Notes under the pieces: model-generated | Told to the model about the DNA's origin: nothing | The model's input: the letters and a program-made list of their open reading frames with translations, nothing else | Databases searched by the model: none | Assembly (NCBI GenBank): GCA_030765235.1 | Contig: JAVCCW010000010.1 | Coordinates: 94,907-158,906, forward strand | Origin: Candidatus Gorgyraea atricola | GTDB taxonomy: Bacteria > Omnitrophota > Gorgyraeia > Gorgyraeales > Gorgyraeaceae | Reading direction: 5' to 3' | Length of the DNA: 64,000 bases | Position numbers and translations under genes: made by a program | In this document: piece after piece, positions 1 to 64,000 of the stretch | Layout of the letters: each line of letters begins with the position of its first letter | Numbering within the stretch: position 1 is the stretch's first letter

Positions 1-552
1 GACTAATTCCTTTAACTGACCTGCTGTAAGCTCATTGTCCAGTTTTACTCTGTATTTCTTTTTCAGGGCATGGATCTTTTCTTCAAAATGCTCATGGTCA
101 ACGCCCATCACCACATCACCGAACATATCAATAAACCTTCTATACGCATCCCATGCAAGGCATTCGTTCTTGGTCTTTTTAGCCAGGCCTACAACAGTCT
201 GATCATTTAGGCCCAGGTTAAGGACTGTATTCATCATGCCAGGCATGGAAACAGCAGCGCCGCTCCTCACTGATACTAAAAGCGGGTTGTTGATGTCGCC
301 GAGCTTCGCGTCCATTACCTTTTCAAGCTTTATGATATTTGCGTCGATCTGCTTCTGAAGATCAGCAGGATATTTTTTGCCGTGCTTATAATAATAATCG
401 CACACCTCTGTTGAAATAGTAAATCCAGGAGGAACTGGAACTCCTATATTTGTCATCTCTGCGAGGTTAGCACCTTTACCTCCGAGAAGCGTTTTCATCT
501 TTGTATTTCCGTCTGCTTTTCCTTTGCCAAAAAAGTACACCATCTTGCTCAT
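1..552 (-). CDS. ppdK: pyruvate, phosphate dikinase, N-terminal part (gene continues beyond left window edge)
   Basis: Minus-strand translation from ATG at 552 gives [71 protein letters not shown], the classic PPDK N-terminus. Not in the ORF track because it is truncated by the window edge. Confidence 0.85.
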
Positions 553-585
553 GCTTTAAACCCCTTTCTATCTAATTTATGTTAG

Positions 586-705
586 AAAAATCCCAATACT
601 ACCAATACTACCAAATAAATCCCAATTTCAAAATCCCAAACATGGTTTTGGATTTGGGATTTTGGATTTATTTGGGATTTGGTAGTATTTGGATTTTGGA
701 TTTTT
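586..705. repeat. Family A imperfect palindromic intergenic repeat (words tcccaaa/taccaa, centre cccaaacatggttttgg)
   Basis: Inverted-repeat arms readable directly. Near-identical copies at 16894-17018 and 18210-18334, half copy at 24265-24345. Confidence 0.9.
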
Positions 706-2720
706 CATCTCACTAGTATCTGTGGCAGTAATGCCAAGTCCGCAATACGTTCTGTGTATAACCTGTTGATCGCCTTCATCATTGCCAGGCGATTAAGTCG
801 CAACGACCTATCTTTATCATTCACCATTACATTGTCAAAAAAATCATGCAATGCCCTGTAAAATGCCTGGGCATATTTCTTGGTCGCCTCTACGTATTCT
901 TCTTTATCAATTAGCGCGCTTATCTTATCTTTCGAATCTAAATATGCCTGCCAAACATCTTGCTCTAATTTTTCCTTGAAAAGCCCTTTATTCACTTCGC
1001 TGATTTTTTCATTCTTTGCACCTTTTAAGATATTGCTCGTACGCTCTACGACCTTTGCTGCTTCTAAAAAATACCTCTCGTTAGCCACAGAACTCAATGC
1101 CTCGATTCTATTAAATATATCAACTATGTCAGAACGCCCTGAGTCCAGTACTGCCCTTTTTAATTCAATGGGCCTTATGTCTCCCATTAAAAACTCCACC
1201 CTATCCTTTATATAATCAGCGACCTTCTCTTTTGAAGTCTTTAATTTGTTACCGTATAGCTGAATTGCTTTTTCTACTAGCTCTACTATTTCAAATCTCA
1301 GAGACTGATCTTTTACAATGCGAATAAGGCCTAGCGCGTTTCTTCTTATACCAAACGGATCAAAACTTCCGCTTACTTCCTTGGTTACTCCTAAAAAACC
1401 AACCACATTATCTATCTTATCGCTGATCGCGAGGATCGCGCCCTGTTTTGTCTTAGGCAAGTCATCTTCCAGGCCCTGAGGAAGATACTGCTCGCCTATG
1501 GCTAGCGCAATATCTTTTTCTTCTTTGTTTCTCAATGCATATTCTCTTCCCATCACACCCTGCAGGCTAGGAAACTCGCCCACCATGTGAGTGACAAGAT
1601 CTACTTTTGAAAGCTCGGCTGATTTTTCTATATTCTTTTTCAAAGAACTGTCTACGTTTAATCTGTCGCAGATAAAAACGCAAAGTACTTTCAGGCGTTC
1701 GATTTTTTCGAACATATTACCTAAATCCTTGTGAAAAATCAAGTCTTTTAATTGAGGGATATTATCCGAGAGGCTTCTTTTTATATCCTCGTCGAAGAAA
1801 AACAGGCTATCCTTTAGTTTTGCCTCTAAGATATTTTCATAATTTCTTCTAACCAGCCTTATGTTCCTGCCGCTGCCGTCTATTACAGCGATAAACCTGT
1901 TTGTGAGTCTATCTTTTTTCACAACAGGAAATATCCTCTGATGTTTTGCCATGCTGGCCCTGAGCACATCTTCTGGCAATGCCAGAAATTTCTTGTCAAA
2001 TTCTCCGCTGAATACCGTGGGGGAATTCACCATAAACGTTATCTCTTCCAGGAGCGCTTCATCAACGCATTGATCTGCCCTGAGTTTCTTTGTCTCGCGC
2101 AGGATCAATCTTTTTATCTCAGTCTTTCTTTTGTCTGAATCAGATAATTTTATTTTCTTTAGGTCTTTCGCTGAGGGGATGTTTCCGAGTCTTATATCTA
2201 AATGCTCTTTGCCGAATAATGCCAAGACTGACTCTATCGGCCTTGCAAAACGCAAACCAGAATCATCCCATCTCATTGTCTTTGGAAAATAGATATTCCT
2301 TATAATGCGCGGGGTTATTTCTTTAAGAATATCTTTTGTATTGCGGGCTTTTTCTTTTTTCTCAACAACTACATATTCGCCTTTTGGGGTCTCTTTGATT
2401 TTCAAATCCTCTATTTTCACACCCTGATTTTTTGCAAAACCAATAGCTTGCTTTGTAGGGTTACCGTTGTCGTCAAAGGCTATTCTTTTAGGTGGGCCTA
2501 GAATTTCCTTGGAGCTTTCCTTCTGGCACACATCCATATCTTTTATATAGCAAATCAATGAGTTCTTTGTACCTAAATTTACTGTGAGGTTATGGTCAAA
2601 AGCTATGCCTAACTTGGTTAGCTCTAAATGAAAATCACTGCATAGACTATCTAAAGCTCCCCTTACATAGCCTGCCGGCAACTCCTCCACATTTATCTCT
2701 AACAAAAAATTCTTCTTCAT
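705..2720 (-). CDS. glyS: glycine--tRNA ligase beta subunit
   Basis: 671 aa; N-terminus MKKNFLLEINVEELPAGYV typical of GlyS; lies directly downstream of glyQ. Confidence 0.85.
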   Translation of the reverse strand: MKKNFLLEINVEELPAGYVRGALDSLCSDFHLELTKLGIAFDHNLTVNLGTKNSLICYIKDMDVCQKESSKEILGPPKRIAFDDNGNPTKQAIGFAKNQGVKIEDLKIKETPKGEYVVVEKKEKARNTKDILKEITPRIIRNIYFPKTMRWDDSGLRFARPIESVLALFGKEHLDIRLGNIPSAKDLKKIKLSDSDKRKTEIKRLILRETKKLRADQCVDEALLEEITFMVNSPTVFSGEFDKKFLALPEDVLRASMAKHQRIFPVVKKDRLTNRFIAVIDGSGRNIRLVRRNYENILEAKLKDSLFFFDEDIKRSLSDNIPQLKDLIFHKDLGNMFEKIERLKVLCVFICDRLNVDSSLKKNIEKSAELSKVDLVTHMVGEFPSLQGVMGREYALRNKEEKDIALAIGEQYLPQGLEDDLPKTKQGAILAISDKIDNVVGFLGVTKEVSGSFDPFGIRRNALGLIRIVKDQSLRFEIVELVEKAIQLYGNKLKTSKEKVADYIKDRVEFLMGDIRPIELKRAVLDSGRSDIVDIFNRIEALSSVANERYFLEAAKVVERTSNILKGAKNEKISEVNKGLFKEKLEQDVWQAYLDSKDKISALIDKEEYVEATKKYAQAFYRALHDFFDNVMVNDKDRSLRLNRLAMMKAINRLYTERIADLALLPQILVR

Positions 2721-2726
2721 AGGTTC

Positions 2727-2775
2727 GTGTGTTCGAGGCCGGACCTCGGCTTTTGGCTTGCCAAAAGCCGAGGTC
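2727..2775. repeat. Family G hairpin (gaggccggacctcggctttt..aaaagccgaggtccggcctc) between glyQ and glyS
   Basis: Perfect inverted repeat; related copies at 11588-11635 and 27772-27806. Confidence 0.8.
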
Positions 2776-2780
2776 CGGCC

Positions 2781-3626
2781 TCAGATTTTGAGATACAACT
2801 CCGCGCATTTCTTGGCTAAAGAACGGATCCTGCCTATGTAGCGTGGGCGTTCGCTCTGGCTTACAGCGCCGCGGGCATCAAGTATATTAAAGGCATGTGA
2901 TGCCTTTAAGACAAAACTATATGCCGGGTAGACCAATTTTTTCTCCAGCAGGGCCTTTGCCTCTTTCTCAAAAGATTCAAAACCTTTTAGATGCATATCT
3001 ATATCTGCTTCGTCAAAATTATATTTAGAATATTCTATCTCGTGTTTCTTGTGCAAGTCTCCGTATTTTACGCCTGGCTGCCATTCTAGATCAAAGACAT
3101 TGAACTTATTCTGTATAAACATTACTATGCGTTCCAGGCCGTACGTGATCTCGCAGGAGACATGGTCTACCTCTATACCGCCTATCTGCTGAAAATACGT
3201 AAACTGTGTTATCTCGAGGCTGTCCAGCCACACCTCCCAGCCCAGTCCAGACGCGCCAAGTGTAGGTGATTCCCAATCGTCTTCCACGAACCTGATCTCG
3301 TGCGCCTTTAGATCCACGCCCAGGACCTTGAGGCTCTCCAGATAAAGCTTTTTTATATCTCTCGGGTTTGGTTTTACCAGCACCTGATATTGATAATAAT
3401 GCTGCATGCGCAACGGATTATCCGCGTACCTGCCGTCAGTAGGTCGCCTTGAAGGCTGCACATATGCGGTACGCCATTTATCCTTGCCAAGCGATTTGAA
3501 AAACGTAGCTGGATGAAAAGTGCCTGCGCCCACCTCTGTATCAAGCGGCTGCACTATCACGCAACCTTGCTTCTGCCAGAATTTATTCAGTCTTTCGATT
3601 ACTTCGACAAATGTGAGTTTTCTCAT
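2781..3626 (-). CDS. glyQ: glycine--tRNA ligase alpha subunit
   Basis: 281 aa; [38 protein letters not shown] motifs of GlyQ. Confidence 0.9.
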
Positions 3627-3643
3627 GAGTCACCTTTATTGCT

Positions 3644-3768
3644 GTGGAGGTTACGAAGGTTTCGGAAGGTTTCGGAATGTTGCGGAAGGTTGTCAAAAAG
3701 TTTGAAATCCATAGCTGTTGTAACCTTTCGTAACCTTCTCTAACATTCCGTAACATTCCGTAACCTCC
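3644..3768. repeat. Family B palindromic repeat (ggaggttacgaaggtt...aaccttcgtaacctcc)
   Basis: Long imperfect inverted repeat of acgaaggtt/tcggaa words; other copies at 22313-22420, 36058-36187, 53203-53272; half copy at 12013-12060. Confidence 0.9.
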
Positions 3769-3774
3769 CTATTA

Positions 3775-4413
3775 TCATGCAGCAAGCATTTTTGCCGTCT
3801 TAAGCGGCCTATCCAGATTATCCGCTATTATCTTAGCTGTCACCTTTTTTATATCATTTCCTACTTCGCGCGTCAGTTTTATCTTGGAAGAGACCTGCCA
3901 TGCCTCTCTTTCAAAGCACGCCAATGTGGACACTGCGCCCTTGGTCAGCTTAAAAGAGCTAGAGCCTGGCCAAAGCCCGAGTCCGAGCAAAAATTTTACC
4001 TCAAAAAGTCTTGCTATTACGCCTGGCTCTTTCTTGTGTTCCAGTGACCTCAGGCCATTTAAGAGCGTTTCGAATATCCCGCTATCCTCTCCGCCTGGTT
4101 CTGTAAACACATCTATAAGTTCTAATAAATAATATGCGATCGAGGCCCTGTCCCAATCCTTAAGGATATTAAAAAAGATCTCCTGCGCATCGCACTGAGA
4201 GATAATGAAAAGATCACTCTTCTTTTTTTCGTAAAAGACTATCTGGTCAAGACTGAAGAATAGCGGATTTACGCTGCTCCTGGCGCGGTTGCCTCGCGCG
4301 CCTTTTAAAACGCCGTTTACCTTACCAAAATCTCTAGTAAAATAACTGAGTATAAGGCTAGTCTCTCTAAGATCTTTTTTCCTTAATAGTATTGCGTCTG
4401 TCTTTTGTATCAT
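3775..4413 (-). CDS. recO: DNA repair protein RecO
   Basis: 212 aa; N-terminal OB-fold region ILLRKKDLRETSLILSYFTRDFGK typical of RecO. Confidence 0.8.
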   Translation of the reverse strand: MIQKTDAILLRKKDLRETSLILSYFTRDFGKVNGVLKGARGNRARSSVNPLFFSLDQIVFYEKKKSDLFIISQCDAQEIFFNILKDWDRASIAYYLLELIDVFTEPGGEDSGIFETLLNGLRSLEHKKEPGVIARLFEVKFLLGLGLWPGSSSFKLTKGAVSTLACFEREAWQVSSKIKLTREVGNDIKKVTAKIIADNLDRPLKTAKMLAA

Positions 4414-4429
4414 TAGCTCGCTTTGCTCG

Positions 4430-5053
4430 CTAATACATCTGTGTTTTAGGGACGATCGCGCCGCCCGAGACGATCATCTTCATTGCCTCAGCCACAGACA
4501 TATCCAAAGATACAGTCTCTTCTTGCGGAACAAATACCAGCATGCCAGAGGTGGGATTTGGAGTGGTCGGCACAAATATATTTAAAAGAGTGTTTTTTGT
4601 CTTTTGCTGGACCTCACCCTTTGTCCCTGAAACCACAAAACCCAACTGATACACGCCCTTTCTTGGGTATTCTATTAAAACTACTCTCTGAAAAATAGTA
4701 TTTTTATGAATAAAAAGAGCAGACCATATCTCTTTTATGGTCCTGTAGATCACGCTGATCATCGGCACCTTATACAGGATCCTCTCGCCAAAACCAAAGA
4801 TGTTCCTCAATACTATTATCCTCGCGGCAAAACCCACCAGGGTCAAGAAAACCAATAATAAGATAAAGATTATTATATTGGTAAAGACCTCTATATTCTG
4901 AGCTGCCGGGACAAACCTTTCTAAAACATTGGTTATGGGTGAGAGTAGAAAAGTAAATCTATCTATTATGAAATAGAGCACCCAAAAAGTAAGCACCAGT
5001 GGTACTACGATCAAGAGGCCTGTGAAAAAATTCGCCCTAATCTTAGAAAGCAT
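4430..5053 (-). CDS. DUF502 family membrane protein
   Basis: 207 aa; two TM helices; motifs FFTGLLIVVPLVLT and VPTTPNPTSGMLVFVP characteristic of DUF502. Confidence 0.7.
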   Translation of the reverse strand: MLSKIRANFFTGLLIVVPLVLTFWVLYFIIDRFTFLLSPITNVLERFVPAAQNIEVFTNIIIFILLLVFLTLVGFAARIIVLRNIFGFGERILYKVPMISVIYRTIKEIWSALFIHKNTIFQRVVLIEYPRKGVYQLGFVVSGTKGEVQQKTKNTLLNIFVPTTPNPTSGMLVFVPQEETVSLDMSVAEAMKMIVSGGAIVPKTQMY

Positions 5054-5055
5054 GG

Positions 5056-5757
5056 TTATCTCCTTAAAAACTGAAAGATCAATAGCGTTATGAAAATGCC
5101 TACTAGCGCGCCTGTAAAGACCTCTAGGGCCGAGTGGACACCATCCCTGACCCTGCTTCTGGACACAAGAAACGAAAGAATAAATACAAGAAAGATTACA
5201 ATGCTATTTGGATACAGTAGTGAGATTATGGTCCAGATGGAAAATGCTATTGCGCTGTGACCGCTTGGCATGCCCCCTCTTAGCGGCGTGCCGCTGCGGA
5301 ACAAGACCTTGCTTAAAACCACAAACCCCAGGATTGTTAATAAAACTATAAAACTGATATGCCAACTGGATTCCTTTATTTTTATTATATTGTCCTCTAT
5401 CCTGATACCCGCCTTTGAGACAAACAGCATGTAGCCGACAACTACAGCTGCTAACGCGCTCAATAAGACCGCGCCTGCGCATATATCCTTTACGATCCTT
5501 GCAAGAGGATGAAACTCTTCTTTGACCAAGTCTATGGTGTGTTCTATTGCCGTATTAAACATCTCGGCAAACAGGACAAACGCTATGGTAAGGCAAAGGA
5601 TTATCAGTTCTATGTATGTAAAATTTAAAAATATCCCAAGAATAATCGCTGTAATGCCGATCGCGAAATGCAGTCTCATATTGCGCTGGCTCTTAAAAAC
5701 AAATACAAAACCCTCTATAGCGGAATTAAAACTCTCTACCAGATTCTGCCGTTTCAC
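5056..5757 (-). CDS. dgkA: diacylglycerol/undecaprenol kinase (DgkA) fused to PAP2-family lipid phosphatase
   Basis: N-terminal half SFNSAIEGFVFVFKSQRNMRLH..AEMFNTAIEHTID is the DgkA fold. C-terminal half carries PAP2 motifs PSGH and SRSRVRDGVHSALEV. Confidence 0.75.
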   Translation of the reverse strand: MKRQNLVESFNSAIEGFVFVFKSQRNMRLHFAIGITAIILGIFLNFTYIELIILCLTIAFVLFAEMFNTAIEHTIDLVKEEFHPLARIVKDICAGAVLLSALAAVVVGYMLFVSKAGIRIEDNIIKIKESSWHISFIVLLTILGFVVLSKVLFRSGTPLRGGMPSGHSAIAFSIWTIISLLYPNSIVIFLVFILSFLVSRSRVRDGVHSALEVFTGALVGIFITLLIFQFLRR

Positions 5758-6182
5758 CTGACCCCCAGCAACTCTTTTTCCTTAGCTCTCATCTTTTTTC
5801 TATCACTCGTCCGTTCATCTTTGTAACCCAAGAGATGCAATATCCCGTGAATAAGATATAACTCTATCTCGCTTTGTATGGAAACTCCTCTTTTCTTGGC
5901 CTCTCTTTTCGCAGTCTCAGTAGATATGACCACATCTCCTAAAATGGGGCTTTCCTTTGGCAATCCATACCCCTCTCTCATTGAAAAGGCCAAAACATCT
6001 GTTTTGGAATCTACATCACGATACTTTGAGTTTAACTGCCTGATATAAGAATCTGCCACGAATAAAAGACTCAGCTCCCCTTTATCTTCGCCCATCTTCT
6101 TTAATACAGCTTCAGCGCGCTGGACTATCTTTTTAGTGTCGATCTTTACCCTGGCTTGTAAATCTCGGATATCTACCTTCAT
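5754..6182 (-). CDS. ybeY: rRNA maturation endoribonuclease YbeY
   Basis: 142 aa; DVLAFSM and HGILHLLGYKD metal-binding motifs. Confidence 0.85.
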   Translation of the reverse strand: MKVDIRDLQARVKIDTKKIVQRAEAVLKKMGEDKGELSLLFVADSYIRQLNSKYRDVDSKTDVLAFSMREGYGLPKESPILGDVVISTETAKREAKKRGVSIQSEIELYLIHGILHLLGYKDERTSDRKKMRAKEKELLGVR

Positions 6183-8353
6183 TCTTTCTCGGGTCCATCA
6201 GGATATTCCACGCGCGTGTGAAATATTCCTGTGAGTATATGCATGAAAACTTCTGCGATTCTTTCCAGATTCTTGAGCGTCAGATCGCATTCGTCCAACT
6301 GACCGTCAATAAATTTATTATTTATGATCTTTTTCACCAGGCCTTTTATCCTGGACGGTGTAGGATTATCCAGTGCACGCGATCCTGCCTCAACTGAATC
6401 AGCCAGAAGCACGCATGCTGCTTCCTTTGTCTGTGGTTTTGGTCCAGGATACCTGAAAGACTGTTCTCCTACATCCTCGTCTGTCACCTTTTCCAGTGCC
6501 CTCTTAAAGAAATAAAAAACAAGGCCTGTGCCATGATGCTGCCTGATGATATCAATGATCTTTTTATTGAGCTTGTGTTTCTGTGCCAACTCCACGCCAT
6601 TTTTAACATGGTTGGTGATTATGAGACTGCTCATGGTGGGCGAAAGTTTATCGTGCGCTGAACCCTCGCTGGATTGATTCTCACTAAAATATGATGCCTT
6701 TTCGATCTTGCCTATGTCGTGAAAATATGAACTGACCCTGGCAAGAAGCGGATTAGCGCCTATTGCCTCACAGGCCGCCTCTGCAAGATTTCCAACAACA
6801 AGGCTGTGATGATAAGTGCCTGGCGCCTTCATTACCATCTCTTTTAAAAGCGGATGGTTTAGATCCGCTAACTCGAGAAGGCTTATATCTGTCGTGATCT
6901 TAAAGATGTTTTCAAATACAGGTAGTATGCCTGTCACAATAACCGCAGACATTATGCCATTTGTAAGCCCAAAAAGCGCCTGTGTGATGTATGTATTAAA
7001 ATCCAACCCTCTTACAAGACCCATACCGATAAGATAACTCACGTTCGCAAAACCAACACACAGGCCAGCTGTCATGACCTGTGACCTGCGCCTTACGCCC
7101 TTCATCGCAAATATACCGACCATGCCTCCGACAAGAGAAACGCCTGCGATATCCAGAATATTTCCAGCGATCATGCCAACTAGTATACTTAAAAAACAAG
7201 TAGCTATCATTGCCATGCGGCTGTTTATTAAGATGGCTATAAGCATTGAAGCCACTGCCACAGGCACGAGATTACTTGGCCAGGGAGACATCACTATGAT
7301 CTTTGCCGCTACTAAGATCAGAAAAGACACTACGGAAAGCAAAACCAGCTCTTTATTTGCTGCTATAAAAATAGGTTCGTAAAATTTTACATAGAGCACT
7401 ACGATAAGCATGAAAAGCCCGACCAGTAGCAGTATCCCGAAGAGCCCTCCTATTTTCATTGCCATGGACTCATTCTGCTCTATGCCTTTTAACTTCACTA
7501 TATGATCCTTGCCAATACGCTCACCCTTGTTCAATATCATCTCATTCTTCTTTACCTCTATTGTATTGCGAATAGGGTTTATTTTCTGGGCAAGTTCATC
7601 TTTTTCTGCTGCTGTCTTTTCTTCATCATATATTATATTTGTGCTCAAAATGGCTTTCATAAAATCATTGGCAGCTGAACGCTCTTTTCTGCCTCTTATG
7701 CCTGAAGAAAAATCCTCCATGTTTTCCTTTAGATCTCCCAGCGTAAAAAAATCTTCTACCCATGCCGTGCTTTCAGTGTCCTCGATTTTATCTAGCACCT
7801 TTATTCTTTTTATCTCGTTCTCCACGAGCATAGAACGCTCTGAAGCAGAGATTATGCCTTTTAACATAAGGCGCTCTATTGCATCCTTTACTGAGTCGTA
7901 AAACATCTCGTGATCCTTTAGTTCCAGGATGCTAGTTGTAAGTGCCTCTGAGATATTATAATCAGCTGAAACTGCTGCGACCTTTGTCTTTTTTTCTTCA
8001 TCCGCCAAATCAGGTTCTGTCTTTAAAAGCGAGACTGAGTCCACGATAGCCTTGGCCTTATTCAAGACATTCTGCTGCACTCCAGCGTCAAAGATATAAA
8101 TGGGCAATACTGAATCCGCGGCCTTTTTTCTTGCGATATCCGTAGCCCTGGTATTTACCTCTCCTTTTATATTAAAATCATATGGCGCGTAAATAGAGCT
8201 CAGCGCTATGTCGCCCTCGCGAAACTCTGCCTTAAAAAGTCCCCTGTCCCACTGTATGATCGTCACCATTAAAAGACACGTTAATACCGCGATGATGGTA
8301 TGGGATAATGCATGTGAATTACTTTTCTTCTTACTATTAAGGATTTTTTTCAT
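6179..8353 (-). CDS. 7TM-receptor HD-domain phosphohydrolase (PgpH-like)
   Basis: 724 aa; central block of 7 TM helices followed by HD/HDIG domain (HDIGK); conserved phoH/pgpH-ybeY-dgkA neighbourhood. Confidence 0.75.
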   Translation of the reverse strand: MKKILNSKKKSNSHALSHTIIAVLTCLLMVTIIQWDRGLFKAEFREGDIALSSIYAPYDFNIKGEVNTRATDIARKKAADSVLPIYIFDAGVQQNVLNKAKAIVDSVSLLKTEPDLADEEKKTKVAAVSADYNISEALTTSILELKDHEMFYDSVKDAIERLMLKGIISASERSMLVENEIKRIKVLDKIEDTESTAWVEDFFTLGDLKENMEDFSSGIRGRKERSAANDFMKAILSTNIIYDEEKTAAEKDELAQKINPIRNTIEVKKNEMILNKGERIGKDHIVKLKGIEQNESMAMKIGGLFGILLLVGLFMLIVVLYVKFYEPIFIAANKELVLLSVVSFLILVAAKIIVMSPWPSNLVPVAVASMLIAILINSRMAMIATCFLSILVGMIAGNILDIAGVSLVGGMVGIFAMKGVRRRSQVMTAGLCVGFANVSYLIGMGLVRGLDFNTYITQALFGLTNGIMSAVIVTGILPVFENIFKITTDISLLELADLNHPLLKEMVMKAPGTYHHSLVVGNLAEAACEAIGANPLLARVSSYFHDIGKIEKASYFSENQSSEGSAHDKLSPTMSSLIITNHVKNGVELAQKHKLNKKIIDIIRQHHGTGLVFYFFKRALEKVTDEDVGEQSFRYPGPKPQTKEAACVLLADSVEAGSRALDNPTPSRIKGLVKKIINNKFIDGQLDECDLTLKNLERIAEVFMHILTGIFHTRVEYPDGPEKE

Positions 8354-8356
8354 AAG

Positions 8357-8971
8357 TTATTCAGGAATTACCAATTCCTGCCCTGGCTTGATATTATCAG
8401 GACTTTCTAAAATATTTTTGTTGGCTTCGAAAATCTTCTTCCATTTCTTTGTGGTGCCATATGCCTTGTCTGATATCTTTTGAAGTGTATCTCCCTTCTC
8501 TACTGTGTATATCCTTTCCCCTGTCTCTACTTTTCCTTCTCCTATAGTGCCACTACCTTTTTCCTTTCCATATTTATTATCTGAGCTTGCAGACGGTTGG
8601 TAAATTACTTGCGGTTTACTTGATCTGGTAAAAGGGAACAGTCCTTTTCTTCCTGTTTCTTTCTTTGCAGGAGCAGTTGCCTCTTTAGGAGATTCTTTCC
8701 CTGCCAAATACCCTCTGTTTCCTTCAATCGCCACATCTTTACGCGCTGATTTCTTATCTCTCCTTGAAGGAAGTTCTATCTCAAGATTGTACATCTTTTT
8801 GGTCTTTTTTCTTTCCACCTCAGGCATGTCTGAAACCTTACCCCCGATTATACCTCTGTTACCATTAAGTTCTTGATCAACCCTATCTGCCTCGTAAGAC
8901 GTTACTCTTGCCACACAGCCAGACACCACTAAAGCTGCAAAAAGTAAACTGTAAGCTATAAACTTTTTCAT
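8357..8971 (-). CDS. LysM-domain lipoprotein
   Basis: Lipoprotein signal LVVSGC; C-terminal Lys[28 protein letters not shown]. Confidence 0.7.
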
Positions 8972-10347
8972 ATAGCCTCCTTTGTTTTAGTTGCTAGTTT
9001 AATTCCTAATTCCCTCAGCTGTTTTGCATCTACTGACGATGGCGCATCTGTCATTGGGCAAGAGGCCTTTTGTGTCTTTGGGAATGCAATGACCTCTCTT
9101 ATGCTCTCGACCCCACATATCAATGAAAGAAGCCTGTCAAGACCAAATGCAATGCCGCCATGCGGAGGCGCGCCATAACTGAACGCCTCGAGCAAAAATC
9201 CGAATCTCTCTTTCGCGTGCGCTGCATCCAGGCCTATGCGCTGAAAAATTTTCTCTTGTAATTCCCTATTGTGGATCCTTATACTGCCACTGGCTATTTC
9301 CACGCCATTTATAACCAGGTCATAGGCCCTTGAGCCCACCTTATCAGGAGCTGACTCTATCAGATCTATATCTTCTGACACAGGTGATGTAAAAGGATGG
9401 TGCTCCATATCCCATCGCTTTTCTTCGTCATTATATTTAAAAAGCGGGAAGTTTAAAACCCACAGAAACTCAAACCCCTTGCCGTCTTTTCGCAGATCAG
9501 GCTTATCTGTCTTGTATTTTTCCATTGCCTCTTTATGACTGATCCTGGGAAAAGGGATCTTTAGTTCTATGCCTAAGACCTCCTTGAATACATGATAAAA
9601 CATTTTCTCTGCAACATTAAAGAGATCATCTTCATCTATAAAAGACATCTCCATGTCCAGCTGGGTAAATTCCGGCTGCCTGTCCGCGCGAAGATCCTCA
9701 TCCCTAAAGCACTTTGCTATCTGAAAATATTTCTCAAAACCAGACACCATCAAGAGCTGCTTGAAAAGCTGTGGTGACTGCGGAAGCGCGAAAAACTTAC
9801 TCAGGCTCAACCTAGAAGGTACCAGAAAATCCCTTGCGCCTTCTGGCGTGGATTTGGTAAGAATAGGCGTTTCTACCTCTATAAACCCGTCCTTATCCAG
9901 AAAATCCCTCATTGATTTACATACCTTGTGACGCAAAAATAATCTCTTCTGGACCTCAGGCCTTCTCAGATCGATGTATCTATACTTAAGCCTGACTTCC
10001 TCTGAGATATCTGTCATCTCATCAAGTTCAAAAGGAGGTGTCTTGGATGGATTTATTATTTCAAGCTCTTCCACTCCAAGCTCTACCTCGCCTGTTACTA
10101 TCTTTGGGTTATCAGTGCCCTTGGGCCTTTTCTGCACCTTACCCTTTACAGCTATCACGTACTCGCTGCGAAGCTCCTCTGCTTTTTTATTTTTAAAAAA
10201 CACGATCTGCGTAAAGCCAGAACGGTCTCTTATATCCACAAATATGATCTTCCCATGGTCCCGCCTCTTATACACCCAGCCAAGAAGCGTTGCCTCTTTA
10301 CCCATATCCTTTGCTGTCAATTCACCGCAGGTGTGTGTCCGCTTCAT
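8968..10347 (-). CDS. aspS: aspartate--tRNA ligase (short form, no GAD insertion)
   Basis: 459 aa; OB-fold N-terminus, [10 protein letters not shown], class II motifs [18 protein letters not shown] and GGIAFGLDR. Confidence 0.8.
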
Positions 10348-11575
10348 TGATTATCCTTTCTATTTCATTCAGATATACCTCTTGTTGCTGTTTAAGCTCC
10401 ATATCTCGTAGCACGATCTTTTTGTTTTTTAATTCTTCTTCACCAAAGATAATAACAAATCTCGCGCCGAGTTTTTCTGCTCGCCTCATCTGTGCCTTTA
10501 GAGATTTATCCTCGTAATCCATGTTGCACGAAAGACCTTTGCGCCTTAATTCATCCATAAATATAAAGGCCTTTTGGCGTGTGTTGCCAGCAGTTGCTAT
10601 AAAGATATCAAGCGCGGATTTACCTTCATTGTCTTTTTTCATGGCCATAATCAATCTTTCAATGCCAAACGCGAATCCTATTGCAGGCATATCCTTGCCG
10701 CCCATGTCTTTTACCAGGTTATTGTATCTGCCGCCTGCGCAGATCGCGTCCTTTGCGCCAAGATCCTTTTGCACTATCTCAAATACAGTCTTTGTGTAAT
10801 AATCCAGGCCACGTACTATTCTTTTATCTATTTCAAAATCTATTTTGAGATCCTTTAATCCTTTTTTTACAGTCTCGAAATGGCTGGAACAATCCTTACA
10901 CAATGAATCTGAGACCTCGATCTTTTCAACGATCCTTCCGCAGTCTGGATTCTTGCAGTCAAATATCCTTAGGACATTCTTAGTGTAACGCTGGTTGCAC
11001 TCACTACAGAGAGACTTTAGGTGCGGTTTGACAGCCTTTCTGTATTTTTCTATTATCTCTTTTTTATCCTTGTCGCAACCCAGGGTGTTTATCTTTAAAA
11101 CAAAATCAGTTATGCCTATTTTTTTCAAGAACCCTGCTGCGAGCGAAATGACCTCCACATCAATAAACGCGTTATCTGAGCCAATCGCCTCTACGCCCAG
11201 CTGATAAAACTGGCGCTGTCTGCCTTTTTGCGGACGCTCACTCCTGAACATGGGTCCTATATAAAATAATTTCGAAAGGGCCTCTTTCTGCGCCATGGAA
11301 TTTTCTATGTATGCCCGAACAATAGATGCTGTTGCCTCTGGCCTCAATGCAATATTTCTGCCGCCCCTGTCAGTAAATACATACATCTCCTTCTGGACTA
11401 TATCAGTGGCATCGCCTATGCTCCTAATAAAAAGAGACGCCTCCTCTATGATAGGCGTCCTTATCTCTTTATATCCATATATAGCAAATATATCCCTGGC
11501 AGATTTCTCTATACATTGCCAGAGACTGATTTCACTGGGTAATATATCTTTGGTACCGCGTAGGGCTTTTAGCAT
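10322..11575 (-). CDS. hisS: histidine--tRNA ligase
   Basis: [16 protein letters not shown] motifs. Start trimmed to the second Met ([10 protein letters not shown]) because the upstream extension runs into the intergenic hairpin. Confidence 0.85.
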
Positions 11576-11587
11576 ATAAATATCCAA

Positions 11588-11635
11588 GGTCCAGCCTCGG
11601 CTTTTTAGTAACAAAAAGCCGAGGCTGGACCTTAG
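11588..11635. terminator. Family G hairpin (aaggtccagcctcggcttttt / aaaaagccgaggctggacctt) downstream of HU gene
   Basis: Perfect stem read from sequence; T-runs on both sides; candidate bidirectional terminator. Confidence 0.55.
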
Positions 11636-11643
11636 TTTTTTAG

Positions 11644-11916
11644 TTATTTCACCTTTGCCTTCATCACAAGGCCGGGTTTGAATATTGCTACTTTTTTCGG
11701 TGCCACAGGTACCTGCTGGCCTGTCCTGGGATTGCGCCCCATGCGGCCTTTTCTCGACTTAGTCTTAAATACGCCGAAATTCCTGAGCTCGATCTTCTTC
11801 CCCTGCGCAAGCGAGTCGATTATAATATCAAACGTCATCTGCACAACCTGCTTAACATCAATCTGCTTAACATCAGTCTCATTCGAGATCTTTACAACGA
11901 TATCTTTCTTGGTCAT
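11644..11916 (-). CDS. HU/IHF family DNA-binding protein
   Basis: 90 aa; ..GKKIELRNFGVFKTKSRKGRMGRNPRTGQQVPVAPKKVAIFKPG.. HU arm signature. Confidence 0.85.
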   Translation of the reverse strand: MTKKDIVVKISNETDVKQIDVKQVVQMTFDIIIDSLAQGKKIELRNFGVFKTKSRKGRMGRNPRTGQQVPVAPKKVAIFKPGLVMKAKVK

Positions 11917-12012
11917 ACAAAACCTCCTTATGTTATCGTATCTAGTTTAATTACAAGGGGTAGTGTAACAGTTTCCAATTATGATGTCAAGAATGTTTTA
12001 TTAATATAACTT

Positions 12013-12060
12013 GTGGAGGTTACGAAGGTTACGGAAGGTTTCGCATTTGTACGGCTAACC
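12013..12060. repeat. Family B half copy (tgtggaggttacgaaggttacggaaggtttcg)
   Basis: One arm only. Confidence 0.7.
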
Positions 12061-12108
12061 TGGCAAAATCTAACCAGGTTAGATATTTATTTAGATATTT
12101 ATCCTATA

Positions 12109-13101
12109 TCACAAATTTACAGGAATTACGACAGAATGGACTTTTTCTTTTAAATTAAAACTATGGGGCTTTTGAAAAACTCTAATTGGCACTTTTCCTA
12201 AAACTAATGCTACATCGTCATAAAAACGGCTCTGGATGCTTTTTCCTGTAGATAAAACGTCTCTGACCTTTTTAAAAGTTGGTTGCGCTAAATAATCTAA
12301 ATATCCTAATTCTTTCATAATAAAATCTGAAAGCAATAAATCATCTCTTTCATGGGCAACAATAATAAAACCTCCGCTTTTGAGCAATTCCTCGCTTGTC
12401 TTTTTTATTAAATCTTTAATACTACTGTTAAGCCGTTTCTCGAATTCTGTTTTCTGGGCAGACTTGCTCCATTTAAACAACTCTGCGTCTGGGAATGCTT
12501 TATGATGTTCCGCCCAAGCCGTTAATCCTTTTATTAGCAGAACATCGACTCCGCCCGCTTTTTTAATTTTAGGAAAATACGACTTATAACTAAAGTTGTT
12601 TCTTGTAAACACTTTATATTTTTTTTTCATATTCCAATACATTTTTGGCAAACCTCTACCAATAGCTTCTTTTTCCAACAACTGCATATTTTTGACCGTA
12701 ACACCTATTCCATTTTTAACATTTAAACCAAAAGTCATAGTAAAATATGAAGGGAAATAATCATTCCCCCAAGAAAAATATAGTAAATTCCCTTTTAGCA
12801 CCTCTATAAAATTAAGCACCTCGAGCCTAGAGATCCAATTAGGGATTAGATTGTCGTAGTTGGTTTCCATAGAAATAATCTCTTTTAATTTTTTATTAAG
12901 TCTGTCTTGAGCCGCGAAACTATTGGAGATAATTTGTTCATTGAAATTTGCCGCTCTATCTTTATCTAATTTTAAATTTGAAGATAGAGGTTTTCTGAGA
13001 TGGACTATGTCAGAAGCATACAGAGAGCTATTAGCCATATATAATATGCCTACCAGCGCAATTGTGATTCTTAAGTTATTCCCTTTTCCAATCTCCTTCA
13101 T
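12109..13101 (-). CDS. hypothetical secreted protein (signal peptide, no recognisable domain)
   Basis: 330 aa ORF with N-terminal signal peptide; AT-rich; flanked by repeat elements. Confidence 0.5.
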   Translation of the reverse strand: MKEIGKGNNLRITIALVGILYMANSSLYASDIVHLRKPLSSNLKLDKDRAANFNEQIISNSFAAQDRLNKKLKEIISMETNYDNLIPNWISRLEVLNFIEVLKGNLLYFSWGNDYFPSYFTMTFGLNVKNGIGVTVKNMQLLEKEAIGRGLPKMYWNMKKKYKVFTRNNFSYKSYFPKIKKAGGVDVLLIKGLTAWAEHHKAFPDAELFKWSKSAQKTEFEKRLNSSIKDLIKKTSEELLKSGGFIIVAHERDDLLLSDFIMKELGYLDYLAQPTFKKVRDVLSTGKSIQSRFYDDVALVLGKVPIRVFQKPHSFNLKEKVHSVVIPVNL

Positions 13102-13208
13102 AATCCACCTAAAAAATCCTGCTTCGCAGGAATTCTGTTAGTTATTGATAATTATAGCATATAAATAGCAGCTACGCAACGATTTTAATGTCCTCCTACC
13201 CTTAGCTT

Positions 13209-13458
13209 TTTGCATCACAGGCAGGCTGGGGTCTGAGGCACATTAGGAAGATTTTGGCAAAAGTCCGCAAGGATTTACAGCGAGCCCCGTTCCAAATTCT
13301 TAAAGATTATCAAATAATATATCAAAATTGTACGCAGTTAGTTACAGATAATAAATCGAGAATCGATTAGAATTTGGAACGGGGCGAGCTGTAAACCGTA
13401 GCGGACGGCAAAATCTCTCCAGTGCCGAACGGCCCCAGCCTGTCTGTGATGCAAAAGC
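13209..13458. mobile_element. MITE-like long imperfect palindrome (two ~90 nt inverted copies around a ~70 nt AT-rich centre)
   Basis: Outer arms gcatcacaggcaggctgggg / ccccagcctgtctgtgatgc; inner arms agcgagccccgttccaaattct / agaatttggaacggggcgagct; no ORF. Confidence 0.55.
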
Positions 13459-16400
13459 CTAGTTTTTCTCAAATTTGATATGGTCGCGGCTTACGAATTC
13501 TTCTAGTTCGGTGAGCATGTCGTTGGTGACATTTACGAACAGGTCCTTGTCGACCTGGATGCGGTAGGCGCCGTTCTTCTTGGTGGAGACATTTAGGTAG
13601 ACAGGGGTAGTACCTTTGTGTCTTGCAAAAACAGTCTTTAATCTCTCGAGCATAGTCTCTTCCATGCCCAGCGAGATAAGATCAATGGAAATAGCCCGGG
13701 TAAAGCGTGTGCGTGCCTCCTCAATAGGAATGATCTCCTCGACTATTATCTTAGGACGGTCCTCCCTGAGATTTAGCCTGCCGCTCACAAACACAGCAAA
13801 ATTAGGCCTGATAAACTTTGAAACCTTCTTGTACGACGCTGGAAAAGCCAGGACCTCGACCTTGCCCTCCAGATCCTCTATCATCATAATAGCCATTCTC
13901 TCGCCAGTGCGCTTCGTGACCGTGCTCTTAACCTTATTGATAATGCCGCCAAACCAGACCTTTTGGCCATCCTTTAGATCCCTGAGTTCACTACTGTTAG
14001 CTGTTGAATATTCATTCAACTCCCTCTCGTACTTGGCAAGCGGGTGCCCTGTTATGTAAAATCCAAGCATCTCCTTTTCAAAATGAAGAAGCTGGCCCTC
14101 TGGCCATTCCTTTATATCTGGGGCCTCATCATGCATCTTTCTGTCATTAAAAAGCAGCATCTGGCCAGATGATTTTTCCTTCTGTATAGAGCTCGCTATG
14201 TCCATTGCCCTGGAAAGTATAACCATGAGCTGAGCCCTTTTAAAACCAAGGCTATCAAACGCGCCGCACTTTATAAGACTCTCCATCACCTTCTTATTTA
14301 CCAGGCGCGAATCCGTGTACTCGCAAAATTCACACAAAGACTTAAAGGCACCGTGCTCCTGTCTTGCCTGGATAATAGAATTTATAGCAGTCTGGCCCAC
14401 ATTTTTAACAGCACCCAGGCCAAAACGTATGGTGCTCTTTTCAACCATTGTAAAATTGGCAAAACTCTCATTTACATCAGGCGGCAGGATCTTCATGCCC
14501 ATCTCTTCTGCCTCGTTTATATACTCAACGATCTTGTCCGTATTATCTTTTTCGCTTGTTAGAAGCGCGGTCATGAACTCAACAGGGTAATTCGCTTTTA
14601 AAAACGCTGTCCTGTAGGAGATCATTGCGTACGCGGCAGAATGACTCTTATTAAATCCATACCCGGCAAAATGCTCTATGAAATTAAAGATCTTCTCAGC
14701 AATGCGCTTGTCGATCTTATTCTTCACAGCACCTTCAATAAACGCGCGGCGCTGCTGGTCCATTATCTCAGGCGTCTTCTTCCCTATCGCGCGGCGTAGA
14801 AGATCCGCCTGGGCAAGTGAAAAACCTGCCAGCTTAGAAACTATCATCATTACCTGTTCCTGATACACAATGATCCCGTATGTCGGCTTTAAGATAGACT
14901 CGAGCAATGGATGATCGTATCTTACATCCACTTCGCCGTGTTTTCGTTTCATAAAATCATCAAGCATGCCGCTTCCTATAGGACCAGGCCTATAAAGAGC
15001 CAAGAGCGCTACAATATCCTCGAACTCTTGAGGCTTTAACTTCTTTAGAAGATCCCTCATGCCTGAACTTTCTAACTGGAATATGCCCATTGTATGCGCG
15101 CGGCCAAAAAGCTTGTACGTCTTTGAATCATCTATTGGTATATCCTCGATATTTAATTTAATATTGTTTACCCTGTTTACTATCTTTATGGCCTCCTGGA
15201 TAACAGTGAGCGTCCTCAAGCCCAGAAAATCCATTTTTAAAAGACCTATCTTTTCGAGCGAACCCATGGCATAACCTGTTGAGATCTGACCATCCCCTGT
15301 CTTAAAAAGAGGTACGTGGTTTGATAGGACATCCTCGCTTATCACAACACCTGCGGCGTGAGTAGATGCGTGGCGTGTAAGGCCTTCGAGATGTCTCGAT
15401 GTATCAATAAGCTCTTTTATAATAGGATCTTTTTTGTAAAGGCCTTTGAGCTCTGGCTCTTGTTCAAGCGCCAGGTCCAACGTAATATTCGGATCCATTG
15501 GAACCATTTTGGCGATCTTGTCTACATCAGCGTAAGGCACATTCATTACCCTGCCGACATCCCTAAGGACGCCCCTTGCTGCCATTGTGCCAAATGTTAT
15601 GATCTGCGCTACATTATCCTGGCCATATTTCTTTATAACATAATCTATTACCTCACCCCTTCGCTCATAGCAAAAATCTATATCAATATCAGGCATGGTA
15701 ACGCGCTCACGATTCAAGAATCTTTCAAAAAGGAGATTGTATTTCAATGGATCGATGTCTGTTATGCCGAGACAGAAACTTACTATGCTTCCTGCCGCGG
15801 AACCCCTGCCAGGCCCGACTGCTATGCCCTTTTCTTTTGCAAAACTCACAAAATCCCTGGTGATAAGAAAATAACTCGTATACCCGGACTTATTGATTAC
15901 ATCCATTTCGTATTCGAGTCTTTGCCTTATCTCAGACGATGCGCCAGGATATTTCTTTTTTAGGCCCTGCTCGCAAAGATCCTTAAGGTATTTTTCGCGT
16001 GTCGTACCATCAGGCGCCACATAGTGCGGCAAATATGTCTTTGAAAAATCCAGTTCCAGATTACAGCGTTCTGTTATCTTTATGGTATTCTGGATCGCCT
16101 CAGGCACATCTTTAAAAAGAGCCTTCATCTCTTCAGGCGGCTTAAAATAAAACTGGTCTGTCTGCAGCTTCATGTGTTTTGGATCATCCAGGGTAGTCTG
16201 CGTCTGGATACAGAGAAGCGCCTCGTGCGCCCTGGCGCTGTCCTTACTAAGGTAATGCACGTCATTTGTCGCAACGAGCCCTATGTCCAGGGACCTGCCC
16301 AGCTTTATAAGGGTGGTATTTACGATCTCCTGTTCTGGGATGGAATTATTCTGGATCTCAAAATAGAAATTATCCTTACCTAAAATTTCGCGGTACTGGC

Positions 16401-16887
16401 CTGCTACCTCTTTTATTTTTGACTCTTTTTTGTTAATAGCAAGCTGCGCGCACTCGCCTTTAAGACAGGCTGAAAGCCCTATAAGGCCTTCTGAATATTT
16501 AGACAAGATCTCTTTGTCAATTCTCGGCTTATAGTAAAAGCCTTCCAGGTAGCCGATAGTAACGAGTTTCATCAGGTTCCTGTACCCGGTCTCGTCCTTT
16601 GCCAAAAGCACAAGATGATTCGATGTCTCGCCTCCGGCGTAAACAGTCTTATCGAGCCGGTTCTTTGGCGCTACGTAAACCTCGCACCCTATGATGGGTT
16701 TTACGCCATTCTGCATGCAGCTTTGATAGAATTCGATCGCGCCAAACATGTTGCCGTGGTCTGTCATCGCAACAGCAGGCATCTTCATACGCCTTGCGCT
16801 ATCAGTGAGTTTTTTTATTAGACATGCTCCGTCGAGGAGACTGTACTGCGTGTGGACATGGAGGTGTGTGAAGTCGGAATGAGGCAT
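13459..16887 (-). CDS. dnaE: DNA polymerase III alpha subunit
   Basis: 1142 aa; PHP domain start MPHSDFTHLHVHTQYSLLDGA; full-length DnaE architecture. Confidence 0.95.
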   Translation of the reverse strand: MPHSDFTHLHVHTQYSLLDGACLIKKLTDSARRMKMPAVAMTDHGNMFGAIEFYQSCMQNGVKPIIGCEVYVAPKNRLDKTVYAGGETSNHLVLLAKDETGYRNLMKLVTIGYLEGFYYKPRIDKEILSKYSEGLIGLSACLKGECAQLAINKKESKIKEVAGQYREILGKDNFYFEIQNNSIPEQEIVNTTLIKLGRSLDIGLVATNDVHYLSKDSARAHEALLCIQTQTTLDDPKHMKLQTDQFYFKPPEEMKALFKDVPEAIQNTIKITERCNLELDFSKTYLPHYVAPDGTTREKYLKDLCEQGLKKKYPGASSEIRQRLEYEMDVINKSGYTSYFLITRDFVSFAKEKGIAVGPGRGSAAGSIVSFCLGITDIDPLKYNLLFERFLNRERVTMPDIDIDFCYERRGEVIDYVIKKYGQDNVAQIITFGTMAARGVLRDVGRVMNVPYADVDKIAKMVPMDPNITLDLALEQEPELKGLYKKDPIIKELIDTSRHLEGLTRHASTHAAGVVISEDVLSNHVPLFKTGDGQISTGYAMGSLEKIGLLKMDFLGLRTLTVIQEAIKIVNRVNNIKLNIEDIPIDDSKTYKLFGRAHTMGIFQLESSGMRDLLKKLKPQEFEDIVALLALYRPGPIGSGMLDDFMKRKHGEVDVRYDHPLLESILKPTYGIIVYQEQVMMIVSKLAGFSLAQADLLRRAIGKKTPEIMDQQRRAFIEGAVKNKIDKRIAEKIFNFIEHFAGYGFNKSHSAAYAMISYRTAFLKANYPVEFMTALLTSEKDNTDKIVEYINEAEEMGMKILPPDVNESFANFTMVEKSTIRFGLGAVKNVGQTAINSIIQARQEHGAFKSLCEFCEYTDSRLVNKKVMESLIKCGAFDSLGFKRAQLMVILSRAMDIASSIQKEKSSGQMLLFNDRKMHDEAPDIKEWPEGQLLHFEKEMLGFYITGHPLAKYERELNEYSTANSSELRDLKDGQKVWFGGIINKVKSTVTKRTGERMAIMMIEDLEGKVEVLAFPASYKKVSKFIRPNFAVFVSGRLNLREDRPKIIVEEIIPIEEARTRFTRAISIDLISLGMEETMLERLKTVFARHKGTTPVYLNVSTKKNGAYRIQVDKDLFVNVTNDMLTELEEFVSRDHIKFEKN

Positions 16888-16893
16888 AAATAG

Positions 16894-17018
16894 AAAATCC
16901 CAAATCCCAATAATACCAATACTACCAAATAAATCCCAATTTCAAAATCCCAAACATGTGTTGGGGTTTGGGATTTTGGATTTATTTGGGATTTGGTAGT
17001 ATTTGGATTTGGGATTTA
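16894..17018. repeat. Family A palindromic repeat copy
   Basis: Near-identical to 586-705 and 18210-18334. Confidence 0.9.
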
Positions 17019-17022
17019 TATT

Positions 17023-18183
17023 TCATTTCCCCATCCCAATCCCCTGCGCTCTTTGCAGGAGTTTTCCTTCTGTCTTAATGGATGGGGCTATTATTATTTC
17101 GGTCAATTGCATTTCTTTTATATCTCTCGCGCCGACATTTCCCATCGAGGTCATTAGCGCGCCTACAAGATTTTGTGAACCATCATCGAGCTTTGCGGGG
17201 CCAAGTAAGATCTCTTCTAATGTCCCGGTCGTGCCCACGCGGATCCGCGTACCTCTGGGCAGGTTTGCATGCGGTGTGGCCATGCCCCAATGATATCCTT
17301 TTCCTGGCGCCTCTTGCGCCCTGGCAAACGCGGAGCCGACCATCACAGCATCTGCGCCGCTGGCAAAGGCCTTGCAGGTATCTCCGCCTGAATCCATGCC
17401 GCCGTCTGTAATAATCGGTATATATTTTCCTGTCTTCTTATGATAAAAATCTCGCGCTGCTGATGTATCTGAAGTAGCTGTGACCTGCGGTACACCTATG
17501 CCAAGGACGCCTCTTGTGGTGCACGCCGCGCCAGGCCCGATGCCGACCAGGATCGCGCTAGCCCCAGCCTCCATCAGCTCAAGCGCAACAGAATACGTAA
17601 CGCAGTTGCCCAATATAACAGGGATCTTCATCGATTTTATGAACTTGGCAAGATCAACTACTTTATATTCCTTAGACATATGATGCACACTTATCACTGT
17701 AGACTGGACTACAAATATGTCTGCGCCTGCATCCTGCGCAAGCTTACCAAAACGCTCTGCAGTCTGCGGAATCGTACTTACAGCCGCGGTCGCGTTCTTT
17801 TTCTTTATTTCCTTTATCCTCTTTGTAATGAGCTTTTCTTTTATAGGTTTAACATAAAGGGATTGCACGAGCTTTGTGGCCTCTTGCGGGCTTGCCTTTG
17901 CTATTTTTTTAAGTATCTCGTCAGGATTCTCATAACGGGTCTGCACGCCGTCCAGGTTTAAAACAGCCACGCCGCCGAGCTTACTCATCTCTACAGCAAA
18001 CTTCACATCCACCACGCCATCCATTGCAGCAGCAAGTATGGGTATCCTGTATTTCTTGCCTGCCAGCTCCCAACTTGTATCTACCTCGTTAGGATTTATC
18101 GTAACAGAACCAGGTACAAGAGCTATCTCATCAAATCCATAACACCTTCGCGCCTTTCTCCCTCTTCCAACCCACATACCCAT
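17023..18183 (-). CDS. IMP dehydrogenase-family protein without CBS pair (GuaB3-like)
   Basis: TIM-barrel IMPDH motifs (FDEIALVPG, ILAAAMDGV, GIGPGAACTTR). Start set to MGMWVGRG, which is preceded by AAAGGAGG. Confidence 0.65.
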   Translation of the reverse strand: MGMWVGRGRKARRCYGFDEIALVPGSVTINPNEVDTSWELAGKKYRIPILAAAMDGVVDVKFAVEMSKLGGVAVLNLDGVQTRYENPDEILKKIAKASPQEATKLVQSLYVKPIKEKLITKRIKEIKKKNATAAVSTIPQTAERFGKLAQDAGADIFVVQSTVISVHHMSKEYKVVDLAKFIKSMKIPVILGNCVTYSVALELMEAGASAILVGIGPGAACTTRGVLGIGVPQVTATSDTSAARDFYHKKTGKYIPIITDGGMDSGGDTCKAFASGADAVMVGSAFARAQEAPGKGYHWGMATPHANLPRGTRIRVGTTGTLEEILLGPAKLDDGSQNLVGALMTSMGNVGARDIKEMQLTEIIIAPSIKTEGKLLQRAQGIGMGK

Positions 18184-18209
18184 CCTAGTACCTCCTTTTG
18201 AAATACGCA

Positions 18210-18334
18210 AAAATCCCAAATCCCAATAATACCAATACTACCAAATAAATCCCAATTTCAAAATCCCAAACATGTGTTGGGATTTGGGATTTTGGATTTA
18301 TTTGGGATTTGGTAGTATTTGGATTTTGGATTTT
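18210..18334. repeat. Family A palindromic repeat copy
   Basis: Near-identical to 16894-17018. Confidence 0.9.
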
Positions 18335-18394
18335 CTACCATAAATATCTATTACCTTTTAGTTCTGTGTATAATACAGTAAACCTTGTAAAAAG

Positions 18395-20014
18395 TCAAGT
18401 CTTCGGTATCAGCAATACGTCTAACAGCAGCGCCTTAAATGCTATATTCTTCCAGAAATGCTTCCCTTGATCCCTCCCTAAAACAACATCCTTGACCCCA
18501 TGAAAAAATCCCAGGTTCTGCTGCGAATGTTCCTTAGAGATATTATGCGCGGAAAAACGGGCTTCTAAAAAACCTTCTGTTATATCATGCATGGGTTTTG
18601 GATTATCTGATAAAATAGCCCCTACAGATTCAAGGAACTCCCTTGCCGCAATATAGTCAAATTTAGAAGCGCCATATATCTTAAAACCCCTGCATAGAAT
18701 GCCATAGATCTCCTTTATAAATTCCTTTGGATCCTTGATCGCTAATTCCTGCAAACGTTTGCTTCTCATAAACATGTACACAGTAAAAAATAAAAGCCCT
18801 AAAACCACAAGCCACAAAACGCTAATAGATGAGTAATATAAAGGGCCTTTTTTCTTTATTGGTATTAGAGGGGGCAATATCTCAATGTACAGATCATTGC
18901 TAAATGTCCCGAGATAAGACGCAGATACATGCACGCTTCCTTCTTCTTTTGGCTTGAGATTCCCTTGATTATTTATTGATACCTCTGTGCTGCCGCTGGT
19001 CACCCAGTCAACAAGCTTTGTTACTGTAAGAGTAGAGTCATCGCTCATGGTCAATTCCGCTTCAAGTCTAACTTGCTTACCAAGGGGGACCTTATCCGCA
19101 TTTGAGTATATTGTAAGAGCCTTTATCTCAAAAATATCTATTTCCTTATTAAATCCTTCTGCGCGAAAACGCTGCTCGATCGCCTTTTTGGCCTTTCCTT
19201 CTGTCTCTTGTATTAATTCCTCTTGTCTTATCCTTACGCCCTGAGTTTCCCTCTTTTTCTTTATGGCATCTACGAGCTGTTCTTTTTTCCTTTTTTTATT
19301 GTCTTTTAGCTCTTTCGGCGCCTGATGCAATAACTTTAAAAGCGGGATCTTCTCGGGGATCCCTAAAAGCGTAGAGGGCAGTCCCTTTAAAGATAGATTC
19401 TCAAAACGCGGGACAAAGGGATAGACTAGAGACGCGACTATTAAAACAAAAGAAAACATCATTGCAGCCACTTTTATTTGCTGCCATAAACTCATTATCT
19501 TTTCCTGATCCCCCACTATAAGAGAGCCCTTGTTCTTTTTTTCGCATACCAGACTCAAACGCATCGCAAAGATAAAGATAAACAAAAAAACCGCAAGCAT
19601 GACCATATAAACTGGTTCCTGTTCCAGGGCAAGAGAAATGGATGAGATCAAAAGACACACTGCTATAAATTGCAACATAGCATAACTTTTTTCTTCTTTC
19701 AGGCCAAAACTTTGAAAAAGCGTAAGCCATGCCAGGGCTATAGAAAAACCCGTCAGAAGATTATCAAATGTCAAGGCCTTGTCAAAAAGGCCTCCCAATG
19801 TCACGACCACTGCTGCAAGAGACAGCATCCCTATAAAGGTATCTATATGCTGGGGTCTGGATTTTCTGATCCGCCAGCTTACAAGAAAACCTGCGATCGT
19901 ACCAGGTATCAGGAGCGCAGCGACAAAAGGATTTATGATCCCCTGGATGCTAAAAAGTCCTATCAGGACTATCCCCAGATTTGAAAAGTGAAAATATAAC
20001 GCGTCTCTGTCCAC
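18395..20014 (-). CDS. TgpA-like membrane protein (DUF3488 N-terminal TM region, Big_2-like domain, C-terminal DUF4129)
   Basis: Multi-TM N-terminus; C-terminal YIAAREFLESVG..EARFSAH resembles DUF4129; third gene of the MoxR-DUF58-TgpA operon. Confidence 0.55.
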   Translation of the reverse strand: MDRDALYFHFSNLGIVLIGLFSIQGIINPFVAALLIPGTIAGFLVSWRIRKSRPQHIDTFIGMLSLAAVVVTLGGLFDKALTFDNLLTGFSIALAWLTLFQSFGLKEEKSYAMLQFIAVCLLISSISLALEQEPVYMVMLAVFLFIFIFAMRLSLVCEKKNKGSLIVGDQEKIMSLWQQIKVAAMMFSFVLIVASLVYPFVPRFENLSLKGLPSTLLGIPEKIPLLKLLHQAPKELKDNKKRKKEQLVDAIKKKRETQGVRIRQEELIQETEGKAKKAIEQRFRAEGFNKEIDIFEIKALTIYSNADKVPLGKQVRLEAELTMSDDSTLTVTKLVDWVTSGSTEVSINNQGNLKPKEEGSVHVSASYLGTFSNDLYIEILPPLIPIKKKGPLYYSSISVLWLVVLGLLFFTVYMFMRSKRLQELAIKDPKEFIKEIYGILCRGFKIYGASKFDYIAAREFLESVGAILSDNPKPMHDITEGFLEARFSAHNISKEHSQQNLGFFHGVKDVVLGRDQGKHFWKNIAFKALLLDVLLIPKT

Positions 20015-20040
20015 GATCCTTATCCTTAATAACTCGTTGG

Positions 20041-20106
20041 TGTAAAGTGCAAAGTGTCAAGTGTCAGGGCCCTTTTGACACCTGACACCTAAAACCTGAC
20101 ACCAGC
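20041..20106. repeat. Family C palindromic repeat (gtgtcaagtgtcagg...cctgacacctgacacc)
   Basis: Other copies at 41376-41446, 45502-45531/45907-45944, 49389-49421; variant at 42903-42968. Confidence 0.85.
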
Positions 20107-20127
20107 CTTGTATTTATACAAAGCAAG

Positions 20128-21357
20128 TTACACCGTCTCGAACTTCTTCTCTAAATCATCGCCTTTCGAGATCCTGTAGGCGTATCCCTCCAGGCCTGCG
20201 AGTGCCTCATCAAATTTTCTTGCTGCCTCCATGTCAAGCTGCTCGCCCTCTGCCAACTGGCCAAACGTAGAAGTCGCGAGAACTATGGTTATCAATCTTA
20301 TCCCTTTTGCCTTAAATTGAACAAGGCTTGACAGAGCAGCCATATCATTATCCAGCATTATTGTTATAAGTGTAGAGCTGTATGGTGTAATAAAACTTGC
20401 TTCTTCAAGCGTCTGAGATAGAGAAAATTTACCATCCGAACGAACCTTTGCAAGATATTCTAACATCTTATGCAAATGCGATTCGCCTTTTCCAAAAGGC
20501 AGAGTCATTGCTGTCCTAGAATAACCCATCATCTGCACAAGTGCGCCTTCACTCAAGAGATATTTTGCAATAGACCCTGCTATTTTTACTGAATACTCCA
20601 AGGTTGTCTCTCTTTCTACGCCGACATCATGTTCTTTCTTTAAATCAATAACTATGGTTGCCTCCTGCACTACATTGCGTTCAAACTGCTTTACGATCAA
20701 TTTATTATGCCTGGCTGTTGAAGGCCAATGCATACGGCTCATGGCATCGCCCCTCTGATATTCCCTGACTCCGAAAAACTCATGACTGTCGCCGCCTATC
20801 CTTGTAGTCTCTACACCCATCCACGAAACAGAGCCTTTTGCAAGAGGCGGAAATGAAAATATCTTGAATAGGCCTGGATAGATCAAAATATCCGCAAATA
20901 CACTAAAGATCTTTTTCATCTTGAAAAATCCAAGCGCATCCTGAGAAATAACAAATATCGGGCCTATCTTCCATAAGCCCCTTCTATAGCAGTTAATCAC
21001 ATACCTAAAAGATATTTTCTTTTTGGCTTCTATATCTAATATAAATAGTGATGGCTTTTTCTCGTCAGGCGGCGCAAATGGAACCGTATCTATTATTTCA
21101 AAAAAAGAGGCGTCTATCTTGCGCTTATTCTTAATGTCCATCTTAACATTAAGCATATCATCTTCGAATGCCGTGTCTTGCAATGTCCTGCTTAAAGAGA
21201 TATCAGGAATATTAATCTGCAAGTGTATAAAAGAAAGGGTAAATATGACAAAGGCTATCACGAAAAATATGTAGATCATTGTTATGTCAGTATTCCACGC
21301 GATAGCAAGAAGAAGAATGGATGTTATGAGGAGAAAGATACTTTTCGAAGTAAACAT
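20128..21357 (-). CDS. DUF58 domain protein (MoxR-associated)
   Basis: VREYQRGDAMSRMHWPSTAR signature of DUF58; N-terminal TM helices. Confidence 0.75.
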   Translation of the reverse strand: MFTSKSIFLLITSILLLAIAWNTDITMIYIFFVIAFVIFTLSFIHLQINIPDISLSRTLQDTAFEDDMLNVKMDIKNKRKIDASFFEIIDTVPFAPPDEKKPSLFILDIEAKKKISFRYVINCYRRGLWKIGPIFVISQDALGFFKMKKIFSVFADILIYPGLFKIFSFPPLAKGSVSWMGVETTRIGGDSHEFFGVREYQRGDAMSRMHWPSTARHNKLIVKQFERNVVQEATIVIDLKKEHDVGVERETTLEYSVKIAGSIAKYLLSEGALVQMMGYSRTAMTLPFGKGESHLHKMLEYLAKVRSDGKFSLSQTLEEASFITPYSSTLITIMLDNDMAALSSLVQFKAKGIRLITIVLATSTFGQLAEGEQLDMEAARKFDEALAGLEGYAYRISKGDDLEKKFETV

Positions 21358-22295
21358 TATGCCGGGACTGGAACCTTCTTTAATATATGACTTACTATGT
21401 CTTTCGCTGCGAGGCCGCGGACTATTGAGCGCGGCTGGAGTATTATCCTATGCCTTAATACAGGGAGCGCTAATTTTTTTACATCATCAGGTATTACATA
21501 ATCTCTTTTATCAAGAAAGGCCAAGGCCCTTGCAGTACGCATAAGCGCGAGTGACGCGCGAGGACTTGCGCCAAGCTTTATATCGCCTGGCAATTCTCTT
21601 GTCGTGGAAATGATCTTTACGATGTACTCTGTGATACGCGGCTCTATATGAAGAGACATCACTGCCTTCTGCAAATCAATAATATCCTGTACACTCACAA
21701 CGCTCTTAAGGGTATCCAGGGGCGACTCTTTCACGTTTCTGGTAAGGATCTTTACCTCTTCCTGATTAGAGGGATATCCTACTGCAAGCTGCATAAGGAA
21801 CCTGTCGACCTGGGACTCCGGGAGAGGGTATGTGCCGTGAAACTCTATAGGGTTTTGAGTAGCTATAACAAAAAACGGTTCAGGCAATTTCCTCAATACG
21901 CCGTCAACAGTGATCTTAAACTCCTGCATGGCTTCTAAAAGCGCAGACTGGGTCCTCGGAGTAGTACGGTTTATTTCATCGCCGAGTACTATATTTGCAA
22001 ATATAGGGCCTTTTCTGAATTCAAATTCTCCTGTCTTCTGATTGTATATAGAAACGCCTGTGACATCAGACGGCAAAAGATCTGGCGTAAACTGGATCCT
22101 TTTAAACTCGGCATCTACTGACTTTGAAAGGGATCTGGCAAGCATTGTCTTGCCAAGACCAGGCACATCTTCTAATAGCACATGGCCATTAGCCATAATG
22201 CTGACTACGACAAACTCGATAACCTCTCTCTTGCCTACAATGACCTTTGAGATATTCTCAATTAATTTGTGGGGGATTTCATGAAGATCTGGCAT
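21357..22295 (-). CDS. MoxR-family AAA+ ATPase
   Basis: 312 aa; Walker A GLGKT, MoxR-typical ..IQFTPDLLPSDVTG.. and ATQNPIE. Confidence 0.9.
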   Translation of the reverse strand: MPDLHEIPHKLIENISKVIVGKREVIEFVVVSIMANGHVLLEDVPGLGKTMLARSLSKSVDAEFKRIQFTPDLLPSDVTGVSIYNQKTGEFEFRKGPIFANIVLGDEINRTTPRTQSALLEAMQEFKITVDGVLRKLPEPFFVIATQNPIEFHGTYPLPESQVDRFLMQLAVGYPSNQEEVKILTRNVKESPLDTLKSVVSVQDIIDLQKAVMSLHIEPRITEYIVKIISTTRELPGDIKLGASPRASLALMRTARALAFLDKRDYVIPDDVKKLALPVLRHRIILQPRSIVRGLAAKDIVSHILKKVPVPA

Positions 22296-22312
22296 GTGTT
22301 CCTCCTGTTTTT

Positions 22313-22420
22313 AGCGAAGGTTTCGTAAGGTTGTGTGAGGTTTCGTTAGGTTGCGTAAGGTTACATTATTGCAACTTCACGAAACATTACGAAACTTTAC
22401 GCAACTTCACGCAACCTCCA
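22313..22420. repeat. Family B palindromic repeat copy
   Basis: gcgaaggtttcgtaaggtt...cgcaacttcacgcaacctcc. Confidence 0.85.
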
Positions 22421-22472
22421 TAATATATAATTACACTAACTATATCACAGCCATTAATTATTGTCAAAAAAT

Positions 22473-22512
22473 AAAAACCCCGTTCCAAATTCTTAATTAA
22501 GAATTTGGAACG
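22473..22512 (-). terminator. groEL rho-independent terminator (perfect palindrome ccccgttccaaattcttaa/ttaagaatttggaacgggg + T-run)
   Basis: Perfect 19-bp stems followed by ttttt on the minus strand; preceded by a second hairpin at 22546-22577 (tgtaggtgaccctt/aagggtcacctaca). Confidence 0.7.
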
Positions 22513-22592
22513 GGGCACGGCCCGCGAGTTTGCGCGAGTTATCCACATTGTAGGTGACCCTTAAGGGTCACCTACAATTAGTTGTTTGCGTA

Positions 22593-24345
<1,753 letters not shown>

Positions 24346-24358
24346 TTCTAGTTATATT

Positions 24359-24646
24359 TTATTTAAGTATAGCCAGGATGTCTTCTTCCCTTAAGATAAT
24401 GTATTCCTGGTCATCGTGAGTTATTTCATTGCCAGCGTATTTCCCAAAAAGCACCTTGTCGCCCTTTTTTACCTCTAAAGGCTCTACCTTGCCGCTCTCC
24501 AATACCTTGCCCTTGCCAGCAGCAACTACTTCACCCTTCTGCGGCTTTTCCTTTGCAGTCTCTGGCAGCAAAATGCCACCCTTTGTCTTCTCCTCAGCTT
24601 CGAGACGTTTTACCAAAACCCTGTCTCCTAATGGTTGTATTGCCAT
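24359..24646 (-). CDS. groS: co-chaperonin GroES
   Basis: 95 aa [14 protein letters not shown]... Confidence 0.97.
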
Positions 24647-24673
24647 ACTTACACCCCCTTGTATTGTTTGTTG

Positions 24674-24700
24674 TTAGCACTCTATTTAGAGGAGTGCTAT
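24674..24700 (-). promoter_or_regulatory. CIRCE operator (HrcA binding site) upstream of groES
   Basis: TTAGCACTC-TATTTAGAG-GAGTGCTAt matches the TTAGCACTC-N9-GAGTGCTAA consensus with one mismatch. Confidence 0.85.
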
Positions 24701-24711
24701 TAAGGAAGTAC

Positions 24712-24740
24712 TATAATAAGCCAATATCAATTTCTTGTCA
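24712..24740 (-). promoter_or_regulatory. sigma70-type promoter of groESL (TTGACA-17-TATTAT)
   Basis: Minus strand TTGACAagaaattgatattggctTATTAT immediately upstream of CIRCE. Confidence 0.65.
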
Positions 24741-24748
24741 AGGATTTT

Positions 24749-25405
24749 TTATCTGGATTCAAAAGAGATGATTACGTTGAAGGTGATCTGGTATTGGCTC
24801 ATGCCTTTGGGGAATGATGGGAATGGGCTGGCATCTCTTACGCTATTTATGGCGATCTTTCTTAGTGTTGGACTTCGCGCAGATCTTTCATCTATTACCT
24901 TGACCAAAAGCAGCTCGCCGCTTGAGGCAACCACAAAGGATAAAAACACCTCGCCCCTGGCCAACCTCTTTCTACGCGGGTAATTCTTGTCCGCATACTG
25001 TCTTATCTTCTCCCTAACCGAGCGGTAATAGCTTATGTATGTTGCCTTTTTAGCATCGTCCTTCTCTTCCTCAATTACCTTTTCAAAGCGCTTCTCTTTT
25101 ACCTCCACCTTCTTATGCGCTGCAACACGCCTCGGCTTCTTCTGCGCAACCTGCTTCTTCTTTACAGCGATCTTCTTTGGGGGCTTAGCTATCTCTTCCT
25201 TTTTTATGTCAGGGAGTTTCTTTGCAATTGGCTCAACTACCTTTTTAACCTTTGGCGCTTCCTTTATCTTATAATACGCGATCTTTATACTCTGCAAAGA
25301 CCTCTTGCTCGGCATAATCGGCATATGCGGCAGTCCCAAGAAAAAGACAGAATGAGCCACTACAGAAACTAAAAGTGATATTTGAAAAGTCTTATTCTCC
25401 GACAT
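24749..25405 (-). CDS. tonB: TonB family energy transducer
   Basis: N-terminal TM helix, Lys/Pro-rich linker, C-terminal TonB domain (..YYRSVREKIRQY..GEVFLSFVV..). Confidence 0.75.
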   Translation of the reverse strand: MSENKTFQISLLVSVVAHSVFFLGLPHMPIMPSKRSLQSIKIAYYKIKEAPKVKKVVEPIAKKLPDIKKEEIAKPPKKIAVKKKQVAQKKPRRVAAHKKVEVKEKRFEKVIEEEKDDAKKATYISYYRSVREKIRQYADKNYPRRKRLARGEVFLSFVVASSGELLLVKVIDERSARSPTLRKIAINSVRDASPFPSFPKGMSQYQITFNVIISFESR

Positions 25406-25450
25406 GTGTATCTATAATAACAAGTGTTTACTCTTTTGTCAAACGCGAGA

Positions 25451-27445
25451 TTAAAACTTATAACTCGCGCCCATCTCAAAGTTACGCTCTGGCGCGGGGT
25501 AATAGTCTTTTTTATTTGAACTCGAGCTCTTGGCAGCGTATGTGAAATATTTCTCATCGAATATATTATTAATGCCTGCGTAAATCTCCAAGGAATCCTT
25601 ACCATAGGAAAGCTTACTATCCAACGTAAAAAAATCCTTCATCTTGGTCGTCTCATTCCTTGTGTCATTAATAGCATAGCGCTCGCCAACATATCTTCCT
25701 GTCAAAGAAAGATTGTAATCCTCATAAAGCTCAGCTCTCAAACTAACCACAGCCTGATGCATGGGAGTCATCGGTATGTCATTGCTGCCATAGTCGCCGC
25801 CCTTGAATTTTGCCTGCTGACATGTGTAATTTGCATGCATAAAAGCTTTATCTACATAAGGCAAGTCTATGAAATTCGACAAGTCCAGATCTACTCCCAA
25901 CTCAACACCCTTTCTTCTTGTCTTATCATAATTTTCATTTTGACCCGGCGAGGGATAAGGATTCACGTATATCTCATCCTTTATATCTATCCAATACGGC
26001 GTAACTGTAACTATCACTATATCGTCAAAATTATGCCTGATACCAACTTCATATTGCGTACCTGTCTGCTGTCTGAGATTGGTATTTAATCCTGACCAGG
26101 TGCTATACCATTCATCAGTAGCAAGAAATCTAAAACTCTCCTGCATGCTTAAATGCAGGCTAGAATCATCAGAATATTCATATTTAAGGCCAGTCATAAA
26201 TACGGACTCTGTTGGCTCTTTTGTCTCACGCCGCACAGTAGACGCACGCTGATCAAATATATATTCTGCCTTTTGATATCTCGCCCCGCTGTTTATAAAA
26301 AGATTCTTGAACATCTCGTATTCTGAATAACCGTAAAAGCCTATCTCTTCCTTAAATATAGTAAGGTCATCTGAATTCCATTCACTGCCCTTGATTATAT
26401 TTTCAATATCATAATAGTCCGTGCCAATAACAAAATTCAGCTCTTGATCGCCAATGCTGCCATCGTATGTATATTTTATAGTAGCGCCTTCTGTATCTAT
26501 CATGTATTTCTGCGCAGATGGCCAGCCTCCATAATTAAGCCATGAATAAGAGTCTCTGTTTCTGTAAAAGATATCTACGTTAAAATGCGCTGAATCCGTG
26601 ACATCAAACCACGGCCTTAGATCCAGCGACAGATTGACATATCTATCCTTTGTAGAAGCGAAATCACTCTCATCCGGCGACCCGCGCCTGCCATACTGCG
26701 TAAGCTCACCCTGATCATCAAGGCCTCCTGGCATGCCATAGTCATCCTCGTGCCATCCTGCTGTAAGCTCAAGCGATAGATCTTCTGAAAATTCATAACC
26801 CAGCTTTGTATTGCAATCCTTTGTATTCACATTACTATTTGATCTATAGCCATCACTATCGTAATGTTTCAAATATAAATAATGAGAAAACCCTTCTGTC
26901 TTTCCCGAAACTTCTACATCCTCTTGATAACTATCATAGCTCGCGCACATTACACCTGCTTTCCCTGATATGCCTGTGTTACCTTTTTTTGTTATGACGT
27001 TAACTACGCCACCTACTGCATTATCTCCATATAAAACTGAGCCTGTGCCCCTTATGACTTCTATTCTCTCTACGCTCTCCAGTGGTAGCTGCAGCCAATC
27101 AGGGCCTGATATATCTGCAGGATTGACCTTGCGGCCATTTACTAATAAAAGCACGTTTCTCCCAGCAGTATCTCCAAAACCCCTAATATCTACTGTTGCA
27201 GTCTTGGCGCTGCTATTGTCATAATAATGGATCCCTGCCTCTTCCTTTAATATATCTGCCACATTCTGGGCATTAGAGGATTCGATACTCTTAGAGTCGA
27301 TCACAGTAATGTTTGACCCTGTTTTATAATCCTCCTGGGCCATCCTTGTTGGCGTAACTACGATCCTTTCTAACTCCACGTTCTCTGCATAAACAAGCCC
27401 TGTTGATATAGCTAATGCCAATGCCAAAAAAGTTATCTTCATCAC
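25451..27445 (-). CDS. TonB-dependent outer-membrane receptor (BtuB-like, riboswitch-controlled)
   Basis: Signal peptide, plug domain with TonB box region, C-terminal ..GASYKF aromatic terminus; cobalamin riboswitch immediately upstream. Confidence 0.85.
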   Translation of the reverse strand: MMKITFLALALAISTGLVYAENVELERIVVTPTRMAQEDYKTGSNITVIDSKSIESSNAQNVADILKEEAGIHYYDNSSAKTATVDIRGFGDTAGRNVLLLVNGRKVNPADISGPDWLQLPLESVERIEVIRGTGSVLYGDNAVGGVVNVITKKGNTGISGKAGVMCASYDSYQEDVEVSGKTEGFSHYLYLKHYDSDGYRSNSNVNTKDCNTKLGYEFSEDLSLELTAGWHEDDYGMPGGLDDQGELTQYGRRGSPDESDFASTKDRYVNLSLDLRPWFDVTDSAHFNVDIFYRNRDSYSWLNYGGWPSAQKYMIDTEGATIKYTYDGSIGDQELNFVIGTDYYDIENIIKGSEWNSDDLTIFKEEIGFYGYSEYEMFKNLFINSGARYQKAEYIFDQRASTVRRETKEPTESVFMTGLKYEYSDDSSLHLSMQESFRFLATDEWYSTWSGLNTNLRQQTGTQYEVGIRHNFDDIVIVTVTPYWIDIKDEIYVNPYPSPGQNENYDKTRRKGVELGVDLDLSNFIDLPYVDKAFMHANYTCQQAKFKGGDYGSNDIPMTPMHQAVVSLRAELYEDYNLSLTGRYVGERYAINDTRNETTKMKDFFTLDSKLSYGKDSLEIYAGINNIFDEKYFTYAAKSSSSNKKDYYPAPERNFEMGASYKF

Positions 27446-27462
27446 ATTCCCTCCTTAAAAGC

Positions 27463-27700
27463 AAAAAACTCTTAATCCATTATAGTGGATTAAGAGTTGC
27501 ACCCTGTTTTCTTCACCCTTTATGACTGCCCTCAGCAGCTCCCTGTTATAGGGAAAAATATATTGTAAGGTTTTCTGACTTAAGGCCGTCTACTCTCTGC
27601 GCCTTCTCGTCCGCCCAAAGCGAACAATGGCTTATTGCAGATTTCGTAACCTATTACAGCAGCGGGGCTGCGCTGGACTCCCACCAGCTTCCCTTAAACA
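27463..27700 (-). promoter_or_regulatory. cobalamin (B12) riboswitch with terminator expression platform
   Basis: Minus strand AAGGGAAGCTGGTGGGAGTCCAGCGCAGCCCCGCTGCTGTAATAGG matches the AAGGGAA..GGTG..A.TCC..GC.G.CCCGC..CTGTAA core; GAAGGC further on. Terminator aactcttaatccactataatggattaagagtttttt at 27463-27499. Candidate promoter TTGACT-17-TATAAA at about 27740-27770. Confidence 0.75.
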
Positions 27701-27771
27701 ACATAATATGAAATATTCAATTGTAAATATTTTATACCCTAATTACTAAAACAAGTCAACAAAAAAATACC

Positions 27772-27806
27772 TTTGCCGAAAAAGCCGAGGTCCAGCCTCG
27801 GCTTTT
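27772..27806 (-). terminator. rho-independent terminator after the ABC ATPase gene (family G hairpin + T-run)
   Basis: aaaaagccgaggctggacctcggcttttt on the minus strand. Confidence 0.65.
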
Positions 27807-28579
27807 TACCGCCTCACCAAAAACACATGCGGCCGGGATGTCAGGGGATTTTCTTTGACAATGACCCGGGTCTTGTAGACCTCTTCTATTGTCTTGTAAT
27901 CAAGGACCTCGCTTGGTGTGCCTTGTTTTTTTATCCGGCCCTCGCTCAATAATATTAATCTATCGCAATAAAGCGAAGCTAAGTTCAGATCATGCAATAT
28001 CGCAACTACTGTCAATTTTGATTCCTTGTTCAGCTTCTTTAATAGTGAAAATGTCTCTATCTGATGGCTTATATCAAGGTGTGTGGTTGGCTCGTCTAAA
28101 AACAAAACCCTTGGCTTTTGCGCAAGTGCCTTTGCAATGACAACCCTCTGACGCTCGCCACCACTCAGCTCATCTATAAATCTATCCCTCAGGTGTATAG
28201 CATCCACTTCTTCCAGTGCCTTAAATGCGATCCTCAGATCATCCTGAGATTCAAATCCTAATCTGCTCAAATAAGGTATACGGCCCATCAAGACTACATC
28301 CAGCACTTTAAATGGGAACATAAACAGCGCGTCCTGCGGCACTACTGCTATCAGCTTTGCTATCTCTTTTAAAGGTGTATCCTTTAGCCTTTTCTTCTGC
28401 AAATATATCTCGCCCTTAAAAGGCTTTAGCACCTTTGTAGCAGTACGCAAAAGCGTTGATTTGCCTGAGCCGTTCGGGCCGATTATGCCAATAAAATCCC
28501 CAGGATCGACACTAAAGGTCACATCCTTTAGGACCTCAGTACTCCCGTAACCACTCGCGACATCTAAAAAGTAAAGCAT
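27806..28579 (-). CDS. iron-siderophore/B12-type ABC transporter ATP-binding protein (BtuD/FecE-like)
   Basis: Walker A GPNGSGKST, signature LSGGERQR. Confidence 0.9.
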   Translation of the reverse strand: MLYFLDVASGYGSTEVLKDVTFSVDPGDFIGIIGPNGSGKSTLLRTATKVLKPFKGEIYLQKKRLKDTPLKEIAKLIAVVPQDALFMFPFKVLDVVLMGRIPYLSRLGFESQDDLRIAFKALEEVDAIHLRDRFIDELSGGERQRVVIAKALAQKPRVLFLDEPTTHLDISHQIETFSLLKKLNKESKLTVVAILHDLNLASLYCDRLILLSEGRIKKQGTPSEVLDYKTIEEVYKTRVIVKENPLTSRPHVFLVRR

Positions 28580-28580
28580 A

Positions 28581-29552
28581 TTATCTAAAATATACCTTTC
28601 TGGTCCGTCTCAAGATAAATATAAAAAATGGTACACCCACGAACGCGGTAACGACTCCTACTGGGATCTCGGCCGGCGCCATCACAGTCCTTGAAAAAAG
28701 ATCACACACTAAAAGAAACGCCGCTCCTGTTAAAACAGAGCTCGGTATAAGCACTCTGTGGTCAGGCCCTACCAGTCTCCTTGTTATATGAGGCACCATA
28801 AGGCCCACAAAACCTATAATGCCGCACATGGAAACCACGACACTTGTGACCAACGCAGAAATAACCAGCAGTAGTTTTTTTACCTTATTGATATCCACGC
28901 CAAGATGCATTGCGTCTTCTTCTCCTAATGACAAGGCGTTTAATTCCTTTGCAAAAATGGCGGCTAATAATAAACCCAGGGCCACTGCTCCAGAAACAAT
29001 GGCTACATGTATACCTTTATATACCTGTAGATTACCCAGGAGCCACCACATAATAGAATGGACCTTTGCGCTGCTGGAAATAGAGACAAAAAACATCAAG
29101 AGGCTAGAGAATAACGCGCTTACTAATATTCCAGCGATGATCATGTTTTCAGTAGATAATCTATTGCCTGACCTTGCGATATTATAGACGATTATTATGG
29201 TCAGGATGCCGCCTAAAAAGGCCAGGCCATGCGAAGCCGCGACATGCGAAAAGAACAATAACCCTATAACCGCTCCCAGGCCAGAACCAGAAGATACGCC
29301 TAAGACATAGGGTTCTGATAGAGGGTTTCTCAATACACCTTGCAGGACTACGCCTGAGAGACTAAGCCCAGCGCCAGCTGCAATGGCCAGGATAACCCTA
29401 AATAGCCTCAATCTCATAATATCAGAATACTTCTGCAGAAATATCTCATCTATGGCTATTTTGACAGGGCCTATCAGCATGCCTAAGATAATCAGGACAG
29501 TGATAAATAAAAGCGAAGTCAGTATATAAGTCAGGGGTTTAATTCTTTTCAT
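28581..29552 (-). CDS. FecCD-family ABC permease (BtuC-like)
   Basis: 323 aa, about 9-10 TM helices, FecCD family pattern. Confidence 0.85.
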   Translation of the reverse strand: MKRIKPLTYILTSLLFITVLIILGMLIGPVKIAIDEIFLQKYSDIMRLRLFRVILAIAAGAGLSLSGVVLQGVLRNPLSEPYVLGVSSGSGLGAVIGLLFFSHVAASHGLAFLGGILTIIIVYNIARSGNRLSTENMIIAGILVSALFSSLLMFFVSISSSAKVHSIMWWLLGNLQVYKGIHVAIVSGAVALGLLLAAIFAKELNALSLGEEDAMHLGVDINKVKKLLLVISALVTSVVVSMCGIIGFVGLMVPHITRRLVGPDHRVLIPSSVLTGAAFLLVCDLFSRTVMAPAEIPVGVVTAFVGVPFFIFILRRTRKVYFR

Positions 29553-30279
29553 AGAATATCTTGTTTAGTTCTTCGATAGCCAATATGATTCGCGGGCCTG
29601 GTCTTAAAAGGGTATCTGGATTAAAATCCGCATCTTTTGAAAAACTCGTCTTTATAATAATATCCGGATCCCTGTACAATAAAACCTCAGGGCTAAAAAG
29701 GCCATTGTCATCCTTTACATCCTGAGCTATATTATTACCACCTGCCAACCTCACAACATCTCCGATAAACGACGAACCAGTAACAAGCGGATCGTGAAAT
29801 AACTGTACAAAAACCTTGGGTCTATCTGCACCCTTTTTTACTGGTAGATTTTCTATGCGGGTCTTCATATCCTCTATGATAAAGCGGGCCTTATCTTCCC
29901 TATTAAATATCTTGCCAAGCATCAGCATCCTTCCGTGTAGCTCATCCATGCTTTTAGGTGACACCTTTATAATCTTCGCACCCCTTAGCCTTAAATAATC
30001 CATTAGATCAGCATCAAGATCAGCATTCACCAGGATATGGCTTGGCCTTAATAAAATTATCTTTTCTATATTTGGCCTATTAAAACTTCCGACGCGCTCT
30101 ATATCCAGGGCCTTTCTCGGATAATCTGAATACTCATCCACACCTACTACTGACTCGCCAAGTTCGAGGCTAAACAATATCTCCGTAGTATTCGGCGCCA
30201 GAGAAATTATGCGATATTCCCGAGCCATAGCCATGGATGCAATTAATAAAAATAGGCATAAAAATATTATCTTTTTCAA
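29539..30279 (-). CDS. periplasmic substrate-binding protein (BtuF-like, cobalamin/heme class)
   Basis: Signal peptide; RIISLAPNTTEILFSLELGESVVGVDEYSDYP typical of PF01497 binding proteins. Confidence 0.8.
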   Translation of the reverse strand: MKKIIFLCLFLLIASMAMAREYRIISLAPNTTEILFSLELGESVVGVDEYSDYPRKALDIERVGSFNRPNIEKIILLRPSHILVNADLDADLMDYLRLRGAKIIKVSPKSMDELHGRMLMLGKIFNREDKARFIIEDMKTRIENLPVKKGADRPKVFVQLFHDPLVTGSSFIGDVVRLAGGNNIAQDVKDDNGLFSPEVLLYRDPDIIIKTSFSKDADFNPDTLLRPGPRIILAIEELNKIFYEKN

Positions 30280-30800
30280 TACTCTATTCCTTTCCTCGCG
30301 CCAACCTTAGATCTAAAAGGATGTTTTTTATCTATCATTGCCGTCACATAATCCGCATGCTCTTCTATGCCAGAGATATCCCCTCTACCTGTAAGCACCA
30401 ACTCAAGTTCCTGTGGTACACTTTTTAATAATTTGAGGAATTTTTCCTTACTGAAAAACCCTTGATCTATAACATTTATAACTTCATCCAACACCACCAT
30501 GCCATACTTCTTGCTAAACATTACCTTTTCTGCTTCTTTGACCATTCTCTCGATAGCCTTTTTCACCTTCCCTTGTCCCTTGTCACTTGTCACTTGTCCC
30601 ATAAATAAAGGGTGACATTCCTCGCACTTCACAACCTCTATGCTTAACTCCTTAGCCGAAATCTCTTCCCCGCAAACCAGTTTCTCAGGCTTAAAAAACT
30701 GGAACACGCAGACCTTAAGTCCCTGGCCGCTCGCCCTCATTGCCAGGCCAAAGGCCGAAGTAGTCTTGCCTTTTCCATTTCCAGTATAAATATGTATCAT
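30276..30800 (-). CDS. cobO: cob(I)yrinic acid a,c-diamide adenosyltransferase (CobO/BtuR)
   Basis: MIHIYTGNGKGKTTSAFGLAMRA P-loop start typical of CobA/CobO; contains in-frame (cttgtc)-heptamer tract at 30570-30600. Confidence 0.85.
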   Translation of the reverse strand: MIHIYTGNGKGKTTSAFGLAMRASGQGLKVCVFQFFKPEKLVCGEEISAKELSIEVVKCEECHPLFMGQVTSDKGQGKVKKAIERMVKEAEKVMFSKKYGMVVLDEVINVIDQGFFSKEKFLKLLKSVPQELELVLTGRGDISGIEEHADYVTAMIDKKHPFRSKVGARKGIEY

Positions 30801-30821
30801 CTTGGATTTTCTATCCTCTTC

Positions 30822-30957
30822 TTAGAAACTCTAAACACTAAACTCTAAATCCTAAACAAACTCAAAACACAAAACTCAAATGCCAAAACTGCAGTTTTGA
30901 GTTTTGGATTTGGGGTTTTGGATTTGTTTAGAGTTTAGGGTTTCGAATTTAGAGTTT
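30822..30957. repeat. Family F palindromic repeat (aaactctaaa.../...gttttggatttggggttttgg, centre ctgcag)
   Basis: Imperfect inverted repeat; right arm shares words with family A. Confidence 0.8.
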
Positions 30958-30964
30958 ATATTTA

Positions 30965-31477
30965 TCAAAATGCTGACCTACCTGCTATCGTCAGCATCGT
31001 TACTACTGTTGCTGCTATCAGGACGCCGAGGGTTGCGGCTATAAAGGTTGGCACAAAGTGTATGCGTAAAAGTGATGCTATGAGGCAGCCTGTCCACACG
31101 CCTGTGCCTGGGAATGGTATGCCAACGAAAAGCATAAGCCCCAGCGCTTCGTATTTCTCGATAAGCCCGGCACGCTTCTTTGCTCTTGCGAAAAGCCACT
31201 CGAAGAATTTACGCATGAGTTCGGTCTTGCCCAGTCTTTTAGAAATTGGCTCTAATAAAAAATATATCGGCGCTATTGGCAGAAGATTCCCTATCACTGC
31301 ATAAAAAAATACCAAATAAACATCCTGTTTGAGCAGTAGAACGCCTATAGGTATAGACGCCCTTAGCTCAGTAACAGGTAAGGTGCTTAACAATAAGATC
31401 GTTACTTTTGGAGATAATCCGAATGAATATAAGAAGTTGACTATTGCGTCTTGCATAGCATTTAAAAACGTCTCCAC
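30965..31477 (-). CDS. small multidrug-export-like membrane protein (COG2426-like)
   Basis: 170 aa, 4-5 TM helices; weak family assignment. Confidence 0.45.
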   Translation of the reverse strand: METFLNAMQDAIVNFLYSFGLSPKVTILLLSTLPVTELRASIPIGVLLLKQDVYLVFFYAVIGNLLPIAPIYFLLEPISKRLGKTELMRKFFEWLFARAKKRAGLIEKYEALGLMLFVGIPFPGTGVWTGCLIASLLRIHFVPTFIAATLGVLIAATVVTMLTIAGRSAF

Positions 31478-32133
31478 AGGGATTCATAGATGATAAGCTT
31501 TATAAATCTGAGCGTATCAAAAAAGGGATTGATCTGGCTGGATTCACTCCCGTAGATCGAATCTATATCCACAAACGTTATGCGCAAATTATGTCTTTTT
31601 GCCTCAAGGAGCATCTCTGATTCTATCTCATACTTTGTCGTCCTTAGATTCATTTTATCAATAGCGTTCCTGGACAGGAGCCTGTATCCGCATTGCGAAT
31701 CTTCCACCTTCTCCCCCAGGATAAGCGATATTATAAAAGACATAAATACATTTGTGCACCGCCTTACAAAAGGCATTTTCTTTGGATTGCGCATTCGATT
31801 GCCAAGTACAATATCCGCGCCTGATCGTTTGTGTTCTTTTATGAATTTATCGATCTCTGCAAGATCATGCTGGCCATCACCATCCATAGTGATGACAAAA
31901 TCACAGCCATTATCCAGGGCGTATTCCATGCCTTCTCTTATGCACCGGCCCTTGCCTACATTTTTAGAATGCACCACGAGCTCTGCCCCGAATTTATTCG
32001 CCTCTACAATAGTGTGATCACGTGAACCATCGTCCACGACCACGACCCTGAAATCCATTGTCCTGAGTTTCCTCACGATAGGACCAATAGTCCTTTTCTC
32101 ATTATAAGTTGGGATGACTATAAATACGCTCAT
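31462..32133 (-). CDS. GT2 glycosyltransferase (dolichyl-phosphate mannosyltransferase-like)
   Basis: MSVFIVIPTYNE..VVVDDGSRD..DGDGQHD motifs. Confidence 0.85.
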   Translation of the reverse strand: MSVFIVIPTYNEKRTIGPIVRKLRTMDFRVVVVDDGSRDHTIVEANKFGAELVVHSKNVGKGRCIREGMEYALDNGCDFVITMDGDGQHDLAEIDKFIKEHKRSGADIVLGNRMRNPKKMPFVRRCTNVFMSFIISLILGEKVEDSQCGYRLLSRNAIDKMNLRTTKYEIESEMLLEAKRHNLRITFVDIDSIYGSESSQINPFFDTLRFIKLIIYESLWRRF

Positions 32134-32136
32134 AGA

Positions 32137-33018
32137 TTAAAGCACAAACGCGTCTGTGGGCGCCTCCCAGAATCTCCTGAATACAAGCCACTGTTCTGGA
32201 TACGCCTTGATATATTTTTCCATTACAGGTACAAAACTTTCTGTTGCCCTTTTAATCATTTCCTCTTCTGTCATGCCCGGTATCTTTTTTATTTCAATGG
32301 GTTTCTCAAATATTAACTTGTAGCTAAATCTATCATGACGTATACAAAATCCTGGTATAATCGGTGAGCCTGTCTTTAAACTAAGCGCTGCTGGACCCTT
32401 TGGAATGCTTGTTGGCACACCGAAGAACTCCAGGGTTACGCCAGAATCCGTAAAATCCCTGTCTCCGACCAATGCAAGCATGCCGTTTCTCAATAACGTC
32501 CTGATACAGCCTCTCATAACAGAGCTCATCCCGATCACTTTCATGCCGTTCTCTTCTCTCTGTTTAATAAAAAAATCATTTATCCTGTCGTGCCTGTGAT
32601 TCAAGGTAACAGCGGATATGTCATAGCCCTTTATGCCTACTGCCACTCCGGCTATCTCCCAGTTGCCAATATGACAGCTGAGAATAATGGCGCCTTTATT
32701 TTCTTTTAAAGCCTTATCAATATTCTCAAGGCCTTCGATCTTAACGTTTCTATCAATATTTTCTTTATTAAGTTTTGGTATTCTGAAGAAATCCACAAGA
32801 TACAGACCAAAATTCCTGAAGACCTTTCTTGCCAATACGCGAGACCCTGCAATATCTTTCTTAAGCACTGTACTTAAATTCTCAGTGACAGCCTCTCTGT
32901 CTTTTTTTGAAATGCAATAATGAATATCAGCGAATCTCTCTGCAAGCCAGTATACAACCTTTAGCGGCAGGGCATTCGAAAGAAAAAAACCAATTCTGTA
33001 TAAAATATAAAAAAACAT
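32137..33018 (-). CDS. lysophospholipid/lipid A acyltransferase (LpxL/HtrB family)
   Basis: 293 aa; N-terminal TM helix, PF03279-like layout. Confidence 0.7.
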   Translation of the reverse strand: MFFYILYRIGFFLSNALPLKVVYWLAERFADIHYCISKKDREAVTENLSTVLKKDIAGSRVLARKVFRNFGLYLVDFFRIPKLNKENIDRNVKIEGLENIDKALKENKGAIILSCHIGNWEIAGVAVGIKGYDISAVTLNHRHDRINDFFIKQREENGMKVIGMSSVMRGCIRTLLRNGMLALVGDRDFTDSGVTLEFFGVPTSIPKGPAALSLKTGSPIIPGFCIRHDRFSYKLIFEKPIEIKKIPGMTEEEMIKRATESFVPVMEKYIKAYPEQWLVFRRFWEAPTDAFVL

Positions 33019-33019
33019 T

Positions 33020-34138
33020 TTATTCCGTATCCAATACCAGCTTTGCGATATCCCTGGCTGCGTTGGGTCTTTTTAGTTCACTGGCCCTTTTGCGCATCTG
33101 GTCGAGTTTTGTATTATTCAAAAGTAGCTCCTTGACAAGCGCCACTATGTCCTCGCTGTCTTCTGCCTTAACAGCCACGCCCTGCTGCAGGAGAAATTCA
33201 GTATTTTTTGCCTCCTGCCCTGGTATTGGACGTACAATGATCATTGGCAGATCTTTACTTAATGCCTCGGATGTCGTAAGTCCTCCTGGTTTTGTAATGA
33301 CTATACTCGAGACTTCCATTAACTCATCTATGTTTTCCACATGGCCAAAGACAAACAATTTCTTCTTGTACTTGAGCTCCCTTTTTTTTAGTGTCTTCTC
33401 GAGTTTTTTATTGGTTCCGCAAACCACTGCCAACTGAAAAGGGATATCTATGCTTTCAAGCATATCAACAATGTCCTCGACAGGTCCCAGCCCCTGGCTT
33501 CCGCCCATAATGAGAACAGTGGAGACTTGAGGATCAAGCCCTATATCCTTACATACTTTATTCTTATCGTGTGCTATGCCAAATCTTGGATTGATTGGAA
33601 TACCAAAGACCTTTATCCTGGATCCACTCACTCCGTTCTTCACAAATCTCTCCTTGCAGATCTCAGACGGCGTAATATACCAGTCCACATCATTAAATAT
33701 CCAGTAGGAATGCGGGGCATGATCTGTCAGGACGCCTGTCAGCGGCAGAGGCAGATTCAAATTCCTTTTGTAATCAGCTATCATGCCACATGGAAACGCC
33801 TGTGTGCACACAACAGCATCTGGCTGGAAATCCTTTAAAAGCGCTTTTAATTTTTTAGAATTAAATCTGTGTATGGCTTCCCGTATAGCCTGGGCATTCT
33901 TTAAGATCTTTGGATTATCATACAGGTACTCCCATACCTCTGGCTTCTTCTTTATCACCTCTGCATATGTTTTGCTGATCACCTTTTCGAGAATAGGATT
34001 AGTGTACCCAAAGGCATTTATGTTAAGGGTCTGGACTGACGGCGAGATCTCCTTTAAGGCGCTCTCAATGGCAATGCTGGCGCGATGATGCCCGGAACTC
34101 TCGGTTATGTACATTAAGAGGATTTTTTTATCTGGCAT
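33020..34138 (-). CDS. GT28 glycosyltransferase, monogalactosyldiacylglycerol synthase-like
   Basis: N-terminal MGDG_synth-type region (ILLMYITESSGHHRA), C-terminal GT28 Glyco_tran_28_C (VITKPGGLTTSEAL). Confidence 0.75.
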   Translation of the reverse strand: MPDKKILLMYITESSGHHRASIAIESALKEISPSVQTLNINAFGYTNPILEKVISKTYAEVIKKKPEVWEYLYDNPKILKNAQAIREAIHRFNSKKLKALLKDFQPDAVVCTQAFPCGMIADYKRNLNLPLPLTGVLTDHAPHSYWIFNDVDWYITPSEICKERFVKNGVSGSRIKVFGIPINPRFGIAHDKNKVCKDIGLDPQVSTVLIMGGSQGLGPVEDIVDMLESIDIPFQLAVVCGTNKKLEKTLKKRELKYKKKLFVFGHVENIDELMEVSSIVITKPGGLTTSEALSKDLPMIIVRPIPGQEAKNTEFLLQQGVAVKAEDSEDIVALVKELLLNNTKLDQMRKRASELKRPNAARDIAKLVLDTE

Positions 34139-35282
34139 TTTTCTTTATGAATCTCTCTATGCGCAGGCACGCCTCCTTTAGATCAGGCATCTTGGAAGCA
34201 TAGGATATTCGTATATAATCTTTTCCTTCTGGCCAAAAAGCTGTGCCAGGCACGACTGCCACATTTTCTTTCTTTAAAAGTTTTTTCGCGAATTCCATGC
34301 AGTTCATGCCTGTATTTTTTATTGAAGGGAATATATAAAAAGCGCCGTCTGGCATAGGACAGACTAGTCCTATCTCGTTCATCCGGTCTACTATAAAATC
34401 GCGCCTTCTCTTATATTCGCGCTTCATCTCCTGCACGTAACGGCTGGAATTCTTCAGCGCCTCGATCGCCCCTATCTGCCCCATTATAGGAGAGCACAGC
34501 ATTGTATACTGGTGGATCTTTGTCATAGCGTCTATTATCTTTTTTGGGCCGCATGCATATCCGACCCTCCACCCTGTCATGGCAAATGTCTTGGAAAATC
34601 CATTTAAGTACACAGTTCGATTCTTCATCCCCTTTAATGTGCAGAGAGGCGTATGCGAAAAATCGTAAGTAAGTTCGTCGTATATCTCGTCGCTTATGAC
34701 AATAAGGTCGTGTTTTATAAAAACCTTGGATAGCTCCTGAAGCTCTTTCTTCGAATAAGAAACACCTGTGGGATTTGCAGGGTAATTTAAGATTATTGCC
34801 TTTGTGCCTCTTGATATGTGTTTTTCCACGAGAGAAGGCGTTAATTTAAAACCAGTCTTTTTGGTGTTGATAAATACAGGTGTACCTCCTGCCAGGAAAG
34901 TTACAGGATGATATGACACGTAACAAGGCACAGGTATAAGCACTTTATCGCCTGGATTCATGAGGCTGCGCAAAACAAGATCCATGCCCTCACTTACACC
35001 TGTAGTAATAAGCACTTCTGTATCAGGATCATACTCTACGTTGTGCCTGGTCTTTAGGTGTTTTGAAATCTGCGACCTTAACTCGTAAAGACCTTTATTA
35101 GAAGTATATGAGGTCGCCCCTCTTTCAATAGAAAATATGCTAGACTCGCATATGTTCCATGGTGTGACAAAATCCGGTTCGCCCACACCAAGAGAGATCA
35201 CATCCTTCATCCCGATGACAAGTTCAAAGAATTCCCGTATACCCGAAGGCGGTATTTGTTCTACTTTCTTGGATATATCCAT
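34128..35282 (-). CDS. class I/II PLP-dependent aminotransferase (AspAT family)
   Basis: LNGFSKTFAMTGWRVGY Lys-containing PLP motif, NYPANPTG. Confidence 0.85.
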   Translation of the reverse strand: MDISKKVEQIPPSGIREFFELVIGMKDVISLGVGEPDFVTPWNICESSIFSIERGATSYTSNKGLYELRSQISKHLKTRHNVEYDPDTEVLITTGVSEGMDLVLRSLMNPGDKVLIPVPCYVSYHPVTFLAGGTPVFINTKKTGFKLTPSLVEKHISRGTKAIILNYPANPTGVSYSKKELQELSKVFIKHDLIVISDEIYDELTYDFSHTPLCTLKGMKNRTVYLNGFSKTFAMTGWRVGYACGPKKIIDAMTKIHQYTMLCSPIMGQIGAIEALKNSSRYVQEMKREYKRRRDFIVDRMNEIGLVCPMPDGAFYIFPSIKNTGMNCMEFAKKLLKKENVAVVPGTAFWPEGKDYIRISYASKMPDLKEACLRIERFIKKNAR

Positions 35283-35300
35283 AATTTAGCCTCGTTAATT

Positions 35301-35786
35301 TTAAAATGAAATAGCGATGCGCTTATCTCTCTCAGCCCTTTTTAGTACGTCTCCGTCTTCTTTGTATTTTTTCAAAAGAAAATGTGTGACTGTGCCTCTG
35401 ACATTGTCGAGCGTTGCAAGGCGCTCAGAGACAAAGCTCGACACAGCCTGTATGTCCTTGCCTTCTACAACCAGTAAAAGATCATATGTGCCTGAGAGCA
35501 GATAGCAGCTTACGACCTCTGGAAATCTGTATATCCTCTCAGCTATATGATCAAAACCATGTCCTCTCTGTGGCGCAATATTTACCTCTATCAATGCCCT
35601 GACAGCCCTGTTATTATCTTTTATAAGCTCCCGATTCAAAACTGTTTTGTATTTAAGTATTACTCCGTCTTTTTCAAGCTTCTTTATTGTATTTTTTACT
35701 GTCACAACGCTCTTCTTCACGCTCTTTGCTATTTCCTGCGGCGTTGTCCGCGCATCTTTCTCGAGAATCTCGAGGATTTCCTTCAT
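35301..35786 (-). CDS. Lrp/AsnC family transcriptional regulator
   Basis: HTH N-terminus plus RAM domain. Confidence 0.85.
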   Translation of the reverse strand: MKEILEILEKDARTTPQEIAKSVKKSVVTVKNTIKKLEKDGVILKYKTVLNRELIKDNNRAVRALIEVNIAPQRGHGFDHIAERIYRFPEVVSCYLLSGTYDLLLVVEGKDIQAVSSFVSERLATLDNVRGTVTHFLLKKYKEDGDVLKRAERDKRIAISF

Positions 35787-35795
35787 GACTACCTC

Positions 35796-36026
35796 CTATT
35801 CTATTACTGCTAAAACATCGCCAACCTTAACAGTGTTACCTTCTTGTGCAACAATCTTCTTCAGCGTACCTGCGGCCTTTGACGGCACATTAAATGCTGC
35901 CTTATCAGTAGCCATCTCCACAAGCTCATCTCCTTCTTTTACTGCATCGCCTTCCTTAAAGTGCCAAAAAGACACGACTGCCTGATCCACGCCTTCTGTC
36001 AACTCCGGTAATCTTAATTCTGCCAT
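35796..36026 (-). CDS. stand-alone lipoyl/biotinyl-attachment domain protein
   Basis: 76 aa; EMATDKAAFNV lipoyl-lysine motif; adjacent to lipA/lipB. Confidence 0.75.
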   Translation of the reverse strand: MAELRLPELTEGVDQAVVSFWHFKEGDAVKEGDELVEMATDKAAFNVPSKAAGTLKKIVAQEGNTVKVGDVLAVIE

Positions 36027-36057
36027 ACTTCCTCCCCTTATTTTTTATTACTTACTT

Positions 36058-36187
36058 ACGTGGAGGTTACGTAAAGTTACGGAAGGTTTCGGAATGTTGC
36101 GTAAGGTTGTATTAAGAGCGTTGGAATCCATCGCTCTTGTAACCTTCGGTAACCTTCTCTAACATTCCGTAACCTTCGTAACCTCCA
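36058..36187. repeat. Family B palindromic repeat copy
   Basis: tggaggttacgtaaagttacggaagg...ccttcgtaacctcca. Confidence 0.9.
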
Positions 36188-36195
36188 TGTAGTAT

Positions 36196-37047
36196 TTACA
36201 TATAAGACGACCTCGTAAACGGGCTGCAGGAATGTTTCTTGAAGCCCAGCTCCTCTGCCCATCTTGAAAATTTAGTAAATTCCTCTGGCGCTAAAAATTC
36301 CTCGACCTCCAGGCAGCTCGGATCAGGCCGTAGATACTGGCCTATGGTAATTATTTCGCAGCCTGCTTTCCTTAAGTCCTCCATCGAGACTCGAACCTCG
36401 TCTCGAGTCTCGCCAAGCCCTACCATCAGGCCGCTCTTTGTTGTAACCTGGTTGCTCGCATACCTTATGAGATCCAATGATCTTTTATAATCTGCCTGCG
36501 GCCTGACTCTATTATATAATCTAGGTACGGTCTCTATATTATGCGAAAATATATCAGGTTTTGCAAGAATAACTTTATCAATTGCATAGCGCTTGCCAAG
36601 AAAATCAGGGACAAGCACTTCTATCCTTAAATCGCTGTTAGATTCCCTTAAGATCTTAATGCAATCTGCGAAATGGCTTGCGCCGCCATCCCCTAGATCA
36701 TCACGCGTAACAGAGGTTACGATCACACTGAGAAGCCCTAATCTTTTAACTGCATCTCTTATATCAAAGAGCTCTTTTTTGTCTGGCAATGACAATTTCT
36801 GCGCTGTCTCGATCGCGCAAAACCTGCAACTCCTGGTGCATCTATTGCCTAATATCAAAAATGTGCACTTGCGCCTTGAAAAACAGTCGTATATGTTAGG
36901 GCATTGCGCGCTCTGGCATACTGTATTAATATTTGAATCACGCAAAAGTTCCCTGAACTCTGCTGTATTCTTATCAATTCTTACTGACTGTCTCAGCCAA
37001 TAAGGGAATCTCTTTAAATGTCGAGATGAGTCTATTTTTAGCATCAT
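36196..37047 (-). CDS. lipA: lipoyl synthase
   Basis: CPNIYDCFSRRKCTFLILGNRCTRSCRFC cluster motifs. Confidence 0.95.
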   Translation of the reverse strand: MMLKIDSSRHLKRFPYWLRQSVRIDKNTAEFRELLRDSNINTVCQSAQCPNIYDCFSRRKCTFLILGNRCTRSCRFCAIETAQKLSLPDKKELFDIRDAVKRLGLLSVIVTSVTRDDLGDGGASHFADCIKILRESNSDLRIEVLVPDFLGKRYAIDKVILAKPDIFSHNIETVPRLYNRVRPQADYKRSLDLIRYASNQVTTKSGLMVGLGETRDEVRVSMEDLRKAGCEIITIGQYLRPDPSCLEVEEFLAPEEFTKFSRWAEELGFKKHSCSPFTRSSYM

Positions 37048-37600
37048 CCATGTCTATTTCGCGCTTCAGCAAACTTTTTAATGATGTGATCTCAACGCCT
37101 TCAATGCCACATGGCCTGATAAATGAAAAAGGCATAAGATCAGTGTTGATATTCATGGCCAAGCCGTGATACGTGACCCATTTTTTTACGCCTATGCCTA
37201 TGGAGCCGATTTTTTTATTGTCGGTCCATACACCTCTGAGTCCAGGTCTTTTTTCTGTAAAAATCCCGTATTGTGCTAAAAAAGCGCTTCCTATCTCTTC
37301 TAAAAACTCTAAAAATCTATGTATATCCCGACTCTCATTTTCCAGTTTAAAAATAGGGTACGCTATGAGCTGGCCAGGGCCGTGATATGTAACATCCCCA
37401 CCCCTGTCAGTCTGAACCACATGGATCTCGCGCCTAAATACATTCTGCTCTGAACCAGTTCTCCCTATTGTTATAACTGGGTTGTGTTCTGTTACGAGTA
37501 ACGTATCTTCACAAATACCCAGGGCAACTCTCTCTACGAATTCCCTCTGAAGCTGATATATCTCTGAAAAATCAGTTACACCCAAATCTATAACTCGCAT
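36974..37600 (-). CDS. lipB: octanoyltransferase
   Basis: 208 aa; LipB/LplA-type fold (..RTGSEQNVF..RGGDVTYHGPGQL..). Confidence 0.9.
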   Translation of the reverse strand: MRVIDLGVTDFSEIYQLQREFVERVALGICEDTLLVTEHNPVITIGRTGSEQNVFRREIHVVQTDRGGDVTYHGPGQLIAYPIFKLENESRDIHRFLEFLEEIGSAFLAQYGIFTEKRPGLRGVWTDNKKIGSIGIGVKKWVTYHGLAMNINTDLMPFSFIRPCGIEGVEITSLKSLLKREIDMDDAKNRLISTFKEIPLLAETVSKN

Positions 37601-37628
37601 AATGACTTGAACGGGCTAACGACCTCAG

Positions 37629-38849
37629 CTATTTGAACCTCACCCTATACGACTCTAAGTGCTTTGTTAATCCCTCTATCTTTGTGATCTTCTCGATCGC
37701 TTCTTTTTCTCTTTCAAGCGCCTTTTTGGAATATGCTATCGTGTGCGTGCTCTTAAGAAAAGACCTCACACTAAGACCTGAGAAAAACCTGGCTGTGCCG
37801 CCTGTTGGCAAGACATGGCTCGGACCTGCCACATAATCTCCTACGCATACAGGCGAATATGGCCCTATAAACACTGCGCCCGCGTTATTAATTAACTTCA
37901 AGACCCTGTTGGGGTTTTTTATAAACACCTCGAGATGCTCAGGCGCGATCCTATTTATGACCTCTGCTGCCTGCTGAAGATTTTTTGCCAGTACGATATA
38001 ACCCTTGCCTACTTCTTTTCTCATTGCGCGGGCGAATTTTTTTGATGTAGTAACAAGGATTGCAAGGCCCTTTAAATGTTCTGCCTGAGCCTGCATGTCT
38101 TCTATTACATAGTCTTTATCTGAAAACTGGTTCGCCAATATAACGACTTCGCTCGGACCTGCAAGCATGTCTATGTCAACATAACCATACACCTGACGCT
38201 TTGCCTCAGTCACATAATCATTGCCCGGGCCCACGACCTTATCCACCTTTGGTATAGTCTTTGTGCCAAACGCAAGGGCAGCTATTGCCTGCGCGCCTCC
38301 GACCTTATAAACCTCATCCACCTTTAAGAGATTTGCCACTGCGAGTATGTGGGGATCAACAGTGCCGAATTTTGTCGGCGGAGTCGCGAGTATTATCCTT
38401 TTCACGCCAGCTATCCTCGCAGGTAAAACGCTCATGTACACGCTCGAGACAAGCGGTGCTGTGCCTGCTGGTACATATATGCCGACGCTTTCAATAGGCC
38501 TAAAGATCTCGCCCAGCTGAATACCTTCCGCGTCTTTTATCTTCCATGGCCTAGGCAATTGTTTTCTGTGGAATTTCTCGATGTTCCCGATTATGGTTTT
38601 CAGGCTCGATATAAAACCTGTATCTATATTCTGATAGGAGCCATTGATCTCGTTTGCGCTTACCTTTAGGTCTTTTGGAGAGAGCTTTACCTTATCAAAT
38701 CTCCTGGTATACCTGATGACTGCCTTGTCACCATTCTCTCTCACGTCATCTACGATCCTGCGCACCTTTTCTGTTACGCGCTTTTTATTGCAATAATATC
38801 TCCCACAGAGTTTCTGTATTTCCTTGCTGGAAAGTCTCAAAATTTTCAT
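37629..38849 (-). CDS. hisD: histidinol dehydrogenase
   Basis: GGAQAIAALAFGT, VGPGNDYV, AGPSEVVILA motifs. Confidence 0.9.
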   Translation of the reverse strand: MKILRLSSKEIQKLCGRYYCNKKRVTEKVRRIVDDVRENGDKAVIRYTRRFDKVKLSPKDLKVSANEINGSYQNIDTGFISSLKTIIGNIEKFHRKQLPRPWKIKDAEGIQLGEIFRPIESVGIYVPAGTAPLVSSVYMSVLPARIAGVKRIILATPPTKFGTVDPHILAVANLLKVDEVYKVGGAQAIAALAFGTKTIPKVDKVVGPGNDYVTEAKRQVYGYVDIDMLAGPSEVVILANQFSDKDYVIEDMQAQAEHLKGLAILVTTSKKFARAMRKEVGKGYIVLAKNLQQAAEVINRIAPEHLEVFIKNPNRVLKLINNAGAVFIGPYSPVCVGDYVAGPSHVLPTGGTARFFSGLSVRSFLKSTHTIAYSKKALEREKEAIEKITKIEGLTKHLESYRVRFK

Positions 38850-41350
38850 AAATGCTCCTTTAGGACTTCTTGTGCTTTTTTTAATATTTTCTTTATGTCG
38901 ATATTAGCGCGGGCTCCTGCCTGGGCAAAATCTGGCCTGCCTCCACCTTTTATGCCAAAACTTGAGCCTATCTCATTCAATACCTTGACAGCATCCATGC
39001 CTGCCTGGACCCTGACAACCATTGAAAGCTTTCCGTCCTTTTCAGATACCAGGACAAAAATTGACTCCCTTATCCTGCCTTTTATTGTATCAGCTGTTTT
39101 TCTCAGCATAGCCATATCCACATTGCTGATCTCTGCAACAATAACATCGCGCCCTTTGATCTTCTTTATGTCTTTCAAAATCCCATCAATGCTTGAGGAA
39201 GCGAATCTATCACTGACAATATTCAAATCTTTCTCTATCTTCTTAAGCCTTTTTGTCAATTTTTCTATTTCTTTTAGTATATTATCTGGCGATGTCTTTA
39301 ATTCTTTCGCTATCTCTTTTACTAAGGCTATGCTTTCCTGGATCTTTTTATTCGCCGCGTCTCCTGTAACAGCCTCGATCCTTCTTACTCCGCCTGCTAT
39401 GGAAGACTCTGAGAGGATCTTAAATCTGATGATCTCTCCTGTATGCCTTACATGCGTGCCGCCGCATAATTCCTTGCTATATTCACCCACAGAGACCATT
39501 CTCACAGTATCCGCATATTTTTCTCCAAAAAGCGCGATCACGCCCTGCTTCTTTGCCTCTTCCAATAAAAGCTCTTTAACACACACCAGGCTATCCTCTT
39601 TTATTCTTTCATTCACAAGATCCTCTACCCTTGAAAGCTCCTCGCCTGTAAGCGCCTTAAAATGCGTGAAGTCAAATCTCAGATGATCTGGCGCGACCAA
39701 AGAACCAGCCTGCTTTACATGCTGGCCCAGCACCTTTCTTAAGGCATTATGCAAGAGATGTGTAGCTGTATGATTTTCTCTTACCTGGCCTCTACGTTTT
39801 ACATCTATCCTTGCCACTACTTTATCACCTGGTTTTAGCGCGACTGTTTTCATCTTTACCTGATGCTCGATCCTCCCGGCAAGATCAATTGCATTTGTAA
39901 CCTCTGCTATAACTTTTCCATCCTTGATCAATGCCCCAGTATCACCTACCTGGCCACCTTTTTCGCCATAAAAATTTGTCTTCTTCAAGAAAATAGAATC
40001 TCCTGAAACCTGCACAACTTCAGTCTCGAGTTCTTCTTCGTTTTCTACAAAAATACTTTCATCAGGCAATTTCAGGTTTGCGTCGCCTTTAAATATCGAA
40101 CCTTTTATCTTGCTGGATGCGCGTGACTTAATGCGCTGGTCTTTCATGCATTTTTCAAAACCCGGGATGTCTAGCTTTATACCCCTGACTCTTGCTATGT
40201 CTTGTATTAATTCTACAGGAAACCCATAAGTATCATAGAGTTTAAAAATAGCTTTCCCTGGAAGCACGCCTTTAGACTTAAAGGTCTCCTCTACCTCTTT
40301 CAGCCTCTCTTGACCAGCTTGGATAACGTTACTAAATCTTTTTTCCTCTTCCAATATTTCCTGCGCAATATATTCTCCGCGCTGTGTAAGTTCTGGATAT
40401 GGCCTCTTCATCTCCCCTGCAACCACAGGAACCAACTTATACAAAAAAGGCTCTTTAATGTCCATTGCCCTACCATGCCAAGATGCTTTTCGAATCAATT
40501 TACGAATAACATAGGCTCTCTCTTCATTAGATGGCGACACACCATCTCCAATCGCAAATGTAACTGCGCGTATATGATCAGCGATAGTATTAACAGTATT
40601 AGGATTGTGAGAACTTCCAGCAAATCCTTCTATCTTCTTAACTATCGGTTCAAACGAATCTATCTCGAAATTCGTCTTTTTCCCCTGCATGACCCTTGTG
40701 ATCCTCTCAAGTCCCATGCCTGTATCTATGTTCTTGCCTGGCAGCGGGTCTAATTTGCCGTGATCCTTTCTGTCAAACTGCGTAAATACAAGATTCCATA
40801 TCTCCACACCATCTGGGCCGCCATAAAAAATCTCAGAGCATGGACCACATGGCCCGTTCGGACCTTTGCTTGGCGCGCTCGCTGGCCAGAAATTATCTTT
40901 TTCTCCCAGCTTTAGGATCTTTTTCGTAGGTACTTTTATTTCATTCTTCCAGATATCGTACGCCTCGCTATCATCTTTATACACTGAGACCCATAGATCC
41001 TTTTCCTTAAGGCCTAACTCCTTTGTCAGAAACTCCCATGCCCACTCTATTGCCTCTTTCTTAAAATAGTCGCCGAACGAAAAATTTCCAAGCATCTCAA
41101 AGAACGTATGATGATCAGGCGTCTTTCCCACATTCTCAAGGTCGCCTGTGCGCAGGCACTTCTGGCAGGTCGCTGCCCTTCTCGGGCCCTTCACTCTACC
41201 AAGAAACTCTTGTTTAAATTGATTCATACCCGTGCCTGTAAAAAGAAGGCTGGGGTCATTGGCAGGAACGAGTGAATCGCTTGGATAGATCTTATGTCCA
41301 CGTTCCTCGAAGAACTTCAAGAAACGATCTCTGATTTCGTCTGCTGTCAT
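38846..41350 (-). CDS. alaS: alanine--tRNA ligase
   Basis: 834 aa; N-terminal FLKFFEERGHKIYPSDSLVP..FTGTGMNQFK. Confidence 0.95.
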   Translation of the reverse strand: MTADEIRDRFLKFFEERGHKIYPSDSLVPANDPSLLFTGTGMNQFKQEFLGRVKGPRRAATCQKCLRTGDLENVGKTPDHHTFFEMLGNFSFGDYFKKEAIEWAWEFLTKELGLKEKDLWVSVYKDDSEAYDIWKNEIKVPTKKILKLGEKDNFWPASAPSKGPNGPCGPCSEIFYGGPDGVEIWNLVFTQFDRKDHGKLDPLPGKNIDTGMGLERITRVMQGKKTNFEIDSFEPIVKKIEGFAGSSHNPNTVNTIADHIRAVTFAIGDGVSPSNEERAYVIRKLIRKASWHGRAMDIKEPFLYKLVPVVAGEMKRPYPELTQRGEYIAQEILEEEKRFSNVIQAGQERLKEVEETFKSKGVLPGKAIFKLYDTYGFPVELIQDIARVRGIKLDIPGFEKCMKDQRIKSRASSKIKGSIFKGDANLKLPDESIFVENEEELETEVVQVSGDSIFLKKTNFYGEKGGQVGDTGALIKDGKVIAEVTNAIDLAGRIEHQVKMKTVALKPGDKVVARIDVKRRGQVRENHTATHLLHNALRKVLGQHVKQAGSLVAPDHLRFDFTHFKALTGEELSRVEDLVNERIKEDSLVCVKELLLEEAKKQGVIALFGEKYADTVRMVSVGEYSKELCGGTHVRHTGEIIRFKILSESSIAGGVRRIEAVTGDAANKKIQESIALVKEIAKELKTSPDNILKEIEKLTKRLKKIEKDLNIVSDRFASSSIDGILKDIKKIKGRDVIVAEISNVDMAMLRKTADTIKGRIRESIFVLVSEKDGKLSMVVRVQAGMDAVKVLNEIGSSFGIKGGGRPDFAQAGARANIDIKKILKKAQEVLKEHL

Positions 41351-41375
41351 GTTATCCTATTTCAATAGCGCCTCT

Positions 41376-41446
41376 AGTGTCAGGTTTTAGGTGTCAAGTG
41401 TCAAGGAGCTAAAATCCCTGACACCTTTCACCTGACACTTGACACC
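41376..41446. repeat. Family C palindromic repeat copy
   Basis: agtgtcaggttttaggtgtcaagtgtcaagg...cctgacacttgacacc. Confidence 0.85.
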
Positions 41447-41451
41447 AACGC

Positions 41452-42885
41452 TTATCTCTCCTTAATTACAACATACCCTCTATAGGTTCCTATTAGCGCA
41501 TCGCCTGAGACATCGCTAATAGCACTCTTGTAGTCCTTCAGGCCCTTGATCCGTATTCTATTGATCTCGTAAATCACATCCCCTGAGCGTATACCAGACC
41601 CTTCGGCAGAACTACCTGGTTCCACCTTAATGACGATCACACCGATACTTTTGCTCAGCTTAAAACGACTCGCTATCTCAGGCGTAACCTCAGAAACCTC
41701 AAGCCCTCGCCAGAATTTACTGTCTACAGCCTCTGTCTTTACCTTTTTTCTGCTTTGCGCCAACGCAGTCTTTCCATCAGGCCTTTGGCCTATCTCTACC
41801 TCAAAAGTATGGATCTTTCTTTTTCTTATTATGCCAAGCGATGCCTTTTCACCAATATCTTTTTTCAATACCATCCTGATTAGATCCTGTGTATTCCTTA
41901 CCTTTTCATCGTCAAAAGACGCGATTATATCTCCTGGCAGCAACCCAGTCTTTTCAGCAGGACTATTTTCTAAAATCCTTGAGATCAAAACCCCAAACTT
42001 ACTATCCAATCCAAAATACTCAGCCAAATCAGAATCAACATCCTGTATGATCACGCCGAGCCAACCGTAAAGAACCTCTCGGCCCTGCTTCAAATCCTCC
42101 ATGATCCTCTTGGCTGTATTAGCAGGCACTGCAAAGCCTATGCCCTCGGACCCGCCACTCAAGGTAAATATCGCTACATTTATACCTATCACCTCTCCAT
42201 GGATATTCACAAGAGGTCCACCGCTGTTGCCTGGATTTATAGCCGCGTCAGTCTGTATTAAATCAGAATATTCTCTTGCCCTTTTGTCCGTCCTTGGAAG
42301 ACTCCTGCGCAAAGCGCTTACCACGCCCACAGTGACAGTAGGCTCAGGATTTTTTACAGCGTACGCGAATGGATTGCCGATCGCGATCGCCCAATGGCCT
42401 ATTTGCACATTATCCGAATCGCCAAGCCTCGCAACAGGAAGATCGCCTCTTGGCTCGATCTTGACAACCGCAAGATCCGAATGCACATCTGAACCTGTTA
42501 GCTGGCCTTTAAATTCCCTGCCATCCGGCAAGGTAACAGTGATCTTGTCTGCGGTGCCGACCACATGTTCATTAGTAAGGATATATCCTTCCTTATCTAT
42601 AATAACACCTGAGCCAAGGCCTGCGCGCTTAAACTCCCTGTCAGGACCAGCTACAAAAAAATCATCAAAAAAATCCTTGAAAAAATCATCCTGGAATTCC
42701 GCGAATGGATAATATCTAGTCTGATAATGCTCCACCTGTTCAATGCTTATGCTCACTACAGCTGGCCCGACCTCCTTGGAGACCTTGACAAACGAATCCT
42801 GCAGATTAAGCGCCTCCTGAGCAGGCTGGGCACTTGCGATGCATGCTATTAAAAGCAAACCCAGAATCAATGTAAATCTTTTCAA
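41452..42885 (-). CDS. htrA: Do/DegP-family periplasmic serine protease (trypsin domain + 2 PDZ)
   Basis: GSGVIIDKEGYILTNEHVV and GNSGGPL motifs. Start set to TTG (MKRFTLILGLLLIA signal peptide) 7 nt after GGAGAG, because the upstream extension is a repeat. Confidence 0.85.
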   Translation of the reverse strand: MKRFTLILGLLLIACIASAQPAQEALNLQDSFVKVSKEVGPAVVSISIEQVEHYQTRYYPFAEFQDDFFKDFFDDFFVAGPDREFKRAGLGSGVIIDKEGYILTNEHVVGTADKITVTLPDGREFKGQLTGSDVHSDLAVVKIEPRGDLPVARLGDSDNVQIGHWAIAIGNPFAYAVKNPEPTVTVGVVSALRRSLPRTDKRAREYSDLIQTDAAINPGNSGGPLVNIHGEVIGINVAIFTLSGGSEGIGFAVPANTAKRIMEDLKQGREVLYGWLGVIIQDVDSDLAEYFGLDSKFGVLISRILENSPAEKTGLLPGDIIASFDDEKVRNTQDLIRMVLKKDIGEKASLGIIRKRKIHTFEVEIGQRPDGKTALAQSRKKVKTEAVDSKFWRGLEVSEVTPEIASRFKLSKSIGVIVIKVEPGSSAEGSGIRSGDVIYEINRIRIKGLKDYKSAISDVSGDALIGTYRGYVVIKER

Positions 42886-42902
42886 CTCCGGTCTCTCCTT
42901 CT

Positions 42903-42968
42903 GTGTAATGTGTAAAGTGTAAGGTGTAATGTAATTGGGGTAGCTTGGTACATTACACATTACACAAC
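42903..42968. repeat. Family C variant palindrome (gtgtaatgtgtaaagtgtaagg...cattacacattacac)
   Basis: Imperfect inverted repeat between recA and htrA. Confidence 0.75.
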
Positions 42969-42979
42969 CGTTGTCCGTA

Positions 42980-44026
42980 CTATTTTCTCCCAGGTGTTTT
43001 AGCTAGTAAGGATTCCCTGATCTTTTTCTCGATCTCATTACTGACCTTTGTATTACTCCTTAAAAAATCCCTGGCTGATTCCCTGCCCTGGCCGATTTTT
43101 TCATTGCCAAACGTTACCCATGAGCCGGATTTTTCCAGTATCCCTGCGTCAATACCTAAGTCAAGGATCGCGCCTGTGCGCGAAATGCCCTCGTCATGCA
43201 TGATCTCAAACTCTGCTTTTTTAAAAGGCGGGGCAACCTTATTCTTCACGACCTTTGCCCTTACCCTTACGCCAACCACATTGTCCCCTGCCTTTATAGA
43301 GGTTATTCTTCTTAGATCGATCCTCACTGAAGAATAGAATTTCAATGCGCGGCCGCCAGTAGTAGTCTCTGGATTACCGAACATAACGCCGATCTTCTCC
43401 CTTATCTGGTTTATAAATATAACGCATGTGTTTGTCTTTGAGATAATAGCTGTCAGCTTACGTAATGCCTGTGACATGAGACGCGCCTGTAACCCTATGT
43501 GCCTATCACCCATCTCACCTTCTATCTCTGCCTTTGGCACAAGCGCTGCAACAGAATCAATGACGATCAAGTCCACTGCGTTCGAGCGCACAAGCATCTC
43601 TGCTATGTCCAGCGCCTGCTCGCCTGTGTCTGGCTGCGATATCAAAAGATCATCCAGGTTCACGCCTAATTTCTTGGAATAGCTCGGATCCAATGCATGC
43701 TCAGCATCTATAAACGCGGCTACTCCGCCCAGCTTCTGGGCCTGCGAAATAATACTCAGAGTCAGTGTGGTCTTCCCTCCTGCCTCAGGCCCGTATATCT
43801 CCACGACCCTGCCTCTTGGCACACCGCCAACACCCAAAGCCAGATCAAGCGGCAATGCGCCTGTTGGAATAACGTCAACTTCAAACTTTGTCTCTTTGCC
43901 AAGTCTCATGATGGCGCCCCTACCAAACTGCTTCTCGATCTGCGAAACCGCCATATCTAATGCCTTTTCCTTATTACCCTTAGCAGCAACCTTTTTCTCT
44001 TCCTTTTTCACTTCTTTCCTAACCAT
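42980..44026 (-). CDS. recA: recombinase RecA
   Basis: 348 aa; ..[22 protein letters not shown].. [10 protein letters not shown] Walker A. Confidence 0.97.
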
Positions 44027-44253
44027 CCTACACCCCCTTTTTTCTGTTAACTTTACACTTAAACAAAGCTCCTCTTCTGTAGGCCAGGTTTAAACCTGGC
44101 CTACTTTACGCTGAAGCAAAGCTCAAGTGTAAAGTTATTATATAATCCTAACCCTATAAAGTAAAGTAAATTATCCGCCACCTCCTTTCTACATATAGTA
44201 GACACATCGAGGAGCTAATTTTCTTTCAAAAAAGATTGCTTCTATAATTCATA

Positions 44254-45507
44254 TTGCATATAATAAGACCTATGGAAATATCCTCGCATGTAATATGCAT
44301 TGGCAATGAAATTATGCTTGGCCATATTAATAACACAAATGCCCAGCATATTTCAGAGAAACTCTCCTCTATTGGCATAAAGACTGCAAAGCATCTGTCC
44401 ATTCCTGACGTTCCAAAGGTTATTATTAATTCAATAAAAAATAGTCTAGCCGATGCTAATATCGTTATAGTTACAGGTGGTCTTGGTCCTACTGTGGATG
44501 ACCTGACGCTTGACTGCATCGGAAAGGCACTGGATAGAAAACTCATCTTTAAAGACAGGGTTGCAAACCATATAAGGCAGCATTTTAAAAATCGTAAGTT
44601 AAAGATGCCAAAAAATAACCTGCGCCAGGCACTTATACCTGAAGGGGCAACCCCAATACTAAACAATATAGGCAGCGCCCCAGGCCTTATAATCCAGACA
44701 AAAGGAAAAGTCCTTATTGCATTACCAGGTGTGCCTTTTGAAATGCATGCCATGATAAAAGATACTGTGCTGGGCTTTCTTAAAAAGAGATTCTCTCCAG
44801 GCAGGCTAATAAAATCCCGCGTAATAAAAATAACAGGGCTTCCAGAGTCAAAGGTGAATGAAAAGATCGAGGACATATTGAAGCTGGGTGGCAATGTCCA
44901 GATGGGTATCTACCCTCACCCCGAAGAGATCACAGTAAAGATAACTGTGACTGACAAAAAGGCTGACGCTACAATAAAAAAGATCGAGAGAAAGATAAAA
45001 TCACGGCTGGGAAACTACATATTCGGCTATGATGAAGAGAAATTAGAAGAAGTTGTTGGCAAGCTGCTCTTAAAAAAGAAAAAAACCTTAGCAGTCGCAG
45101 AATCCTGCACAGCCGGACTTTTGGCGAGTAGAATCACAGACGTTTCTGGAAGTTCAAGGTATTTCAAGATGGGTGTAGTTACTTACAGTAATCAAGCTAA
45201 GAATAAACTTCTATATGTGCCTAAAGATACGATAAAACAACACGGCGCTGTCTCCAAACAAGTAGCAAGCGCAATGGCCAAAAACATGCGGCTATTAGCT
45301 GACGCAAGCATAGGAATCGGTATAAGCGGCATTGCAGGTCCAACCGGCGGCACCAAGAAAAAACCAGTAGGCCTAGTCTACATCGCGCTCTCAACAAAGA
45401 AAAAGACCATTTGCAAAGAATTCCGCTTCCTGGGCCAGCGAAATATCATAAAGTTTAAAGCCACTCAAGCAGCCCTTAACCTGGTGAGGCTTCATGGGCT
45501 TGTGTAA
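44254..45507 (+). CDS. cinA: competence/damage-inducible protein CinA (MoCF-binding + PncC deamidase domains)
   Basis: 417 aa; N-terminal VICIGNEIMLGHINNTNAQ..VIVTGGLGPTVDD. Confidence 0.9.
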   Translation: MHIIRPMEISSHVICIGNEIMLGHINNTNAQHISEKLSSIGIKTAKHLSIPDVPKVIINSIKNSLADANIVIVTGGLGPTVDDLTLDCIGKALDRKLIFKDRVANHIRQHFKNRKLKMPKNNLRQALIPEGATPILNNIGSAPGLIIQTKGKVLIALPGVPFEMHAMIKDTVLGFLKKRFSPGRLIKSRVIKITGLPESKVNEKIEDILKLGGNVQMGIYPHPEEITVKITVTDKKADATIKKIERKIKSRLGNYIFGYDEEKLEEVVGKLLLKKKKTLAVAESCTAGLLASRITDVSGSSRYFKMGVVTYSNQAKNKLLYVPKDTIKQHGAVSKQVASAMAKNMRLLADASIGIGISGIAGPTGGTKKKPVGLVYIALSTKKKTICKEFRFLGQRNIIKFKATQAALNLVRLHGLV

Positions 45508-45538
45508 AGTGTCAAGTGTCAGGTGTCAAGGAGGATAA

Positions 45539-45908
45539 AGTGAGAAATTACAGGTTTGATTTCGAGAAATTAGATGTGTATGAGAAAACGTTAGATTTTG
45601 CAAATAAGGTTTTTAATATTACCAAGAAATTTGATAGAGAAATTCAATATTCACTTGGAGACCAATTTCGTAGAGCCTCTCTATCTATATGTAATAATAT
45701 CGCTGAGGGCAGCGGTAGACCCAGTCAAAACGCAAAAAGACAATTTTACGGCTACGCCTTAGATTCAGCCAGAGAATGTATACCAATGATAACGTTAAGC
45801 CAAATGCAGAATCAAATTACTAAACAAGATGAAGAAGCATTAAGAGACGAATGTATAAGTATCTGTAATATGACTGGCAAGCTAAAAATGTCAACAAAGC
45901 ATCCCTGA
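45539..45908 (+). CDS. four-helix-bundle protein (23S-rRNA-intervening-sequence protein family)
   Basis: ..YRFDFEKLDVYEKTLDF..SICNNIAEGSGR.. pattern. Start placed at GTG 45539 after AAGGAGG (ORF track starts at an upstream GTG inside the repeat). Gene bracketed by inverted family C copies. Confidence 0.7.
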
Positions 45909-45944
45909 CGCATTGACACTTAACACCTGACACCTGACACTAAC

Positions 45945-46502
45945 ATGCAAACTATCCGAGCATTTGTTGCAGTTGAAATCGACCAGCCAAATAAACAAAA
46001 GCTTTCCCAAGTCATCTCTACTCTCAAGCAAGCAAACGCAGACGTAAAATGGGTCAATAAAATCCAGATGCACCTGACACTAAAGTTTCTGGGAAATATT
46101 GAAGAAAATCGCATCAAAGAAATCTCAGACACACTTAAGTCTATTGCAGATAACTTTAGCGCCTTCAACATCCACCTCTCTAAAATCGGCGCATTCCCAA
46201 ACATGCATAAACCAAGAGTCATCTGGCTTGGAATTGACAAGGGCGCACAAGACTTAAAAAACCTAGCTTCTCAGCTCGAAAAACTCGGCCCCAAAGAAGA
46301 AAAGCGTGAGTATAAAGCTCATCTCACGCTAGGCAGGGTCAAATCCTTAAAAAACATCTCTCAACTAACAAAACTTATAAACGAAACCCCCTTTCAATCC
46401 CAAGGCAACATCCCCATCACCAAACTAATCCTCTTCCAAAGCACCCTCACGCCTAAAGGTGCAATCTACTCACCCCTGACAACATTAGCTTTAAAACAAT
46501 AA
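45945..46502 (+). CDS. thpR: RNA 2',3'-cyclic phosphodiesterase (2H family, ThpR/LigT)
   Basis: Two H-x-T-x motifs (HLTLKFLG, HLTLGRV). Confidence 0.85.
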   Translation: MQTIRAFVAVEIDQPNKQKLSQVISTLKQANADVKWVNKIQMHLTLKFLGNIEENRIKEISDTLKSIADNFSAFNIHLSKIGAFPNMHKPRVIWLGIDKGAQDLKNLASQLEKLGPKEEKREYKAHLTLGRVKSLKNISQLTKLINETPFQSQGNIPITKLILFQSTLTPKGAIYSPLTTLALKQ

Positions 46503-46504
46503 AA

Positions 46505-46765
46505 TCATCTATAAATCTCTCTTCTATGACCCAGGTCAATGATGTATACGATAAGCCGATTTTTATGAACTGTATATATCACACGGTAACTTCCTACGCG
46601 CAATGAATAGTCGCCTGAAAGTTTACCTTTAAGGCTTTTAGCTTGATAGGGGTCTGTCTTTAGGGCTTCTATGGCAGAGATTAGGCGGGAATACAATTTT
46701 TTGTCTTCTTTGTAAACTTTTCGCAGTTCTTTTGCTGCTGAATTGGCAAATTCTATTTTATACAT
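46505..46765 (-). CDS. RelE/ParE-family type II toxin
   Basis: 86 aa; ..LRVGSYRVIYTVHKNRLIVYIIDLGHRREIY; overlaps antitoxin gene by 8 nt. Confidence 0.8.
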   Translation of the reverse strand: MYKIEFANSAAKELRKVYKEDKKLYSRLISAIEALKTDPYQAKSLKGKLSGDYSLRVGSYRVIYTVHKNRLIVYIIDLGHRREIYR

Positions 46766-47033
46766 CTTTCTCTATCTTTTGCCTCAGCTTAGCTAAGGAA
46801 ATAGTCTTGCCTTCCCCAATCTCCTTCTTTGCCTTTTTTATCCTTCGGGCAACGGTTTTATTAGAAAGAATTTGTATGGTCTCTAAGAGGCCTTCGTAAT
46901 CATCAGGGCTCATCATGATAGCTATAGGTTTTCCTCGCTTTGTGACAATATAGCGATCCAGCCTATCGTCAATATGCTTTATTACTTCTGGTAATTCTGG
47001 TCGTAGTTCTTTTAAGGTAATTGTGTTAACCAT
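46758..47033 (-). CDS. Phd/YefM-family antitoxin
   Basis: 91 aa; ..YIVTKRGKPIAIMMSPDDYEGLLETIQILSN. Confidence 0.8.
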   Translation of the reverse strand: MVNTITLKELRPELPEVIKHIDDRLDRYIVTKRGKPIAIMMSPDDYEGLLETIQILSNKTVARRIKKAKKEIGEGKTISLAKLRQKIEKDV

Positions 47034-47122
47034 TGCACTCCACCTCCCTCTAATATAAATTAACTCGTTTCGCTCGTAATTTATTCCAAAGGGGCTTCGC
47101 CCCTATGGCGCTCCATACAACA

Positions 47123-47152
47123 AGTATACACTAAAGAGTATACTTTGTCAAT
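47123..47152 (-). promoter_or_regulatory. promoter/operator of the TA operon (TTGACA-17-TATACT with palindromic AGTATAC-N8-GTATACT)
   Basis: Minus strand TTGACAaagtatactctttagtgTATACT; the inverted repeat overlaps -10, as expected for antitoxin autoregulation. Confidence 0.55.
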
Positions 47153-47595
47153 CAGAAAAGTCTATGCACGATCTGTAGTATCAGATTCGCATAGACGCCG
47201 GCGAGGAGGTCGTCTAGCATGATGCCTAGGCTGCCATTTAGTTTTTCCAGGTTTCTTATGGGGCGGGGTTTTATGATGTCGAAGAATCTAAAGAGGATAA
47301 AAGCTGCGACTATGTAGCCCATGGTGGGCGGCAAAAGATATAACGCCACGAGCATGCCTGCGAATTCATCTATTATGATCTCACTCGCGTCCTTGCCGCC
47401 AAGAAGCTTCTCTGTCTTTCCTGCAGTTAAAAGACCCAAGATAATACATAACACAATGCTCGCGCCCATCATCTGTGGACTATTCTTGAGGGCTCCGTAA
47501 AGAAATAGCGCGGCAAAACTCCCGATACTACCTGGGGCCACAGGAAGATAGCCTAAATAAAAAACAGTTGCGATCAGCTTACATAATCTGTTCAT
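47152..47595 (-). CDS. pgpA: phosphatidylglycerophosphatase A
   Basis: ATVFYLGYLPVAPGSIGSFAALF PgpA signature. Confidence 0.85.
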   Translation of the reverse strand: MNRLCKLIATVFYLGYLPVAPGSIGSFAALFLYGALKNSPQMMGASIVLCIILGLLTAGKTEKLLGGKDASEIIIDEFAGMLVALYLLPPTMGYIVAAFILFRFFDIIKPRPIRNLEKLNGSLGIMLDDLLAGVYANLILQIVHRLF

Positions 47596-48158
47596 CCTTC
47601 ACCCATAAAAATATTTTTATTCTTTATCATAAAAGAAATACCTGAAGCTAAAGTCATTGCTACTGTAATAAGCATCAGGATATGCACAGCACCGGCATAA
47701 TAACCGATATATTGAAGAGTAAAACCAGAATCCCTAATTATCAAAAATATCAGTATAAATAACACTGCCACTATCTGTGACACGGTCTTATGTTTTCCTG
47801 CGATTTCAGCTGAGAGTACCTTCTTTCTTGCAAGCGCCAGTGCCCTTATTCCTGTTATCACTAACTCTCTCGCAATGATCACTATTACCATCCACGCAGG
47901 TATTATCTTCATCTCAACAAATGCAAGAAATCCGCCGAGTATGAGTATCTTATCAGCAATAGGGTCCATTAGCCTGCCAAAATCAGAGATGGAATTTGTC
48001 TTTCTCGCGATCAGGCCATCATAGTAGTCTGTAATAGACGCTACTAAAAATACAGCAAGCGCAAAAAACTTAGCACCTACGCCTCTAATGAAAAGCGCCA
48101 GTATAAAGATTCCTGCTAAGATTATCCTTGATATCGTGAGTTTATTCGCTAAGTTCAT
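47592..48158 (-). CDS. pgsA: CDP-diacylglycerol--glycerol-3-phosphate 3-phosphatidyltransferase
   Basis: CDP-OH transferase motif DYYDGLIARK..DPIADK. Confidence 0.9.
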   Translation of the reverse strand: MNLANKLTISRIILAGIFILALFIRGVGAKFFALAVFLVASITDYYDGLIARKTNSISDFGRLMDPIADKILILGGFLAFVEMKIIPAWMVIVIIARELVITGIRALALARKKVLSAEIAGKHKTVSQIVAVLFILIFLIIRDSGFTLQYIGYYAGAVHILMLITVAMTLASGISFMIKNKNIFMGEG

Positions 48159-49354
48159 AAAACCTGCCCTACAAGGTCATATTCATGTGTATCTGTTATT
48201 TTTACCTTGTAAAATTCGCCTATCTTTAAATCCTTGCCACTTACATGCACAACACCGTCTACTTCTGGGGCATCGTATTCAGTCCTTGCAATATCTTTTT
48301 CATCAACTAATACCTTTAGCGTTCGACCCTTGAATCTCTCGTTTATCTCGCGCGATACTGTCTGCTGCAGCAACATCCCTTCGCTAAAGCGTCTCTCTTT
48401 TTCTTTTTCAGATATCTGGTCTTTAAGCTTATACGCTGGTGTACCTTCCTCTCTAGAATACCTGAAAATACCTAATCTTTCAAATTTAATTTCTCTGATA
48501 AATTGTAATAGCTCCTGAATTTCTTGTTCTGTCTCGCCAGGGAAACCCACAATAAATGATGTGCGTAAAGCCACGTCCGGAATCTCTTTTCTAATATACT
48601 CTATCAATGAGATAATATCTTTCTTAGTAGTCTTCCTGCCCATTTGCTTTAATATCCTGTTATTTATATGCTCGATGGGTAGGTCAATATATTTACATAT
48701 GTTCCTACTATCTCTTATGACCTTTATTGCGTCTTTTCCCAGATTTGTTGGGTGCGTGTAAAGAAGTCTTATCCATTTATCTTTTGAAATTTTATCAAGC
48801 TCTTTCAATAATTCTGCTAATTTTTGATACGCTGAAGTATCCTGGCCCACCAAGATTATCTCTTTAGCAGAACTTTCTTCAGCCTCTTTTATGATCGAAT
48901 CAATTGCCCTGGCTTTATACGGTCCTTTTAGATGCGGTATTATGCAATACGTACATCTATTCTTGCATCCTTCTGAAATTTTGATATATTTGTAATGAGC
49001 CGGGGTAAGCCTCGAAGCGTAATCATCTTTAAACGCAGAAACTACACCTCTAAATTCATCTATTTCCTTTAAGTCTTTCTGCAATTCTCTCCTGTATCTC
49101 TGCGGAAGGCATCCTGCTACTATTATTCTTTTTACTTCACCTGCTTTCTTGGCATCTATCACCTTTAAAATAGTATCTATGGATTCCTTTTTTGCGTCTT
49201 CAATAAACGCGCATGTATTTATAACCACAGTATCCACGCCAATTGCATTCTCTTTAAATGCATAGCCCTTACTTGCGAACTCGGACATAATATGTTCTGA
49301 ATCAACCAAATTTCTTGGACAACCCAGACTTATAATGCTAAATGTCTTTGTCAT
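48155..49354 (-). CDS. rimO: ribosomal protein S12 methylthiotransferase RimO
   Basis: MTTase N-domain SLGCPRNLVDSE, radical SAM CxxxCxxC, C-terminal TRAM. Start trimmed to MTKTFSIISLGC because the upstream extension is a family C repeat. Confidence 0.85.
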   Translation of the reverse strand: MTKTFSIISLGCPRNLVDSEHIMSEFASKGYAFKENAIGVDTVVINTCAFIEDAKKESIDTILKVIDAKKAGEVKRIIVAGCLPQRYRRELQKDLKEIDEFRGVVSAFKDDYASRLTPAHYKYIKISEGCKNRCTYCIIPHLKGPYKARAIDSIIKEAEESSAKEIILVGQDTSAYQKLAELLKELDKISKDKWIRLLYTHPTNLGKDAIKVIRDSRNICKYIDLPIEHINNRILKQMGRKTTKKDIISLIEYIRKEIPDVALRTSFIVGFPGETEQEIQELLQFIREIKFERLGIFRYSREEGTPAYKLKDQISEKEKERRFSEGMLLQQTVSREINERFKGRTLKVLVDEKDIARTEYDAPEVDGVVHVSGKDLKIGEFYKVKITDTHEYDLVGQVL

Positions 49355-49388
49355 AAAAATAGGGACGCTCTCCCGCCCCTCAAAATAA

Positions 49389-49421
49389 CCTGACACTTTA
49401 AGTCATACTTAAAGTGTCAGG
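49389..49421. repeat. Family C short palindrome (cctgacactttaagtcatacttaaagtgtcagg)
   Basis: Perfect 13-bp stems. Confidence 0.8.
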
Positions 49422-50150
49422 TTAAGGTTGCCTAATGCCGTCTTTTGTGATGATTAGGGTCTTTTTCTCTCCTTTTTTACCAGGGGTGCCGAGGTTTTTT
49501 CCGTTGAAGGTCAGGGTTACGCCACCAGCATTGCCCAGCTCCAGATCTATCTGCTTTTTTGCTTCCCAACTATCAGAAGCGCCCTTCTTTAATATGCCTC
49601 TAAACAAGAGCTCTTTGCCGCTGGTGACCTGGACCCACGTGTTGTAACGCGCTGCAAGTTCGACCTTAAAACTCTCTGCTACCGCCGCAACCCCGGAGGT
49701 TGCCGTGCTCGCAACCTCCGGGGTTGCGACAACGGCTTGCCCCTTATGTTTAGTGAAAAGATTCCGTATAAACCTTCCCACCTGCACAAAGCCAAAGGCA
49801 AGCAAATACACGCTGAAAATAGTCACAAGCCCGAGTCCGATCTGGCGCTTGTGTTTTAAGAACCAGTCACTTTTGGACTTTTCAGGTTTTAAGGCTAACT
49901 GAGATCCGGGCTTTTTTTCTCCACTTGACAGAAATTCTTTTACTATTCTTTCTTCAAGCGCCCCCAGGAACTGCGAATAGGATTTAATAAAGCCTCTTGC
50001 GTAAAAAGGGTCCGCTGTCTTTAAGATGCTATCTTCTTCTATTGTAGAGATTATTTTCTTAGGTATGCGCGTTCTTTCTGAGACATCTTCTATGGAGAGC
50101 TGCCTTGTTTCGCGGATCTTCTTGAGTGTTTTTCCAAGTGATTCAGGCAT
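49422..50150 (-). CDS. rodZ: RodZ-like cytoskeleton protein (HTH + TM + C-terminal DUF4115)
   Basis: N-terminal XRE HTH LKKIRETRQLSIEDVSERTRIP; single TM; C-terminal domain. Contains GC-rich palindrome at 49687-49727. Confidence 0.7.
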   Translation of the reverse strand: MPESLGKTLKKIRETRQLSIEDVSERTRIPKKIISTIEEDSILKTADPFYARGFIKSYSQFLGALEERIVKEFLSSGEKKPGSQLALKPEKSKSDWFLKHKRQIGLGLVTIFSVYLLAFGFVQVGRFIRNLFTKHKGQAVVATPEVASTATSGVAAVAESFKVELAARYNTWVQVTSGKELLFRGILKKGASDSWEAKKQIDLELGNAGGVTLTFNGKNLGTPGKKGEKKTLIITKDGIRQP

Positions 50151-50151
50151 A

Positions 50152-50236
50152 ATCGTTTAGCCCGTTAGCCCGTTGCCCGTTAGCCCGTTGACCCATTAAC
50201 GGGCAAACGGGCTAAACGGGCAACGGGCTAAACGGA
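50152..50236. repeat. Family D palindromic repeat (cccgttagcccgttgcccgtt.../...aacgggcaacgggctaaacgg)
   Basis: Half copy at 52413-52452. Confidence 0.85.
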
Positions 50237-52411
50237 TTCGGAAGATTCTTCTTCCTTAATCTTGTATTCAGCTATCAGGATCTCTCTTGGCTTACTGCCT
50301 CTAAATGGGCCTACTATGCTTTCCTCTTCCATCGCGTCTATTAATCGCGCAGCCCTGGTGTAGCCCAGCCTGAGCCTGCGCTGCAGCATTGAAACAGAGG
50401 CCTGGCCTGTCTCAAGCACCATCTTTACTGCTTCGTCGAAAAACTCGTCCTTTTTAAAACCGCCTCGCCCAGACATGCTTTTTTTCTGCTGTTCAAGTAT
50501 TGCATCATCATAGATAGGATCTCTTTGTTCCTTTACTGAATTAACGACTTTTTCTATTTCAGCGTCTGTCAGGAGCGTACCTTGCGCGCGTACGGGCTTT
50601 GCGTTGCCAGGCTCTAAAAACAGCATATCGCCCTTGCCCAATAACTTATCCGCGCCATTCATATCTAAAACAGTCCTTGAATCCACTTTCGACGCCACTT
50701 TGAATGAGATCCTTGCTGGAAAATTCGCTTTTATTACACCTGTTACAACATCCACGGACGGCCGCTGCGTCGCGAGTATTATATGTATGCCCACTGCCCT
50801 TGAAAGCTGCGCGAGCCTCGTGATCGCATTCTCAACATCCTGCTGCGCTACTATCATAAGGTCTGCCAGCTCATCTATGATCACTACAAGATAAGGCATC
50901 TTTTCGCTGGATTTCTGGTTAAAGGCGTCTATGTTTCTCGCTACAGCCTTTGCAAGCTTCTTATATCTCACTTCCATCTCACTCACGACCCATTCAAGAA
51001 CGCCTGATGCCTTTTTTGAATCTGTAACCACAGGGCACAGAAGATGCGGCAGGCCATTATAGATAGCCAGCTCCACCATCTTTGGGTCCACCATTATGAA
51101 TTTCAATTCATCAGGCGTTGCATTATATATCATGCTCATTATCAAAGAATTCACGCACACAGTCTTGCCAGAGCCAGTAGTACCCGCGATCAAAAGATGC
51201 GGCATGTCGCCAAGATCTGCCACTACGCTCCTCCCAGCAATATCTTTTCCAAGCGCTATGGCAAGCTTTGAAGAGCCTGCCTGTTTCTGATATTCGCGAG
51301 ATTCAAGGATCTCTCTTAAGCCCACAAGGGATGTACTTTGATTCGGGACCTCTATGCCCACTGCTGATTTGCCCGGTATAGGGGCCACGATCCTGACTGT
51401 AGTCGCCTTCATAGTAAGCGCAATGTCATCACTTAAGGCTGTGATCTTATTCACCTTTACGCCAGGCGCTGGCTGCAGCTCGTACCTGGTAATAACAGGT
51501 CCCTTGTTTATCTCTACCACCTTTGCATCTATGCCAAAATCCTGCAAGGTATCCTCTAATACCCTGGCACTTCCTTCTAAATCCTCGCCCTTAATCTTCT
51601 CTGGCTCAGATGAAGGCATATTTAATAATTCCAAAGAAGGAAGCTTGTAGTCTCCGACTATCCTTGGTGTAAGTTTAACTGGTTTTTTAGGGGCAGGTTT
51701 TGGTTGAGCGAATATCTTAGGTTTTGGCAATACGATCCTCGGCGCAACTGGCCTCTCTACCTTTTTCTCTTCCTTGTCCCTTGTCCCTTGTCCCTTGTCC
51801 CTTGTCCCCAAGTTAACCGCCGGTCTCAACTTAGGCCTATCCTTAACCCTGACCCTCTTCTTGCTCGCCATCCCCGATATCAATTTCCATGCGCGGCCAA
51901 ATAAAAATGAAAAAATAGGTATAATCAAAAACTCTGTAGCAACCATGAGCGACAGGATAGCCAATGCAAGGGTTACTATGTATCCGCCGATCCCGCCAAA
52001 GTATCCAAGAATCTTGCTCGAAACAAAAAAACCAATAAGCCCGCCCCTCTCGACCGAAAGAACAGAATCTCCTGCGGCTGTAAGACTGAAGAACGCGCTG
52101 GCTGAGCTAAAAAGCAGCCCCAATCCTAAAAACCTGAACAAAGGTTTTTGTTCTAATCTTTCAGCGAGAATACCAATACCCCACGTGAAACACAAGAATG
52201 GAATAAGAAAACCCGCATAGCCCACTACCTTAAACACAAGCCACGCAAGATACGCGCCCACTATGCCAATATAATTTCTAACATGCAGATTCGGGGAGGA
52301 TGTTTCAAAGGAAATATCGTAAGGAGAGTAAGAAACCATTGCCGCCAGTAAAATCACTGCCAGCGCGAATAAGCTAAGCGAGATCAGTAAATCTTTCTTA
52401 TCTCTTGTCAT
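50228..52411 (-). CDS. ftsK: DNA translocase FtsK
   Basis: 727 aa; N-terminal TM helices, linker, motor domain with Walker A GTTGSGKT. Linker contains (cttgtcc)x4 heptamer tract at 51775-51805. Confidence 0.95.
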   Translation of the reverse strand: MTRDKKDLLISLSLFALAVILLAAMVSYSPYDISFETSSPNLHVRNYIGIVGAYLAWLVFKVVGYAGFLIPFLCFTWGIGILAERLEQKPLFRFLGLGLLFSSASAFFSLTAAGDSVLSVERGGLIGFFVSSKILGYFGGIGGYIVTLALAILSLMVATEFLIIPIFSFLFGRAWKLISGMASKKRVRVKDRPKLRPAVNLGTRDKGQGTRDKEEKKVERPVAPRIVLPKPKIFAQPKPAPKKPVKLTPRIVGDYKLPSLELLNMPSSEPEKIKGEDLEGSARVLEDTLQDFGIDAKVVEINKGPVITRYELQPAPGVKVNKITALSDDIALTMKATTVRIVAPIPGKSAVGIEVPNQSTSLVGLREILESREYQKQAGSSKLAIALGKDIAGRSVVADLGDMPHLLIAGTTGSGKTVCVNSLIMSMIYNATPDELKFIMVDPKMVELAIYNGLPHLLCPVVTDSKKASGVLEWVVSEMEVRYKKLAKAVARNIDAFNQKSSEKMPYLVVIIDELADLMIVAQQDVENAITRLAQLSRAVGIHIILATQRPSVDVVTGVIKANFPARISFKVASKVDSRTVLDMNGADKLLGKGDMLFLEPGNAKPVRAQGTLLTDAEIEKVVNSVKEQRDPIYDDAILEQQKKSMSGRGGFKKDEFFDEAVKMVLETGQASVSMLQRRLRLGYTRAARLIDAMEEESIVGPFRGSKPREILIAEYKIKEEESSESV

Positions 52412-52412
52412 T

Positions 52413-52452
52413 TTCCCGTTTCCCGTTAGCCCGTTGCCCGTTTAGCCCGTTA
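52413..52452. repeat. Family D half copy
   Basis: cccgtttcccgttagcccgttgcccgtttagcccgttac. Confidence 0.75.
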
Positions 52453-53190
52453 CAAAAATAATAGAGCTACTAGCCCAAGAATAATGCAATAAATGCCAAA
52501 CAGATGAAACTTATTCTTGTAAAGCACCCTTAATAACAATTTTAATGACAAAACACCAATAATGCAAGAAGTAATAAAGCCTATTAAATAAATCGGGCTA
52601 AATCCTGTCAAGGCCGGATCTTTTATCTTAAATAAGGCCGCGCCTATTATTGCGGGAATGGCTAATAAAAATGAAAATCTCGCGGCAGCCTGGCCATCGA
52701 GCCCCAGAAATAATCCCGTGGAAATAGTCACGCCGCTCCTTGATATGCCTGGCATAACTGCAATAGCCTGGGCCAGGCCTATCAAGATTGCCTTAAGGCC
52801 TGAAATACCACCAGAGCCGAATCTAAGAAAGCTCCCAAGGATAAGCCATATGCCGGTTACAACAAGCATTGCGCCGACCATCTTGACATTGCCAAATGCT
52901 GCTTCGATCCCTTTACCAAAAAACAATACGCATAATACAGTAACAGCAGTTGCCATTAAGATAAAGAAACCTATTTTTCTCTTAACAGTAACTGCCTCTA
53001 TTATATCTTTCCAAAATACTATGAATATAGCGGCCAGAGTACCAACATGCAGAAATATATCAAAACTAAGCTGCGGCCCTTCCATACCCATCAGCTTATG
53101 CATGATCACGAGATGACCCGAGCTGGAGACTGGAAGAAATTCAGTAAGGCCTTGGACTATGCCGGAGATTAAGGCTTGGAGGAAAGTCAT
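52450..53190 (-). CDS. uppP: undecaprenyl-diphosphate phosphatase
   Basis: GIVQGLTEFLPVSSSGHL N-terminal signature. Confidence 0.9.
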   Translation of the reverse strand: MTFLQALISGIVQGLTEFLPVSSSGHLVIMHKLMGMEGPQLSFDIFLHVGTLAAIFIVFWKDIIEAVTVKRKIGFFILMATAVTVLCVLFFGKGIEAAFGNVKMVGAMLVVTGIWLILGSFLRFGSGGISGLKAILIGLAQAIAVMPGISRSGVTISTGLFLGLDGQAAARFSFLLAIPAIIGAALFKIKDPALTGFSPIYLIGFITSCIIGVLSLKLLLRVLYKNKFHLFGIYCIILGLVALLFL

Positions 53191-53202
53191 ACTTTACAGC
53201 AA

Positions 53203-53272
53203 GAGGTTACGAAGGTTATGGAAGGTTATGTAACGTTCCATAACATTACGTAACATTCCATAACCTCCACGT
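53203..53272. repeat. Family B palindromic repeat copy (short)
   Basis: aagaggttacgaaggttatggaagg...cattccataacctcc. Confidence 0.85.
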
Positions 53273-53282
53273 ATTAAAACAC

Positions 53283-55358
53283 TTATTCCTGCGCCTGCTT
53301 AATACTCAAATTCAACCTACCCATATCATCTATCTTAATCAGCTTGACCTTGACCTTGTCGCCTACTTTTACAGCTTCCTCGACATTTTTGACAAACTTG
53401 CCTGCCAATTCAGATACATGGATCAGGCCTTCTTTTCCAGGGAAGATCTCGCAAAACGCGCCGAAATTCATAAGACGCGTGATCGTGCCCTCAAACACAG
53501 TGCCTATCTTGATATCACCTGCTATACCTTTTATGATCTCTATGGCCCTATCAATGGCTTCCTTGTTCTCAGACGCTACTGAAACCTTACCTTCATCTCC
53601 ATCCACCTCGATGGTCGCTCCTGTTTCCTGAATGATCCTCTTTATTACCTTTCCGCCTGGCCCTATTACCGCGCCGATCTTGTCCTTATTTATAGTGATC
53701 ATCTTTATCTTTGGCGCGTACTCAGAAAGTTCCTGCCGCGGCCCTTCCATTGCTTCCTTGATCTTATTCAAGATAAATGAACGCGCGGGTTTTGTCTGCG
53801 TCATAATCTTTTTTATTAATTCCAGGTCAATACCATCGATTTTCAGATCCATCTGGAGCGCTGTGACACCTACCTCAGTGCCTGTGACTTTAAAATCCAT
53901 ATCTCCAAAATGATCTTCAATGCCCGCGATATCAGTCAGGATCATGGCCTTGTCCCCATCTTTTACCAGACCCATGGCAATACCAGATACAGGTCTTTTT
54001 ATAGGTACGCCCGCGTCCATCAAAGAAAGCGTGCTCGCGCACACTGTTGCCATGCTGCTCGAACCATTTGACTCAAGTATCTCAGATACGATCCTTACTG
54101 TATAAGGAAATTCCTCAGCAGATGGCATCACTGCCTCAAGCGCCCTTGCTGCTAAAGCGCCATGCCCGATCTCACGCCTTCCAGGACCTCTTGCAGGCCT
54201 TGCCTCTCCCACGCTAAACGGAGGAAAGTTATAATGCAGCATAAAACTCTTGAACTTCTCGCCTTCCAGTGTATCAAGCCTCTGCTCATCATCGCCAGTG
54301 CCCAATGTCGTTACAGACAGACTCTGCGTCTGTCCTCTTGTGAATAACCCTGAGCCATGCGTCCTGGGCAGCACCCCGACTTCACACGTGATCTCCCTTA
54401 TGTCCTCACACTTCCTGCCATCTACTCTTTTCTTTTTTTCTAATATAAACTTGCGGACCTCTTCCTTCTCGATCTTCTCAAGCGCGCTCTTTATATCCGC
54501 GTCTTCTAAGGTCTCGTCCTGCGCCTTTAACTTTTCTATGACCTCTTTGCTCAGGATACTCAAAGCCTCTTCTCTCTGCTCCTTTATAGGAAGAGAGTTA
54601 ACTTTATTCAATCCTGACAGAGAAAGCTTTTTAACCTTCTCGCATAACTCATCTGAGACAAGCTTCAATTCAGGCTTGATCTTTTTCTTGCCTGCTTTTT
54701 TCTTTAATTCCTCTTGTAGTTCAATTGTCTCAGCTATGTATTTCTGGGCAAGCTCTATTGCCTCGACCATCTTTTCTTCTGATATCTCGCTTGCTCCTGC
54801 CTCGAGCATAACGATCTTGTCCTTCATGCCTACCGCGACCAGATTTAAAGCGCTGTTCTCCATCTCATCAAATGTAGGATTCACGATAAATTTATCTTCT
54901 ACTAATCCTATCCTCACAGCGCCCACAGGCCCTGCGAACGGTATATCTGAGATCGTCAATGCGGCTGAGGCGCCTATCAAGGCAGGTATGTCAGAATTAT
55001 TTTCTCCATCGCTTGAAAGCACTATTGCGAATATCTGCACGTCATTTAAAAACCCCTCTGGAAATAACGGCCTTATAGGCCTATCTATGAGCCTGGCGGT
55101 CAGGATCTCTTTTTCCGTAGGCCTTCCTTCTCTTTTGAAATATCCACCGGGTATCTTACCCGCAGCATATGTCTTTTCCTGGTATTCCACTGTAAGAGGG
55201 AAAAAGCCGATACCCTTCCTCTGTTCTTTTGAACTGACAGCAGTAGCCAGGACCATGGTATCTCCATACTGCACACACACAGAACCGCTTGCCTGCTTTG
55301 CCATTTTCCCGGTTTCAATAACTAAATTCTCTTTTCCTATCTTTCTTTCGACTTTCAT
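53283..55358 (-). CDS. pnp: polyribonucleotide nucleotidyltransferase (PNPase)
   Basis: 691 aa; two RNase PH domains, KH (..IGPGGKVIKRI..) and S1 domains. Confidence 0.97.
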   Translation of the reverse strand: MKVERKIGKENLVIETGKMAKQASGSVCVQYGDTMVLATAVSSKEQRKGIGFFPLTVEYQEKTYAAGKIPGGYFKREGRPTEKEILTARLIDRPIRPLFPEGFLNDVQIFAIVLSSDGENNSDIPALIGASAALTISDIPFAGPVGAVRIGLVEDKFIVNPTFDEMENSALNLVAVGMKDKIVMLEAGASEISEEKMVEAIELAQKYIAETIELQEELKKKAGKKKIKPELKLVSDELCEKVKKLSLSGLNKVNSLPIKEQREEALSILSKEVIEKLKAQDETLEDADIKSALEKIEKEEVRKFILEKKKRVDGRKCEDIREITCEVGVLPRTHGSGLFTRGQTQSLSVTTLGTGDDEQRLDTLEGEKFKSFMLHYNFPPFSVGEARPARGPGRREIGHGALAARALEAVMPSAEEFPYTVRIVSEILESNGSSSMATVCASTLSLMDAGVPIKRPVSGIAMGLVKDGDKAMILTDIAGIEDHFGDMDFKVTGTEVGVTALQMDLKIDGIDLELIKKIMTQTKPARSFILNKIKEAMEGPRQELSEYAPKIKMITINKDKIGAVIGPGGKVIKRIIQETGATIEVDGDEGKVSVASENKEAIDRAIEIIKGIAGDIKIGTVFEGTITRLMNFGAFCEIFPGKEGLIHVSELAGKFVKNVEEAVKVGDKVKVKLIKIDDMGRLNLSIKQAQE

Positions 55359-55381
55359 TGAAGACTCCCTTTCTTAGTTGT

Positions 55382-55450
55382 AGCTTTCAGCCCTCAACTC
55401 TCAGCTCTCAGCCTTAAAAGCTGAAAGCTGACAGCTGATCGCTGAAAGCT
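55382..55450. repeat. Family E palindromic repeat (agctttcagccctcaactctcagc.../...gctgacagctgatcgctgaaagct)
   Basis: Imperfect inverted repeat between pnp and rpsO. Confidence 0.8.
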
Positions 55451-55524
55451 ATCGTTATAATAAAAGCGGATCTGCCGACCCTAATTACCTGCTTAGCGAC
55501 CCAGGTCGTTAAATCCGCCCTTCA

Positions 55525-55794
55525 TTATTTCTTTAAGTTTAACTTTTTTACGAGCTCGCGATACTTGTCAGTATTTTCTCTTCTTAAATACTCCAAGAGT
55601 CTTTTTCTCTGACTGACCAAACGTAAAAGACCTACCCTGGAATGATAATCCTTCTTATGAGCTTTAAAATGCCCTGTAAGGTTATTAATCCTATTGGTAA
55701 GCAATGCTACCTGCACACTGCAGGAGCCTGTGTCTTTTTCGTGCTCAGCAAAATCCTTCACGATCCCTTGTTTTGCATCCTTCGCTAATACCAT
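55525..55794 (-). CDS. rpsO: 30S ribosomal protein S15
   Basis: 89 aa; ..[39 protein letters not shown].. Confidence 0.95.
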
Positions 55795-55821
55795 TTTTCT
55801 CTCCTTTGAGCTGAAATTATA

Positions 55822-56772
55822 CTATTTTTTACCCCTGCGGTCAAGCAATTTCTTCACGACCAACATATATCCCAATATCTTTAACTCATATAATACTATA
55901 AAAGGTAGATTCAATAATATGCCACGTAATGAATCATTCTTTTTTATGCATAAGTATCTATTCTTAATATACCTTCTCTTCAACTCCTCAGAAATACGGT
56001 GGACTAGGGGTTGGGGTGTCCTGTGAGTGGGAGGATCCACACCGGGCGGAGGGGCCCACGAACAGGATACCCCGACCTCTAGTCCACCCGCAGTTCCCCC
56101 TCTCACATGATACGCTAGTGCCTTCGGGTTATAATATGCTTTCCAATCCTTCTTCTGTGCTCTCCAACATAAGTCTAGATCTTCGTAATACATGTCAAAT
56201 CTCTCGTCAAAATATCCATATTTATCCCTTACATTCTTCAGCATGCTTTTTCTTAAAAAAGCGCATGCGCCGCTGGCTCCAAATACATATCCTGGCTCAT
56301 CATACTGCCCCTTGTCTACCTTTCCATAGCCTCTCTCGACTGGCTTTCTATTCTTGCCTAAAAATAATCCTGTTGAATCTATGGTCTTTTTATCCATTCT
56401 TAATATTTTTCCGCTTACCATGCCGATTCGCGTATCAAGACCTATCGCCAATAGAACCTGCCTCAGATAATCTTTGTCCAACACGCAGTCGTTATTCAGG
56501 CATAAGACAAAATTCCCTTTTGACGCATCAATGCCCTGATTCTGCGCTTTACAAAAAAGAAGGTTGCTGGTATTTCTGATCAATTGAACATCCGAATAAT
56601 ACATGGCTACCATCTCGATACTGCCATCGGTAGAGGCATTATCTACAACAATAGTCTCAATATCCTGAAAATTCTGTCCCCTTACGGAGTCCAGACACTG
56701 CCTCAACAAATCTTTCCTGTTGTAATTGACAATTATTATTGATATCATAGATTTAATTATATCATGAATCAA
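55822..56772 (-). CDS. GT2 glycosyltransferase carrying an in-frame 93-nt GC-rich palindromic insertion
   Basis: N-terminal IIIVNYNRKDLL..VVDNASTDGS; C-terminal ..RRYIKNRYLCIKKNDSLRGILLNLPF.. is normal GT2 tail. Between them lies a foreign 31-aa segment AGGLEVGVSCSWAPPPGVDPPTHRTPQPLVH. Confidence 0.8.
   Translation of the reverse strand: MIHDIIKSMISIIIVNYNRKDLLRQCLDSVRGQNFQDIETIVVDNASTDGSIEMVAMYYSDVQLIRNTSNLLFCKAQNQGIDASKGNFVLCLNNDCVLDKDYLRQVLLAIGLDTRIGMVSGKILRMDKKTIDSTGLFLGKNRKPVERGYGKVDKGQYDEPGYVFGASGACAFLRKSMLKNVRDKYGYFDERFDMYYEDLDLCWRAQKKDWKAYYNPKALAYHVRGGTAGGLEVGVSCSWAPPPGVDPPTHRTPQPLVHRISEELKRRYIKNRYLCIKKNDSLRGILLNLPFIVLYELKILGYMLVVKKLLDRRGKK
55997..56089. repeat. GC-rich palindromic element inside GT2 CDS (arms cggtggactaggggttggggtgtcctgt / acaggataccccgacctctagtccaccc)
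   Basis: 93 nt = 31 codons; locally very GC-rich against an AT-rich host gene; reads through in frame. Confidence 0.85.
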
Positions 56773-57945
56773 ACAGAAACCAAACCCTTATCACCCCTCA
56801 TATTTATTCCCTTATTATCCCTTATCTTCATCCGGCCTTTCATCTCTGGCCTTGCATACCCGGCCTTTGAGATGTTTTATGAAAACATCTTGATATTCCT
56901 TGCTATCATGATCTTATTCATGGAAAGATCCAGATTTAAACTGTATCCTAAAAATTTCAGTAACTTCCCTGTAATATTCCTATTATTTGCCTATGCTATT
57001 TCAACTATATTCTCGATCAACATACAAAACTCTATTAGAGAAACGCTTAAATTCATCAGTTTCTTTGCCATATTCTTTATGGTTTCCCAATCTGATGAAA
57101 AACAAAAGAAACTGCTGCTAAAGACCATTGTCATAGCTGCTTCAATAATAAGTCTGTATTCAATATACCAGTACTTCTGGGGATATGGACGCACACTAGA
57201 TTATCTACAAAAAACCAACAGCGATTTTCTCTCCACCTCTTCCTATGCCCGCGACATCCTGCTCTCAAAACGCGCAATAGGAACATTTCCCTCTCCGAAT
57301 ATCTTAGCTGGATACTTGATAATAATGTTTTTTCTCGCAATGCACTTACAGCGTCGCATTTCGCTAGTTCTAATCACTGCTGCGTTAATCCTCACTAAAT
57401 CCATGGGCGCGTGGTTAAGTCTTATTGCTGCACTGATCTACCTCGGTAACTTCGTAAGTTACCCAAAGGGTAACTTACGAAGTTACCGAGGTAAGTTAAT
57501 GGCAGTATTAATCGTAGCTATACTATGTTTTATCCTCGTGAATCGCTGGGAACGCCTGATGAACATGGAAAACCCGCAAAATTCCATTACCCAGCGCCTA
57601 AACTACTGGCGCACAGCCATAGCCATAATAAAAGATCAGGCTATTTTTGGAGTCGGACCTGGTAATTTTCAAGAAGTCTTCTTGGGGCATAAGGTAGGCT
57701 TAGGCACAGATACAAGATACGCGCATAACATATTTCTTCACATATGGTCAGAAATAGGTATCTTAGGTCTTGTAGGAGTCTTTTACCTTATTATTAATTT
57801 TTTCAGAAAAGCCAGATCTCAATCCAGCTATAGATTTATACTGTGCGGCGGGCTTGTGTTTATCCTGCATAATCTCATAGATAATACCTTTTTCATGCCT
57901 CAAGCTGCACTCTTCTGGTGGATATTACTGGCTTCTAAGGAATAG
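56764..57945 (+). CDS. O-antigen ligase/polymerase family membrane protein (Wzy_C domain)
   Basis: 393 aa polytopic membrane protein. Contains in-frame perfect palindrome at 57441-57491. Confidence 0.7.
   Translation: MNQTETKPLSPLIFIPLLSLIFIRPFISGLAYPAFEMFYENILIFLAIMILFMERSRFKLYPKNFSNFPVIFLLFAYAISTIFSINIQNSIRETLKFISFFAIFFMVSQSDEKQKKLLLKTIVIAASIISLYSIYQYFWGYGRTLDYLQKTNSDFLSTSSYARDILLSKRAIGTFPSPNILAGYLIIMFFLAMHLQRRISLVLITAALILTKSMGAWLSLIAALIYLGNFVSYPKGNLRSYRGKLMAVLIVAILCFILVNRWERLMNMENPQNSITQRLNYWRTAIAIIKDQAIFGVGPGNFQEVFLGHKVGLGTDTRYAHNIFLHIWSEIGILGLVGVFYLIINFFRKARSQSSYRFILCGGLVFILHNLIDNTFFMPQAALFWWILLASKE
57441..57491. repeat. Perfect 24-bp-arm palindrome inside O-antigen ligase CDS (cctcggtaacttcgtaagttaccc-aaa-gggtaacttacgaagttaccgagg)
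   Basis: 51 nt = 17 codons encoding LGNFVSYPKGNLRSYRG; words ttacgaag/cttcgtaa relate it to family B. Confidence 0.85.
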
Positions 57946-59603
57946 ACCCTATCCACGGCCATAAGTGTCGATGATCTATGAGAAACAGTAATCAGGCTTA
58001 TTTCTCCAAGGAGCTGTTTTATATTCAATAATATCTTTTCCTCGCTGGCTGAATCCACAGAAGACATTGCCTCATCAAGGATCAGGATCCTGGGCCTTTT
58101 AATTATTGCACGGGCAATGGCGATCCTTTGCTTTTGTCCTTCTGATATCTTGCAGGCATTTTCACCTATAACCGTTTCATATCCATCAGGAAGATTATTT
58201 ATAAAATCATCGGCCAAAGAATGCCTGGCGGCCTCACATATCTCAGCCCTACTCGCGTTCTTTTTTCCATAGGCAATATTGTTCGCTACAGTATCGTTGA
58301 ACAAAAAAGGTTCCTGCAATGCCATGCCGATCTGTTCTTTTAGGCTCCCCATCTTCATGTCCTTGATATTGACACCATCAATAAGGATCTCTCCCTGCCA
58401 TGGATCATAAAGCCTTACGATTAAATTCAATAATGTGGTCTTGCCAGCGCCTGAAGGCGCAAAAAAACCAATATGCTTATTGCCTTCTATTGAAAAACTT
58501 AGATCCTTTAGGATAGGCTTGCCCGGCATATATCCAAAGCTAACGTTTTTAAATTGTATATTGCCTTGACTGAAAACAATGTTTCTTGCGCCTTTGTCCT
58601 CAATGACCATCCCTTCTTCATCTAAAATAGCAGCCACCCTTTGACAGGAGATAAGCCCCAATACAGCTGTTTGAAAAAATCCTACAAAGCTATTCTGCAT
58701 AGCTACTAGCTGCCCCAGGTAGACCAATATCGCTGCAAGACTTCCAAGACTCATTTCTCCCCTGATAACCATATATCCGCCGTAAAAACTAATAAGGCCT
58801 ATAATGATCTTACTCCCCGCATTCGCGGCAAAAGCGCCAAAGATATCCAGCCTTACACTGCTAAGCTCTATCTTTATATTGTCCATCAACTGCCTCAGGT
58901 ATTTCTTCGTCTCGACATTTTCTTTATTAAATACCTTAATAAGAGGGATGTGAGAAAAAAGCTCCTGAATGGATTTAAAAATATTCTGAGAATTCCCGAT
59001 CAATCTTTCCCAGACCTTCCTTCTTTTATTGATAAAATAATATGACGGTAAATAGAGGAAGGGTGTGAGAAAAAAAGCGAGGACTGCAATCCTCCAGTTA
59101 AGATGCGATATAATAATAAGGATAAGCACAAGTTTAGGAAAAAGGGCTATGGCCCGAGGAAGCGTAGTCGCAACAAGATCTTTTACCCTGCTAATATCGT
59201 GATCGATCTTATAAAGATGCTCCCCTGTGCTTTTATTTTGAAACCAGCTAAGCGGAAGGATCTCTATCTTTTTAAAAACCTTCTTGTTTAGATCAAATTT
59301 TATTCTTAATTTTACATATCTCTCTAAATATTGCCCGAACCCGTTTATAATTCCTATAACAATAAAAACTGCCCCGCCTATGATTACCAGAATGACAAAG
59401 GTCTTTAAATCCTTATTTCCTATTGCCTTATCAACGACTAATTTTGTCAAATACGGATTGATCAGCCCCAGCAATGCCCCAAAACCACTCAGGAAGATAA
59501 TTGCTGCCCATTTTTCTCTATAAGGCAAGAGTAATTTTATAAATCTTAAGAAAAGCGCCTGCTGTTTCTTGTCTAATCTTATTTTATGCCGGGAAAAATT
59601 CAT
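57900..59603 (-). CDS. ABC exporter, fused permease + ATPase (no C39 peptidase domain)
   Basis: 567 aa; 6 TM helices then Walker A GAGKTTL, LSGGQRQR, Walker B ILDEA. Confidence 0.85.
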   Translation of the reverse strand: MNFSRHKIRLDKKQQALFLRFIKLLLPYREKWAAIIFLSGFGALLGLINPYLTKLVVDKAIGNKDLKTFVILVIIGGAVFIVIGIINGFGQYLERYVKLRIKFDLNKKVFKKIEILPLSWFQNKSTGEHLYKIDHDISRVKDLVATTLPRAIALFPKLVLILIIISHLNWRIAVLAFFLTPFLYLPSYYFINKRRKVWERLIGNSQNIFKSIQELFSHIPLIKVFNKENVETKKYLRQLMDNIKIELSSVRLDIFGAFAANAGSKIIIGLISFYGGYMVIRGEMSLGSLAAILVYLGQLVAMQNSFVGFFQTAVLGLISCQRVAAILDEEGMVIEDKGARNIVFSQGNIQFKNVSFGYMPGKPILKDLSFSIEGNKHIGFFAPSGAGKTTLLNLIVRLYDPWQGEILIDGVNIKDMKMGSLKEQIGMALQEPFLFNDTVANNIAYGKKNASRAEICEAARHSLADDFINNLPDGYETVIGENACKISEGQKQRIAIARAIIKRPRILILDEAMSSVDSASEEKILLNIKQLLGEISLITVSHRSSTLMAVDRVYSLEASNIHQKSAA

Positions 59604-59605
59604 AT

Positions 59606-60760
59606 CTATTTTTTAGATGTCCTTTTGAATGTCTCAAGCGATGCAGCGCGGGCATGGGCTACTTCGCAAAAATAATCTACCGGCTTATCTAATTCTCCTG
59701 TCTCTAAATGAGCGTGTGCTGGACACCAGGTACAGAGATTGATGATAGGGCAGATCCGGCATTTCTTCAAAAAATCTTCTCTTTTTGAGCGTTTATCCCT
59801 CACCCGAAGGACAAAATTCCGATATGCTTCAAGTAATGTCCCATTCTTAAGGTCATAGACACAATCCGGATGCCAGAGCGAAGAGCAAAGTCGGAAAAAA
59901 CCGTCATAGCTTACCGCAAAACTGCCGTTGCCTGCGCCGCAATGAAAGAGATGATCACAGTTAGTGTGAGCAAAATCAGGGTCAATGAACTTGCCGCAAG
60001 ATTCTTCTAATGCCTTGAAACGTTCTGAGTCATTTTTTTCAATTGAAACTATCTCTTCAGGAAGAAGCCGCTCGGATCTTATTTCTTTATTTCTTCCTGT
60101 ATCACCGTCAAAACGAAGATGCAAAAACGGATCAAAACGGAAATAATCCTTGGTCTTTTGCCTGCAAAATTGAGAAATAACAGTTAATTCATGGATGTTT
60201 GAACGCAGGGCCATTGTCTTAAGGCGCACCTTGATCTTGTTTTTGAGCAGAAGATCTAAGCCTTTCATAAAAGCATTGAAGGAGCCTGGATTTCTGGTTA
60301 CCTTCTCATAGGTTCCTTTAGTCGCGCCGTATACTGTTACTTCAATGTTGCGCGGCGGGTACCTTTTGAAAAATTTAATGTGTCTTTCTGTTATCAATGT
60401 AGCGTTAGTAAAAACCGAGACTAAAAGGCCTTTTTTCTTGAGATGCAGATATATATCAAAAAAATCTTCCCTTAAAAGAGGTTCGCCTCCTGTAATCAGG
60501 CACCACAATGCTCCTAAATCAGCTGCCTCGTCAATGATATTCTTTATCTGCTGAAACTTGAGCTCTTTTGATTTCGCGCAAGAATCTCCTGCTGGTAAAT
60601 TTATATAGCAGTGTCTGCAATTATTGTTACAGCGCGCGGCAATCTCTAAGTCAAAAGAGATAAGCTGCCTATTATTCTTCATCTTGTTCCAAAGGGAAAA
60701 CCGAGGCAAGGAAACTCGGGACACAAAAGATCTTTTCATGATATCAAACTCTTGATCCAA
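59606..60760 (-). CDS. radical SAM/SPASM-domain peptide maturase (paralog 1)
   Basis: CNNNCRHC (Cx3Cx2C), GGEPLL, C-terminal Cys-rich SPASM region ..CRICPIINLCTWCPAHAH.. Confidence 0.85.
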   Translation of the reverse strand: MDQEFDIMKRSFVSRVSLPRFSLWNKMKNNRQLISFDLEIAARCNNNCRHCYINLPAGDSCAKSKELKFQQIKNIIDEAADLGALWCLITGGEPLLREDFFDIYLHLKKKGLLVSVFTNATLITERHIKFFKRYPPRNIEVTVYGATKGTYEKVTRNPGSFNAFMKGLDLLLKNKIKVRLKTMALRSNIHELTVISQFCRQKTKDYFRFDPFLHLRFDGDTGRNKEIRSERLLPEEIVSIEKNDSERFKALEESCGKFIDPDFAHTNCDHLFHCGAGNGSFAVSYDGFFRLCSSLWHPDCVYDLKNGTLLEAYRNFVLRVRDKRSKREDFLKKCRICPIINLCTWCPAHAHLETGELDKPVDYFCEVAHARAASLETFKRTSKK

Positions 60761-61224
60761 AAAATAAAAGATAATAATCTTGTCTTGCTCAAAAAAGCAA
60801 TTATAAACCGTTCCAGGCCAAAACCAAGTTGAGTTTTCCTGCCTGCCCTTTCTACTTTCGACACAACGCCTAAAATGTCCTTCATTGGAATCAAACCGTC
60901 AGTCTCAACAGAGTTATCTCCTTTTATAAGATAATAATCGCCTTTTTTACCTACTACTCTATGAATAACAAGCCTCCCTGTCTGAGCGTGGATAAAAGCT
61001 ACTGGCTTACCAAAACCTATTGGATGATCAAGCAGCGGGGAAATAGTAACTACATCGCCATTTTTAATAAACGGTGACATGCTAAAACCCATAGCCTTAA
61101 ACCTAAAAGGAATTCTCATGCCAGTGGCAGCTTGAAGCAATCCAGTCATTGCTTCCCCTGAAAGAGAAAGTTCTTCTTCAGGAACTACGCAATATCCTGC
61201 TTTAATCTCGCTTGACTTCAACAA
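60736..61224 (-). CDS. S24/S26-family serine peptidase (candidate leader peptidase)
   Basis: 162 aa; GFSMSPFIKNGDVVTI resembles the catalytic Ser region of signal peptidase I / LexA-like peptidases. Confidence 0.6.
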   Translation of the reverse strand: MLKSSEIKAGYCVVPEEELSLSGEAMTGLLQAATGMRIPFRFKAMGFSMSPFIKNGDVVTISPLLDHPIGFGKPVAFIHAQTGRLVIHRVVGKKGDYYLIKGDNSVETDGLIPMKDILGVVSKVERAGRKTQLGFGLERFIIAFLSKTRLLSFIFWIKSLIS

Positions 61225-61504
61225 GCATTCTCCTTTTGAGTAATTCTTCGACCAGCCCTAATACATCTTTTTCTATTTCTATCTTAGATGATTCAAATTC
61301 TGCCCCCAGATCATCCGCTAAATCTTTTAAGCTTTTTTTTCCATCTATCCTGCGCCAAATTGCCTGTCCGGTCTCATTGAGACTAAATATCGCATCTTCT
61401 AAATCCGCTACCCCTGAAGTTATGGGAATAATAATAAACTCTCCTTGTATCTCTCGCGCGACTATATCTTCAGACGGTTTATAAACACTTTCGATGTGGC
61501 CCAT
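61202..61504 (-). CDS. PqqD-family peptide chaperone (RiPP recognition element)
   Basis: 100 aa; ..LNETGQAIWRRIDGKKSLKDLADDLGAEF.. typical PqqD fold signature. Confidence 0.8.
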   Translation of the reverse strand: MGHIESVYKPSEDIVAREIQGEFIIIPITSGVADLEDAIFSLNETGQAIWRRIDGKKSLKDLADDLGAEFESSKIEIEKDVLGLVEELLKRRMLVEVKRD

Positions 61505-61525
61505 AAATACCTCCTTCGTTTTCGG

Positions 61526-62698
61526 TTATTTTGTAAATTTCCTGATCCGATCCTTCCCGTCCTTGATCTCCCATGCCATTTCACCTTCTTTTATCAGGCC
61601 CAGAAATCTTGCCTGAGCATGGGCAATTTCACAATAATATTCTACCGGCGTATCTAAGGTGCCGCTTTCTAAGCAGGATTTTGCAGGACATTGCGCGCAC
61701 AGGCCTTTTAAAAAACATTTAGCACAGCGATTTAAATAATCAGGATTGATAGCTTTTATCTCTCTTACTTTTGGAAAAAAATTAATCAGCGCATCTTTAA
61801 GAGAACCCTTTTTAAGATCATAGACTGTCTCCTTCTGTCTAAGCAACATACAGGGCTGAAACATACCATAAGCATCCACGCATCCGCTGGCACGGCCGGC
61901 CCCGCAGGAAAAAAGTCTATCACCAGATGGCCGCATAAATTTTGAGCAAAATTCTTTCATATTATTAAGGTATCTATTTTTTTGGCGGGTAAGAACTCTA
62001 AGTCCCTGCTCTGGCGTAACTCTGAGTTTTTTAATTGATTCATTTTTCCGACTATCATACCTGCGCCGCAGGTTAAAAAACATAGAATAAGGCGGCGATT
62101 TGCCTATCCATGGAATATTTTTAGCCCATTTCTCGAATTCATCGATTTCATCTTTGTTAGGCGGCAGTAACGAGCTTTTCACTATAAAAGGGGTCTTTTT
62201 CTCCAGTAGTAAATTTATGCCCCGCCAGGCCGCTTCAAATGAACCGGAAACCCTGGTTACGCCTTCATACGAGGCCTTTCTCATCCCGTAAACTGTAACC
62301 TCCACTTTTTCTAAGGGCGGGATATGACTCAATAGATCAGCTAATTTAGACGTAATCAAAGTGGCATTGGTAAAAAGCAATACCTTTAAACCAAGCTTCC
62401 TCGCGAAAACATATAATTCCTCAAAATCATCCCTTAAAAGCGGCTCCCCTCCTGTAAACCGTACTGTAAGGCAATCCAGAGAAACTGCTTCCTTGAGAAT
62501 ATTTTTTATCTGACTAGTAGATAACTCTTTATCTTTGGCATTCAAATCACCTTCCGGCAGATTTATGCAGCAGTGAATACAGTTATTATTACAGCGTTCG
62601 GTAAGTTCTATATCCAAACTACCTAAAACTGGCATGCTATTCTTCCACAATAAAGCTTTACTTGTTTCCTGTTTTTTAACGTAAAGACTGCTCTTCAT
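61526..62698 (-). CDS. radical SAM/SPASM-domain peptide maturase (paralog 2)
   Basis: CNNNCIHC, GGEPLL, SPASM Cys cluster ..CAKCFLKGLCAQCPAKS..; paralogous to 59606-60760. Confidence 0.85.
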   Translation of the reverse strand: MKSSLYVKKQETSKALLWKNSMPVLGSLDIELTERCNNNCIHCCINLPEGDLNAKDKELSTSQIKNILKEAVSLDCLTVRFTGGEPLLRDDFEELYVFARKLGLKVLLFTNATLITSKLADLLSHIPPLEKVEVTVYGMRKASYEGVTRVSGSFEAAWRGINLLLEKKTPFIVKSSLLPPNKDEIDEFEKWAKNIPWIGKSPPYSMFFNLRRRYDSRKNESIKKLRVTPEQGLRVLTRQKNRYLNNMKEFCSKFMRPSGDRLFSCGAGRASGCVDAYGMFQPCMLLRQKETVYDLKKGSLKDALINFFPKVREIKAINPDYLNRCAKCFLKGLCAQCPAKSCLESGTLDTPVEYYCEIAHAQARFLGLIKEGEMAWEIKDGKDRIRKFTK

Positions 62699-62721
62699 TT
62701 GCTTATAAATTCCTTACATGA

Positions 62722-62913
62722 CTAAGAAGTTACATTCCCATCACAGTCAGCACAAACTTCCGGCATCTTACAAACGCTGTATGCTGTGCCTGCGAAGATG
62801 CTACTCTCTTCATCCTTTTCCTTGCAAGCTATCAGAACACCCTCCTCTGGTTTGCCTCTCATCAGCACAATCAGTTTTGGTCTCTCCCATTTTTTCTTCG
62901 CTTCTCTCTTCAT
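62722..62913 (-). CDS. RiPP precursor peptide B (leader MKREAKKKWERPKLIVL..GKPEEGVL; 4-Cys core ending -VTS)
   Basis: GGAGG 5 nt upstream of ATG 62913 (ORF track starts 12 nt earlier at 62925); immediately upstream of the rSAM gene; paralog of the 62959-63150 peptide. Confidence 0.75.
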   Translation of the reverse strand: MKREAKKKWERPKLIVLMRGKPEEGVLIACKEKDEESSIFAGTAYSVCKMPEVCADCDGNVTS

Positions 62914-62958
62914 TTTTACCTCCAATAAGTGCTAATAGTAAGGGAACAAGAACTATGG

Positions 62959-63150
62959 TCACGACGTCACAAGGACGTCACACCTCAGGTTAGCGCATAG
63001 ATCCACTCTAAAACATGATGCAAACGCGTTATCAGGGCCGATCATGCCGGGAAAAGTCTTGCAGCTCTGCAACACCCACTCTTCAGGTTTCCCTTTGGTT
63101 AAAATAATCAGCTTCGGCTTTTCCCATTTTTTCTTAGCTTCTTTCTTCAT
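62959..63150 (-). CDS. RiPP precursor peptide A (leader MKKEAKKKWEKPKLIIL..GKPEEWVL; 4-Cys core ending -VTS)
   Basis: Conserved leader with peptide B at protein and DNA level; alternative upstream start at 63174. Confidence 0.75.
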   Translation of the reverse strand: MKKEAKKKWEKPKLIILTKGKPEEWVLQSCKTFPGMIGPDNAFASCFRVDLCANLRCDVLVTS

Positions 63151-63180
63151 CTTTACCGCTTCCTCTGCATCCAACCTGCT

Positions 63181-64000
63181 CTACATCTGCCTCAAGGCAT
63201 CCACTATTTCTCCGCTTTTGTCAAAACGTAGAACATAAACAGGGACTCTTGCGGCTAAATTATCTATAACCAACAATGTCTTCTCCCACCAATCTACAGT
63301 TACAAATGGCCTTATCAAACAAGATAAGAGTTTTCTCACTATCTCTTTCTTGTCCTCAATACGCAAAATTTTATTTTCCAATGACTTCTCCAGAAAGAAA
63401 ATAGCTTTCAGCGCAGCAGAATTACTTGAGATATCAGGTATATCGCCGTGACTCCACGTCCCATAGATCCTAAACTTGCCTGCTTTTCTTCTTACGATCA
63501 TCCTGTCATCGCAAAGTATCTCGGCTTTTCCTTTTAACATTGTTGCCATTGTAGACTTACCTGCTTCAGAGTGCCCGGCAAAAAGCAGGCCCTTGCCTTC
63601 AAAATTAACACCGCAGGAATGCAAATAGCAGCCTTCTCTATCAGCTAAAATTCTTGCAAAGAGTATCTGATCAGTAGGGAACATAGTCAGAGAGTGCAGA
63701 TTCCCTCTTAAGAACATTTCTTTCTTATCGTTATAGATCCTGGCCCTGGTATGGCCTGAGTTAAATGTCGCAACGCAATGTGGACTTTTTCTATTCCCAT
63801 CTGGATAAATAACCCCAGAATAAATCCATGAGCCGTTATTTTTATATATTGCCCAAGGGGACCTGCAGTAAACCTCTTCGCCAAAATTCCTGCCGTTTAA
63901 ATCCGGCAGAGAAAAATGATGCCGGATATAAATAGTATCTTCTCTATGTCCATCAACCTCAAATTTTTTGAATTTGGAATGGAATGTTTGCTCATTTATC
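63181..64000 (-). CDS. HPr-kinase-like P-loop kinase (open reading frame continues beyond right window edge)
   Basis: GHSEAGKST P-loop resembling the HprK C-domain GxSGxGKS; the frame stays open upstream of the first Met to the window end, so the N-terminus is probably outside the window. Confidence 0.65.
   Translation of the reverse strand, partial: INEQTFHSKFKKFEVDGHREDTIYIRHHFSLPDLNGRNFGEEVYCRSPWAIYKNNGSWIYSGVIYPDGNRKSPHCVATFNSGHTRARIYNDKKEMFLRGNLHSLTMFPTDQILFARILADREGCYLHSCGVNFEGKGLLFAGHSEAGKSTMATMLKGKAEILCDDRMIVRRKAGKFRIYGTWSHGDIPDISSNSAALKAIFFLEKSLENKILRIEDKKEIVRKLLSCLIRPFVTVDWWEKTLLVIDNLAARVPVYVLRFDKSGEIVDALRQM

Follow-up and report, generated by a model that had tools for sequence, protein, structure and literature searches.

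Palindromic repeats of an Omnitrophota genome share their arms with hairpin-bracketed PF05635 gene cassettes

The window analyzed here is a 64,000-nt stretch of contig JAVCCW010000010.1 from Candidatus Gorgyraea atricola, a species of Omnitrophota known as a metagenome-assembled genome (MAG) from Ace Lake. Nearly all genes of the window lie on the minus strand, and they are ordinary housekeeping genes. Four minus-strand copies of a palindromic repeat, here called family A, were found between these genes. The full palindrome A1 (585..708) lies between the glyS stop and the ppdK ATG (at about 553), and the TGA of glyS (705-707) overlaps the ATG of the element as ATGA. The full palindrome A2 (16894..17018) separates dnaE from guaB3, which encodes a GuaB3-type IMPDH-like protein with 100% identity to a protein annotated in Ca. 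Gorgyraea atricola; the element lies 5 nt past the guaB3 stop (17023-17025), and its other end is 6 nt ahead of the dnaE ATG (16887). The third full copy, A3 (18206..18341), is located in the 5'UTR of guaB3, between a conserved promoter and the RBS/ATG (18186), and its end is 24 nt ahead of that ATG. A4 (24262..24346) is a half copy in the groES-groEL spacer. A diverged sister palindrome on the same strand (30823..30960), made of CTCTAAA/ACTCAAA words, was found between btuR-like and Sm_multidrug_ex genes, and its matches to the family A profile were weak.

A repeat search with 16894-17017 as the reference gave a 124-nt family with members at 580-703 (89% identity), 18210-18333 (98%) and 24266-24389 (64%). 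These data agree with the sequence-only reading, which had reported repeats at 586-705, 16894-17018 and 18210-18334 and a half copy at 24265-24345, all in gaps between co-directional genes; the full copies are 89-98% identical, and all four copies lie between minus-strand genes. Its description of tcccaaa/taccaa words around a cccaaacatg(g/t) centre was likewise borne out by the raw sequence. The end of the element, however, lies about 5 nt further out on the high-coordinate side than the coordinates given there, and carries a conserved ATGAW/WTCAT terminus. The 17-mer AAATCCCAAATAAATCC, allowing up to 2 mismatches, occurred 3 times in the window, versus 0.04 times expected from shuffles. Hairpins across the window were listed by an inverted-repeat search. 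Almost all gaps of 60 nt or more between genes of the window hold palindromes of 7-10-nt words, which fall into several unrelated word families.

Folding of the three full copies gave single long hairpins of -46.6, -54.7 and -49.8 kcal/mol for A1, A2 and A3 (z -6.7, -8.0 and -6.2), and 0 of 200 shuffles were equally stable. The stems of full copies are about 55 bp long and AU/GU-rich. Direct reading of the sequence showed that one arm is G-free and the opposite arm C-free, and each full copy has CCC/GGG at its stem base, with AUUUU(U) after it on either strand; some family A copies have an extra outer stem. A4 did not fold as a hairpin (z +0.8 for 24266-24345). The arm that is intact in A4 shares its diagnostic variants with an ORF-bearing copy described below (L103), and its end is the same TTTTCCAT; from its sequence, A4 seems to be a derivative in which a deletion between repeated TTTTGGATTT words removed one arm. 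Relic mini-ORFs are present in A1 (628..708, minus strand, reading MKNPKSKYYQIPNKSKIPNPKPCLGF) and in A3 (reading MVENPKSKYYQIPNKSKIPNPNTCLGF). The strand that is usually antisense folded better by about 3 kcal/mol, whatever the orientation of the genes; folding asymmetry as a sign of selection at the mRNA level was thus unsupported, and we count this against the explanation preferred below. An Rfam search of the window at gathering and permissive thresholds gave nothing real, the matches being generic long hairpins such as a plant miRNA precursor (30-37 bits against thresholds of 90-200).

The sites in the window were compared with those in relatives whose GuaB3 is 97%, 91% and 90% identical. 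The gene order groES-groEL-moxR-DUF58-tgpA-guaB3-dnaE is kept in these relatives, but family A is absent at all three sites compared. The groES-groEL spacer is 17-18 nt in the relatives and 121 nt in the window, the guaB3-dnaE spacer is 3-15 nt in the relatives and 135 nt in the window, and the guaB3 leader, which holds A3 in the window, is short in the relatives. At two of the three sites, other palindromes are present in the closest relative. A sigma-70-type promoter, TTGACT-17-TATTAT (18370..18398, minus strand), lies upstream of A3 and is common to all compared relatives, so that A3 would be transcribed within the guaB3 leader. Since family A is absent at these sites in the relatives, its copies are recent insertions in operon spacers and in one 5'UTR rather than conserved terminators.

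These data bear on the suggestion that the repeats may act as terminators. Host-selected intrinsic elements between genes, either terminators that might be bidirectional or stabilizers of mRNA 3' ends, would account for the very stable hairpins, for the CCC/GGG base followed by AUUUU(U) on both strands and for the position between co-directional genes. However, A3 lies past a conserved promoter in the leader of guaB3, and A2 and A4 each separate two genes that in relatives lie 3-18 nt from one another, with dnaE and groEL, housekeeping genes usually regarded as essential, downstream. The relatives also manage without copies at the same sites. A scan with a terminator consensus flagged no family A copy, though it flagged GC-rich classical terminator palindromes elsewhere in the window. 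Long AU/GU-rich stems differ from canonical rho-independent terminators, which have a GC-rich stem of only 5-14 bp and a small loop with a U-tract directly after it, and A2, A3 and A4 would be inside transcription units, judging from the relatives. The location of A3 in a 5'UTR and of A2 and A4 within otherwise contiguous gene pairs argues against a role as efficient terminators, and host-selected terminators or stabilizers are an unlikely explanation of the family; termination is unlikely to be its primary function. An outward promoter in the 3' arm of A2 and A3 (TTGGGA-18-TATTAT with TG) is a possibility; the candidate matches at 9 of 12 positions in AT-rich sequence, and is absent from A1.

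The distribution of family A was investigated with an exact 20-mer of the element. The 20-mer was present in 35 stretches of GTDB species-representative genomes, 33 of which contained the whole palindrome; these 33 loci came from 16 MAGs, 15 labelled Omnitrophota/Omnitrophica and 1 labelled Planctomycetia, and the two remaining stretches were chance matches in Bacteroidota. The same 20-mer was found in 99 metagenome stretches produced by several assemblers and in 0 viral contigs, and BLAST of the element against phage and plasmid collections gave no match. A profile built from 21 copies detected 123 unique copies in the DNA that was fetched, 72 of them full length. Ace Lake metagenomes contained at least 6 more family A loci outside the window. 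The arms are about 87% identical between species, while the centre is free in length and sequence. With arms this similar and a double change in only 1 of 29 pairs, the covariation test was uninformative, and the structure of family A has no independent support from compensatory change, which also counts against the preferred explanation. A literature search confined to sources outside subscription journals found no description of palindromic repeats in Omnitrophota and none of PF05635 cassettes outside rRNA.

The sequence-only reading had considered that the copies might be restricted to the window or be an artefact of assembly. The first idea does not agree with their presence in 16 MAGs and 99 metagenome stretches. 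The second, in the form of fold-back chimeras or collapsed repeats, gains something from the window being a MAG contig and from contigs frequently ending or changing partner at the repeat, short contigs in particular. However, identical copies in identical contexts were recovered in independent MEGAHIT, SPAdes and JGI assemblies, the housekeeping flanks are intact and syntenic, and the same architecture was found in finished genomes of cultured cyanobacteria (see below). Family A is therefore not an assembly artefact, and the probability that we leave to such an origin is negligible.

At three loci (L103 from Ace Lake, L134 and L001), the profile matched two arms that stood apart, with about 350 nt between them. 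The insert encodes a protein of about 115 amino acids, on the strand matching the sense of the genes beside most copies. This protein is a PF05635/TIGR02436 "four helix bundle protein" (S23p, Avd-like), of the family that takes its name from the ORF of 23S rRNA intervening sequences, and it matched the pentameric structure 2RLD with E = 1.7e-17. The L103 protein (P0121) was 100% identical to a protein annotated in Ca. Gorgyraea atricola, the species of the window. Four other copies with family A arms also carry the ORF (L016, with an in-frame stop, L144, L149 and L150), giving seven loci in total, and where the ORF is present the pairing between the arms amounts to -42 to -59 kcal/mol (z -4.4 to -7.6). 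The same arms thus bracket PF05635 genes, in one case in the same species. The ORF is absent from all four family A copies of the window and is carried by about 3% of the copies sampled, solos (copies without the ORF) outnumbering ORF-bearing ones about 30:1. PADLOC defence models gave no match to the PF05635 proteins.

The cassette was analyzed in the sense of the flanking genes. Its order is an ATG, a G-free arm of about 60 nt, the PF05635 ORF of about 115 amino acids, the stop, and a C-free pairing arm. The 5' arm is built of AAATCCC/AATACTACC words and often encodes an N-terminal tail, for example MKNPKSKYYQIPSKSQIPNPK; a run of three AAATCCC words, 21 nt in all, codes for KSQIPNP. The annotated ORFs of L149 and L150 begin with an ATG where the 5' arm has its outer end, the arm gives MENPNDKYYQIPSKSQLPNPK... 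in frame and is continuous with the four-helix-bundle domain, and pairing of the region 3' of the stop with this arm gave -50.9 and -42.0 kcal/mol. The arm-encoded tail is annotated in about 45 of the 120 best homologues, many of which have no methionine at the start of the domain. The earlier claim that the repeats produce false N-terminal extensions is correct for the solos, where such extensions are an artefact, but in full-length relatives the arm-encoded extension appears to be genuine coding sequence. The example offered with that claim, ORF 679..861, is present but spurious, lying on the plus strand, and is no N-terminal extension; the real mechanical extensions through elements are 17023..18219 (guaB3) and 22593..24281 (groEL).

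Solos retain both arms and the ATG and have lost the ORF. A conserved ATGAW lies just outside the AAATCC words at both ends, and is best kept at the 5' end in the sense of the ORF. In co-directional contexts 54 copies were in sense and 14 in antisense orientation (p ~1e-6, with orthologous sites that are not independent). A median of 11 nt lies between the host stop and the element, which places the ATG of the element 0-10 nt past the host stop in many cases. The TGA beside the element was considered as the host stop; it usually is not, as the true stops are mostly TAA and lie 5-16 nt upstream. From this geometry, we infer that the cassette would borrow host transcription and couple its translation to the upstream gene. 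The flanks of 57 full copies showed no consistent direct repeat that would represent a target-site duplication, the exact element ends being uncertain, and this is also counted against the preferred explanation. In summary of the positions, the copies are repeated, palindromic insertions that are specific to Omnitrophota and lacking in close relatives, are mostly in sense orientation and lie a few nt after host stops or in 5'UTRs.

The solos were also compared with each other. A2 and A3 are 98% identical and have a common centre; CCAAAACCATGTTTGGG is common to A1, A4 and L110, a locus from Ace Lake; and the centres of other Ace Lake loci are near-identical. Independent deletions of the ORF would not repeatedly yield one junction, so the solo form itself propagates.

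A full-length cassette of a second word family, family C, is present in the window (45497..45945, plus strand), inserted between cinA and ligT. It consists of an arm of GTGTCAA words, an RBS, a PF05635/TIGR02436 ORF (45540-45908) and a complementary arm, and solos of the GTGTCAA word family are present at 20040-20107, 41373-41442 and 49386-49424. A Margulisiibacteriota homologue has arms of AACATCC/AACCTCA words. In the finished genomes of the cultured cyanobacteria Nostoc punctiforme PCC 73102, Anabaena cylindrica PCC 7122 and Nostoc TCL26-01, PF05635 genes are surrounded by inverted GGTCGGA or AAAAGTA arrays. Flank complementarity was found at 12 of 12 PF05635 loci examined (z -2.5 to -10.8, and -4.4 or lower in 11 of the 12). 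As a control, the flanks of 56 genes of the window gave a median z of +0.15; the only outliers were the PF05635 gene and ftsK, which lies between two copies of another palindrome family.

Because the same arms surround PF05635 genes at seven loci, and because other PF05635 genes are likewise bracketed, we read family A as a gene-less cassette of the type known from 23S rRNA intervening sequences (IVSs). On balance, family A probably represents hairpin-bracketed gene cassettes of this type in an ORF-less, MITE-like "solo" form.

Two other origins were weighed against this explanation. Family A could consist of classical MITEs or of REP/BIME elements moved in trans by a DDE or a Y1/RAYT transposase, with PF05635 as unrelated cargo. 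Such elements are small, have terminal inverted repeats and many copies, show presence/absence polymorphism and propagate in a gene-less form, all of which is seen here; like MITEs, family A copies are short, non-coding and multi-copy. However, the parent with the same ends encodes PF05635 and not a transposase, in 7 of 7 longer relatives. No transposase, RAYT or integrase gene was found in the window, and none was enriched among 139 ORFs neighbouring copies; a Y1_Tnp domain was seen neither in the window nor in the neighbour families that occur most often, and no target-site duplication was detected. The resemblance to REP/BIME suggested by the sequence-only reading is retained loosely, in that these are dispersed, structured extragenic palindromes between co-directional genes with many copies and possible effects on mRNA. 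However, REP/BIME units are 20-40 nt long, have a GTAG head and are associated with a Y1 RAYT gene flanked by REPs, whereas family A has a unit of about 125 nt, no GTAG head and no RAYT gene nearby. We consider transposition in trans by these enzymes improbable. Integron attC/VCR arrays, whose imperfect palindromes stand between promoterless mobile cassettes beside an intI gene, also differ from family A, as its syntenic housekeeping neighbours (glyS, dnaE, groESL) are kept in relatives without the repeat and the window has no integrase.

The other origin makes the palindromes primary, either as selfish elements or as host hairpins, and the PF05635 ORF a separate cassette that enters hairpin loops secondarily. 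The great excess of solos over ORF-bearing copies fits this idea. Unrelated GC-rich hairpins are nested inside three copies (L015, L024 and L029), and classical IVSs occupy the loops of rRNA helices 25 and 45 (PMC4990558). The rarity of the ORF and the nesting of other hairpins mean that the ORF could be a secondary insertion, and they are counted against the preferred explanation. However, the outer end of the 5' arm holds the start codon, and in many homologues the reading frame runs through the arm, which forms an N-terminal tail. Arms were present at every PF05635 locus examined, and they differ by PF05635 lineage (family A, family C, AACATCC in Margulisiibacteriota, GGTCGGA in Nostoc), as expected of a unit whose parts co-evolve. 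Secondary entry of the ORF thus seems rather unlikely, its chances only slightly above those of host-selected terminators or of transposition in trans.

For the preferred explanation, a gene-less relative of IVS-type cassettes, the nearest described counterparts are the 23S rRNA IVSs of Coxiella and Leptospira. These were described as "selfish" elements whose terminal inverted repeats pair into a stem, with an S23p ORF in its loop and tandem heptamer repeats in variable number just upstream of the ORF; they are excised by RNase III, and their origin and mobility are unknown (PMC4990558). IVSs with an S23p ORF have been reported from Leptospira, Coxiella burnetii and Xanthomonas as well as Brucella (Ralph and McClelland, 1993, cited in PMC4990558). 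The Omnitrophota cassettes share with them a long stem of terminal inverted repeats around a PF05635/TIGR02436 ORF of about 115-125 amino acids, tandem heptamers in variable number beside the start codon, an ORF in the sense of the host without a good RBS, and the existence of ORF-less hairpins. In contrast to 23S rRNA IVSs, the Omnitrophota copies lie in spacers and leaders of protein-coding operons and not in helices 25/45, their 5' arm encodes a tail and the start codon, and gene-less copies number dozens or more. Rfam showed no rRNA gene in the window, and all copies are between or upstream of protein-coding genes. Family A is therefore not an IVS in the strict sense, although the structural features are present in the family, the ORF at the seven loci described above.

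Other dispersed repeats resemble family A in part. ERIC/IRU (127 bp, in Enterobacteriaceae and Vibrio) and the Correia elements of Neisseria are likewise imperfect palindromes of 100-150 bp, dispersed in transcribed intergenic regions, kept in sequence across species, present or absent at orthologous sites, and able to form mRNA hairpins, which for family A are predicted. Correia elements are RNase III substrates. However, the sequences are unrelated, ERIC and Correia elements have no link to PF05635 and no heptamer words, and the TA target duplication and IHF site of Correia elements were not seen in family A. Heptamer arrays of GGGAATC in Xanthomonas and of GGGGAYT (STRR-type) in Nostoc/Anabaena, often in convergent pairs, have also been described (PMC4692102). 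Their intergenic words are close to GGGATTT/AAATCCC and often form inverted pairs able to make a stem-loop; they are presented there as simple-sequence repeats or G-quadruplex formers, and the passages searched do not connect them with S23p genes (PMC4692102). Family A differs from these arrays in being a defined unit of about 125 nt with a fixed word order across species. The cassette protein belongs to the same four-helix-bundle, pentameric family as Avd of diversity-generating retroelements (bAvd, PDB 4DWL; PMC10053308), but no reverse transcriptase, template repeat or variable repeat adjoined the copies examined.

The copies of family A would be co-transcribed with the host operons, by analogy with rRNA IVSs. 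The stem of about 55 bp may be an RNase III substrate, as it is in rRNA IVSs, and the effect of a copy would then be that of a hairpin for processing or insulation, mildly polar, and not that of a terminator. Translation of the ORF in full copies would be coupled to that of the host gene upstream. Spread would presumably need the PF05635 protein or some host factor. To our knowledge, PF05635 lacks any catalytic activity, and it may therefore not be what makes the element mobile. The window contains no rnc gene, no reverse transcriptase and no transposase, and this too counts against the preferred explanation. The kinship with Avd, a reverse transcriptase cofactor, invites the idea of an RNA intermediate, which is speculation by analogy.

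A broader joint reading may be offered, though only tentatively, as we hold it to be clearly less probable than the explanation of family A itself. Family A and the other word-palindromes found here might be non-autonomous progeny of phylum-spanning selfish S23p/PF05635 cassettes with inverted heptamer arrays, which insert just past stop codons and ride on host transcription and translation. The 23S rRNA IVSs would then be a special case resident in rRNA, the cyanobacterial and Xanthomonas heptamer pairs would be further traces, and the Avd-like protein would propagate the hairpin, possibly via an RNase III-excised RNA copied by a reverse transcriptase.

For Omnitrophota, a phylum of which little is understood, effects on mRNA processing are likely, as hairpins of about 55 bp lie in operons, those of dnaE and groESL among them. 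The family A repeats also fragment Omnitrophota assemblies and yield false or ambiguous gene starts. If these elements belong to one system, several questions would become testable: the nature and movement of rRNA intervening sequences and S23p proteins, the abundance of Avd-like four-helix-bundle genes outside diversity-generating retroelements, and the nature of the dispersed heptamer repeats of cyanobacteria and xanthomonads. Such a system would include cultured, transformable hosts such as Nostoc punctiforme.

The relation between a hairpin-bracketed gene and its gene-less form was seen within the window itself. Words of the GTGTCAA type formed solo palindromes at 20040-20107, 41373-41442, 42903-42932 and 49386-49424, and the same words made up both arms flanking the window's own gene of the Avd-like family PF05635 (arms and gene together, 45497-45945), so that one family is represented in a single window both with and without its gene. 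Hairpin-bracketed PF05635 genes were also found on plasmids of the cyanobacteria Anabaena cylindrica PCC 7122 (locus L152, 492-839) and Nostoc sp. TCL26-01 (locus L153, 492-848). In both plasmids the bracketed gene was flanked by cas2 and cas1 and lay on the strand opposite to them.

A second palindrome family, built of words of about 10 nt (AGGTTACG / GGTTTCGGAA), was present in intergenic gaps at 3643-3768, 12012-12054, 22298-22418, 36057-36187 and 53199-53273, which were other gaps than those holding the palindromic repeat family A. This family shared the architecture of family A, but its sequence was unrelated and its arm polarity was reversed, with the G-rich arm first.

The 2.2-kb housekeeping gene ftsK was enclosed in a cassette-like manner by palindromes of CCCGTTAG words, one on each side (50154-50241 and 52415-52451), and complementarity between the two flanks was strong (duplex z -7.8). 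Within the Wzy_C O-antigen ligase ORF (56764-57945, +), a perfect palindrome whose arms measure 26 bp (TACCTCGGTAACTTCGTAAGTTACCC, 57439-57493) was in frame and contributed about 18 residues; this recalls the Rickettsia palindromic elements, which likewise lie in genes.

The GC-rich, terminator-like palindrome AAAAAGCCGAGGTCCAGCCTCGGCTTTTT was itself a repeat, with three copies in the window, each at a gene end (2735-2782, 11577-11642 and 27779-27808), and is of the classical bidirectional terminator type, unlike family A. No other fold in the window was as stable as that of a palindrome of GCTTTCA/GCTCTCA words (55381-55451), which reached -77.8 kcal/mol in a 140-nt frame, and a separate long GC-rich hairpin (55993-56094) was located inside or 3' of a GT2 ORF. 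Neither matched a family in Rfam. A cobalamin riboswitch (27548-27743, -, 87 bits) was found upstream of a TonB-dependent receptor gene, near genes for a B12-type ABC transporter and a corrinoid adenosyltransferase.

Among the comparison loci, short, unrelated GC-rich hairpins lay nested in family A copies of L015 (about 1882-1990), L024 (about 2812-2950) and L029 (about 1290-1450), which shows that family A palindromes are themselves insertion targets. In some family A copies (flanks in L019, L090, L108, L122, L131 and L143) an additional outer inverted repeat, TTAACTTAT ... ATTAAGTTAA, was seen outside the ATGAW ends, suggesting either a longer family A subfamily or family A nested in another palindrome. 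In the closest relative (L040, 97% GuaB3 identity), spacers that hold family A in the window carried other small palindromes, of CACAAG/CTTGTG words and of ACTTACGC/GCGTAAGT (7162-7240 and 5731-6000). Distinct palindrome families therefore replace one another fast at these spacers, that is, there is rapid turnover at the same sites.

Follow-up and report, generated by a model that had tools for sequence, protein, structure and literature searches.

A long palindrome next to dnaE in an Omnitrophota genome is composed of two unrelated dispersed non-coding repeat families, one nested in the other

The ERIC or IRU sequences of Enterobacteriaceae are imperfect palindromes of about 127 bp which have been classed as MITEs, and their copies carry terminal inverted repeats (TIRs) as well as a flanking TA duplication (PMC3184786). 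RUP, Nezha and Chunjie, like the Correia elements (CREE) of Neisseria, are classical bacterial MITEs (PMC3184786). Furthermore, the mosaics formed by REP sequences (REP/BIME) are targeted by IS1397, ISKpn1 and IS621 (references in PMC3184786). No description of repeats or of structured or non-coding RNAs of Omnitrophota was found in the literature searched. The members of this phylum are uncultured, very small bacteria.

Here we analyzed a stretch of 64,000 nucleotides from Candidatus Gorgyraea atricola, referred to as the window. An initial annotation had described an imperfect palindrome of 250 bp at 13209-13458, and this palindrome is real, its full extent in the window being 13203-13461. 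A repeat search returned inner arms at 13263-13318 and 13351-13406 (56 nt, 79% complementary) and outermost arms at 13203-13231 and 13433-13461 (29 nt, 90% complementary). In a BLAST comparison with its own reverse complement the palindrome matched at 71.8% over 262 nt. Folded as a single strand it forms one rod of -130.0 kcal/mol on the minus strand (z -15.4) and of -139.1 kcal/mol on the plus strand (z -13.8); none of 200 dinucleotide shuffles reached this folding energy. Both motifs that had been noted in the arms were confirmed as inverted copies, GCATCACAG[G/A]CAGGCTGGGG at 13212 (+) and 13452 (-) and CCCCGTTCCAAATTCT at 13285 (+) and 13384 (-), and so was the AT-rich centre between the arms, for which we found a length of 68 nt. 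The palindrome contains no ORF, as had been stated; the only overlapping ORFs have 38 and 44 aa and are both due to chance.

The palindrome starts right at the stop codon of dnaE, which agrees with the initial annotation: the outermost arm reaches the TAG at 13459-13461 on the minus strand. The dnaE gene itself (DNA polymerase III alpha, 1142 aa) extends from 13459 to 16887 on the minus strand. Its homologues with 94-63% identity are DNA polymerase III alpha subunits with the Pfam domains PHP, DNA_pol3_alpha and related domains, and every organism-named homologue belonged to Candidatus Omnitrophica/Omnitrophota. On the other side of the palindrome an orphan ORF of 330 aa is located at 12109-13101 (minus strand). 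It has a low G+C content (0.29-0.36 vs 0.42-0.48 in the neighbours) and a hydrophobic N-terminus, and a Pfam search matched no domain. A scan of the window for tRNA and tmRNA genes gave no hit.

Comparison with other genomes demonstrated that the 250-base palindrome consists of two unrelated dispersed non-coding repeat families, one of which is nested in the other. A scan for CCCCGTTCCAAATTCTWA in one genome per species resulted in 55 loci. The majority belonged to MAGs and one SAG of Omnitrophota or to MAGs with the label 'uncultured Planctomycetia', and about ten isolated matches in unrelated taxa appear to be chance hits. When the whole element was searched against the 55 loci by BLAST, query positions 90-191 (13284-13385 in the window) matched about 40 loci with 80-89%. 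Query positions 24-91 and 190-248 matched five loci (L008, L032, L040, L042 and L049), and these carried a different centre of 38-58 nt between the arms. The whole 250-bp unit was present at none of the other loci. No direct repeat was found around it, the flanks being inverted (CACA/TGTG).

The initial annotation had suggested, among other readings, a non-autonomous transposon. This applies to the inner 100 bp, for which TIRs, a 4-bp target duplication and empty-site paralogues were found, but not to the 250-bp whole, which never recurs as a unit. Both parts are multi-copy in Omnitrophota genomes, so that the palindrome is not a single-copy sequence without related TIRs. A large structured RNA, as had been suggested, can be considered only for the outer part.

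The inner element is a MITE of 100 bp (13285-13384, plus strand), as its TIRs, target duplication, lack of coding sequence, dispersed copies and empty sites show. It is composed of a left TIR (13285-13300), an AT-rich core of 68 nt (13301-13368) and a right TIR (13369-13384). The TIRs of 15-16 bp (CCCCGTTCCAAATTC / GAATTTGGAACGGGG) were nearly invariant in 32 aligned copies. In total, 47 TIR pairs were found in the genome loci and the window, 35 of them with a core of 68-71 nt, 8 with loops of 6-7 nt and 4 of intermediate size. The approximately 35 long and 8 short copies are from Omnitrophota loci; the long ones occur in both orientations and are 80-89% identical. The core is AT-rich, well conserved and asymmetric. 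According to the RNAalifold analysis of the alignment the TIR stem alone pairs, while the core shows neither pairing nor covariation. Since the short forms keep a few bases from the ends of the core, they represent internal-deletion derivatives. One of these, a TIR-6 nt-TIR hairpin followed by TTTTTATTTTTT, lies in the window itself at 22478-22515 (minus strand), downstream of a GroEL-like gene, and by its sequence has the form of a putative repeat-derived intrinsic terminator (hairpin and U-tract).

A perfect direct repeat of 4 bp directly outside CCCCG...CGGGG was present in 26 of 46 inner copies, with about 0.2 expected by chance. The duplications were mostly of the CNNG type (CACG/CGTG, CGGG/CCCG, CTTG/CAAG, CGAG and CTCG), and divergent subfamilies had TGTA, TTTA and TGAA. 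A recurrent 28-nt target, TGACAA...CACG...TTGTCA, exists in an empty and in a filled form, and CACG is duplicated when it is filled. Empty targets (TGACAATCTTGACACGTTCATTTTGTCA-type) were located in L029 at 2154, L051 at 1185, L042 at 831 and L010 at 4423. Additionally, inner copies form a tandem triple in L035, the copy in L036 has a further palindrome nested inside, and several contigs stop within inner copies.

The flanks of the MITE insertions were more palindromic than random sites (5.5 vs 4.2 of 10, p 3e-5). We nevertheless do not deduce a general rule that the MITE prefers hairpin apexes, since a small number of recurrent repeat targets account for this signal. Many MITE copies occupy recurrent repeat modules. 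Some of the apparent insertions may represent one event that was amplified later.

For the mobility of the inner element we infer transposition in trans. A putative DDE-type transposase would recognise the 15-16-bp TIRs, and insertion would produce the 4-bp duplication, preferably at CNNG sites and often inside other palindromic repeats. A search of 1.17 Mb of loci for an autonomous partner, that is, a TIR pair 0.6-3.5 kb apart with a duplication, gave none, and the degenerate TIR pairs 0.4-4 kb apart in the sampled loci were only chance or duplicated-MITE pairs. The CC ends and the 4-5-bp duplication presumably fit the IS1380 family, which we take as a lead rather than a test. Phage or plasmid origin was not supported, as two pattern scans of viral contigs and a phage/plasmid BLAST with an intact outer copy and the whole composite remained without match.

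The outer element surrounds the MITE with a 5' arm (GGCAGGCTGGGGTCTGAGGCACATTAGGAAGATTTTGGCAAAAGTCCGCAAGGATTTACAGCGAG, 13220-13284, plus strand), which aligns to the outer copies in the five loci named above, and a 3' arm (CGAGCTGTAAACCGTAGCGGACGGCAAAATCTCTCCAGTGCCGAACGGCCCCAGCCTGTC, 13385-13444, plus strand), which carries the most conserved block of the family, AAACCGTAGCnnACGGCAAAA. We aligned 53 non-redundant outer copies and built a covariance model from outer copies, here named R1. In the window this model matched 13226-13439 on the plus strand with 111 bits (E 1e-26) despite the 100-nt insert. Outer elements are roughly 150-220 nt in length and reach up to about 380 nt with extensions. 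From the base upwards, a subfamily-specific basal helix is followed by a tandem G·A step (TGAG/GAA), the helix GCRYGC, the loop ATTA/A, an A/T-rich helix, GGCA-AAAG/G, the helix GTCnGC/GCnGAC, the loop AA/GTA, the helix GGATTTAC/GTAAACC and a second tandem G·A step, CGAG/CGAG, on which an apical module of 35-60 nt is placed. About three types of this module were found.

RNAalifold predicted 32-33 pairs for the 53 copies, and 18 of 32 pairs had changes on both sides. In the alignment 93.8% of the cells in these positions were paired, compared with 78.2% after shuffling. The covariation score was 0.415 as against 0.137 for shuffled alignments (0 of 500 reached it), and slid partners scored 0.095 at most. 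A single copy gives no measure of the partly compensatory differences between arms described in the initial annotation, but such changes are abundant in the family of the outer arms. Wobble pairs accounted for only about 2% of the cells and were nearly symmetric between the strands. Evidence on which strand is folded is weak and conflicting: the AAACCGTAGC strand shows an excess of G·T over A·C (35 vs 20), but it is antisense to the flanking genes in 39 of 60 co-directional cases. Because the core, the loops and the G·A motifs are conserved while the helices drift with compensatory changes, selection seems to act on a folded single strand, either RNA or ssDNA.

This is also illustrated by one subfamily (G5), in which a variable helix is located between two conserved modules and the copies differ by few, mostly compensated changes. 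For G5, the idea that variable basal stems are target-derived palindromes was dropped, since a helix between conserved modules that changes by compensated steps points to selection on pairing and not to target-derived flanks.

The outer hairpin family is without match in Rfam 15 or in the literature searched. At the gathering threshold, Rfam 15 gave no match at the window site or in 18 loci with intact outer copies, and at E<=10 the hits were confined to generic models of long hairpins (miRNA precursors), which scored well under their thresholds. Integron attC sites were considered as well and rejected: inspection of the outer consensus revealed no core sites (RYYYAAC / GTTRRRY), the neighbours are housekeeping genes (rho, coaE, polA and prfB), and both orientations occur.

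Outer copies are widespread. A metagenome scan with the conserved block AAACCGTAGCnnACGGCAAAA returned at least 120 stretches, and R1 had 107 strong matches in 100 sources. All four outer-copy loci with organism-named flanking proteins were from Omnitrophota. Single stretches can carry several copies, for instance four in 10 kb (L134) or three in 13 kb (L124). Both orientations are represented, and L057, L062 and L134 carry inverted doublets with a distance of 40-160 nt. Copies that are 90-96% identical lose their match exactly at the edges of the element and have unrelated flanks; one element, in inverted orientation, was 92% identical beside a gene which was only 72% identical. Of 69 classifiable copies 60 were located between co-directional genes, nearer to the upstream stop codon (median 47 nt) than to the downstream start codon (median 82 nt).

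No gene family could be tied to the outer element. Clustering of the two nearest ORFs per side gave no cluster larger than four, and side and strand were inconsistent. The sampled flanks (<=10 kb) contained no transposase or RAYT-like gene beside or between outer copies; ORFs between paired copies were housekeeping genes or an orphan without significant Pfam match. The termini are subfamily-specific and not conserved, and no consistent target duplication was seen in the flanks of six subfamilies inspected. In the window the outer element is itself flanked by a local palindrome, the left half of which (GCTTTTTGCATCACA, 13205-13219) pairs with the right half (TGTGATGCAAAAGC, 13445-13458) ending one base before the dnaE stop. 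This flanking palindrome is not common to other outer copies; the flanks in L032, L049 and L040 differ, yet are palindromic too. An 'empty' version of this palindrome, or of the recurrent outermost module TCTTTTTGCC...GGCAAAAAGA, was not found.

The composite next to dnaE is not shared by relatives. In L177, L178 and L179 (DnaE 82-83% identical) dnaE is followed by about 90 nt, an HU gene with promoter, hisS and aspS. In the window these genes follow in identical order, but about 1.35 kb separate dnaE and HU, a region comprising the palindrome and the low-G+C orphan ORF. An 81% relative carries an unrelated ORF of 107 aa in this spacer, and in the closest relative L176 (94%) unrelated sequence with a different ORF directly follows the dnaE stop. 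Since it is absent in relatives with 82-94% identical dnaE, the composite is an insertion specific to this lineage, located in a dnaE-HU spacer of variable content. The 330-aa ORF is absent from the relatives L176-L181. It was considered as a transposase or cassette partner of the palindrome and rejected, because it has no Pfam domain and bears no relation to the ORF that takes its position in the closest relative.

In another spacer of L177 an inner and an outer copy lie side by side. In L178 and L180 this spacer measures only 81-108 nt and has neither element, and it is free of both in the window too. The repeats therefore form lineage-specific mosaics, like REP sequences in BIMEs.

In the window the MITE lies between the two CGAG steps of the outer element, in place of the usual apical module. 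It is flanked by CGAG at 13281-13284 and by the right copy of this direct repeat at 13385-13388, the left copy being also part of the conserved CGAG/CGAG tandem G·A motif of the outer family. As a target duplication the pair is ambiguous, since the same motif is native to that family. The left junction of the MITE, CAGCGAG/CCCCG, recurs in L010 and L177 (loop of a small hairpin) and also in L040.

We infer the following order of events as the simplest path. The outer element would have reached the dnaE-HU spacer first, within or forming the local palindrome after the dnaE stop. Then insertion of the MITE behind the CAG^CGAG of a standard outer copy would have led to the duplication of CGAG. 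Finally, the displaced apical module may have been lost by deletion from this additional CGAG to the native one on the 3' side, which restored the near-perfect long palindrome. Deletions between short direct repeats which flank a hairpin are familiar slippage events. This extra step is needed for the replacement of the apex because none of about 103 outer copies measured had a bare apex. L118 does not fit this insertion-deletion path: here the apex is replaced by a relative of the inner hairpin, but with another boundary, which hints at another process.

On the strand of dnaE the hairpin starts directly at the stop codon, and the composite thus occupies the 3' end of this transcription unit. 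About 50 nt past it, an extended -10 promoter-like site (TGCTATAAT; plus strand 13151-13159) is present, and after this site, just ahead of the ribosome-binding site of the orphan ORF, a terminator-like canonical hairpin is found at 13117-13131. Read-through transcripts of dnaE would end in or cross a hairpin of about 250 nt with about -130 kcal/mol. Most plausibly, the composite would then block exonucleases at the 3' end or be cut by RNase III, and not act as a canonical terminator. REP, ERIC and Correia sequences are analogues for such an effect of a hairpin on the 3' end of an mRNA (PMC3184786). As close relatives are without it, the composite is dispensable for dnaE. In itself it probably amounts to selfish DNA that influences dnaE mRNA as a by-product.

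Taken together, we consider it likely that the palindrome is explained as a nested composite of an inner MITE mobilised in trans and an outer hairpin selected as a folded strand. The assumption that it is one single MITE, whose terminal inverted repeats are the arms of about 90 nt, is extremely unlikely. Its appearance as a long, imperfect, intergenic palindrome without ORF would fit, as would the multi-copy nature of both sequence components. However, the nested unit occurs at no other locus, whereas centre and arms are found separately at dozens of sites and the arms usually surround another centre of 35-60 nt. The inverted CACA/TGTG flanks are not a direct repeat, and the family of the outer arms, with its strong covariation, is conserved in the interior core but not at the termini and has no consistent target duplication. 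Very improbable is also a functional dnaE terminator or a replication structure tied to dnaE, both of which the initial annotation had considered. No U-tract follows the hairpin on either strand, the bases after it on the minus strand being GCTAAGGGTAGG without a T-run, and the terminator scan of the window did not list the composite, even though it begins at the dnaE stop codon, is extremely stable and has in the short inner hairpin with U-tract after the GroEL-like gene a relative that looks like a real terminator. Nothing ties the composite to replication. Relatives with 82-94% identical dnaE are without such a structure, and other copies of both parts adjoin unrelated genes.

With regard to the outer family alone, two further explanations have to be weighed. 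Its members could be true non-coding RNA genes whose products act in trans or arise by processing of operon transcripts and combine a conserved protein-binding core with an exchangeable apex, the window copy then being disabled or remodelled by the MITE. Alternatively, they could be DNA-level elements similar to REP/REPIN sequences, the folded ssDNA of which is copied without duplication by a putative HUH (RAYT-like) or structure-specific recombinase. The phylum-wide conservation of the internal loops ATTAG, GGCA, GCAAGG and CCGTAGC and of the tandem G·A motifs together with covarying helices argues for RNA genes, as do the three recurring types of apical module and the element that is 92% identical beside a gene of 72% identity; that structure is kept and helix sequence is not would suit the DNA-level reading. 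The scarcity of wobble pairs (about 2% of cells, near-symmetric between the strands) speaks against RNA and is what DNA hairpins would show. The inverted doublets in L057, L062 and L134, 40-160 nt apart, are REPIN-like, and together with up to four copies in 10 kb and both orientations they form a pattern better known from dispersed repeats than from RNA genes. TAnAAT-like boxes adjoin many copies by inspection, but these AT-rich boxes are themselves within the palindrome on both strands, and no terminator is found after the element. As no Rfam family matched, such an RNA would be new. Subfamily-specific termini, the absence of a consistent target duplication and GTAG inside the conserved block are in line with a REP/REPIN-like element. 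On the other hand, the sampled loci (flanks <=10 kb) had no RAYT or transposase gene near the copies, and outer elements are four to eight times longer than REPs. We therefore regard RNA genes as rather doubtful and a REP/REPIN-like element as quite unlikely. Tentatively, we propose as a possible reading that the outer family is a new phylum-wide functional folded nucleic acid of about 170 nt with an irregular core and exchangeable apices, which would be read by a dedicated protein either as processed RNA or as recombinase-copied ssDNA, and on which palindrome-seeking MITEs nest.

With 18 covarying pairs and conserved non-Watson-Crick motifs the outer hairpin is among the better-supported structured elements derived from sequence alone, which makes it a tangible candidate for an RNA or ssDNA-protein system that would be new. 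For the inner MITE, the TIRs and the CNNG duplication (ends CCCCGTTCC...GGAACGGGG) provide a tractable signature for finding its transposase. Both families fill operon spacers beside essential genes (dnaE, rho and polA), where a hairpin as stable as about -130 kcal/mol is expected to influence the decay of mRNA and the way in which gene expression is coupled. They also break MAG assemblies, several contigs ending within copies. Finally, the nesting is a natural case for studying how bacterial chromosomes build and tolerate long palindromes.

The stem of ERIC is reportedly maintained by compensatory changes (Wilson and Sharp 2006), as are the helices of the outer family. The outer family resembles ERIC as a long imperfect hairpin which is intergenic, mostly located within operons, present in both orientations and conserved across distant species, with size variants that arise by insertion at fixed internal positions. 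It differs from ERIC in its greater length, in the lack of a consistent duplication, in the conservation of the interior core with termini varying by subfamily, and in its restriction, so far, to Omnitrophota. Unusually rich conserved non-Watson-Crick features separate it from ERIC-type elements in general.

The inner element, in turn, is similar to Correia elements and other classical MITEs: all of them lack an ORF, measure about 100-150 bp, have TIRs and a short target duplication, occur in many copies with internal-deletion variants, and would form a hairpin in the mRNA when transcribed (PMC3184786). The inner element is distinguished from the others by its TIR sequence, by a 4-bp duplication leaning to CNNG instead of TA, and by insertions that often lie within other palindromic repeats.

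As in REP/BIME mosaics, several palindromic modules can share one spacer (L177 2121-2697; L032, L040 and L049). REPs of 20-40 nt are, however, far shorter than the outer elements (150-220 nt) with their conserved irregular core. The landing of a mobile element inside a palindromic repeat corresponds to IS1397, ISKpn1 and IS621 in REPs. Unlike in these cases, the inserting element is here itself a non-coding MITE, and the outcome is a larger, nested palindrome.

Both the inner MITE, the 100-bp element with 15-16-bp TIRs that lies in the palindrome behind dnaE, and the outer element, the long hairpin repeat which encloses it there, were found in several nested and compound arrangements among the Omnitrophota loci. 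The inner MITE formed a tandem triple with common CACG junctions in L035 (5279-5586), and in L036 (1862-2057) yet another palindrome was nested inside its core. In L118 (9091-9246) an outer copy had its apex swapped for a relative of the inner hairpin, with a boundary that differs from that of the window composite. Additionally, some outer subfamilies carried a hairpin enclosed by further conserved palindromic layers (…GCTCGCTCGTCTTTTTGCC…GGCAAAAAGACACCGTGCCCGCTCG…). Such layered hairpins, located in L064 (1882-2211), L066 (4298-4675) and L121 (4612-4999) as counted on the strand of the AAACCGTAGC block (the reverse strand for L066), gave rod-like folds of 330-390 nt. A search for the TCTTTTTGCC…GGCAAAAAGA layer of the L064 type without an enclosed outer element found no copy.

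Several MAG contigs (L003, L011, L034, L039 and L051) ended inside inner-MITE copies or at most ~100 nt away from them, which suggests that these repeats fragment Omnitrophota assemblies.

Within the window, a third palindromic repeat family (CCAAATAAATCCCAATTTCAAAATCCCAA...) was present at 611-675, at 16895-17017 (with 16925-16989 nested within) and at 18241-18305. Since one of its copies is located immediately 5' of the dnaE start, dnaE is flanked on both sides by palindromic repeats. A further repeat type, common to the window and its closest relative L176, consisted of ~10-nt units such as CGTAAGGTT / GGTTACG. The units occurred in runs at 22300-22420, at about 12010-12060 and in L176 (2510-2650), and at all of these places they formed inverted blocks within spacers. 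Other palindromes were a 138-nt one made of AAACTCTAAAC-like units (30823-30960) and a perfect inverted repeat of 26 bp whose arms are 3 nt apart (57439-57493).

The spacer between dnaE and the HU gene carried an orphan ORF of 330 aa in the window (12109-13179 including its upstream region, minus strand); relatives had other ORFs or none at this place. The ORF was low in G+C, had a hydrophobic N-terminus and gave no Pfam match. An extended -10-like site (TGCTATAAT, 13151-13159 in plus strand coordinates) was found upstream of it. Immediately 5' of its ribosome-binding site, a hairpin that resembles a terminator, T-run included (13117-13131), could be an attenuator. Elsewhere on the minus strand, a cobalamin riboswitch was identified at 27548-27743 (Rfam RF00174, 87 bits, E 4e-20).

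The inner MITE also occurred in a short TIR-TIR form, with a 16-bp stem and a 6-nt loop, at 22478-22515 of the window on the minus strand, ~80 nt downstream of a gene (22593-24281) whose product ends in a GroEL-type GGM tail. No flanking duplication was found at this copy, and TTTTTATTTTTT followed on its 3' side. It has the form of a repeat-derived intrinsic terminator. The stretch that separates this copy from the stop codon of the gene contains another hairpin (about 22549-22580).

Finally, a 29-nt double palindrome, TGACAAnnnnTGACAwTGTCAnnnnTTGTCA, recurred in the loci L017 (4329-4357), L020 (1560-1588), L027 (7321-7349), L033 (3020-3048), L040 (510-538), L046 (2556-2584), L050 (2219-2247) and L051 (4216-4244). 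It is kin to the recurrent 28-nt MITE target, and looks like a protein-binding site or a pair of -35-like boxes facing both directions.

Follow-up and report, generated by a model that had tools for sequence, protein, structure and literature searches.

A probable 23S IVS-type cassette, built of a four-helix-bundle gene and inverted heptamer arrays, between cinA and thpR in Candidatus Gorgyraea atricola

A small gene encoding a four-helix-bundle (4HB) protein lies between cinA and thpR in the window, the whole 64,000-nt stretch of DNA analyzed here. Together with the inverted heptamer arrays on its two sides, it is best explained as one selfish cassette of the type known from the intervening sequences (IVSs) of 23S rRNA, residing here in an mRNA operon and extending approximately from 45502 to 45944. 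We give this interpretation a probability of about 0.6; neither movement of the cassette nor a role for its protein has been shown. The locus is organized as follows.

44254–45507, + strand: cinA, competence/damage-inducible protein A (Pfam CinA, MoCF_biosynth and CinA_KH; NCBIfam NF001813, 445 bits)
45502–45529, + strand: left (5′) arm, heptamers GTGTAAA, GTGTCAA, GTGTCAG and GTGTCAA in tandem
45530–45534, + strand: Shine–Dalgarno (SD) sequence GGAGG of the cassette ORF, directly after the last left heptamer
45540–45908, + strand: 4HB gene, 122 aa, 23S_rRNA_IVP / TIGR02436 by profile matches
45906–45940, + strand: right (3′) arm, TGACGCA (degenerate), TTGACAC, TTAACAC, CTGACAC and CTGACAC, the inverted complement of the left arm
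45941–45944, + strand: TAAC, read from the sequence, outside the array, separating the right arm from the thpR ATG
45945–46502, + strand: thpR, RNA 2′,3′-cyclic phosphodiesterase (TIGR02258, 161.5 bits)

Each arm comprises about four tandem GTGTCAR heptamers, and TRF returned a period of 7 with 4.1 copies on the left and 3.9 on the right. Aligned over 45502–45529 and 45913–45940, the arms measure 28 nt each and are 82% complementary, in agreement with the first-pass annotation, which had placed the 4HB gene between inverted copies of a repeat named family C. An alternative register (45508–45530/45919–45941) gives 23 nt with 91% complementarity. In the window, 19 occurrences of the double-heptamer pattern were counted, compared with 0.66 expected from shuffles. 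The unit as a whole is 443 nt long, with its ORF on the strand of the host genes, and RNA folding of 45490–45955 predicts a closing stem made by the two arms, in the MFE as well as in the centroid structure (z = −2.9).

The edges of the arms are integrated with the coding signals around them. The cinA stop codon TAA (45505–45507) falls within the first left-arm heptamer, and the 4HB stop codon TGA (45906–45908) opens the degenerate fifth right-arm unit. The GGAGG motif is positioned 5 nt ahead of the GTG start codon of the 4HB gene (45540), with GGAGG or GGGAGG at the matching position in the homologous loci L016 and L017. Both overlaps with stop codons had been described in the first-pass annotation and hold; its location of the ribosome-binding site inside the left arm does not, as GGAGG merely abuts the arm, and the 34-nt string of the right copy stops at 45940 instead of reaching the thpR start, leaving TAAC outside. 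In L016, too, the cassette's right arm is followed by TAAC.

No promoter or terminator signal above background was detected on the + strand adjoining the 4HB ORF, and no terminator-like + strand site coincides with the arms. An intrinsic terminator or a REP-like 3′ stabilizer was rejected because 383 nt separate the two arms and a start codon follows directly. Rfam gave no match at the locus and no rRNA in the window. CinA, ThpR, ParE, Phd and PgpA are the encoded neighbors; by synteny with L107, the genes beyond encode CDP-OH_P_transf, radical SAM/TRAM and RodZ proteins (phospholipid and radical-SAM genes).

Comparison of cinA–thpR junctions in related genomes revealed the 4HB gene at this position in none of those examined. 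The order recA–cinA–thpR–pgpA is kept without it in 8/8 genomes (L002, L004, L006, L007 and L105–108), the closest relatives examined being Omnitrophota (L002, L105–107, L108 and L007). In four of these closest relatives, cinA and thpR overlap by ATGA (L002, whose CinA is 89% identical, and L105–107, whose ThpR is 81% identical); short spacers separate the two genes in L004 and L006, and an unrelated 14-bp hairpin occupies the junction in L007 and L108. Since relatives keep the synteny without the gene and their cinA and thpR overlap, the unit of ~440 nt is an insertion, and the comparison shows that it entered a junction that overlaps in four of the closest relatives. CinA terminates here in ...RLHGLV* and in L002 in ...RLHL*, which indicates that the start of the insert supplies the final CinA residues and the stop codon. 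At the other end, ThpR begins with MQT-IRAF versus the ancestral MIRAF, its start codon and first residues being altered. No intermediate with the hairpin alone or the ORF alone was found at the cinA–thpR junction, where the nearest ThpR relatives are merely 79–81% identical; insertion in a single step is thus supported by parsimony and is not proven.

PF05635 is the sole Pfam match of the bracketed gene (99.5 bits, cut-off 33.8), and TIGR02436 matches with 92.1 bits (cut-off 24). The R-x3-S-x3-N-x2-E motif reported for PF05635 (PMC3936711) is present as R45, S49, N53 and E56; in alignment A1, S49 and N53 are invariant, and R45 and E56 are nearly so (90% or more). The 4HB protein resembles XCC0516 (PDB 2GSC, E = 1.1e-8), reported as a homopentamer by Lin et al. 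(2006) as cited in PMC4990558. A total of 319 homologues were retrieved at E ≤ 1e-10. A second 4HB copy in the window was not found by tblastn, and relatives of the gene were absent from the viral contigs and phage genomes searched, so carriage by phage is without evidence.

Knowledge of ORF-bearing IVSs in rRNA goes back to 1993. The first-pass annotation linked the 4HB gene to them through its protein family, and the link proves to extend beyond the family to the build of the element. In Azospirillum lipoferum 4B, the Rfam LSU_rRNA match spans L112:283–3330 with a 4HB ORF within it; the arms of this IVS are 36 nt long, consist of GAGGACG/GATGACA heptamers and are 86% complementary, and the element measures 469 nt. 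This authentic IVS of rRNA is built in the same way as the cassette in the window. The Coxiella IVS, an element of 428–444 nt, has a 28-bp terminal stem within which RNase III cuts, and tandem GACAGAT heptamers upstream of its ORF (PMC4990558).

Like the ORF-containing 23S IVSs of Leptospira, Coxiella burnetii and Azospirillum, the window cassette carries a sense PF05635 ORF in an element in the range of ~430–470 nt. It shares with them terminal inverted repeats able to pair into an enclosing stem (28-nt arms here, where at least ~20 bp would be required) and, with those of Azospirillum and Coxiella, arms of tandem heptamers. In contrast to them, it resides in an mRNA operon (cinA|thpR) and not in helix 45 of 23S rRNA, and it does not meet the criterion of insertion in 23S helix 25 or 45; its unit is GTGTCAR, and RNase III excision has not been demonstrated for it. 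The Coxiella IVS ORF has no functional SD sequence, whereas that of the window cassette is strong. No rnc gene, as judged by the RNase III signature motif, was found in the window.

To return to the homologues, inverted heptamer arrays were present at 7/7 independent loci examined first. A systematic scan, with bracketing defined as an inverted-repeat score of at least 15, found bracketing inverted arrays at 46/75 distinct metagenome 4HB ORFs compared with ~6/378 other ORFs in the same loci; mismatched arm pairs had a median score of 7. The fraction was 36/48 among closer homologues, and the ~39% of 4HB genes without arms within 110 nt were mostly distant ones. Among the 46 bracketed cassettes, 36 have a repeat period of 7 nt, 8 one of 8 nt and 2 one of 9 nt; arms have a median length of 31 nt (~4.3 units) and elements one of 461 nt, and an SD-like motif precedes the ORF in 28/46. 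With respect to the flanking ORFs, the cassettes are distributed as 20 ++, 1 +−, 1 −+ and 0 −−, meaning that wherever both neighbors are co-stranded the cassette is in sense (20/20). Arrays of the GTGTCAA/GTGTAAA type bracket the nearest homologues in other contexts (L016, 84% identical, L021, L036 and L051). Family C arms thus hold cargo elsewhere, in addition to occurring as hairpins without cargo, and these homologues, together with the empty sites, support the earlier proposal that the gene is the cargo of one palindromic element.

The two arms and the protein are also matched to one another. Arm match scores average 20.4 for matched and 8.9 for mismatched pairs, the own partner arm is the best match in 24/46 cassettes, and arm similarity correlates with protein identity (Mantel rho 0.55, p about 5e-4). 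Unit sequences vary between cassettes, even on one contig (L049, L079), and at the orthologous fabH|fabD site six cassettes have diverged units with arms that are complementary in each. A single protein cluster (60% identity, 31 cassettes) occurs in 22 distinct contexts. Collectively, these sequence comparisons show that the ORF moves and co-diverges with both of its arms in numerous genomes and contexts. Cyanobacterial plasmid copies of the 4HB gene have arrays in 4/5 cases and none in one; complete plasmids with arrays are those of Nostoc sp. C052, N. punctiforme, Picosynechococcus PCC 7003 and Calothrix NIES-22, which argues against an assembly artefact.

Rfam detected no rRNA context at 20 distant metagenome 4HB loci. 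At 43 cassette ends no target-site duplication was found above background, the longest string common to the ends averaging 4.0 nt versus 3.4 nt at mismatched ends. A transposable element of the IS/MITE type was rejected, as there is no consistent direct repeat at the ends and no transposase at the locus. In the absence of a target-site duplication, a recombinase or a transposase, mobility remains without a mechanism. The notion that the heptamers serve as three-frame stops was likewise rejected as a general explanation: only 18/46 left arms close all frames, with a mean of 1.83 frames closed versus 1.61 in shuffles.

Based on these findings, we propose a plausible scheme for the cassette. It would consist of a 5′ array of ~4 heptamers, followed by the SD sequence and PF05635 ORF and then by an inverted 3′ array, and, being promoterless, it would be transcribed through read-through of the host operon. 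Once transcribed, the arms are predicted to pair into a stem of ~28–31 bp that encloses the ORF. This stem may, by analogy with rRNA IVSs and in the absence of RNA data, be a substrate of RNase III. Cleavage would free a monocistronic 4HB mRNA and limit the harm to the host transcript, which would explain how such insertions are tolerated both in rRNA and in tightly packed operons. The edges of the arms would restore what the insertion destroys, giving cinA a stop codon and thpR a new start context. As to the protein, our favored guess, for which there are no binding data, is that the pentameric 4HB protein may bind its own heptamer arrays.

Among the evidence against this scheme are array palindromes without cargo, three of which in the window are related to the cassette arms.

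20040–20103, no strand assigned: family C hairpin without cargo, 4+4 heptamers, 8-nt loop
41376–41446, no strand assigned: family C hairpin without cargo, loop GGAGCTAAAATCCC
42902–42966, no strand assigned: variant hairpin akin to family C with GTGTAAx units, found in the repeat scan

The window contains at least 15 cargo-less array palindromes of several unit families versus one 4HB gene, and on the Nostoc plasmid pC052_D numerous 8-mer palindromes accompany a single 4HB cassette. Other hairpin families in the window have the units TTTGGGA, AGGTTACGGA, GCCCGTTA, AAACTCA and AGCTCTC. Two cargo-less hairpins of the cassette's own unit are present in L021; at most loci with 4–10 kb of flank, the cassette's unit was not seen again without cargo. 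The loop GGAGCTAAAATCCC of the 41376–41446 hairpin is similar to the cassette's inner edges (GGAGGATAAAG ... ATCCC), and the alignment score is equal in both orientations; that this hairpin is a cassette that lost its ORF is only suggestive from such a comparison.

Given this abundance of cargo-less palindromes, the arrays may be the element proper and the ORF an addition to it. In that event, the palindromes would be independent REP/MITE-like intergenic elements to which the arms belong, with the 4HB gene as a passenger in some loops. Cargo-less palindromes far outnumber cargo-bearing ones both in the window and on pC052_D, the cargo is not unique (a PDDEXK_3 ORF is bracketed likewise in L099), and the cinA–thpR junction accepts another hairpin in L007 and L108. 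We nevertheless consider this possibility unlikely. Arm similarity follows protein similarity, neighboring cassettes on one contig have different units, one protein clade takes related units into 22 contexts, and the SD sequence and stop codon mesh with the edges of the arms; moreover, precise insertion of a 370-nt ORF into such loops has no known mechanism.

A relationship like that between REPINs and RAYTs has a similarly low standing in our assessment. Here the 4HB protein would recognize its cognate arrays, with approximately one pentamer subunit per heptamer, and would maintain or spread them, the cargo-less hairpins being non-autonomous derivatives. As with RAYT (TnpA_REP) genes and REPs/REPINs, a single gene lies between inverted short repeats, the repeat is specific to the gene lineage, and palindromic copies without cargo are dispersed, namely the three family C or related hairpins in the window and the two in L021. 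The co-divergence of cassette-specific units with the protein fits this model, although simple co-inheritance predicts it too; the resemblance of the 41376–41446 loop to fused inner cassette edges fits as well, but is offset by the equal similarity in both orientations. The median of ~4.3 units per arm is compatible with the homopentamer reported for XCC0516 (Lin et al. 2006, as cited in PMC4990558). Against the model, most loci with 4–10 kb of flank lack a cargo-less copy of the same unit, and the bracketed gene encodes a small four-helix bundle without known catalytic or recombinase activity and not a Y1/HUH transposase. The term "REP-like" in the first-pass annotation is apt as an analogy only: the arms are tandem heptamer arrays rather than REPs, and the gene is not a RAYT transposase.

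It is quite improbable, in our estimation, that the arrays act solely at the DNA level, as operator-like sites of autoregulation or by forming cruciforms or single-strand hairpins during replication, without an RNA stem. Complementarity of the arms fits pairing in DNA equally, and protein-binding arrays are typically tandem repeats. Among sense-strand arm mismatches, G–U pairs exceed A–C pairs (65 versus 39; pooled p = 0.014), but the per-cassette sign test gives p = 0.2 and skewed arm composition confounds the comparison; so weak an excess does not establish that the arms pair as RNA rather than as DNA. However, the strict sense orientation (20 ++ versus 0 −−) and the occurrence of cassettes within rRNA, whose IVS stem is known to undergo processing in the transcript, point to a role at the transcript level.

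The Avd protein of diversity-generating retroelement (DGR) systems is a small, basic, pentameric four-helix bundle of the PF05635 superfamily that works with nucleic acid, and we know of no heptamer-array brackets around Avd genes. Two further readings can practically be discarded, a normal resident gene whose flanks are a product of chance or of low complexity, and an Avd accessory gene of a DGR: membership of Avd proteins in PF05635 favors the latter, yet no reverse transcriptase or template/variable repeat (TR/VR) lies near the window cassette, the repeat pattern is far in excess of chance (19 versus 0.66), and the gene is missing from the junction in 8/8 related genomes.

The selfish-cassette interpretation, which we prefer, bears on repeats that have been described without an accompanying gene. 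The cyanobacterial STRR repeats are tandem arrays of heptamers. Heptamer arrays have also been reported as inverted GGGAATC pairs in Xanthomonas, as GGGGAYT repeats in Nostoc (PMC4692102) and as TAACTGA arrays in Beggiatoaceae, cyanobacteria and Bacteroidetes (PMC4679880), in each case with no linked gene. Such arrays resemble those studied here in being intergenic, often in convergent inverted pairs able to form stem–loops, and in belonging to phyla rich in PF05635 genes; unlike them, the arrays here bracket a PF05635 gene, a tie that neither PMC4692102 nor PMC4679880 makes. We found no literature that links PF05635 genes generally to flanking inverted heptamer arrays, which is not proof of novelty because most subscription journals were outside the coverage.

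We tentatively extend the interpretation, as a doubtful but possible generalization, to a widespread class of selfish cassettes, unrecognized in the literature covered, formed by PF05635 genes and their cognate arrays and inhabiting rRNA, cas and housekeeping operons in at least four phyla. In this class a pentamer would recognize about five heptamers, and derivatives without the ORF would be the source of the STRR-type repeats, the Xanthomonas GGGAATC repeats and the hairpins of this genome, which would give a possible origin to heptamer-repeat palindromes, reported more than once but left unexplained. The locus and the survey point to the rRNA IVS as one habitat of a much more general cassette. 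Its diagnostic build, consisting of inverted arrays of ~4 heptamers, an SD sequence, an ORF, sense orientation and tight insertion within an operon, provides a simple rule for recognition. PF05635 genes have been observed wedged between cas genes (PMC3936711), and some of these associations with CRISPR–cas may be insertions rather than functional partnerships; the array-bracketed copy of Picosynechococcus PCC 7003 lies between cmr2 and cmr3.

The four-helix-bundle (4HB) gene between cinA and thpR, whose product is a clear PF05635/TIGR02436 match with XCC0516 (PDB 2GSC) as its closest relative of solved structure, is enclosed by two arrays of tandem heptamers, the right arm being the inverted complement of the left.

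Features of the cinA|thpR cassette
45502-45529: left arm, four tandem heptamers (GTGTAAA, GTGTCAA, GTGTCAG, GTGTCAA)
45505-45507: cinA stop codon TAA, inside the first heptamer, GTGTAAA
45530-45534: GGAGG (SD site), directly 3' of the left arm
45540-45908, plus strand: 4HB ORF, GTG start, 122 codons
up to 45940: right arm, degenerate TGACGCA, then TTGACAC, TTAACAC, CTGACAC, CTGACAC
45945: thpR ATG, preceded by TAAC after the right arm

The stop codon of the 4HB ORF, TGA, opens the degenerate unit TGACGCA. Tandem Repeats Finder reports both arms as period-7 arrays, and they are 82% complementary over 28 nt, or 91% over 23 nt in an alternative register. For the double-heptamer pattern, 19 occurrences were counted across the window, with 0.66 expected. 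When the 466-nt RNA of the locus is folded in silico, pairing of the two arms closes the structure in the MFE as well as in the centroid prediction. No promoter-like or terminator-like signal above background was found on the plus strand adjoining the 4HB ORF of the window cassette. The first-pass annotation had described a 23S-IVS-type 4HB gene bracketed by inverted repeats at this junction; the domain match confirms the identity, and sequence and arm complementarity bear out the layout. The repeats are present as described, but the right-hand one had been extended to 45944 and ends at 45940.

The window derives from an Omnitrophota MAG, and the ThpR it encodes shares 100% identity with a protein listed at NCBI under 'Candidatus Gorgyraea atricola'. 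Comparison with Omnitrophota relatives supports acquisition of the cassette at this site. The order recA-cinA-thpR-pgpA is kept in L002, L004, L006, L007 and L105-108 (CinA identity to the window, 89% in L002 and 84% in L007), and the 4HB gene is absent from all of these loci; related junctions without the insert, a comparison suggested by the first-pass annotation, thus exist. The cinA and thpR genes overlap by ATGA in L002 and L105-107, and their spacers are short in L004 and L006. Since some relatives lacking the 4HB gene have overlapping cinA and thpR, the window carries about 440 extra bases, and at the level of sequence the cassette unit is established as an insertion. The new cinA stop codon comes from the first heptamer, and the new thpR start context from the sequence after the last. 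An unrelated 14-bp hairpin, CCTCGTAGGTTGCC-loop-GGCAACCTACGAGG, lies at cinA|thpR in L007 (5270-5320) and L108 (2450-2500); this different, simple hairpin indicates that the junction took structured inserts at least twice. The cassette region is identical in three metagenome contigs from independent assemblies (L001, L014 and L015), all of which terminate at exactly 44305, inside cinA, where no obvious repeat was seen. A ParE/Phd toxin-antitoxin pair (46505-47033) lies between thpR and pgpA and is missing from the syntenic L002 and L105-107, which makes it a second lineage-specific insertion beside the cassette.

The same build surrounds homologues in metagenomes: each of the first seven independent loci examined has short tandem units on both sides of the gene, arranged as inverted arrays.

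Homologue loci and the window cassette (protein identity; flanking context; units)
L016: 84%; contig end upstream, Laminin_G_3-domain gene downstream; GTGTAAA / GTGTCAG
L017: 74%; no-Pfam ORF, and on the other side an ORF with a sub-threshold intein match; GTGTCAC
L018: 72%; both flanking ORFs truncated by contig ends; GTGTYAC
L019: 64%; histidine kinase / response regulator; 8-mers
L021: 65%; ketoacyl synthase on both sides; GTGTCAA / GTTTCAG
L023: 64%; T2SS-E / T2SS-F; ATGTTTA
Window cassette: reference; cinA / thpR; GTGTCAR

We then scored every distinct 4HB ORF in 80 metagenome loci by the best complementary alignment between the 110 nt upstream and the 110 nt downstream of it. A score of at least 15 was reached by 46 of 75 distinct ORFs (36 of 48 closer homologues) versus about 6 of 378 other ORFs of the same loci after removal of leaked duplicate 4HB genes; one additional "control" match was PF05635 itself. 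The median score of mismatched arm pairs was 7. Because Omnitrophota-like proteins served as the seeds of this sample, the 61% cannot be taken as an unbiased figure for the family at large, and heuristic choice of the ORF start can hide arms, as initially happened with the Azospirillum IVS. Among the 46 bracketed cassettes the unit period is 7 nt (n = 36), 8 nt (n = 8) or 9 nt (n = 2), the median arm 31 nt (about 4.3 units) and the median whole element 461 nt. The units vary widely and include GTGTCAA, ATGTTTA, GGTTTAA, CGCGTAA, GGGTAAA, CAGTTTA, TTGGTCA, CTCTGCT, GATTTGA (12 copies), CGTCCGA (five perfect copies) and the 9-mer AAGTTCATA.

Arms score a mean of 20.4 against their own partners versus 8.9 against arms of other cassettes, the own right arm is the best match of the left in 24 of 46 cassettes, and cassettes with more similar proteins also have more similar arms (Mantel rho 0.55, p about 5e-4). 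Two contigs, L049 and L079, each carry two cassettes with unrelated units, indicating that the unit belongs to the cassette and not to the genome. Within one protein cluster (60% identity), 31 cassettes occupy 22 unrelated contexts. The orthologous site fabH|fabD is occupied in six cassettes, and T2SS-E|T2SS-F in three; at both sites the units have diverged, yet the arm pairs remain complementary, a compensatory change that argues for selection on pairing. Arms and ORF, as these comparisons show, behave as one co-diverging module. In a possible REPIN-RAYT-like partnership, the 4HB protein would bind as a pentamer to about five heptamers of its cognate array, and hairpins would derive from cassettes by loss of the ORF. 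Layout and unit specificity are consistent with such a partnership, for which biochemical support is lacking, and it does not compete with the IVS-type cassette explanation proposed below but is compatible with it.

Of five copies on complete cyanobacterial plasmids, four show the same module of arms and ORF, which rules out an assembly artefact as its source.

Cassettes on complete cyanobacterial plasmids
Nostoc sp. C052 plasmid: GGGAACA x4 / TGTTCCC x7
N. punctiforme pNPUN02: GGAGTCA
Picosynechococcus PCC 7003: GGAGATA, inserted between cmr2 and cmr3
Calothrix NIES-22: GGGTGTA x4

IVSs that carry an ORF and end in inverted repeats were known before. On the Azospirillum lipoferum 4B replicon AZO_p2, a 4HB match lies inside a 23S rRNA gene (Rfam LSU_rRNA, L112:283-3330), and its ORF is enclosed by 36-nt arms of GAGGACG/GATGACA heptamers, 86% complementary and 397 nt apart. 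The Coxiella IVS is reported to have a 28-bp terminal stem, within which RNase III cuts, and an ORF preceded by three to four tandem GACAGAT heptamers (PMC4990558). These two anatomies show that the cinA|thpR insert is built like a genuine rRNA IVS and differs in its host transcript; in build the cassette is equivalent to a true IVS. PF05635 genes are known outside rRNA, for example between cas genes (PMC3936711), and also in CPR 16S and 23S insertions. Heptamer arrays, convergent inverted pairs included, have been reported from Xanthomonas and Nostoc (PMC4692102), and arrays also from Beggiatoaceae and cyanobacteria (PMC4679880); neither report links them to the PF05635 family. Full-text searches, which do not cover most subscription journals, turned up no paper that treats inverted heptamer arrays as characteristic of PF05635 genes in general or identifies rRNA IVSs and operon-embedded copies as the same cassette.

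The genes on either side of a cassette are co-oriented and in many cases linked in function, and they leave it only a few to a few tens of spare bases at each end. Relative to the cassette, the flanking ORFs are oriented ++ in 20 cases, +- in one, -+ in one and -- in none; under random orientation, 20 of 20 in sense between co-directional neighbours has a probability of about 1e-6. Cassettes, as read from these ORFs, lie in sense orientation. We propose, from sequence alone for every functional step, that the cassette is promoter-less and rides on host transcripts, in which its arms would pair into a stem of about 28-31 bp; as double-stranded RNA, this stem would be a natural substrate of RNase III. 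RNase III cleavage of rRNA IVS stems has been shown experimentally (PMC4990558). Cleavage would free a 4HB mRNA with its own SD site, and rRNA genes and operons would thereby be able to tolerate the insertion. Arm mismatches comprise 65 G-U versus 39 A-C, with no significance in a per-cassette test and skewed arm composition; whether the stem pairs in RNA rather than DNA is not settled. No target-site duplication was found at the cassette ends, and no recombinase was found.

The arrays themselves could instead be the primary element, given that cargo-less array palindromes are much commoner than cargo-bearing ones in the window (at least 15 in 64 kb) and in a Nostoc plasmid, and that a PDDEXK_3 ORF is bracketed likewise. 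This 124-aa ORF (PF13366, PD-(D/E)XK_3; L099:700-1180) lies within inverted CACAAAT-type arrays (score 18.5), which hints at another small-protein family with the same cassette build. However, unit and protein diverge together, and the SD site and stop codon are integrated into the arm edges; both points speak against a hairpin-first origin. A DGR Avd role for the window 4HB is excluded by gene context.

The window, whose 64 kb are all that the analysis covered of the host genome, is rich in array palindromes, in which tandem 7-10-nt units are followed by a short loop and their inverted complement.

Array palindromes of the window
593-704
3655-3766
16895-17017
18211-18333
22317-22415
24266-24326
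30826-30957
36064-36184
50157-50235
53204-53264
55382-55450

They occupy short gaps between co-directional genes, and their unit families are TTTGGGA, AGGTTACGGA-type 10-mers, AAACTCA, GCCCGTTA and AGCTCTC. Two complete TTTGGGA-family hairpins flank an IMPDH-like gene (17023-18219). The ftsK gene (50228-52411, minus strand) is flanked by GCCCGTTA-family arrays at 50157-50235 and 52412-52452, of which one side has a full hairpin and the other a single arm (36-nt arms, 89% complementary, 2174 nt apart). Near-perfect heptamer arrays are also present inside long ORFs: CCTTGTC x5.3 (100% identity, 51772-51808) in ftsK, and TCCCTTG x4.6 (30569-30600) in ORF 30276-30800. On the Nostoc sp. C052 plasmid pC052_D (L116, 196000-245000), array palindromes built from 8-mers, GCAGAGGA / CCCCTCTG, are numerous; their loops span about 20-30 nt, and at least one pair (18456-18540) falls within the annotated mobF CDS; the sole 4HB cassette of that stretch has a different unit, CAGGGAA. 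Intergenic nested inverted repeats in the window (56-nt arms 13263-13318/13351-13406 within 29-nt arms 13203-13231/13433-13461) match no Rfam family, and a cobalamin riboswitch lies at 27548-27743 on the minus strand (Rfam RF00174, 87 bits).

Follow-up and report, generated by a model that had tools for sequence, protein, structure and literature searches.

The window, that is the whole stretch of 64,000 nucleotides that was analysed, carries on the minus strand, at 49422-50150, a gene for a RodZ-like protein of 242 aa which is 100 % identical to a protein of Candidatus Gorgyraea atricola (Omnitrophota). The RodZ architecture is complete and comprises an N-terminal HTH domain (Pfam HTH_25, residues 8-66, 49953-50129), one hydrophobic membrane segment (residues ~104-125, 49776-49841, predicted from the translation and the ortholog alignment) and a C-terminal RodZ_C domain (Pfam, residues 165-227, 49470-49658), all encoded on the minus strand.

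A palindrome lies in the part of the gene between the membrane segment and RodZ_C. Its core at 49686-49728 (minus strand) is a perfect 18-bp stem with a 7-nt loop (GAGCACG in the gene sense) and encodes RodZ residues ~142-155, ATPEVASTATSGVA. On the plus strand it reads GCAACCCCGGAGGTTGC (49687-49703), the CGTGCTC loop and GCAACCTCCGGGGTTGC (49711-49727). The preliminary description had placed here a perfect 17-bp hairpin (49687-49727), translated within the low-complexity linker of RodZ and extended outwards by an imperfect stem. Its position in the linker and its translation are as described, the imperfect extension was seen on RNA folding of the region, and the true perfect stem is one pair longer.

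The hairpin is exceptional in its surroundings. The 17-mer arm gave four matches with up to three mismatches in the window, all of them the two arms themselves (shuffle mean 0.07), and by our own estimate ~5e-5 perfect hairpins of at least 17 bp are expected by chance in 64 kb. The sense RNA folds with -48.2 kcal/mol (z = -6.6), a stability reached by none of 200 shuffles, and the G+C content around the hairpin is 0.61-0.72 versus 0.42 for the whole window. Each arm is nearly palindromic in itself (14 of 17 positions), hence the two arms also form a direct 24-nt repeat.

The stem is followed by a T run on neither strand and the terminator scan made no call, which leaves a terminator or promoter role unsupported by the scan. 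No Rfam family matched at gathering score, and the permissive scan returned only generic hairpin-to-miRNA noise. A Dif/Xer site next to ftsK, an integron attC site and an operator for the RodZ HTH were set aside on anatomy alone.

Both spacers flanking rodZ, the ftsK-rodZ spacer (50154-50231) and the one towards the downstream radical SAM/TRAM gene (49386-49424), carry one hairpin each. The hairpins of these spacers are unrelated in sequence between the sister lineages (L001, L006, L009 and L012), and one sister lineage has no ftsK-rodZ spacer. In the window the hairpin of the ftsK-rodZ spacer is composed of GCCCGTT-type heptamer repeats.

The hairpin in RodZ orthologs

The region linking the membrane segment to RodZ_C was freely variable in length and sequence among 25 RodZ orthologs, and only the closest relatives resembled the window. 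The ortholog alignment proposed in the preliminary description showed that the segment has no counterpart in any RodZ ortholog of 59 % identity or below; conservation in unrelated lineages was not seen.

The element is inherited across three lineages. In the P0002 lineage (RodZ protein 92 % identical) the hairpin is GCAACCTCGGAGGTTGC-CAGCACG-GCAACCTCCGAGGTTGT, and the P0003 lineage (84 %) has the same hairpin sequence, with a perfect end. Between the window and these two lineages, T is replaced by C in one arm and A by G at the partner position of the other (T:A to C:G). Both substitutions of this compensated pair are non-synonymous, changing Ser to Pro and Glu to Gly. Within the hairpin, third codon positions differed at 0-1 of 12-14 sites, in comparison to 28-34 % across the remaining gene (binomial p = 0.007-0.08).

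In the P0004 lineage (77 %) the hairpin is absent and GTAACCCCAGAGGTCGC, at the homologous place, matches one arm in 14 of 17 positions. The tree built from rodZ and ftsK distances was ((window, P0002), (P0003, P0004)), therefore either the element is older than the four lineages and P0004 lost half of it, or the linker was moved by recombination. A derived linker, consisting of NLFTKHKEQA and the element (window ~49660-49770; compared with L006 and L009), is common to P0003, the window and P0002; the linker of P0004 is K-rich and looks ancestral. The occurrence of the window/P0002 type of linker in P0003, despite its sisterhood with P0004, suggests that the linker recombined or changed in parallel.

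Family A, a dispersed palindromic element

The genome-wide copy search, the other check proposed in the preliminary description, identified the rodZ hairpin as one copy of a dispersed palindromic element, which also occurs in-frame in linkers and loops of other proteins. The core GCAACCYCGGAGGTTGC-loop-GCAACCTCCGRGGTTGC was found at at least 28 other places in related genomes and metagenomes, mostly extended by ACCTCCG/CGGAGGT to a 24-bp stem; the family is called A here. When one genome per species was scanned with a strict pattern, five loci were found. One of them was the rodZ copy of a P0002-type MAG. The same MAG held a second, intergenic copy directly after the gpsA stop codon, with arms identical to those of the window, the same loop and a stem extended to 23 bp by TCCTCC/GGAGGA. 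The remaining three loci were intergenic and belonged to other MAGs. A looser scan of metagenome contigs gave 68 loci, some high-GC matches among them being unrelated tandem peptide repeats; approximately 24 of the loci came from one sample, the one that holds the P0003 rodZ contig. Copies collected by exact pattern are biased toward perfect cores. The unbiased copies are only those found via protein orthology or at RAYT loci, and these are also perfect or nearly so.

The consensus of family A is ~53-57 nt long and reads ACCTCCG-CAACCYCGGAGGTTGCC-(3-6 nt loop)-GGCAACCTCCGRGGTTG-CGGAGGT. The alignment of 28 non-redundant copies resolves it as nnACCTCCG-CAACC[C/T]CGGAGGTTGCC-loop-GGCAACCTCCG[G/A]GGTTG-CGGAGGTnn with a 24-bp stem, and each arm contains a small palindrome of its own, ACCTCCG..CGGAGGT. 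Two of the pairs involve positions left free by the search: pair 15:44 was C:G in 16 copies, U:A in 11 and mismatched in one, and the outer pair 6:53 was U:A in 20, C:G in four and G:C in two. Altogether 97 % of the alignment cells were paired and six pairs had changed on both sides, a covariation reached by none of 500 shuffles. Almost no internal mismatches were available for comparing G:U with A:C in the family A stems, a contrast that would tell constraint on the RNA from constraint on the DNA, pattern-found copies being biased toward perfect cores. GTAG or CGTC end tags were absent from both ends of the consensus.

The rodZ copy of the window belongs to this family, with 64.5 bits (E 4e-17) against the family A covariance model (R1), and is the only family A copy in the 64-kb window, an intragenic one. 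The covariance model and the family alignment give it a full footprint of 57 nt (49679-49735, minus strand). The outer stems of the rodZ copies are degenerate but recognisable in the alignment, the one in the window being GTTGTCG/CGGCGGT versus ACCTCCG/CGGAGGT in the consensus.

The dispersed copies also bear on a purely local origin of the rodZ palindrome, by tandem duplication of a self-complementary 24-nt unit (ATSEVAST) or by a template switch in a low-complexity linker, with no mobile family involved. The nearly palindromic arms, which form a direct 24-nt repeat as well, and the single TPEVA unit of the P0004 lineage would fit such an origin. It was dropped on finding the dispersed copies and is very unlikely: an identical 41-nt core with the same loop stands at many unrelated loci, the outer stems conserved at those loci persist in rodZ in degenerate form, the rodZ sequence scores highly against the family model, and copies flank a transposase gene (see below).

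Approximately 20 of the 28 independent family A loci (~70 %) are intergenic and sit in tight spacers, where the element typically starts 5-17 nt past the stop codon of one gene and ends 12-30 nt ahead of the start of the next. In about half of the same-direction spacers the outer 3' stem CGGAGGT lies 7-12 nt upstream of the next start. At five loci (L046, L057, L071, L073 and L077) the intergenic element provides a Shine-Dalgarno-like GGAGG, which is paired with CCTCC inside the hairpin, and the stop codon of the preceding gene often directly adjoins the 5' outer stem or overlaps with it. A bias of loop orientation relative to transcription was rejected, the split of 10 versus 6 not being significant (p = 0.45).

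The other 7-8 loci (~30 %) are in-frame within real genes, with Pfam domains that flank or span the copy. The hosts encode HypF, an LpxL-Elm1 fusion (L028), NadE (inter-domain linker, in two lineages), an MFS transporter (central loop), a 4Fe-4S (Fer4) protein and AlaRS (L082). Another of these loci, at 381-436 of L053, is ambiguous; there the end of a GT4 glycosyltransferase ORF is connected through the copy with a coding region downstream, without an intervening stop codon, and this junction may be a read-through or fusion made by the stop-free element. All six frames of family A are free of stop codons, and the frame in which it is read differs between host genes.

The contig with the AlaRS copy is syntenic with 35797-40947 of the window at 81-89 % identity, and alaS of the window has no element. 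Between the two nadE copies there is one difference in 53 nt, against 9-11 % in their flanks (p = 0.02). In rodZ, alaS and the Wzy gene described below, native codons were replaced by the element rather than simply added to. Clean insertion boundaries or target-site duplications could not be recovered because the host loops are too diverged.

According to the preliminary description, GC-rich palindromes appeared to target tolerant linker regions of proteins. The presence of copies in-frame in linkers and loops of several proteins agrees with the second half of this statement; targeting is not supported, and ~70 % of the copies are intergenic. The in-gene copies would rather be survivors of a filter, i.e. 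those that kept the frame and fell in a tolerant loop, than targeted insertions.

The diversity of hosts likewise bears on selection at the protein level, in which the ATSEVAST/ATSEVA repeat would be a useful linker motif and the DNA palindrome its by-product. The LpxL-Elm1 protein, where the element is read in the same frame as in rodZ, does contain the same peptide, ATSEVASTATSEVA. NadE, HypF, the MFS transporter and AlaRS read the same DNA in other frames, giving unrelated peptides, the Ser to Pro and Glu to Gly changes in RodZ were accepted between lineages while the pairing was kept, and in Wzy the stem is conserved and the peptide is not. Such selection is hardly credible as the origin of the palindrome.

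A second element in the window and the RAYT genes

The next-best match of the family A model in the window (55.7 bits) is at 57438-57494 on the plus strand, in a Wzy_C (O-antigen-ligase-like) gene (56764-57945, plus strand). The element was also found in the hairpin scan; it has a perfect 26-bp stem and a 3-nt loop, lies in-frame and encodes YLGNFVSYPKGNLRSYRGK. It is the only other in-ORF hairpin of the window and its G+C content is 46 %. The preliminary description had linked the rodZ hairpin with a GC-rich palindrome in a GT2 gene. Scans for perfect and imperfect hairpins found no palindrome within a GT2 gene; the Wzy_C gene adjoins a GT2 gene, and its hairpin is not GC-rich.

The core of the Wzy element, AACTTCGTAAGTTACC, represents a sister family, B, with at least six further copies on metagenome contigs that bear family A, and no further copies found in the 64-kb window. 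Family B is open in just one frame per strand, the one which Wzy uses. In the P0002 lineage the Wzy ortholog bears an element at this site too; its outer stem is that of the window copy and its core is CAACCGCGTAGGTTGCC. Five stem pairs differ between the two orthologs, all of them changed on both sides and one by paired transversions, and the encoded peptides differ, GNFVSYPKGNLRSYRGK against GNRVGCQNGNLRGCRGQ. A family B core inside an orthologous outer stem hints at conversion of the Wzy copy from another copy. Two other Wzy orthologs are without the element, and the 57-nt element stands in place of 42 nt of native sequence.

Several other palindromes were noted in the window. An AT-rich palindrome, CCAAATAAATCCCAATTTCAAAATCCCAA / TTGGGATTTGGGATTTTGGATTTATTTGG, is present in three copies (611-675, 16925-16989 and 18241-18305) and constitutes another dispersed hairpin family. 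Contig L050 is syntenic with 14417-17557 of the window at 66-70 % identity and has, at its positions 2371-2425, an A-like palindrome in the spacer in which the window has the AT-rich palindrome at 16925-16989; the same spacer is thus occupied by different hairpin families. Hairpins with common GGnCCnGnCCTCGGCTTTT...AAAAGCCGAGG arms occur at 2735-2782 (the glyQ-glyS spacer), 11586-11633 and 27779-27807, and similar ones in the ftsK-rodZ spacer of L006 and at 6216-6261 of L019. A cluster of palindromes at 22337-22578 includes an imperfect one (22337-22418) and two perfect ones without a loop, of 19 bp (22478-22515) and 16 bp (22547-22578).

Family A is associated with a transposase gene in related organisms. 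On the metagenome contig L062 two family A copies (433-473 and 1168-1208) flank an ORF of 213 aa (507-1148), whose product matched Pfam Y1_Tnp with 27.6 bits (cut-off 23) and the NCBIfam model of the REP-associated tyrosine transposase (REP_Tyr_transpos) with E 3e-14 and 53 bits, below the curated cut-off of 80. A search of the PDB with the single sequence gave no match. With a profile of its homologs the best PDB match was E. coli TnpA-REP (4ER8; E 3.4e-6), ahead of IS200-type TnpA, and the HUH (PTHxH) and YIxxNPV motifs aligned between the profile and 4ER8. L062 is a short metagenome contig, unlinked to any rodZ-bearing genome.

Homologs of the L062 RAYT (3391 matches) are abundant in Omnitrophota, and one of them is from Ca. 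G. atricola. Related perfect palindromes were present on both sides of the gene at all five Omnitrophota RAYT loci inspected. The Ca. G. atricola locus (L089), the sole RAYT locus seen in this organism, pairs with a palindrome family other than A. Its gene is flanked at 15-58 and 714-757 by a third family, C (CCTGTACRGACGCGTTGTC, CCTGTAC[A/G]GACGCGTTGTC), the two copies of which differ by one compensated pair; family C is absent from the 64-kb window. At three more RAYT loci the gene lies between perfect palindromes; CAACCTCGTAGGTTGCC is an example of their cores and is similar to the Wzy core found in the P0002 lineage. In a contig of 67 % G+C an A-like palindrome lies next to a RAYT homolog.

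The stem differences between orthologous in-gene copies are double in 6 of 6 cases (rodZ 1 of 1, Wzy 5 of 5), and a conserved stem would also be compatible with a function of the hairpin in rodZ. The repeat origin would still hold, the copy having been co-opted to slow the ribosome during membrane insertion (it lies ~15 codons past the membrane segment), to influence mRNA stability or processing, or to serve as a binding site by which RAYT or another protein tunes expression. Third codon positions are more conserved in the hairpin than in the remaining rodZ, the sole rodZ stem difference was compensated at the cost of two amino-acid changes, the orthologous nadE copies are almost identical between diverged flanks (1 change in 53 nt vs 9-11 %), and all the Wzy stem differences are double with a peptide that is not conserved. 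A function is nevertheless improbable. In the sister lineage P0004 the hairpin is missing or half-deleted, none of the more distant RodZ orthologs has it, the same element occurs in unrelated genes in all three frames as well as between genes, its loop orientation is unbiased (10 versus 6), and it neither resembles a terminator nor matches an Rfam family. Arm-to-arm templating or conversion from other copies could explain perfect stems without any function.

Comparison with REP/REPIN-RAYT systems and interpretation

REPINs have been described as inverted pairs of REP sequences forming a long hairpin, with compensatory changes and with RAYT genes flanked by copies (PMC3337134, PMC3116915), and the pairing of each repeat family with its own transposase is a hallmark of REP/REPIN-RAYT systems (PMC3337134, PMC3116915, PMC5581495). 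The Omnitrophota elements resemble those of Pseudomonas and E. coli in having two inverted short palindromic units that form one long hairpin with an alternative two-hairpin fold, in the compensatory changes of the arms, and in their many dispersed copies, situated mostly in short spacers near gene 3' ends. Several sequence families are likewise present, each with its own copy-flanked Y1 (HUH) transposase gene, and the copy number differs strongly between sister lineages.

They differ in belonging to a new phylum and a new sequence family, in the very short spacer (3-7 nt) and the perfect stems of 17-28 bp, and in the ~30 % of independent loci that are inside genes. Family A has no GTAG or CGTC tag, but this tag defines two super-families (PMC3733652) and not REPs as such. 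Another difference is the GGAGG/CCTCC outer stem, which in about half of the spacers between same-direction genes puts the motif as far from the following start as a Shine-Dalgarno sequence would be. The Omnitrophota RAYT, furthermore, scores below the NCBIfam cut-off.

Intragenic REPs themselves are known. Singlets and dimers of the GTAG/CGTC super-families were found in Opitutus terrae, Rickettsia conorii and others, wholly within known genes of unrelated proteins, adding ~20-30 residues, and were read as tolerated insertions (Di Nocera et al. 2013, PMC3733652). Family A is similar in that REP dimers lie entirely within genes of unrelated proteins and different in sequence family and host phylum; the Omnitrophota orthologs also show stems that are kept by double changes while the peptide drifts. 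In-frame palindromes are known as well from the Rickettsia palindromic elements (RPE), which occupy fold-compatible places in many unrelated housekeeping genes (PMC10969869). Both kinds of element are palindromic repeats read in-frame at tolerant places of unrelated genes. RPEs are mostly ~100-150 bp long, restricted to Rickettsia and read in one frame with a conserved peptide, and to our knowledge they have no dedicated transposase. Family A, at ~55 nt, in Omnitrophota, read in all frames and linked to RAYT, is set apart from RPE by this description. In the literature searched, no description of such repeats or of REP/RAYT systems in Omnitrophota was found. Family A adds a new family, from a new phylum, to an already known kind of element.

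The dispersed copies, the RAYT gene flanked by copies and the palindromes at all five RAYT loci lead to the conclusion that the rodZ hairpin represents a family A REP doublet (REPIN-type) fixed in-frame within the gene, a reading to which we assign a probability of about 85 %. The preliminary description foresaw neither the REP/RAYT link nor that three sister lineages have the element. Presence and absence between relatives, i.e. in the syntenic alaS genes, among the Wzy orthologs and as the single-arm remnant in P0004 rodZ, suggest that the element is mobile. By analogy with TnpA-REP and IS608, RAYT would move it as a single-stranded hairpin. A copy would have inserted into the disordered RodZ linker, just outside the membrane, or have taken the place of part of it. 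It probably survived there because family A is free of stop codons in six frames, because the frame of the host gene stayed intact and because nearly any sequence is tolerated in the linker. Erosion of the outer stem would have followed. The rodZ element is most likely a tolerated passenger, expected to add ~14-18 linker residues to the protein and a very stable hairpin to the mRNA.

The perfect stems need explaining, because the orthologous copies are old relative to the 8-15 % divergence of their flanks. The inner 18 bp of the rodZ copy are presumably still perfectly complementary because the two arms evolve together, which might proceed by templated correction between the arms, conversion from other family members or selection acting on the hairpin. 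In quasi-palindromes, template switching or conversion between inverted-repeat arms transfers a change in one arm to its partner. Such a process would yield the all-double stem differences observed in rodZ and Wzy; being mutational, it explains the upkeep of the stem and not the source of the element.

A more far-reaching reading, which we consider unlikely, is that the stems are kept perfect by an active process within essential genes, even at a cost to the encoded peptide, either as functional hairpin modules (in DNA or mRNA, serving the cell or RAYT) or through a dedicated arm-to-arm correction. Such modules could be protein binding sites, ribosome pause sites or, building on the GGAGG/CCTCC outer stem, means of translational coupling. 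If the stems are maintained in this way, the Omnitrophota RAYT-REPIN system would regularly supply proteins with new linker segments, and its mechanism would be a candidate general one for RPE-like in-frame palindromes.

With the hairpin interpreted as a fixed copy of a REPIN-type repeat, the odd -48 kcal/mol structure in the middle of a cell-shape gene is explained, and REP/RAYT systems are extended to Omnitrophota. In the rodZ, nadE and Wzy orthologs the palindromy of the DNA is conserved while the encoded amino acids drift, which bears on the persistence of the element and on what moves RPE-like in-frame palindromes. For the annotation of these genomes it carries a warning, since short GC-rich linker segments in Omnitrophota proteins may be repeat-derived.
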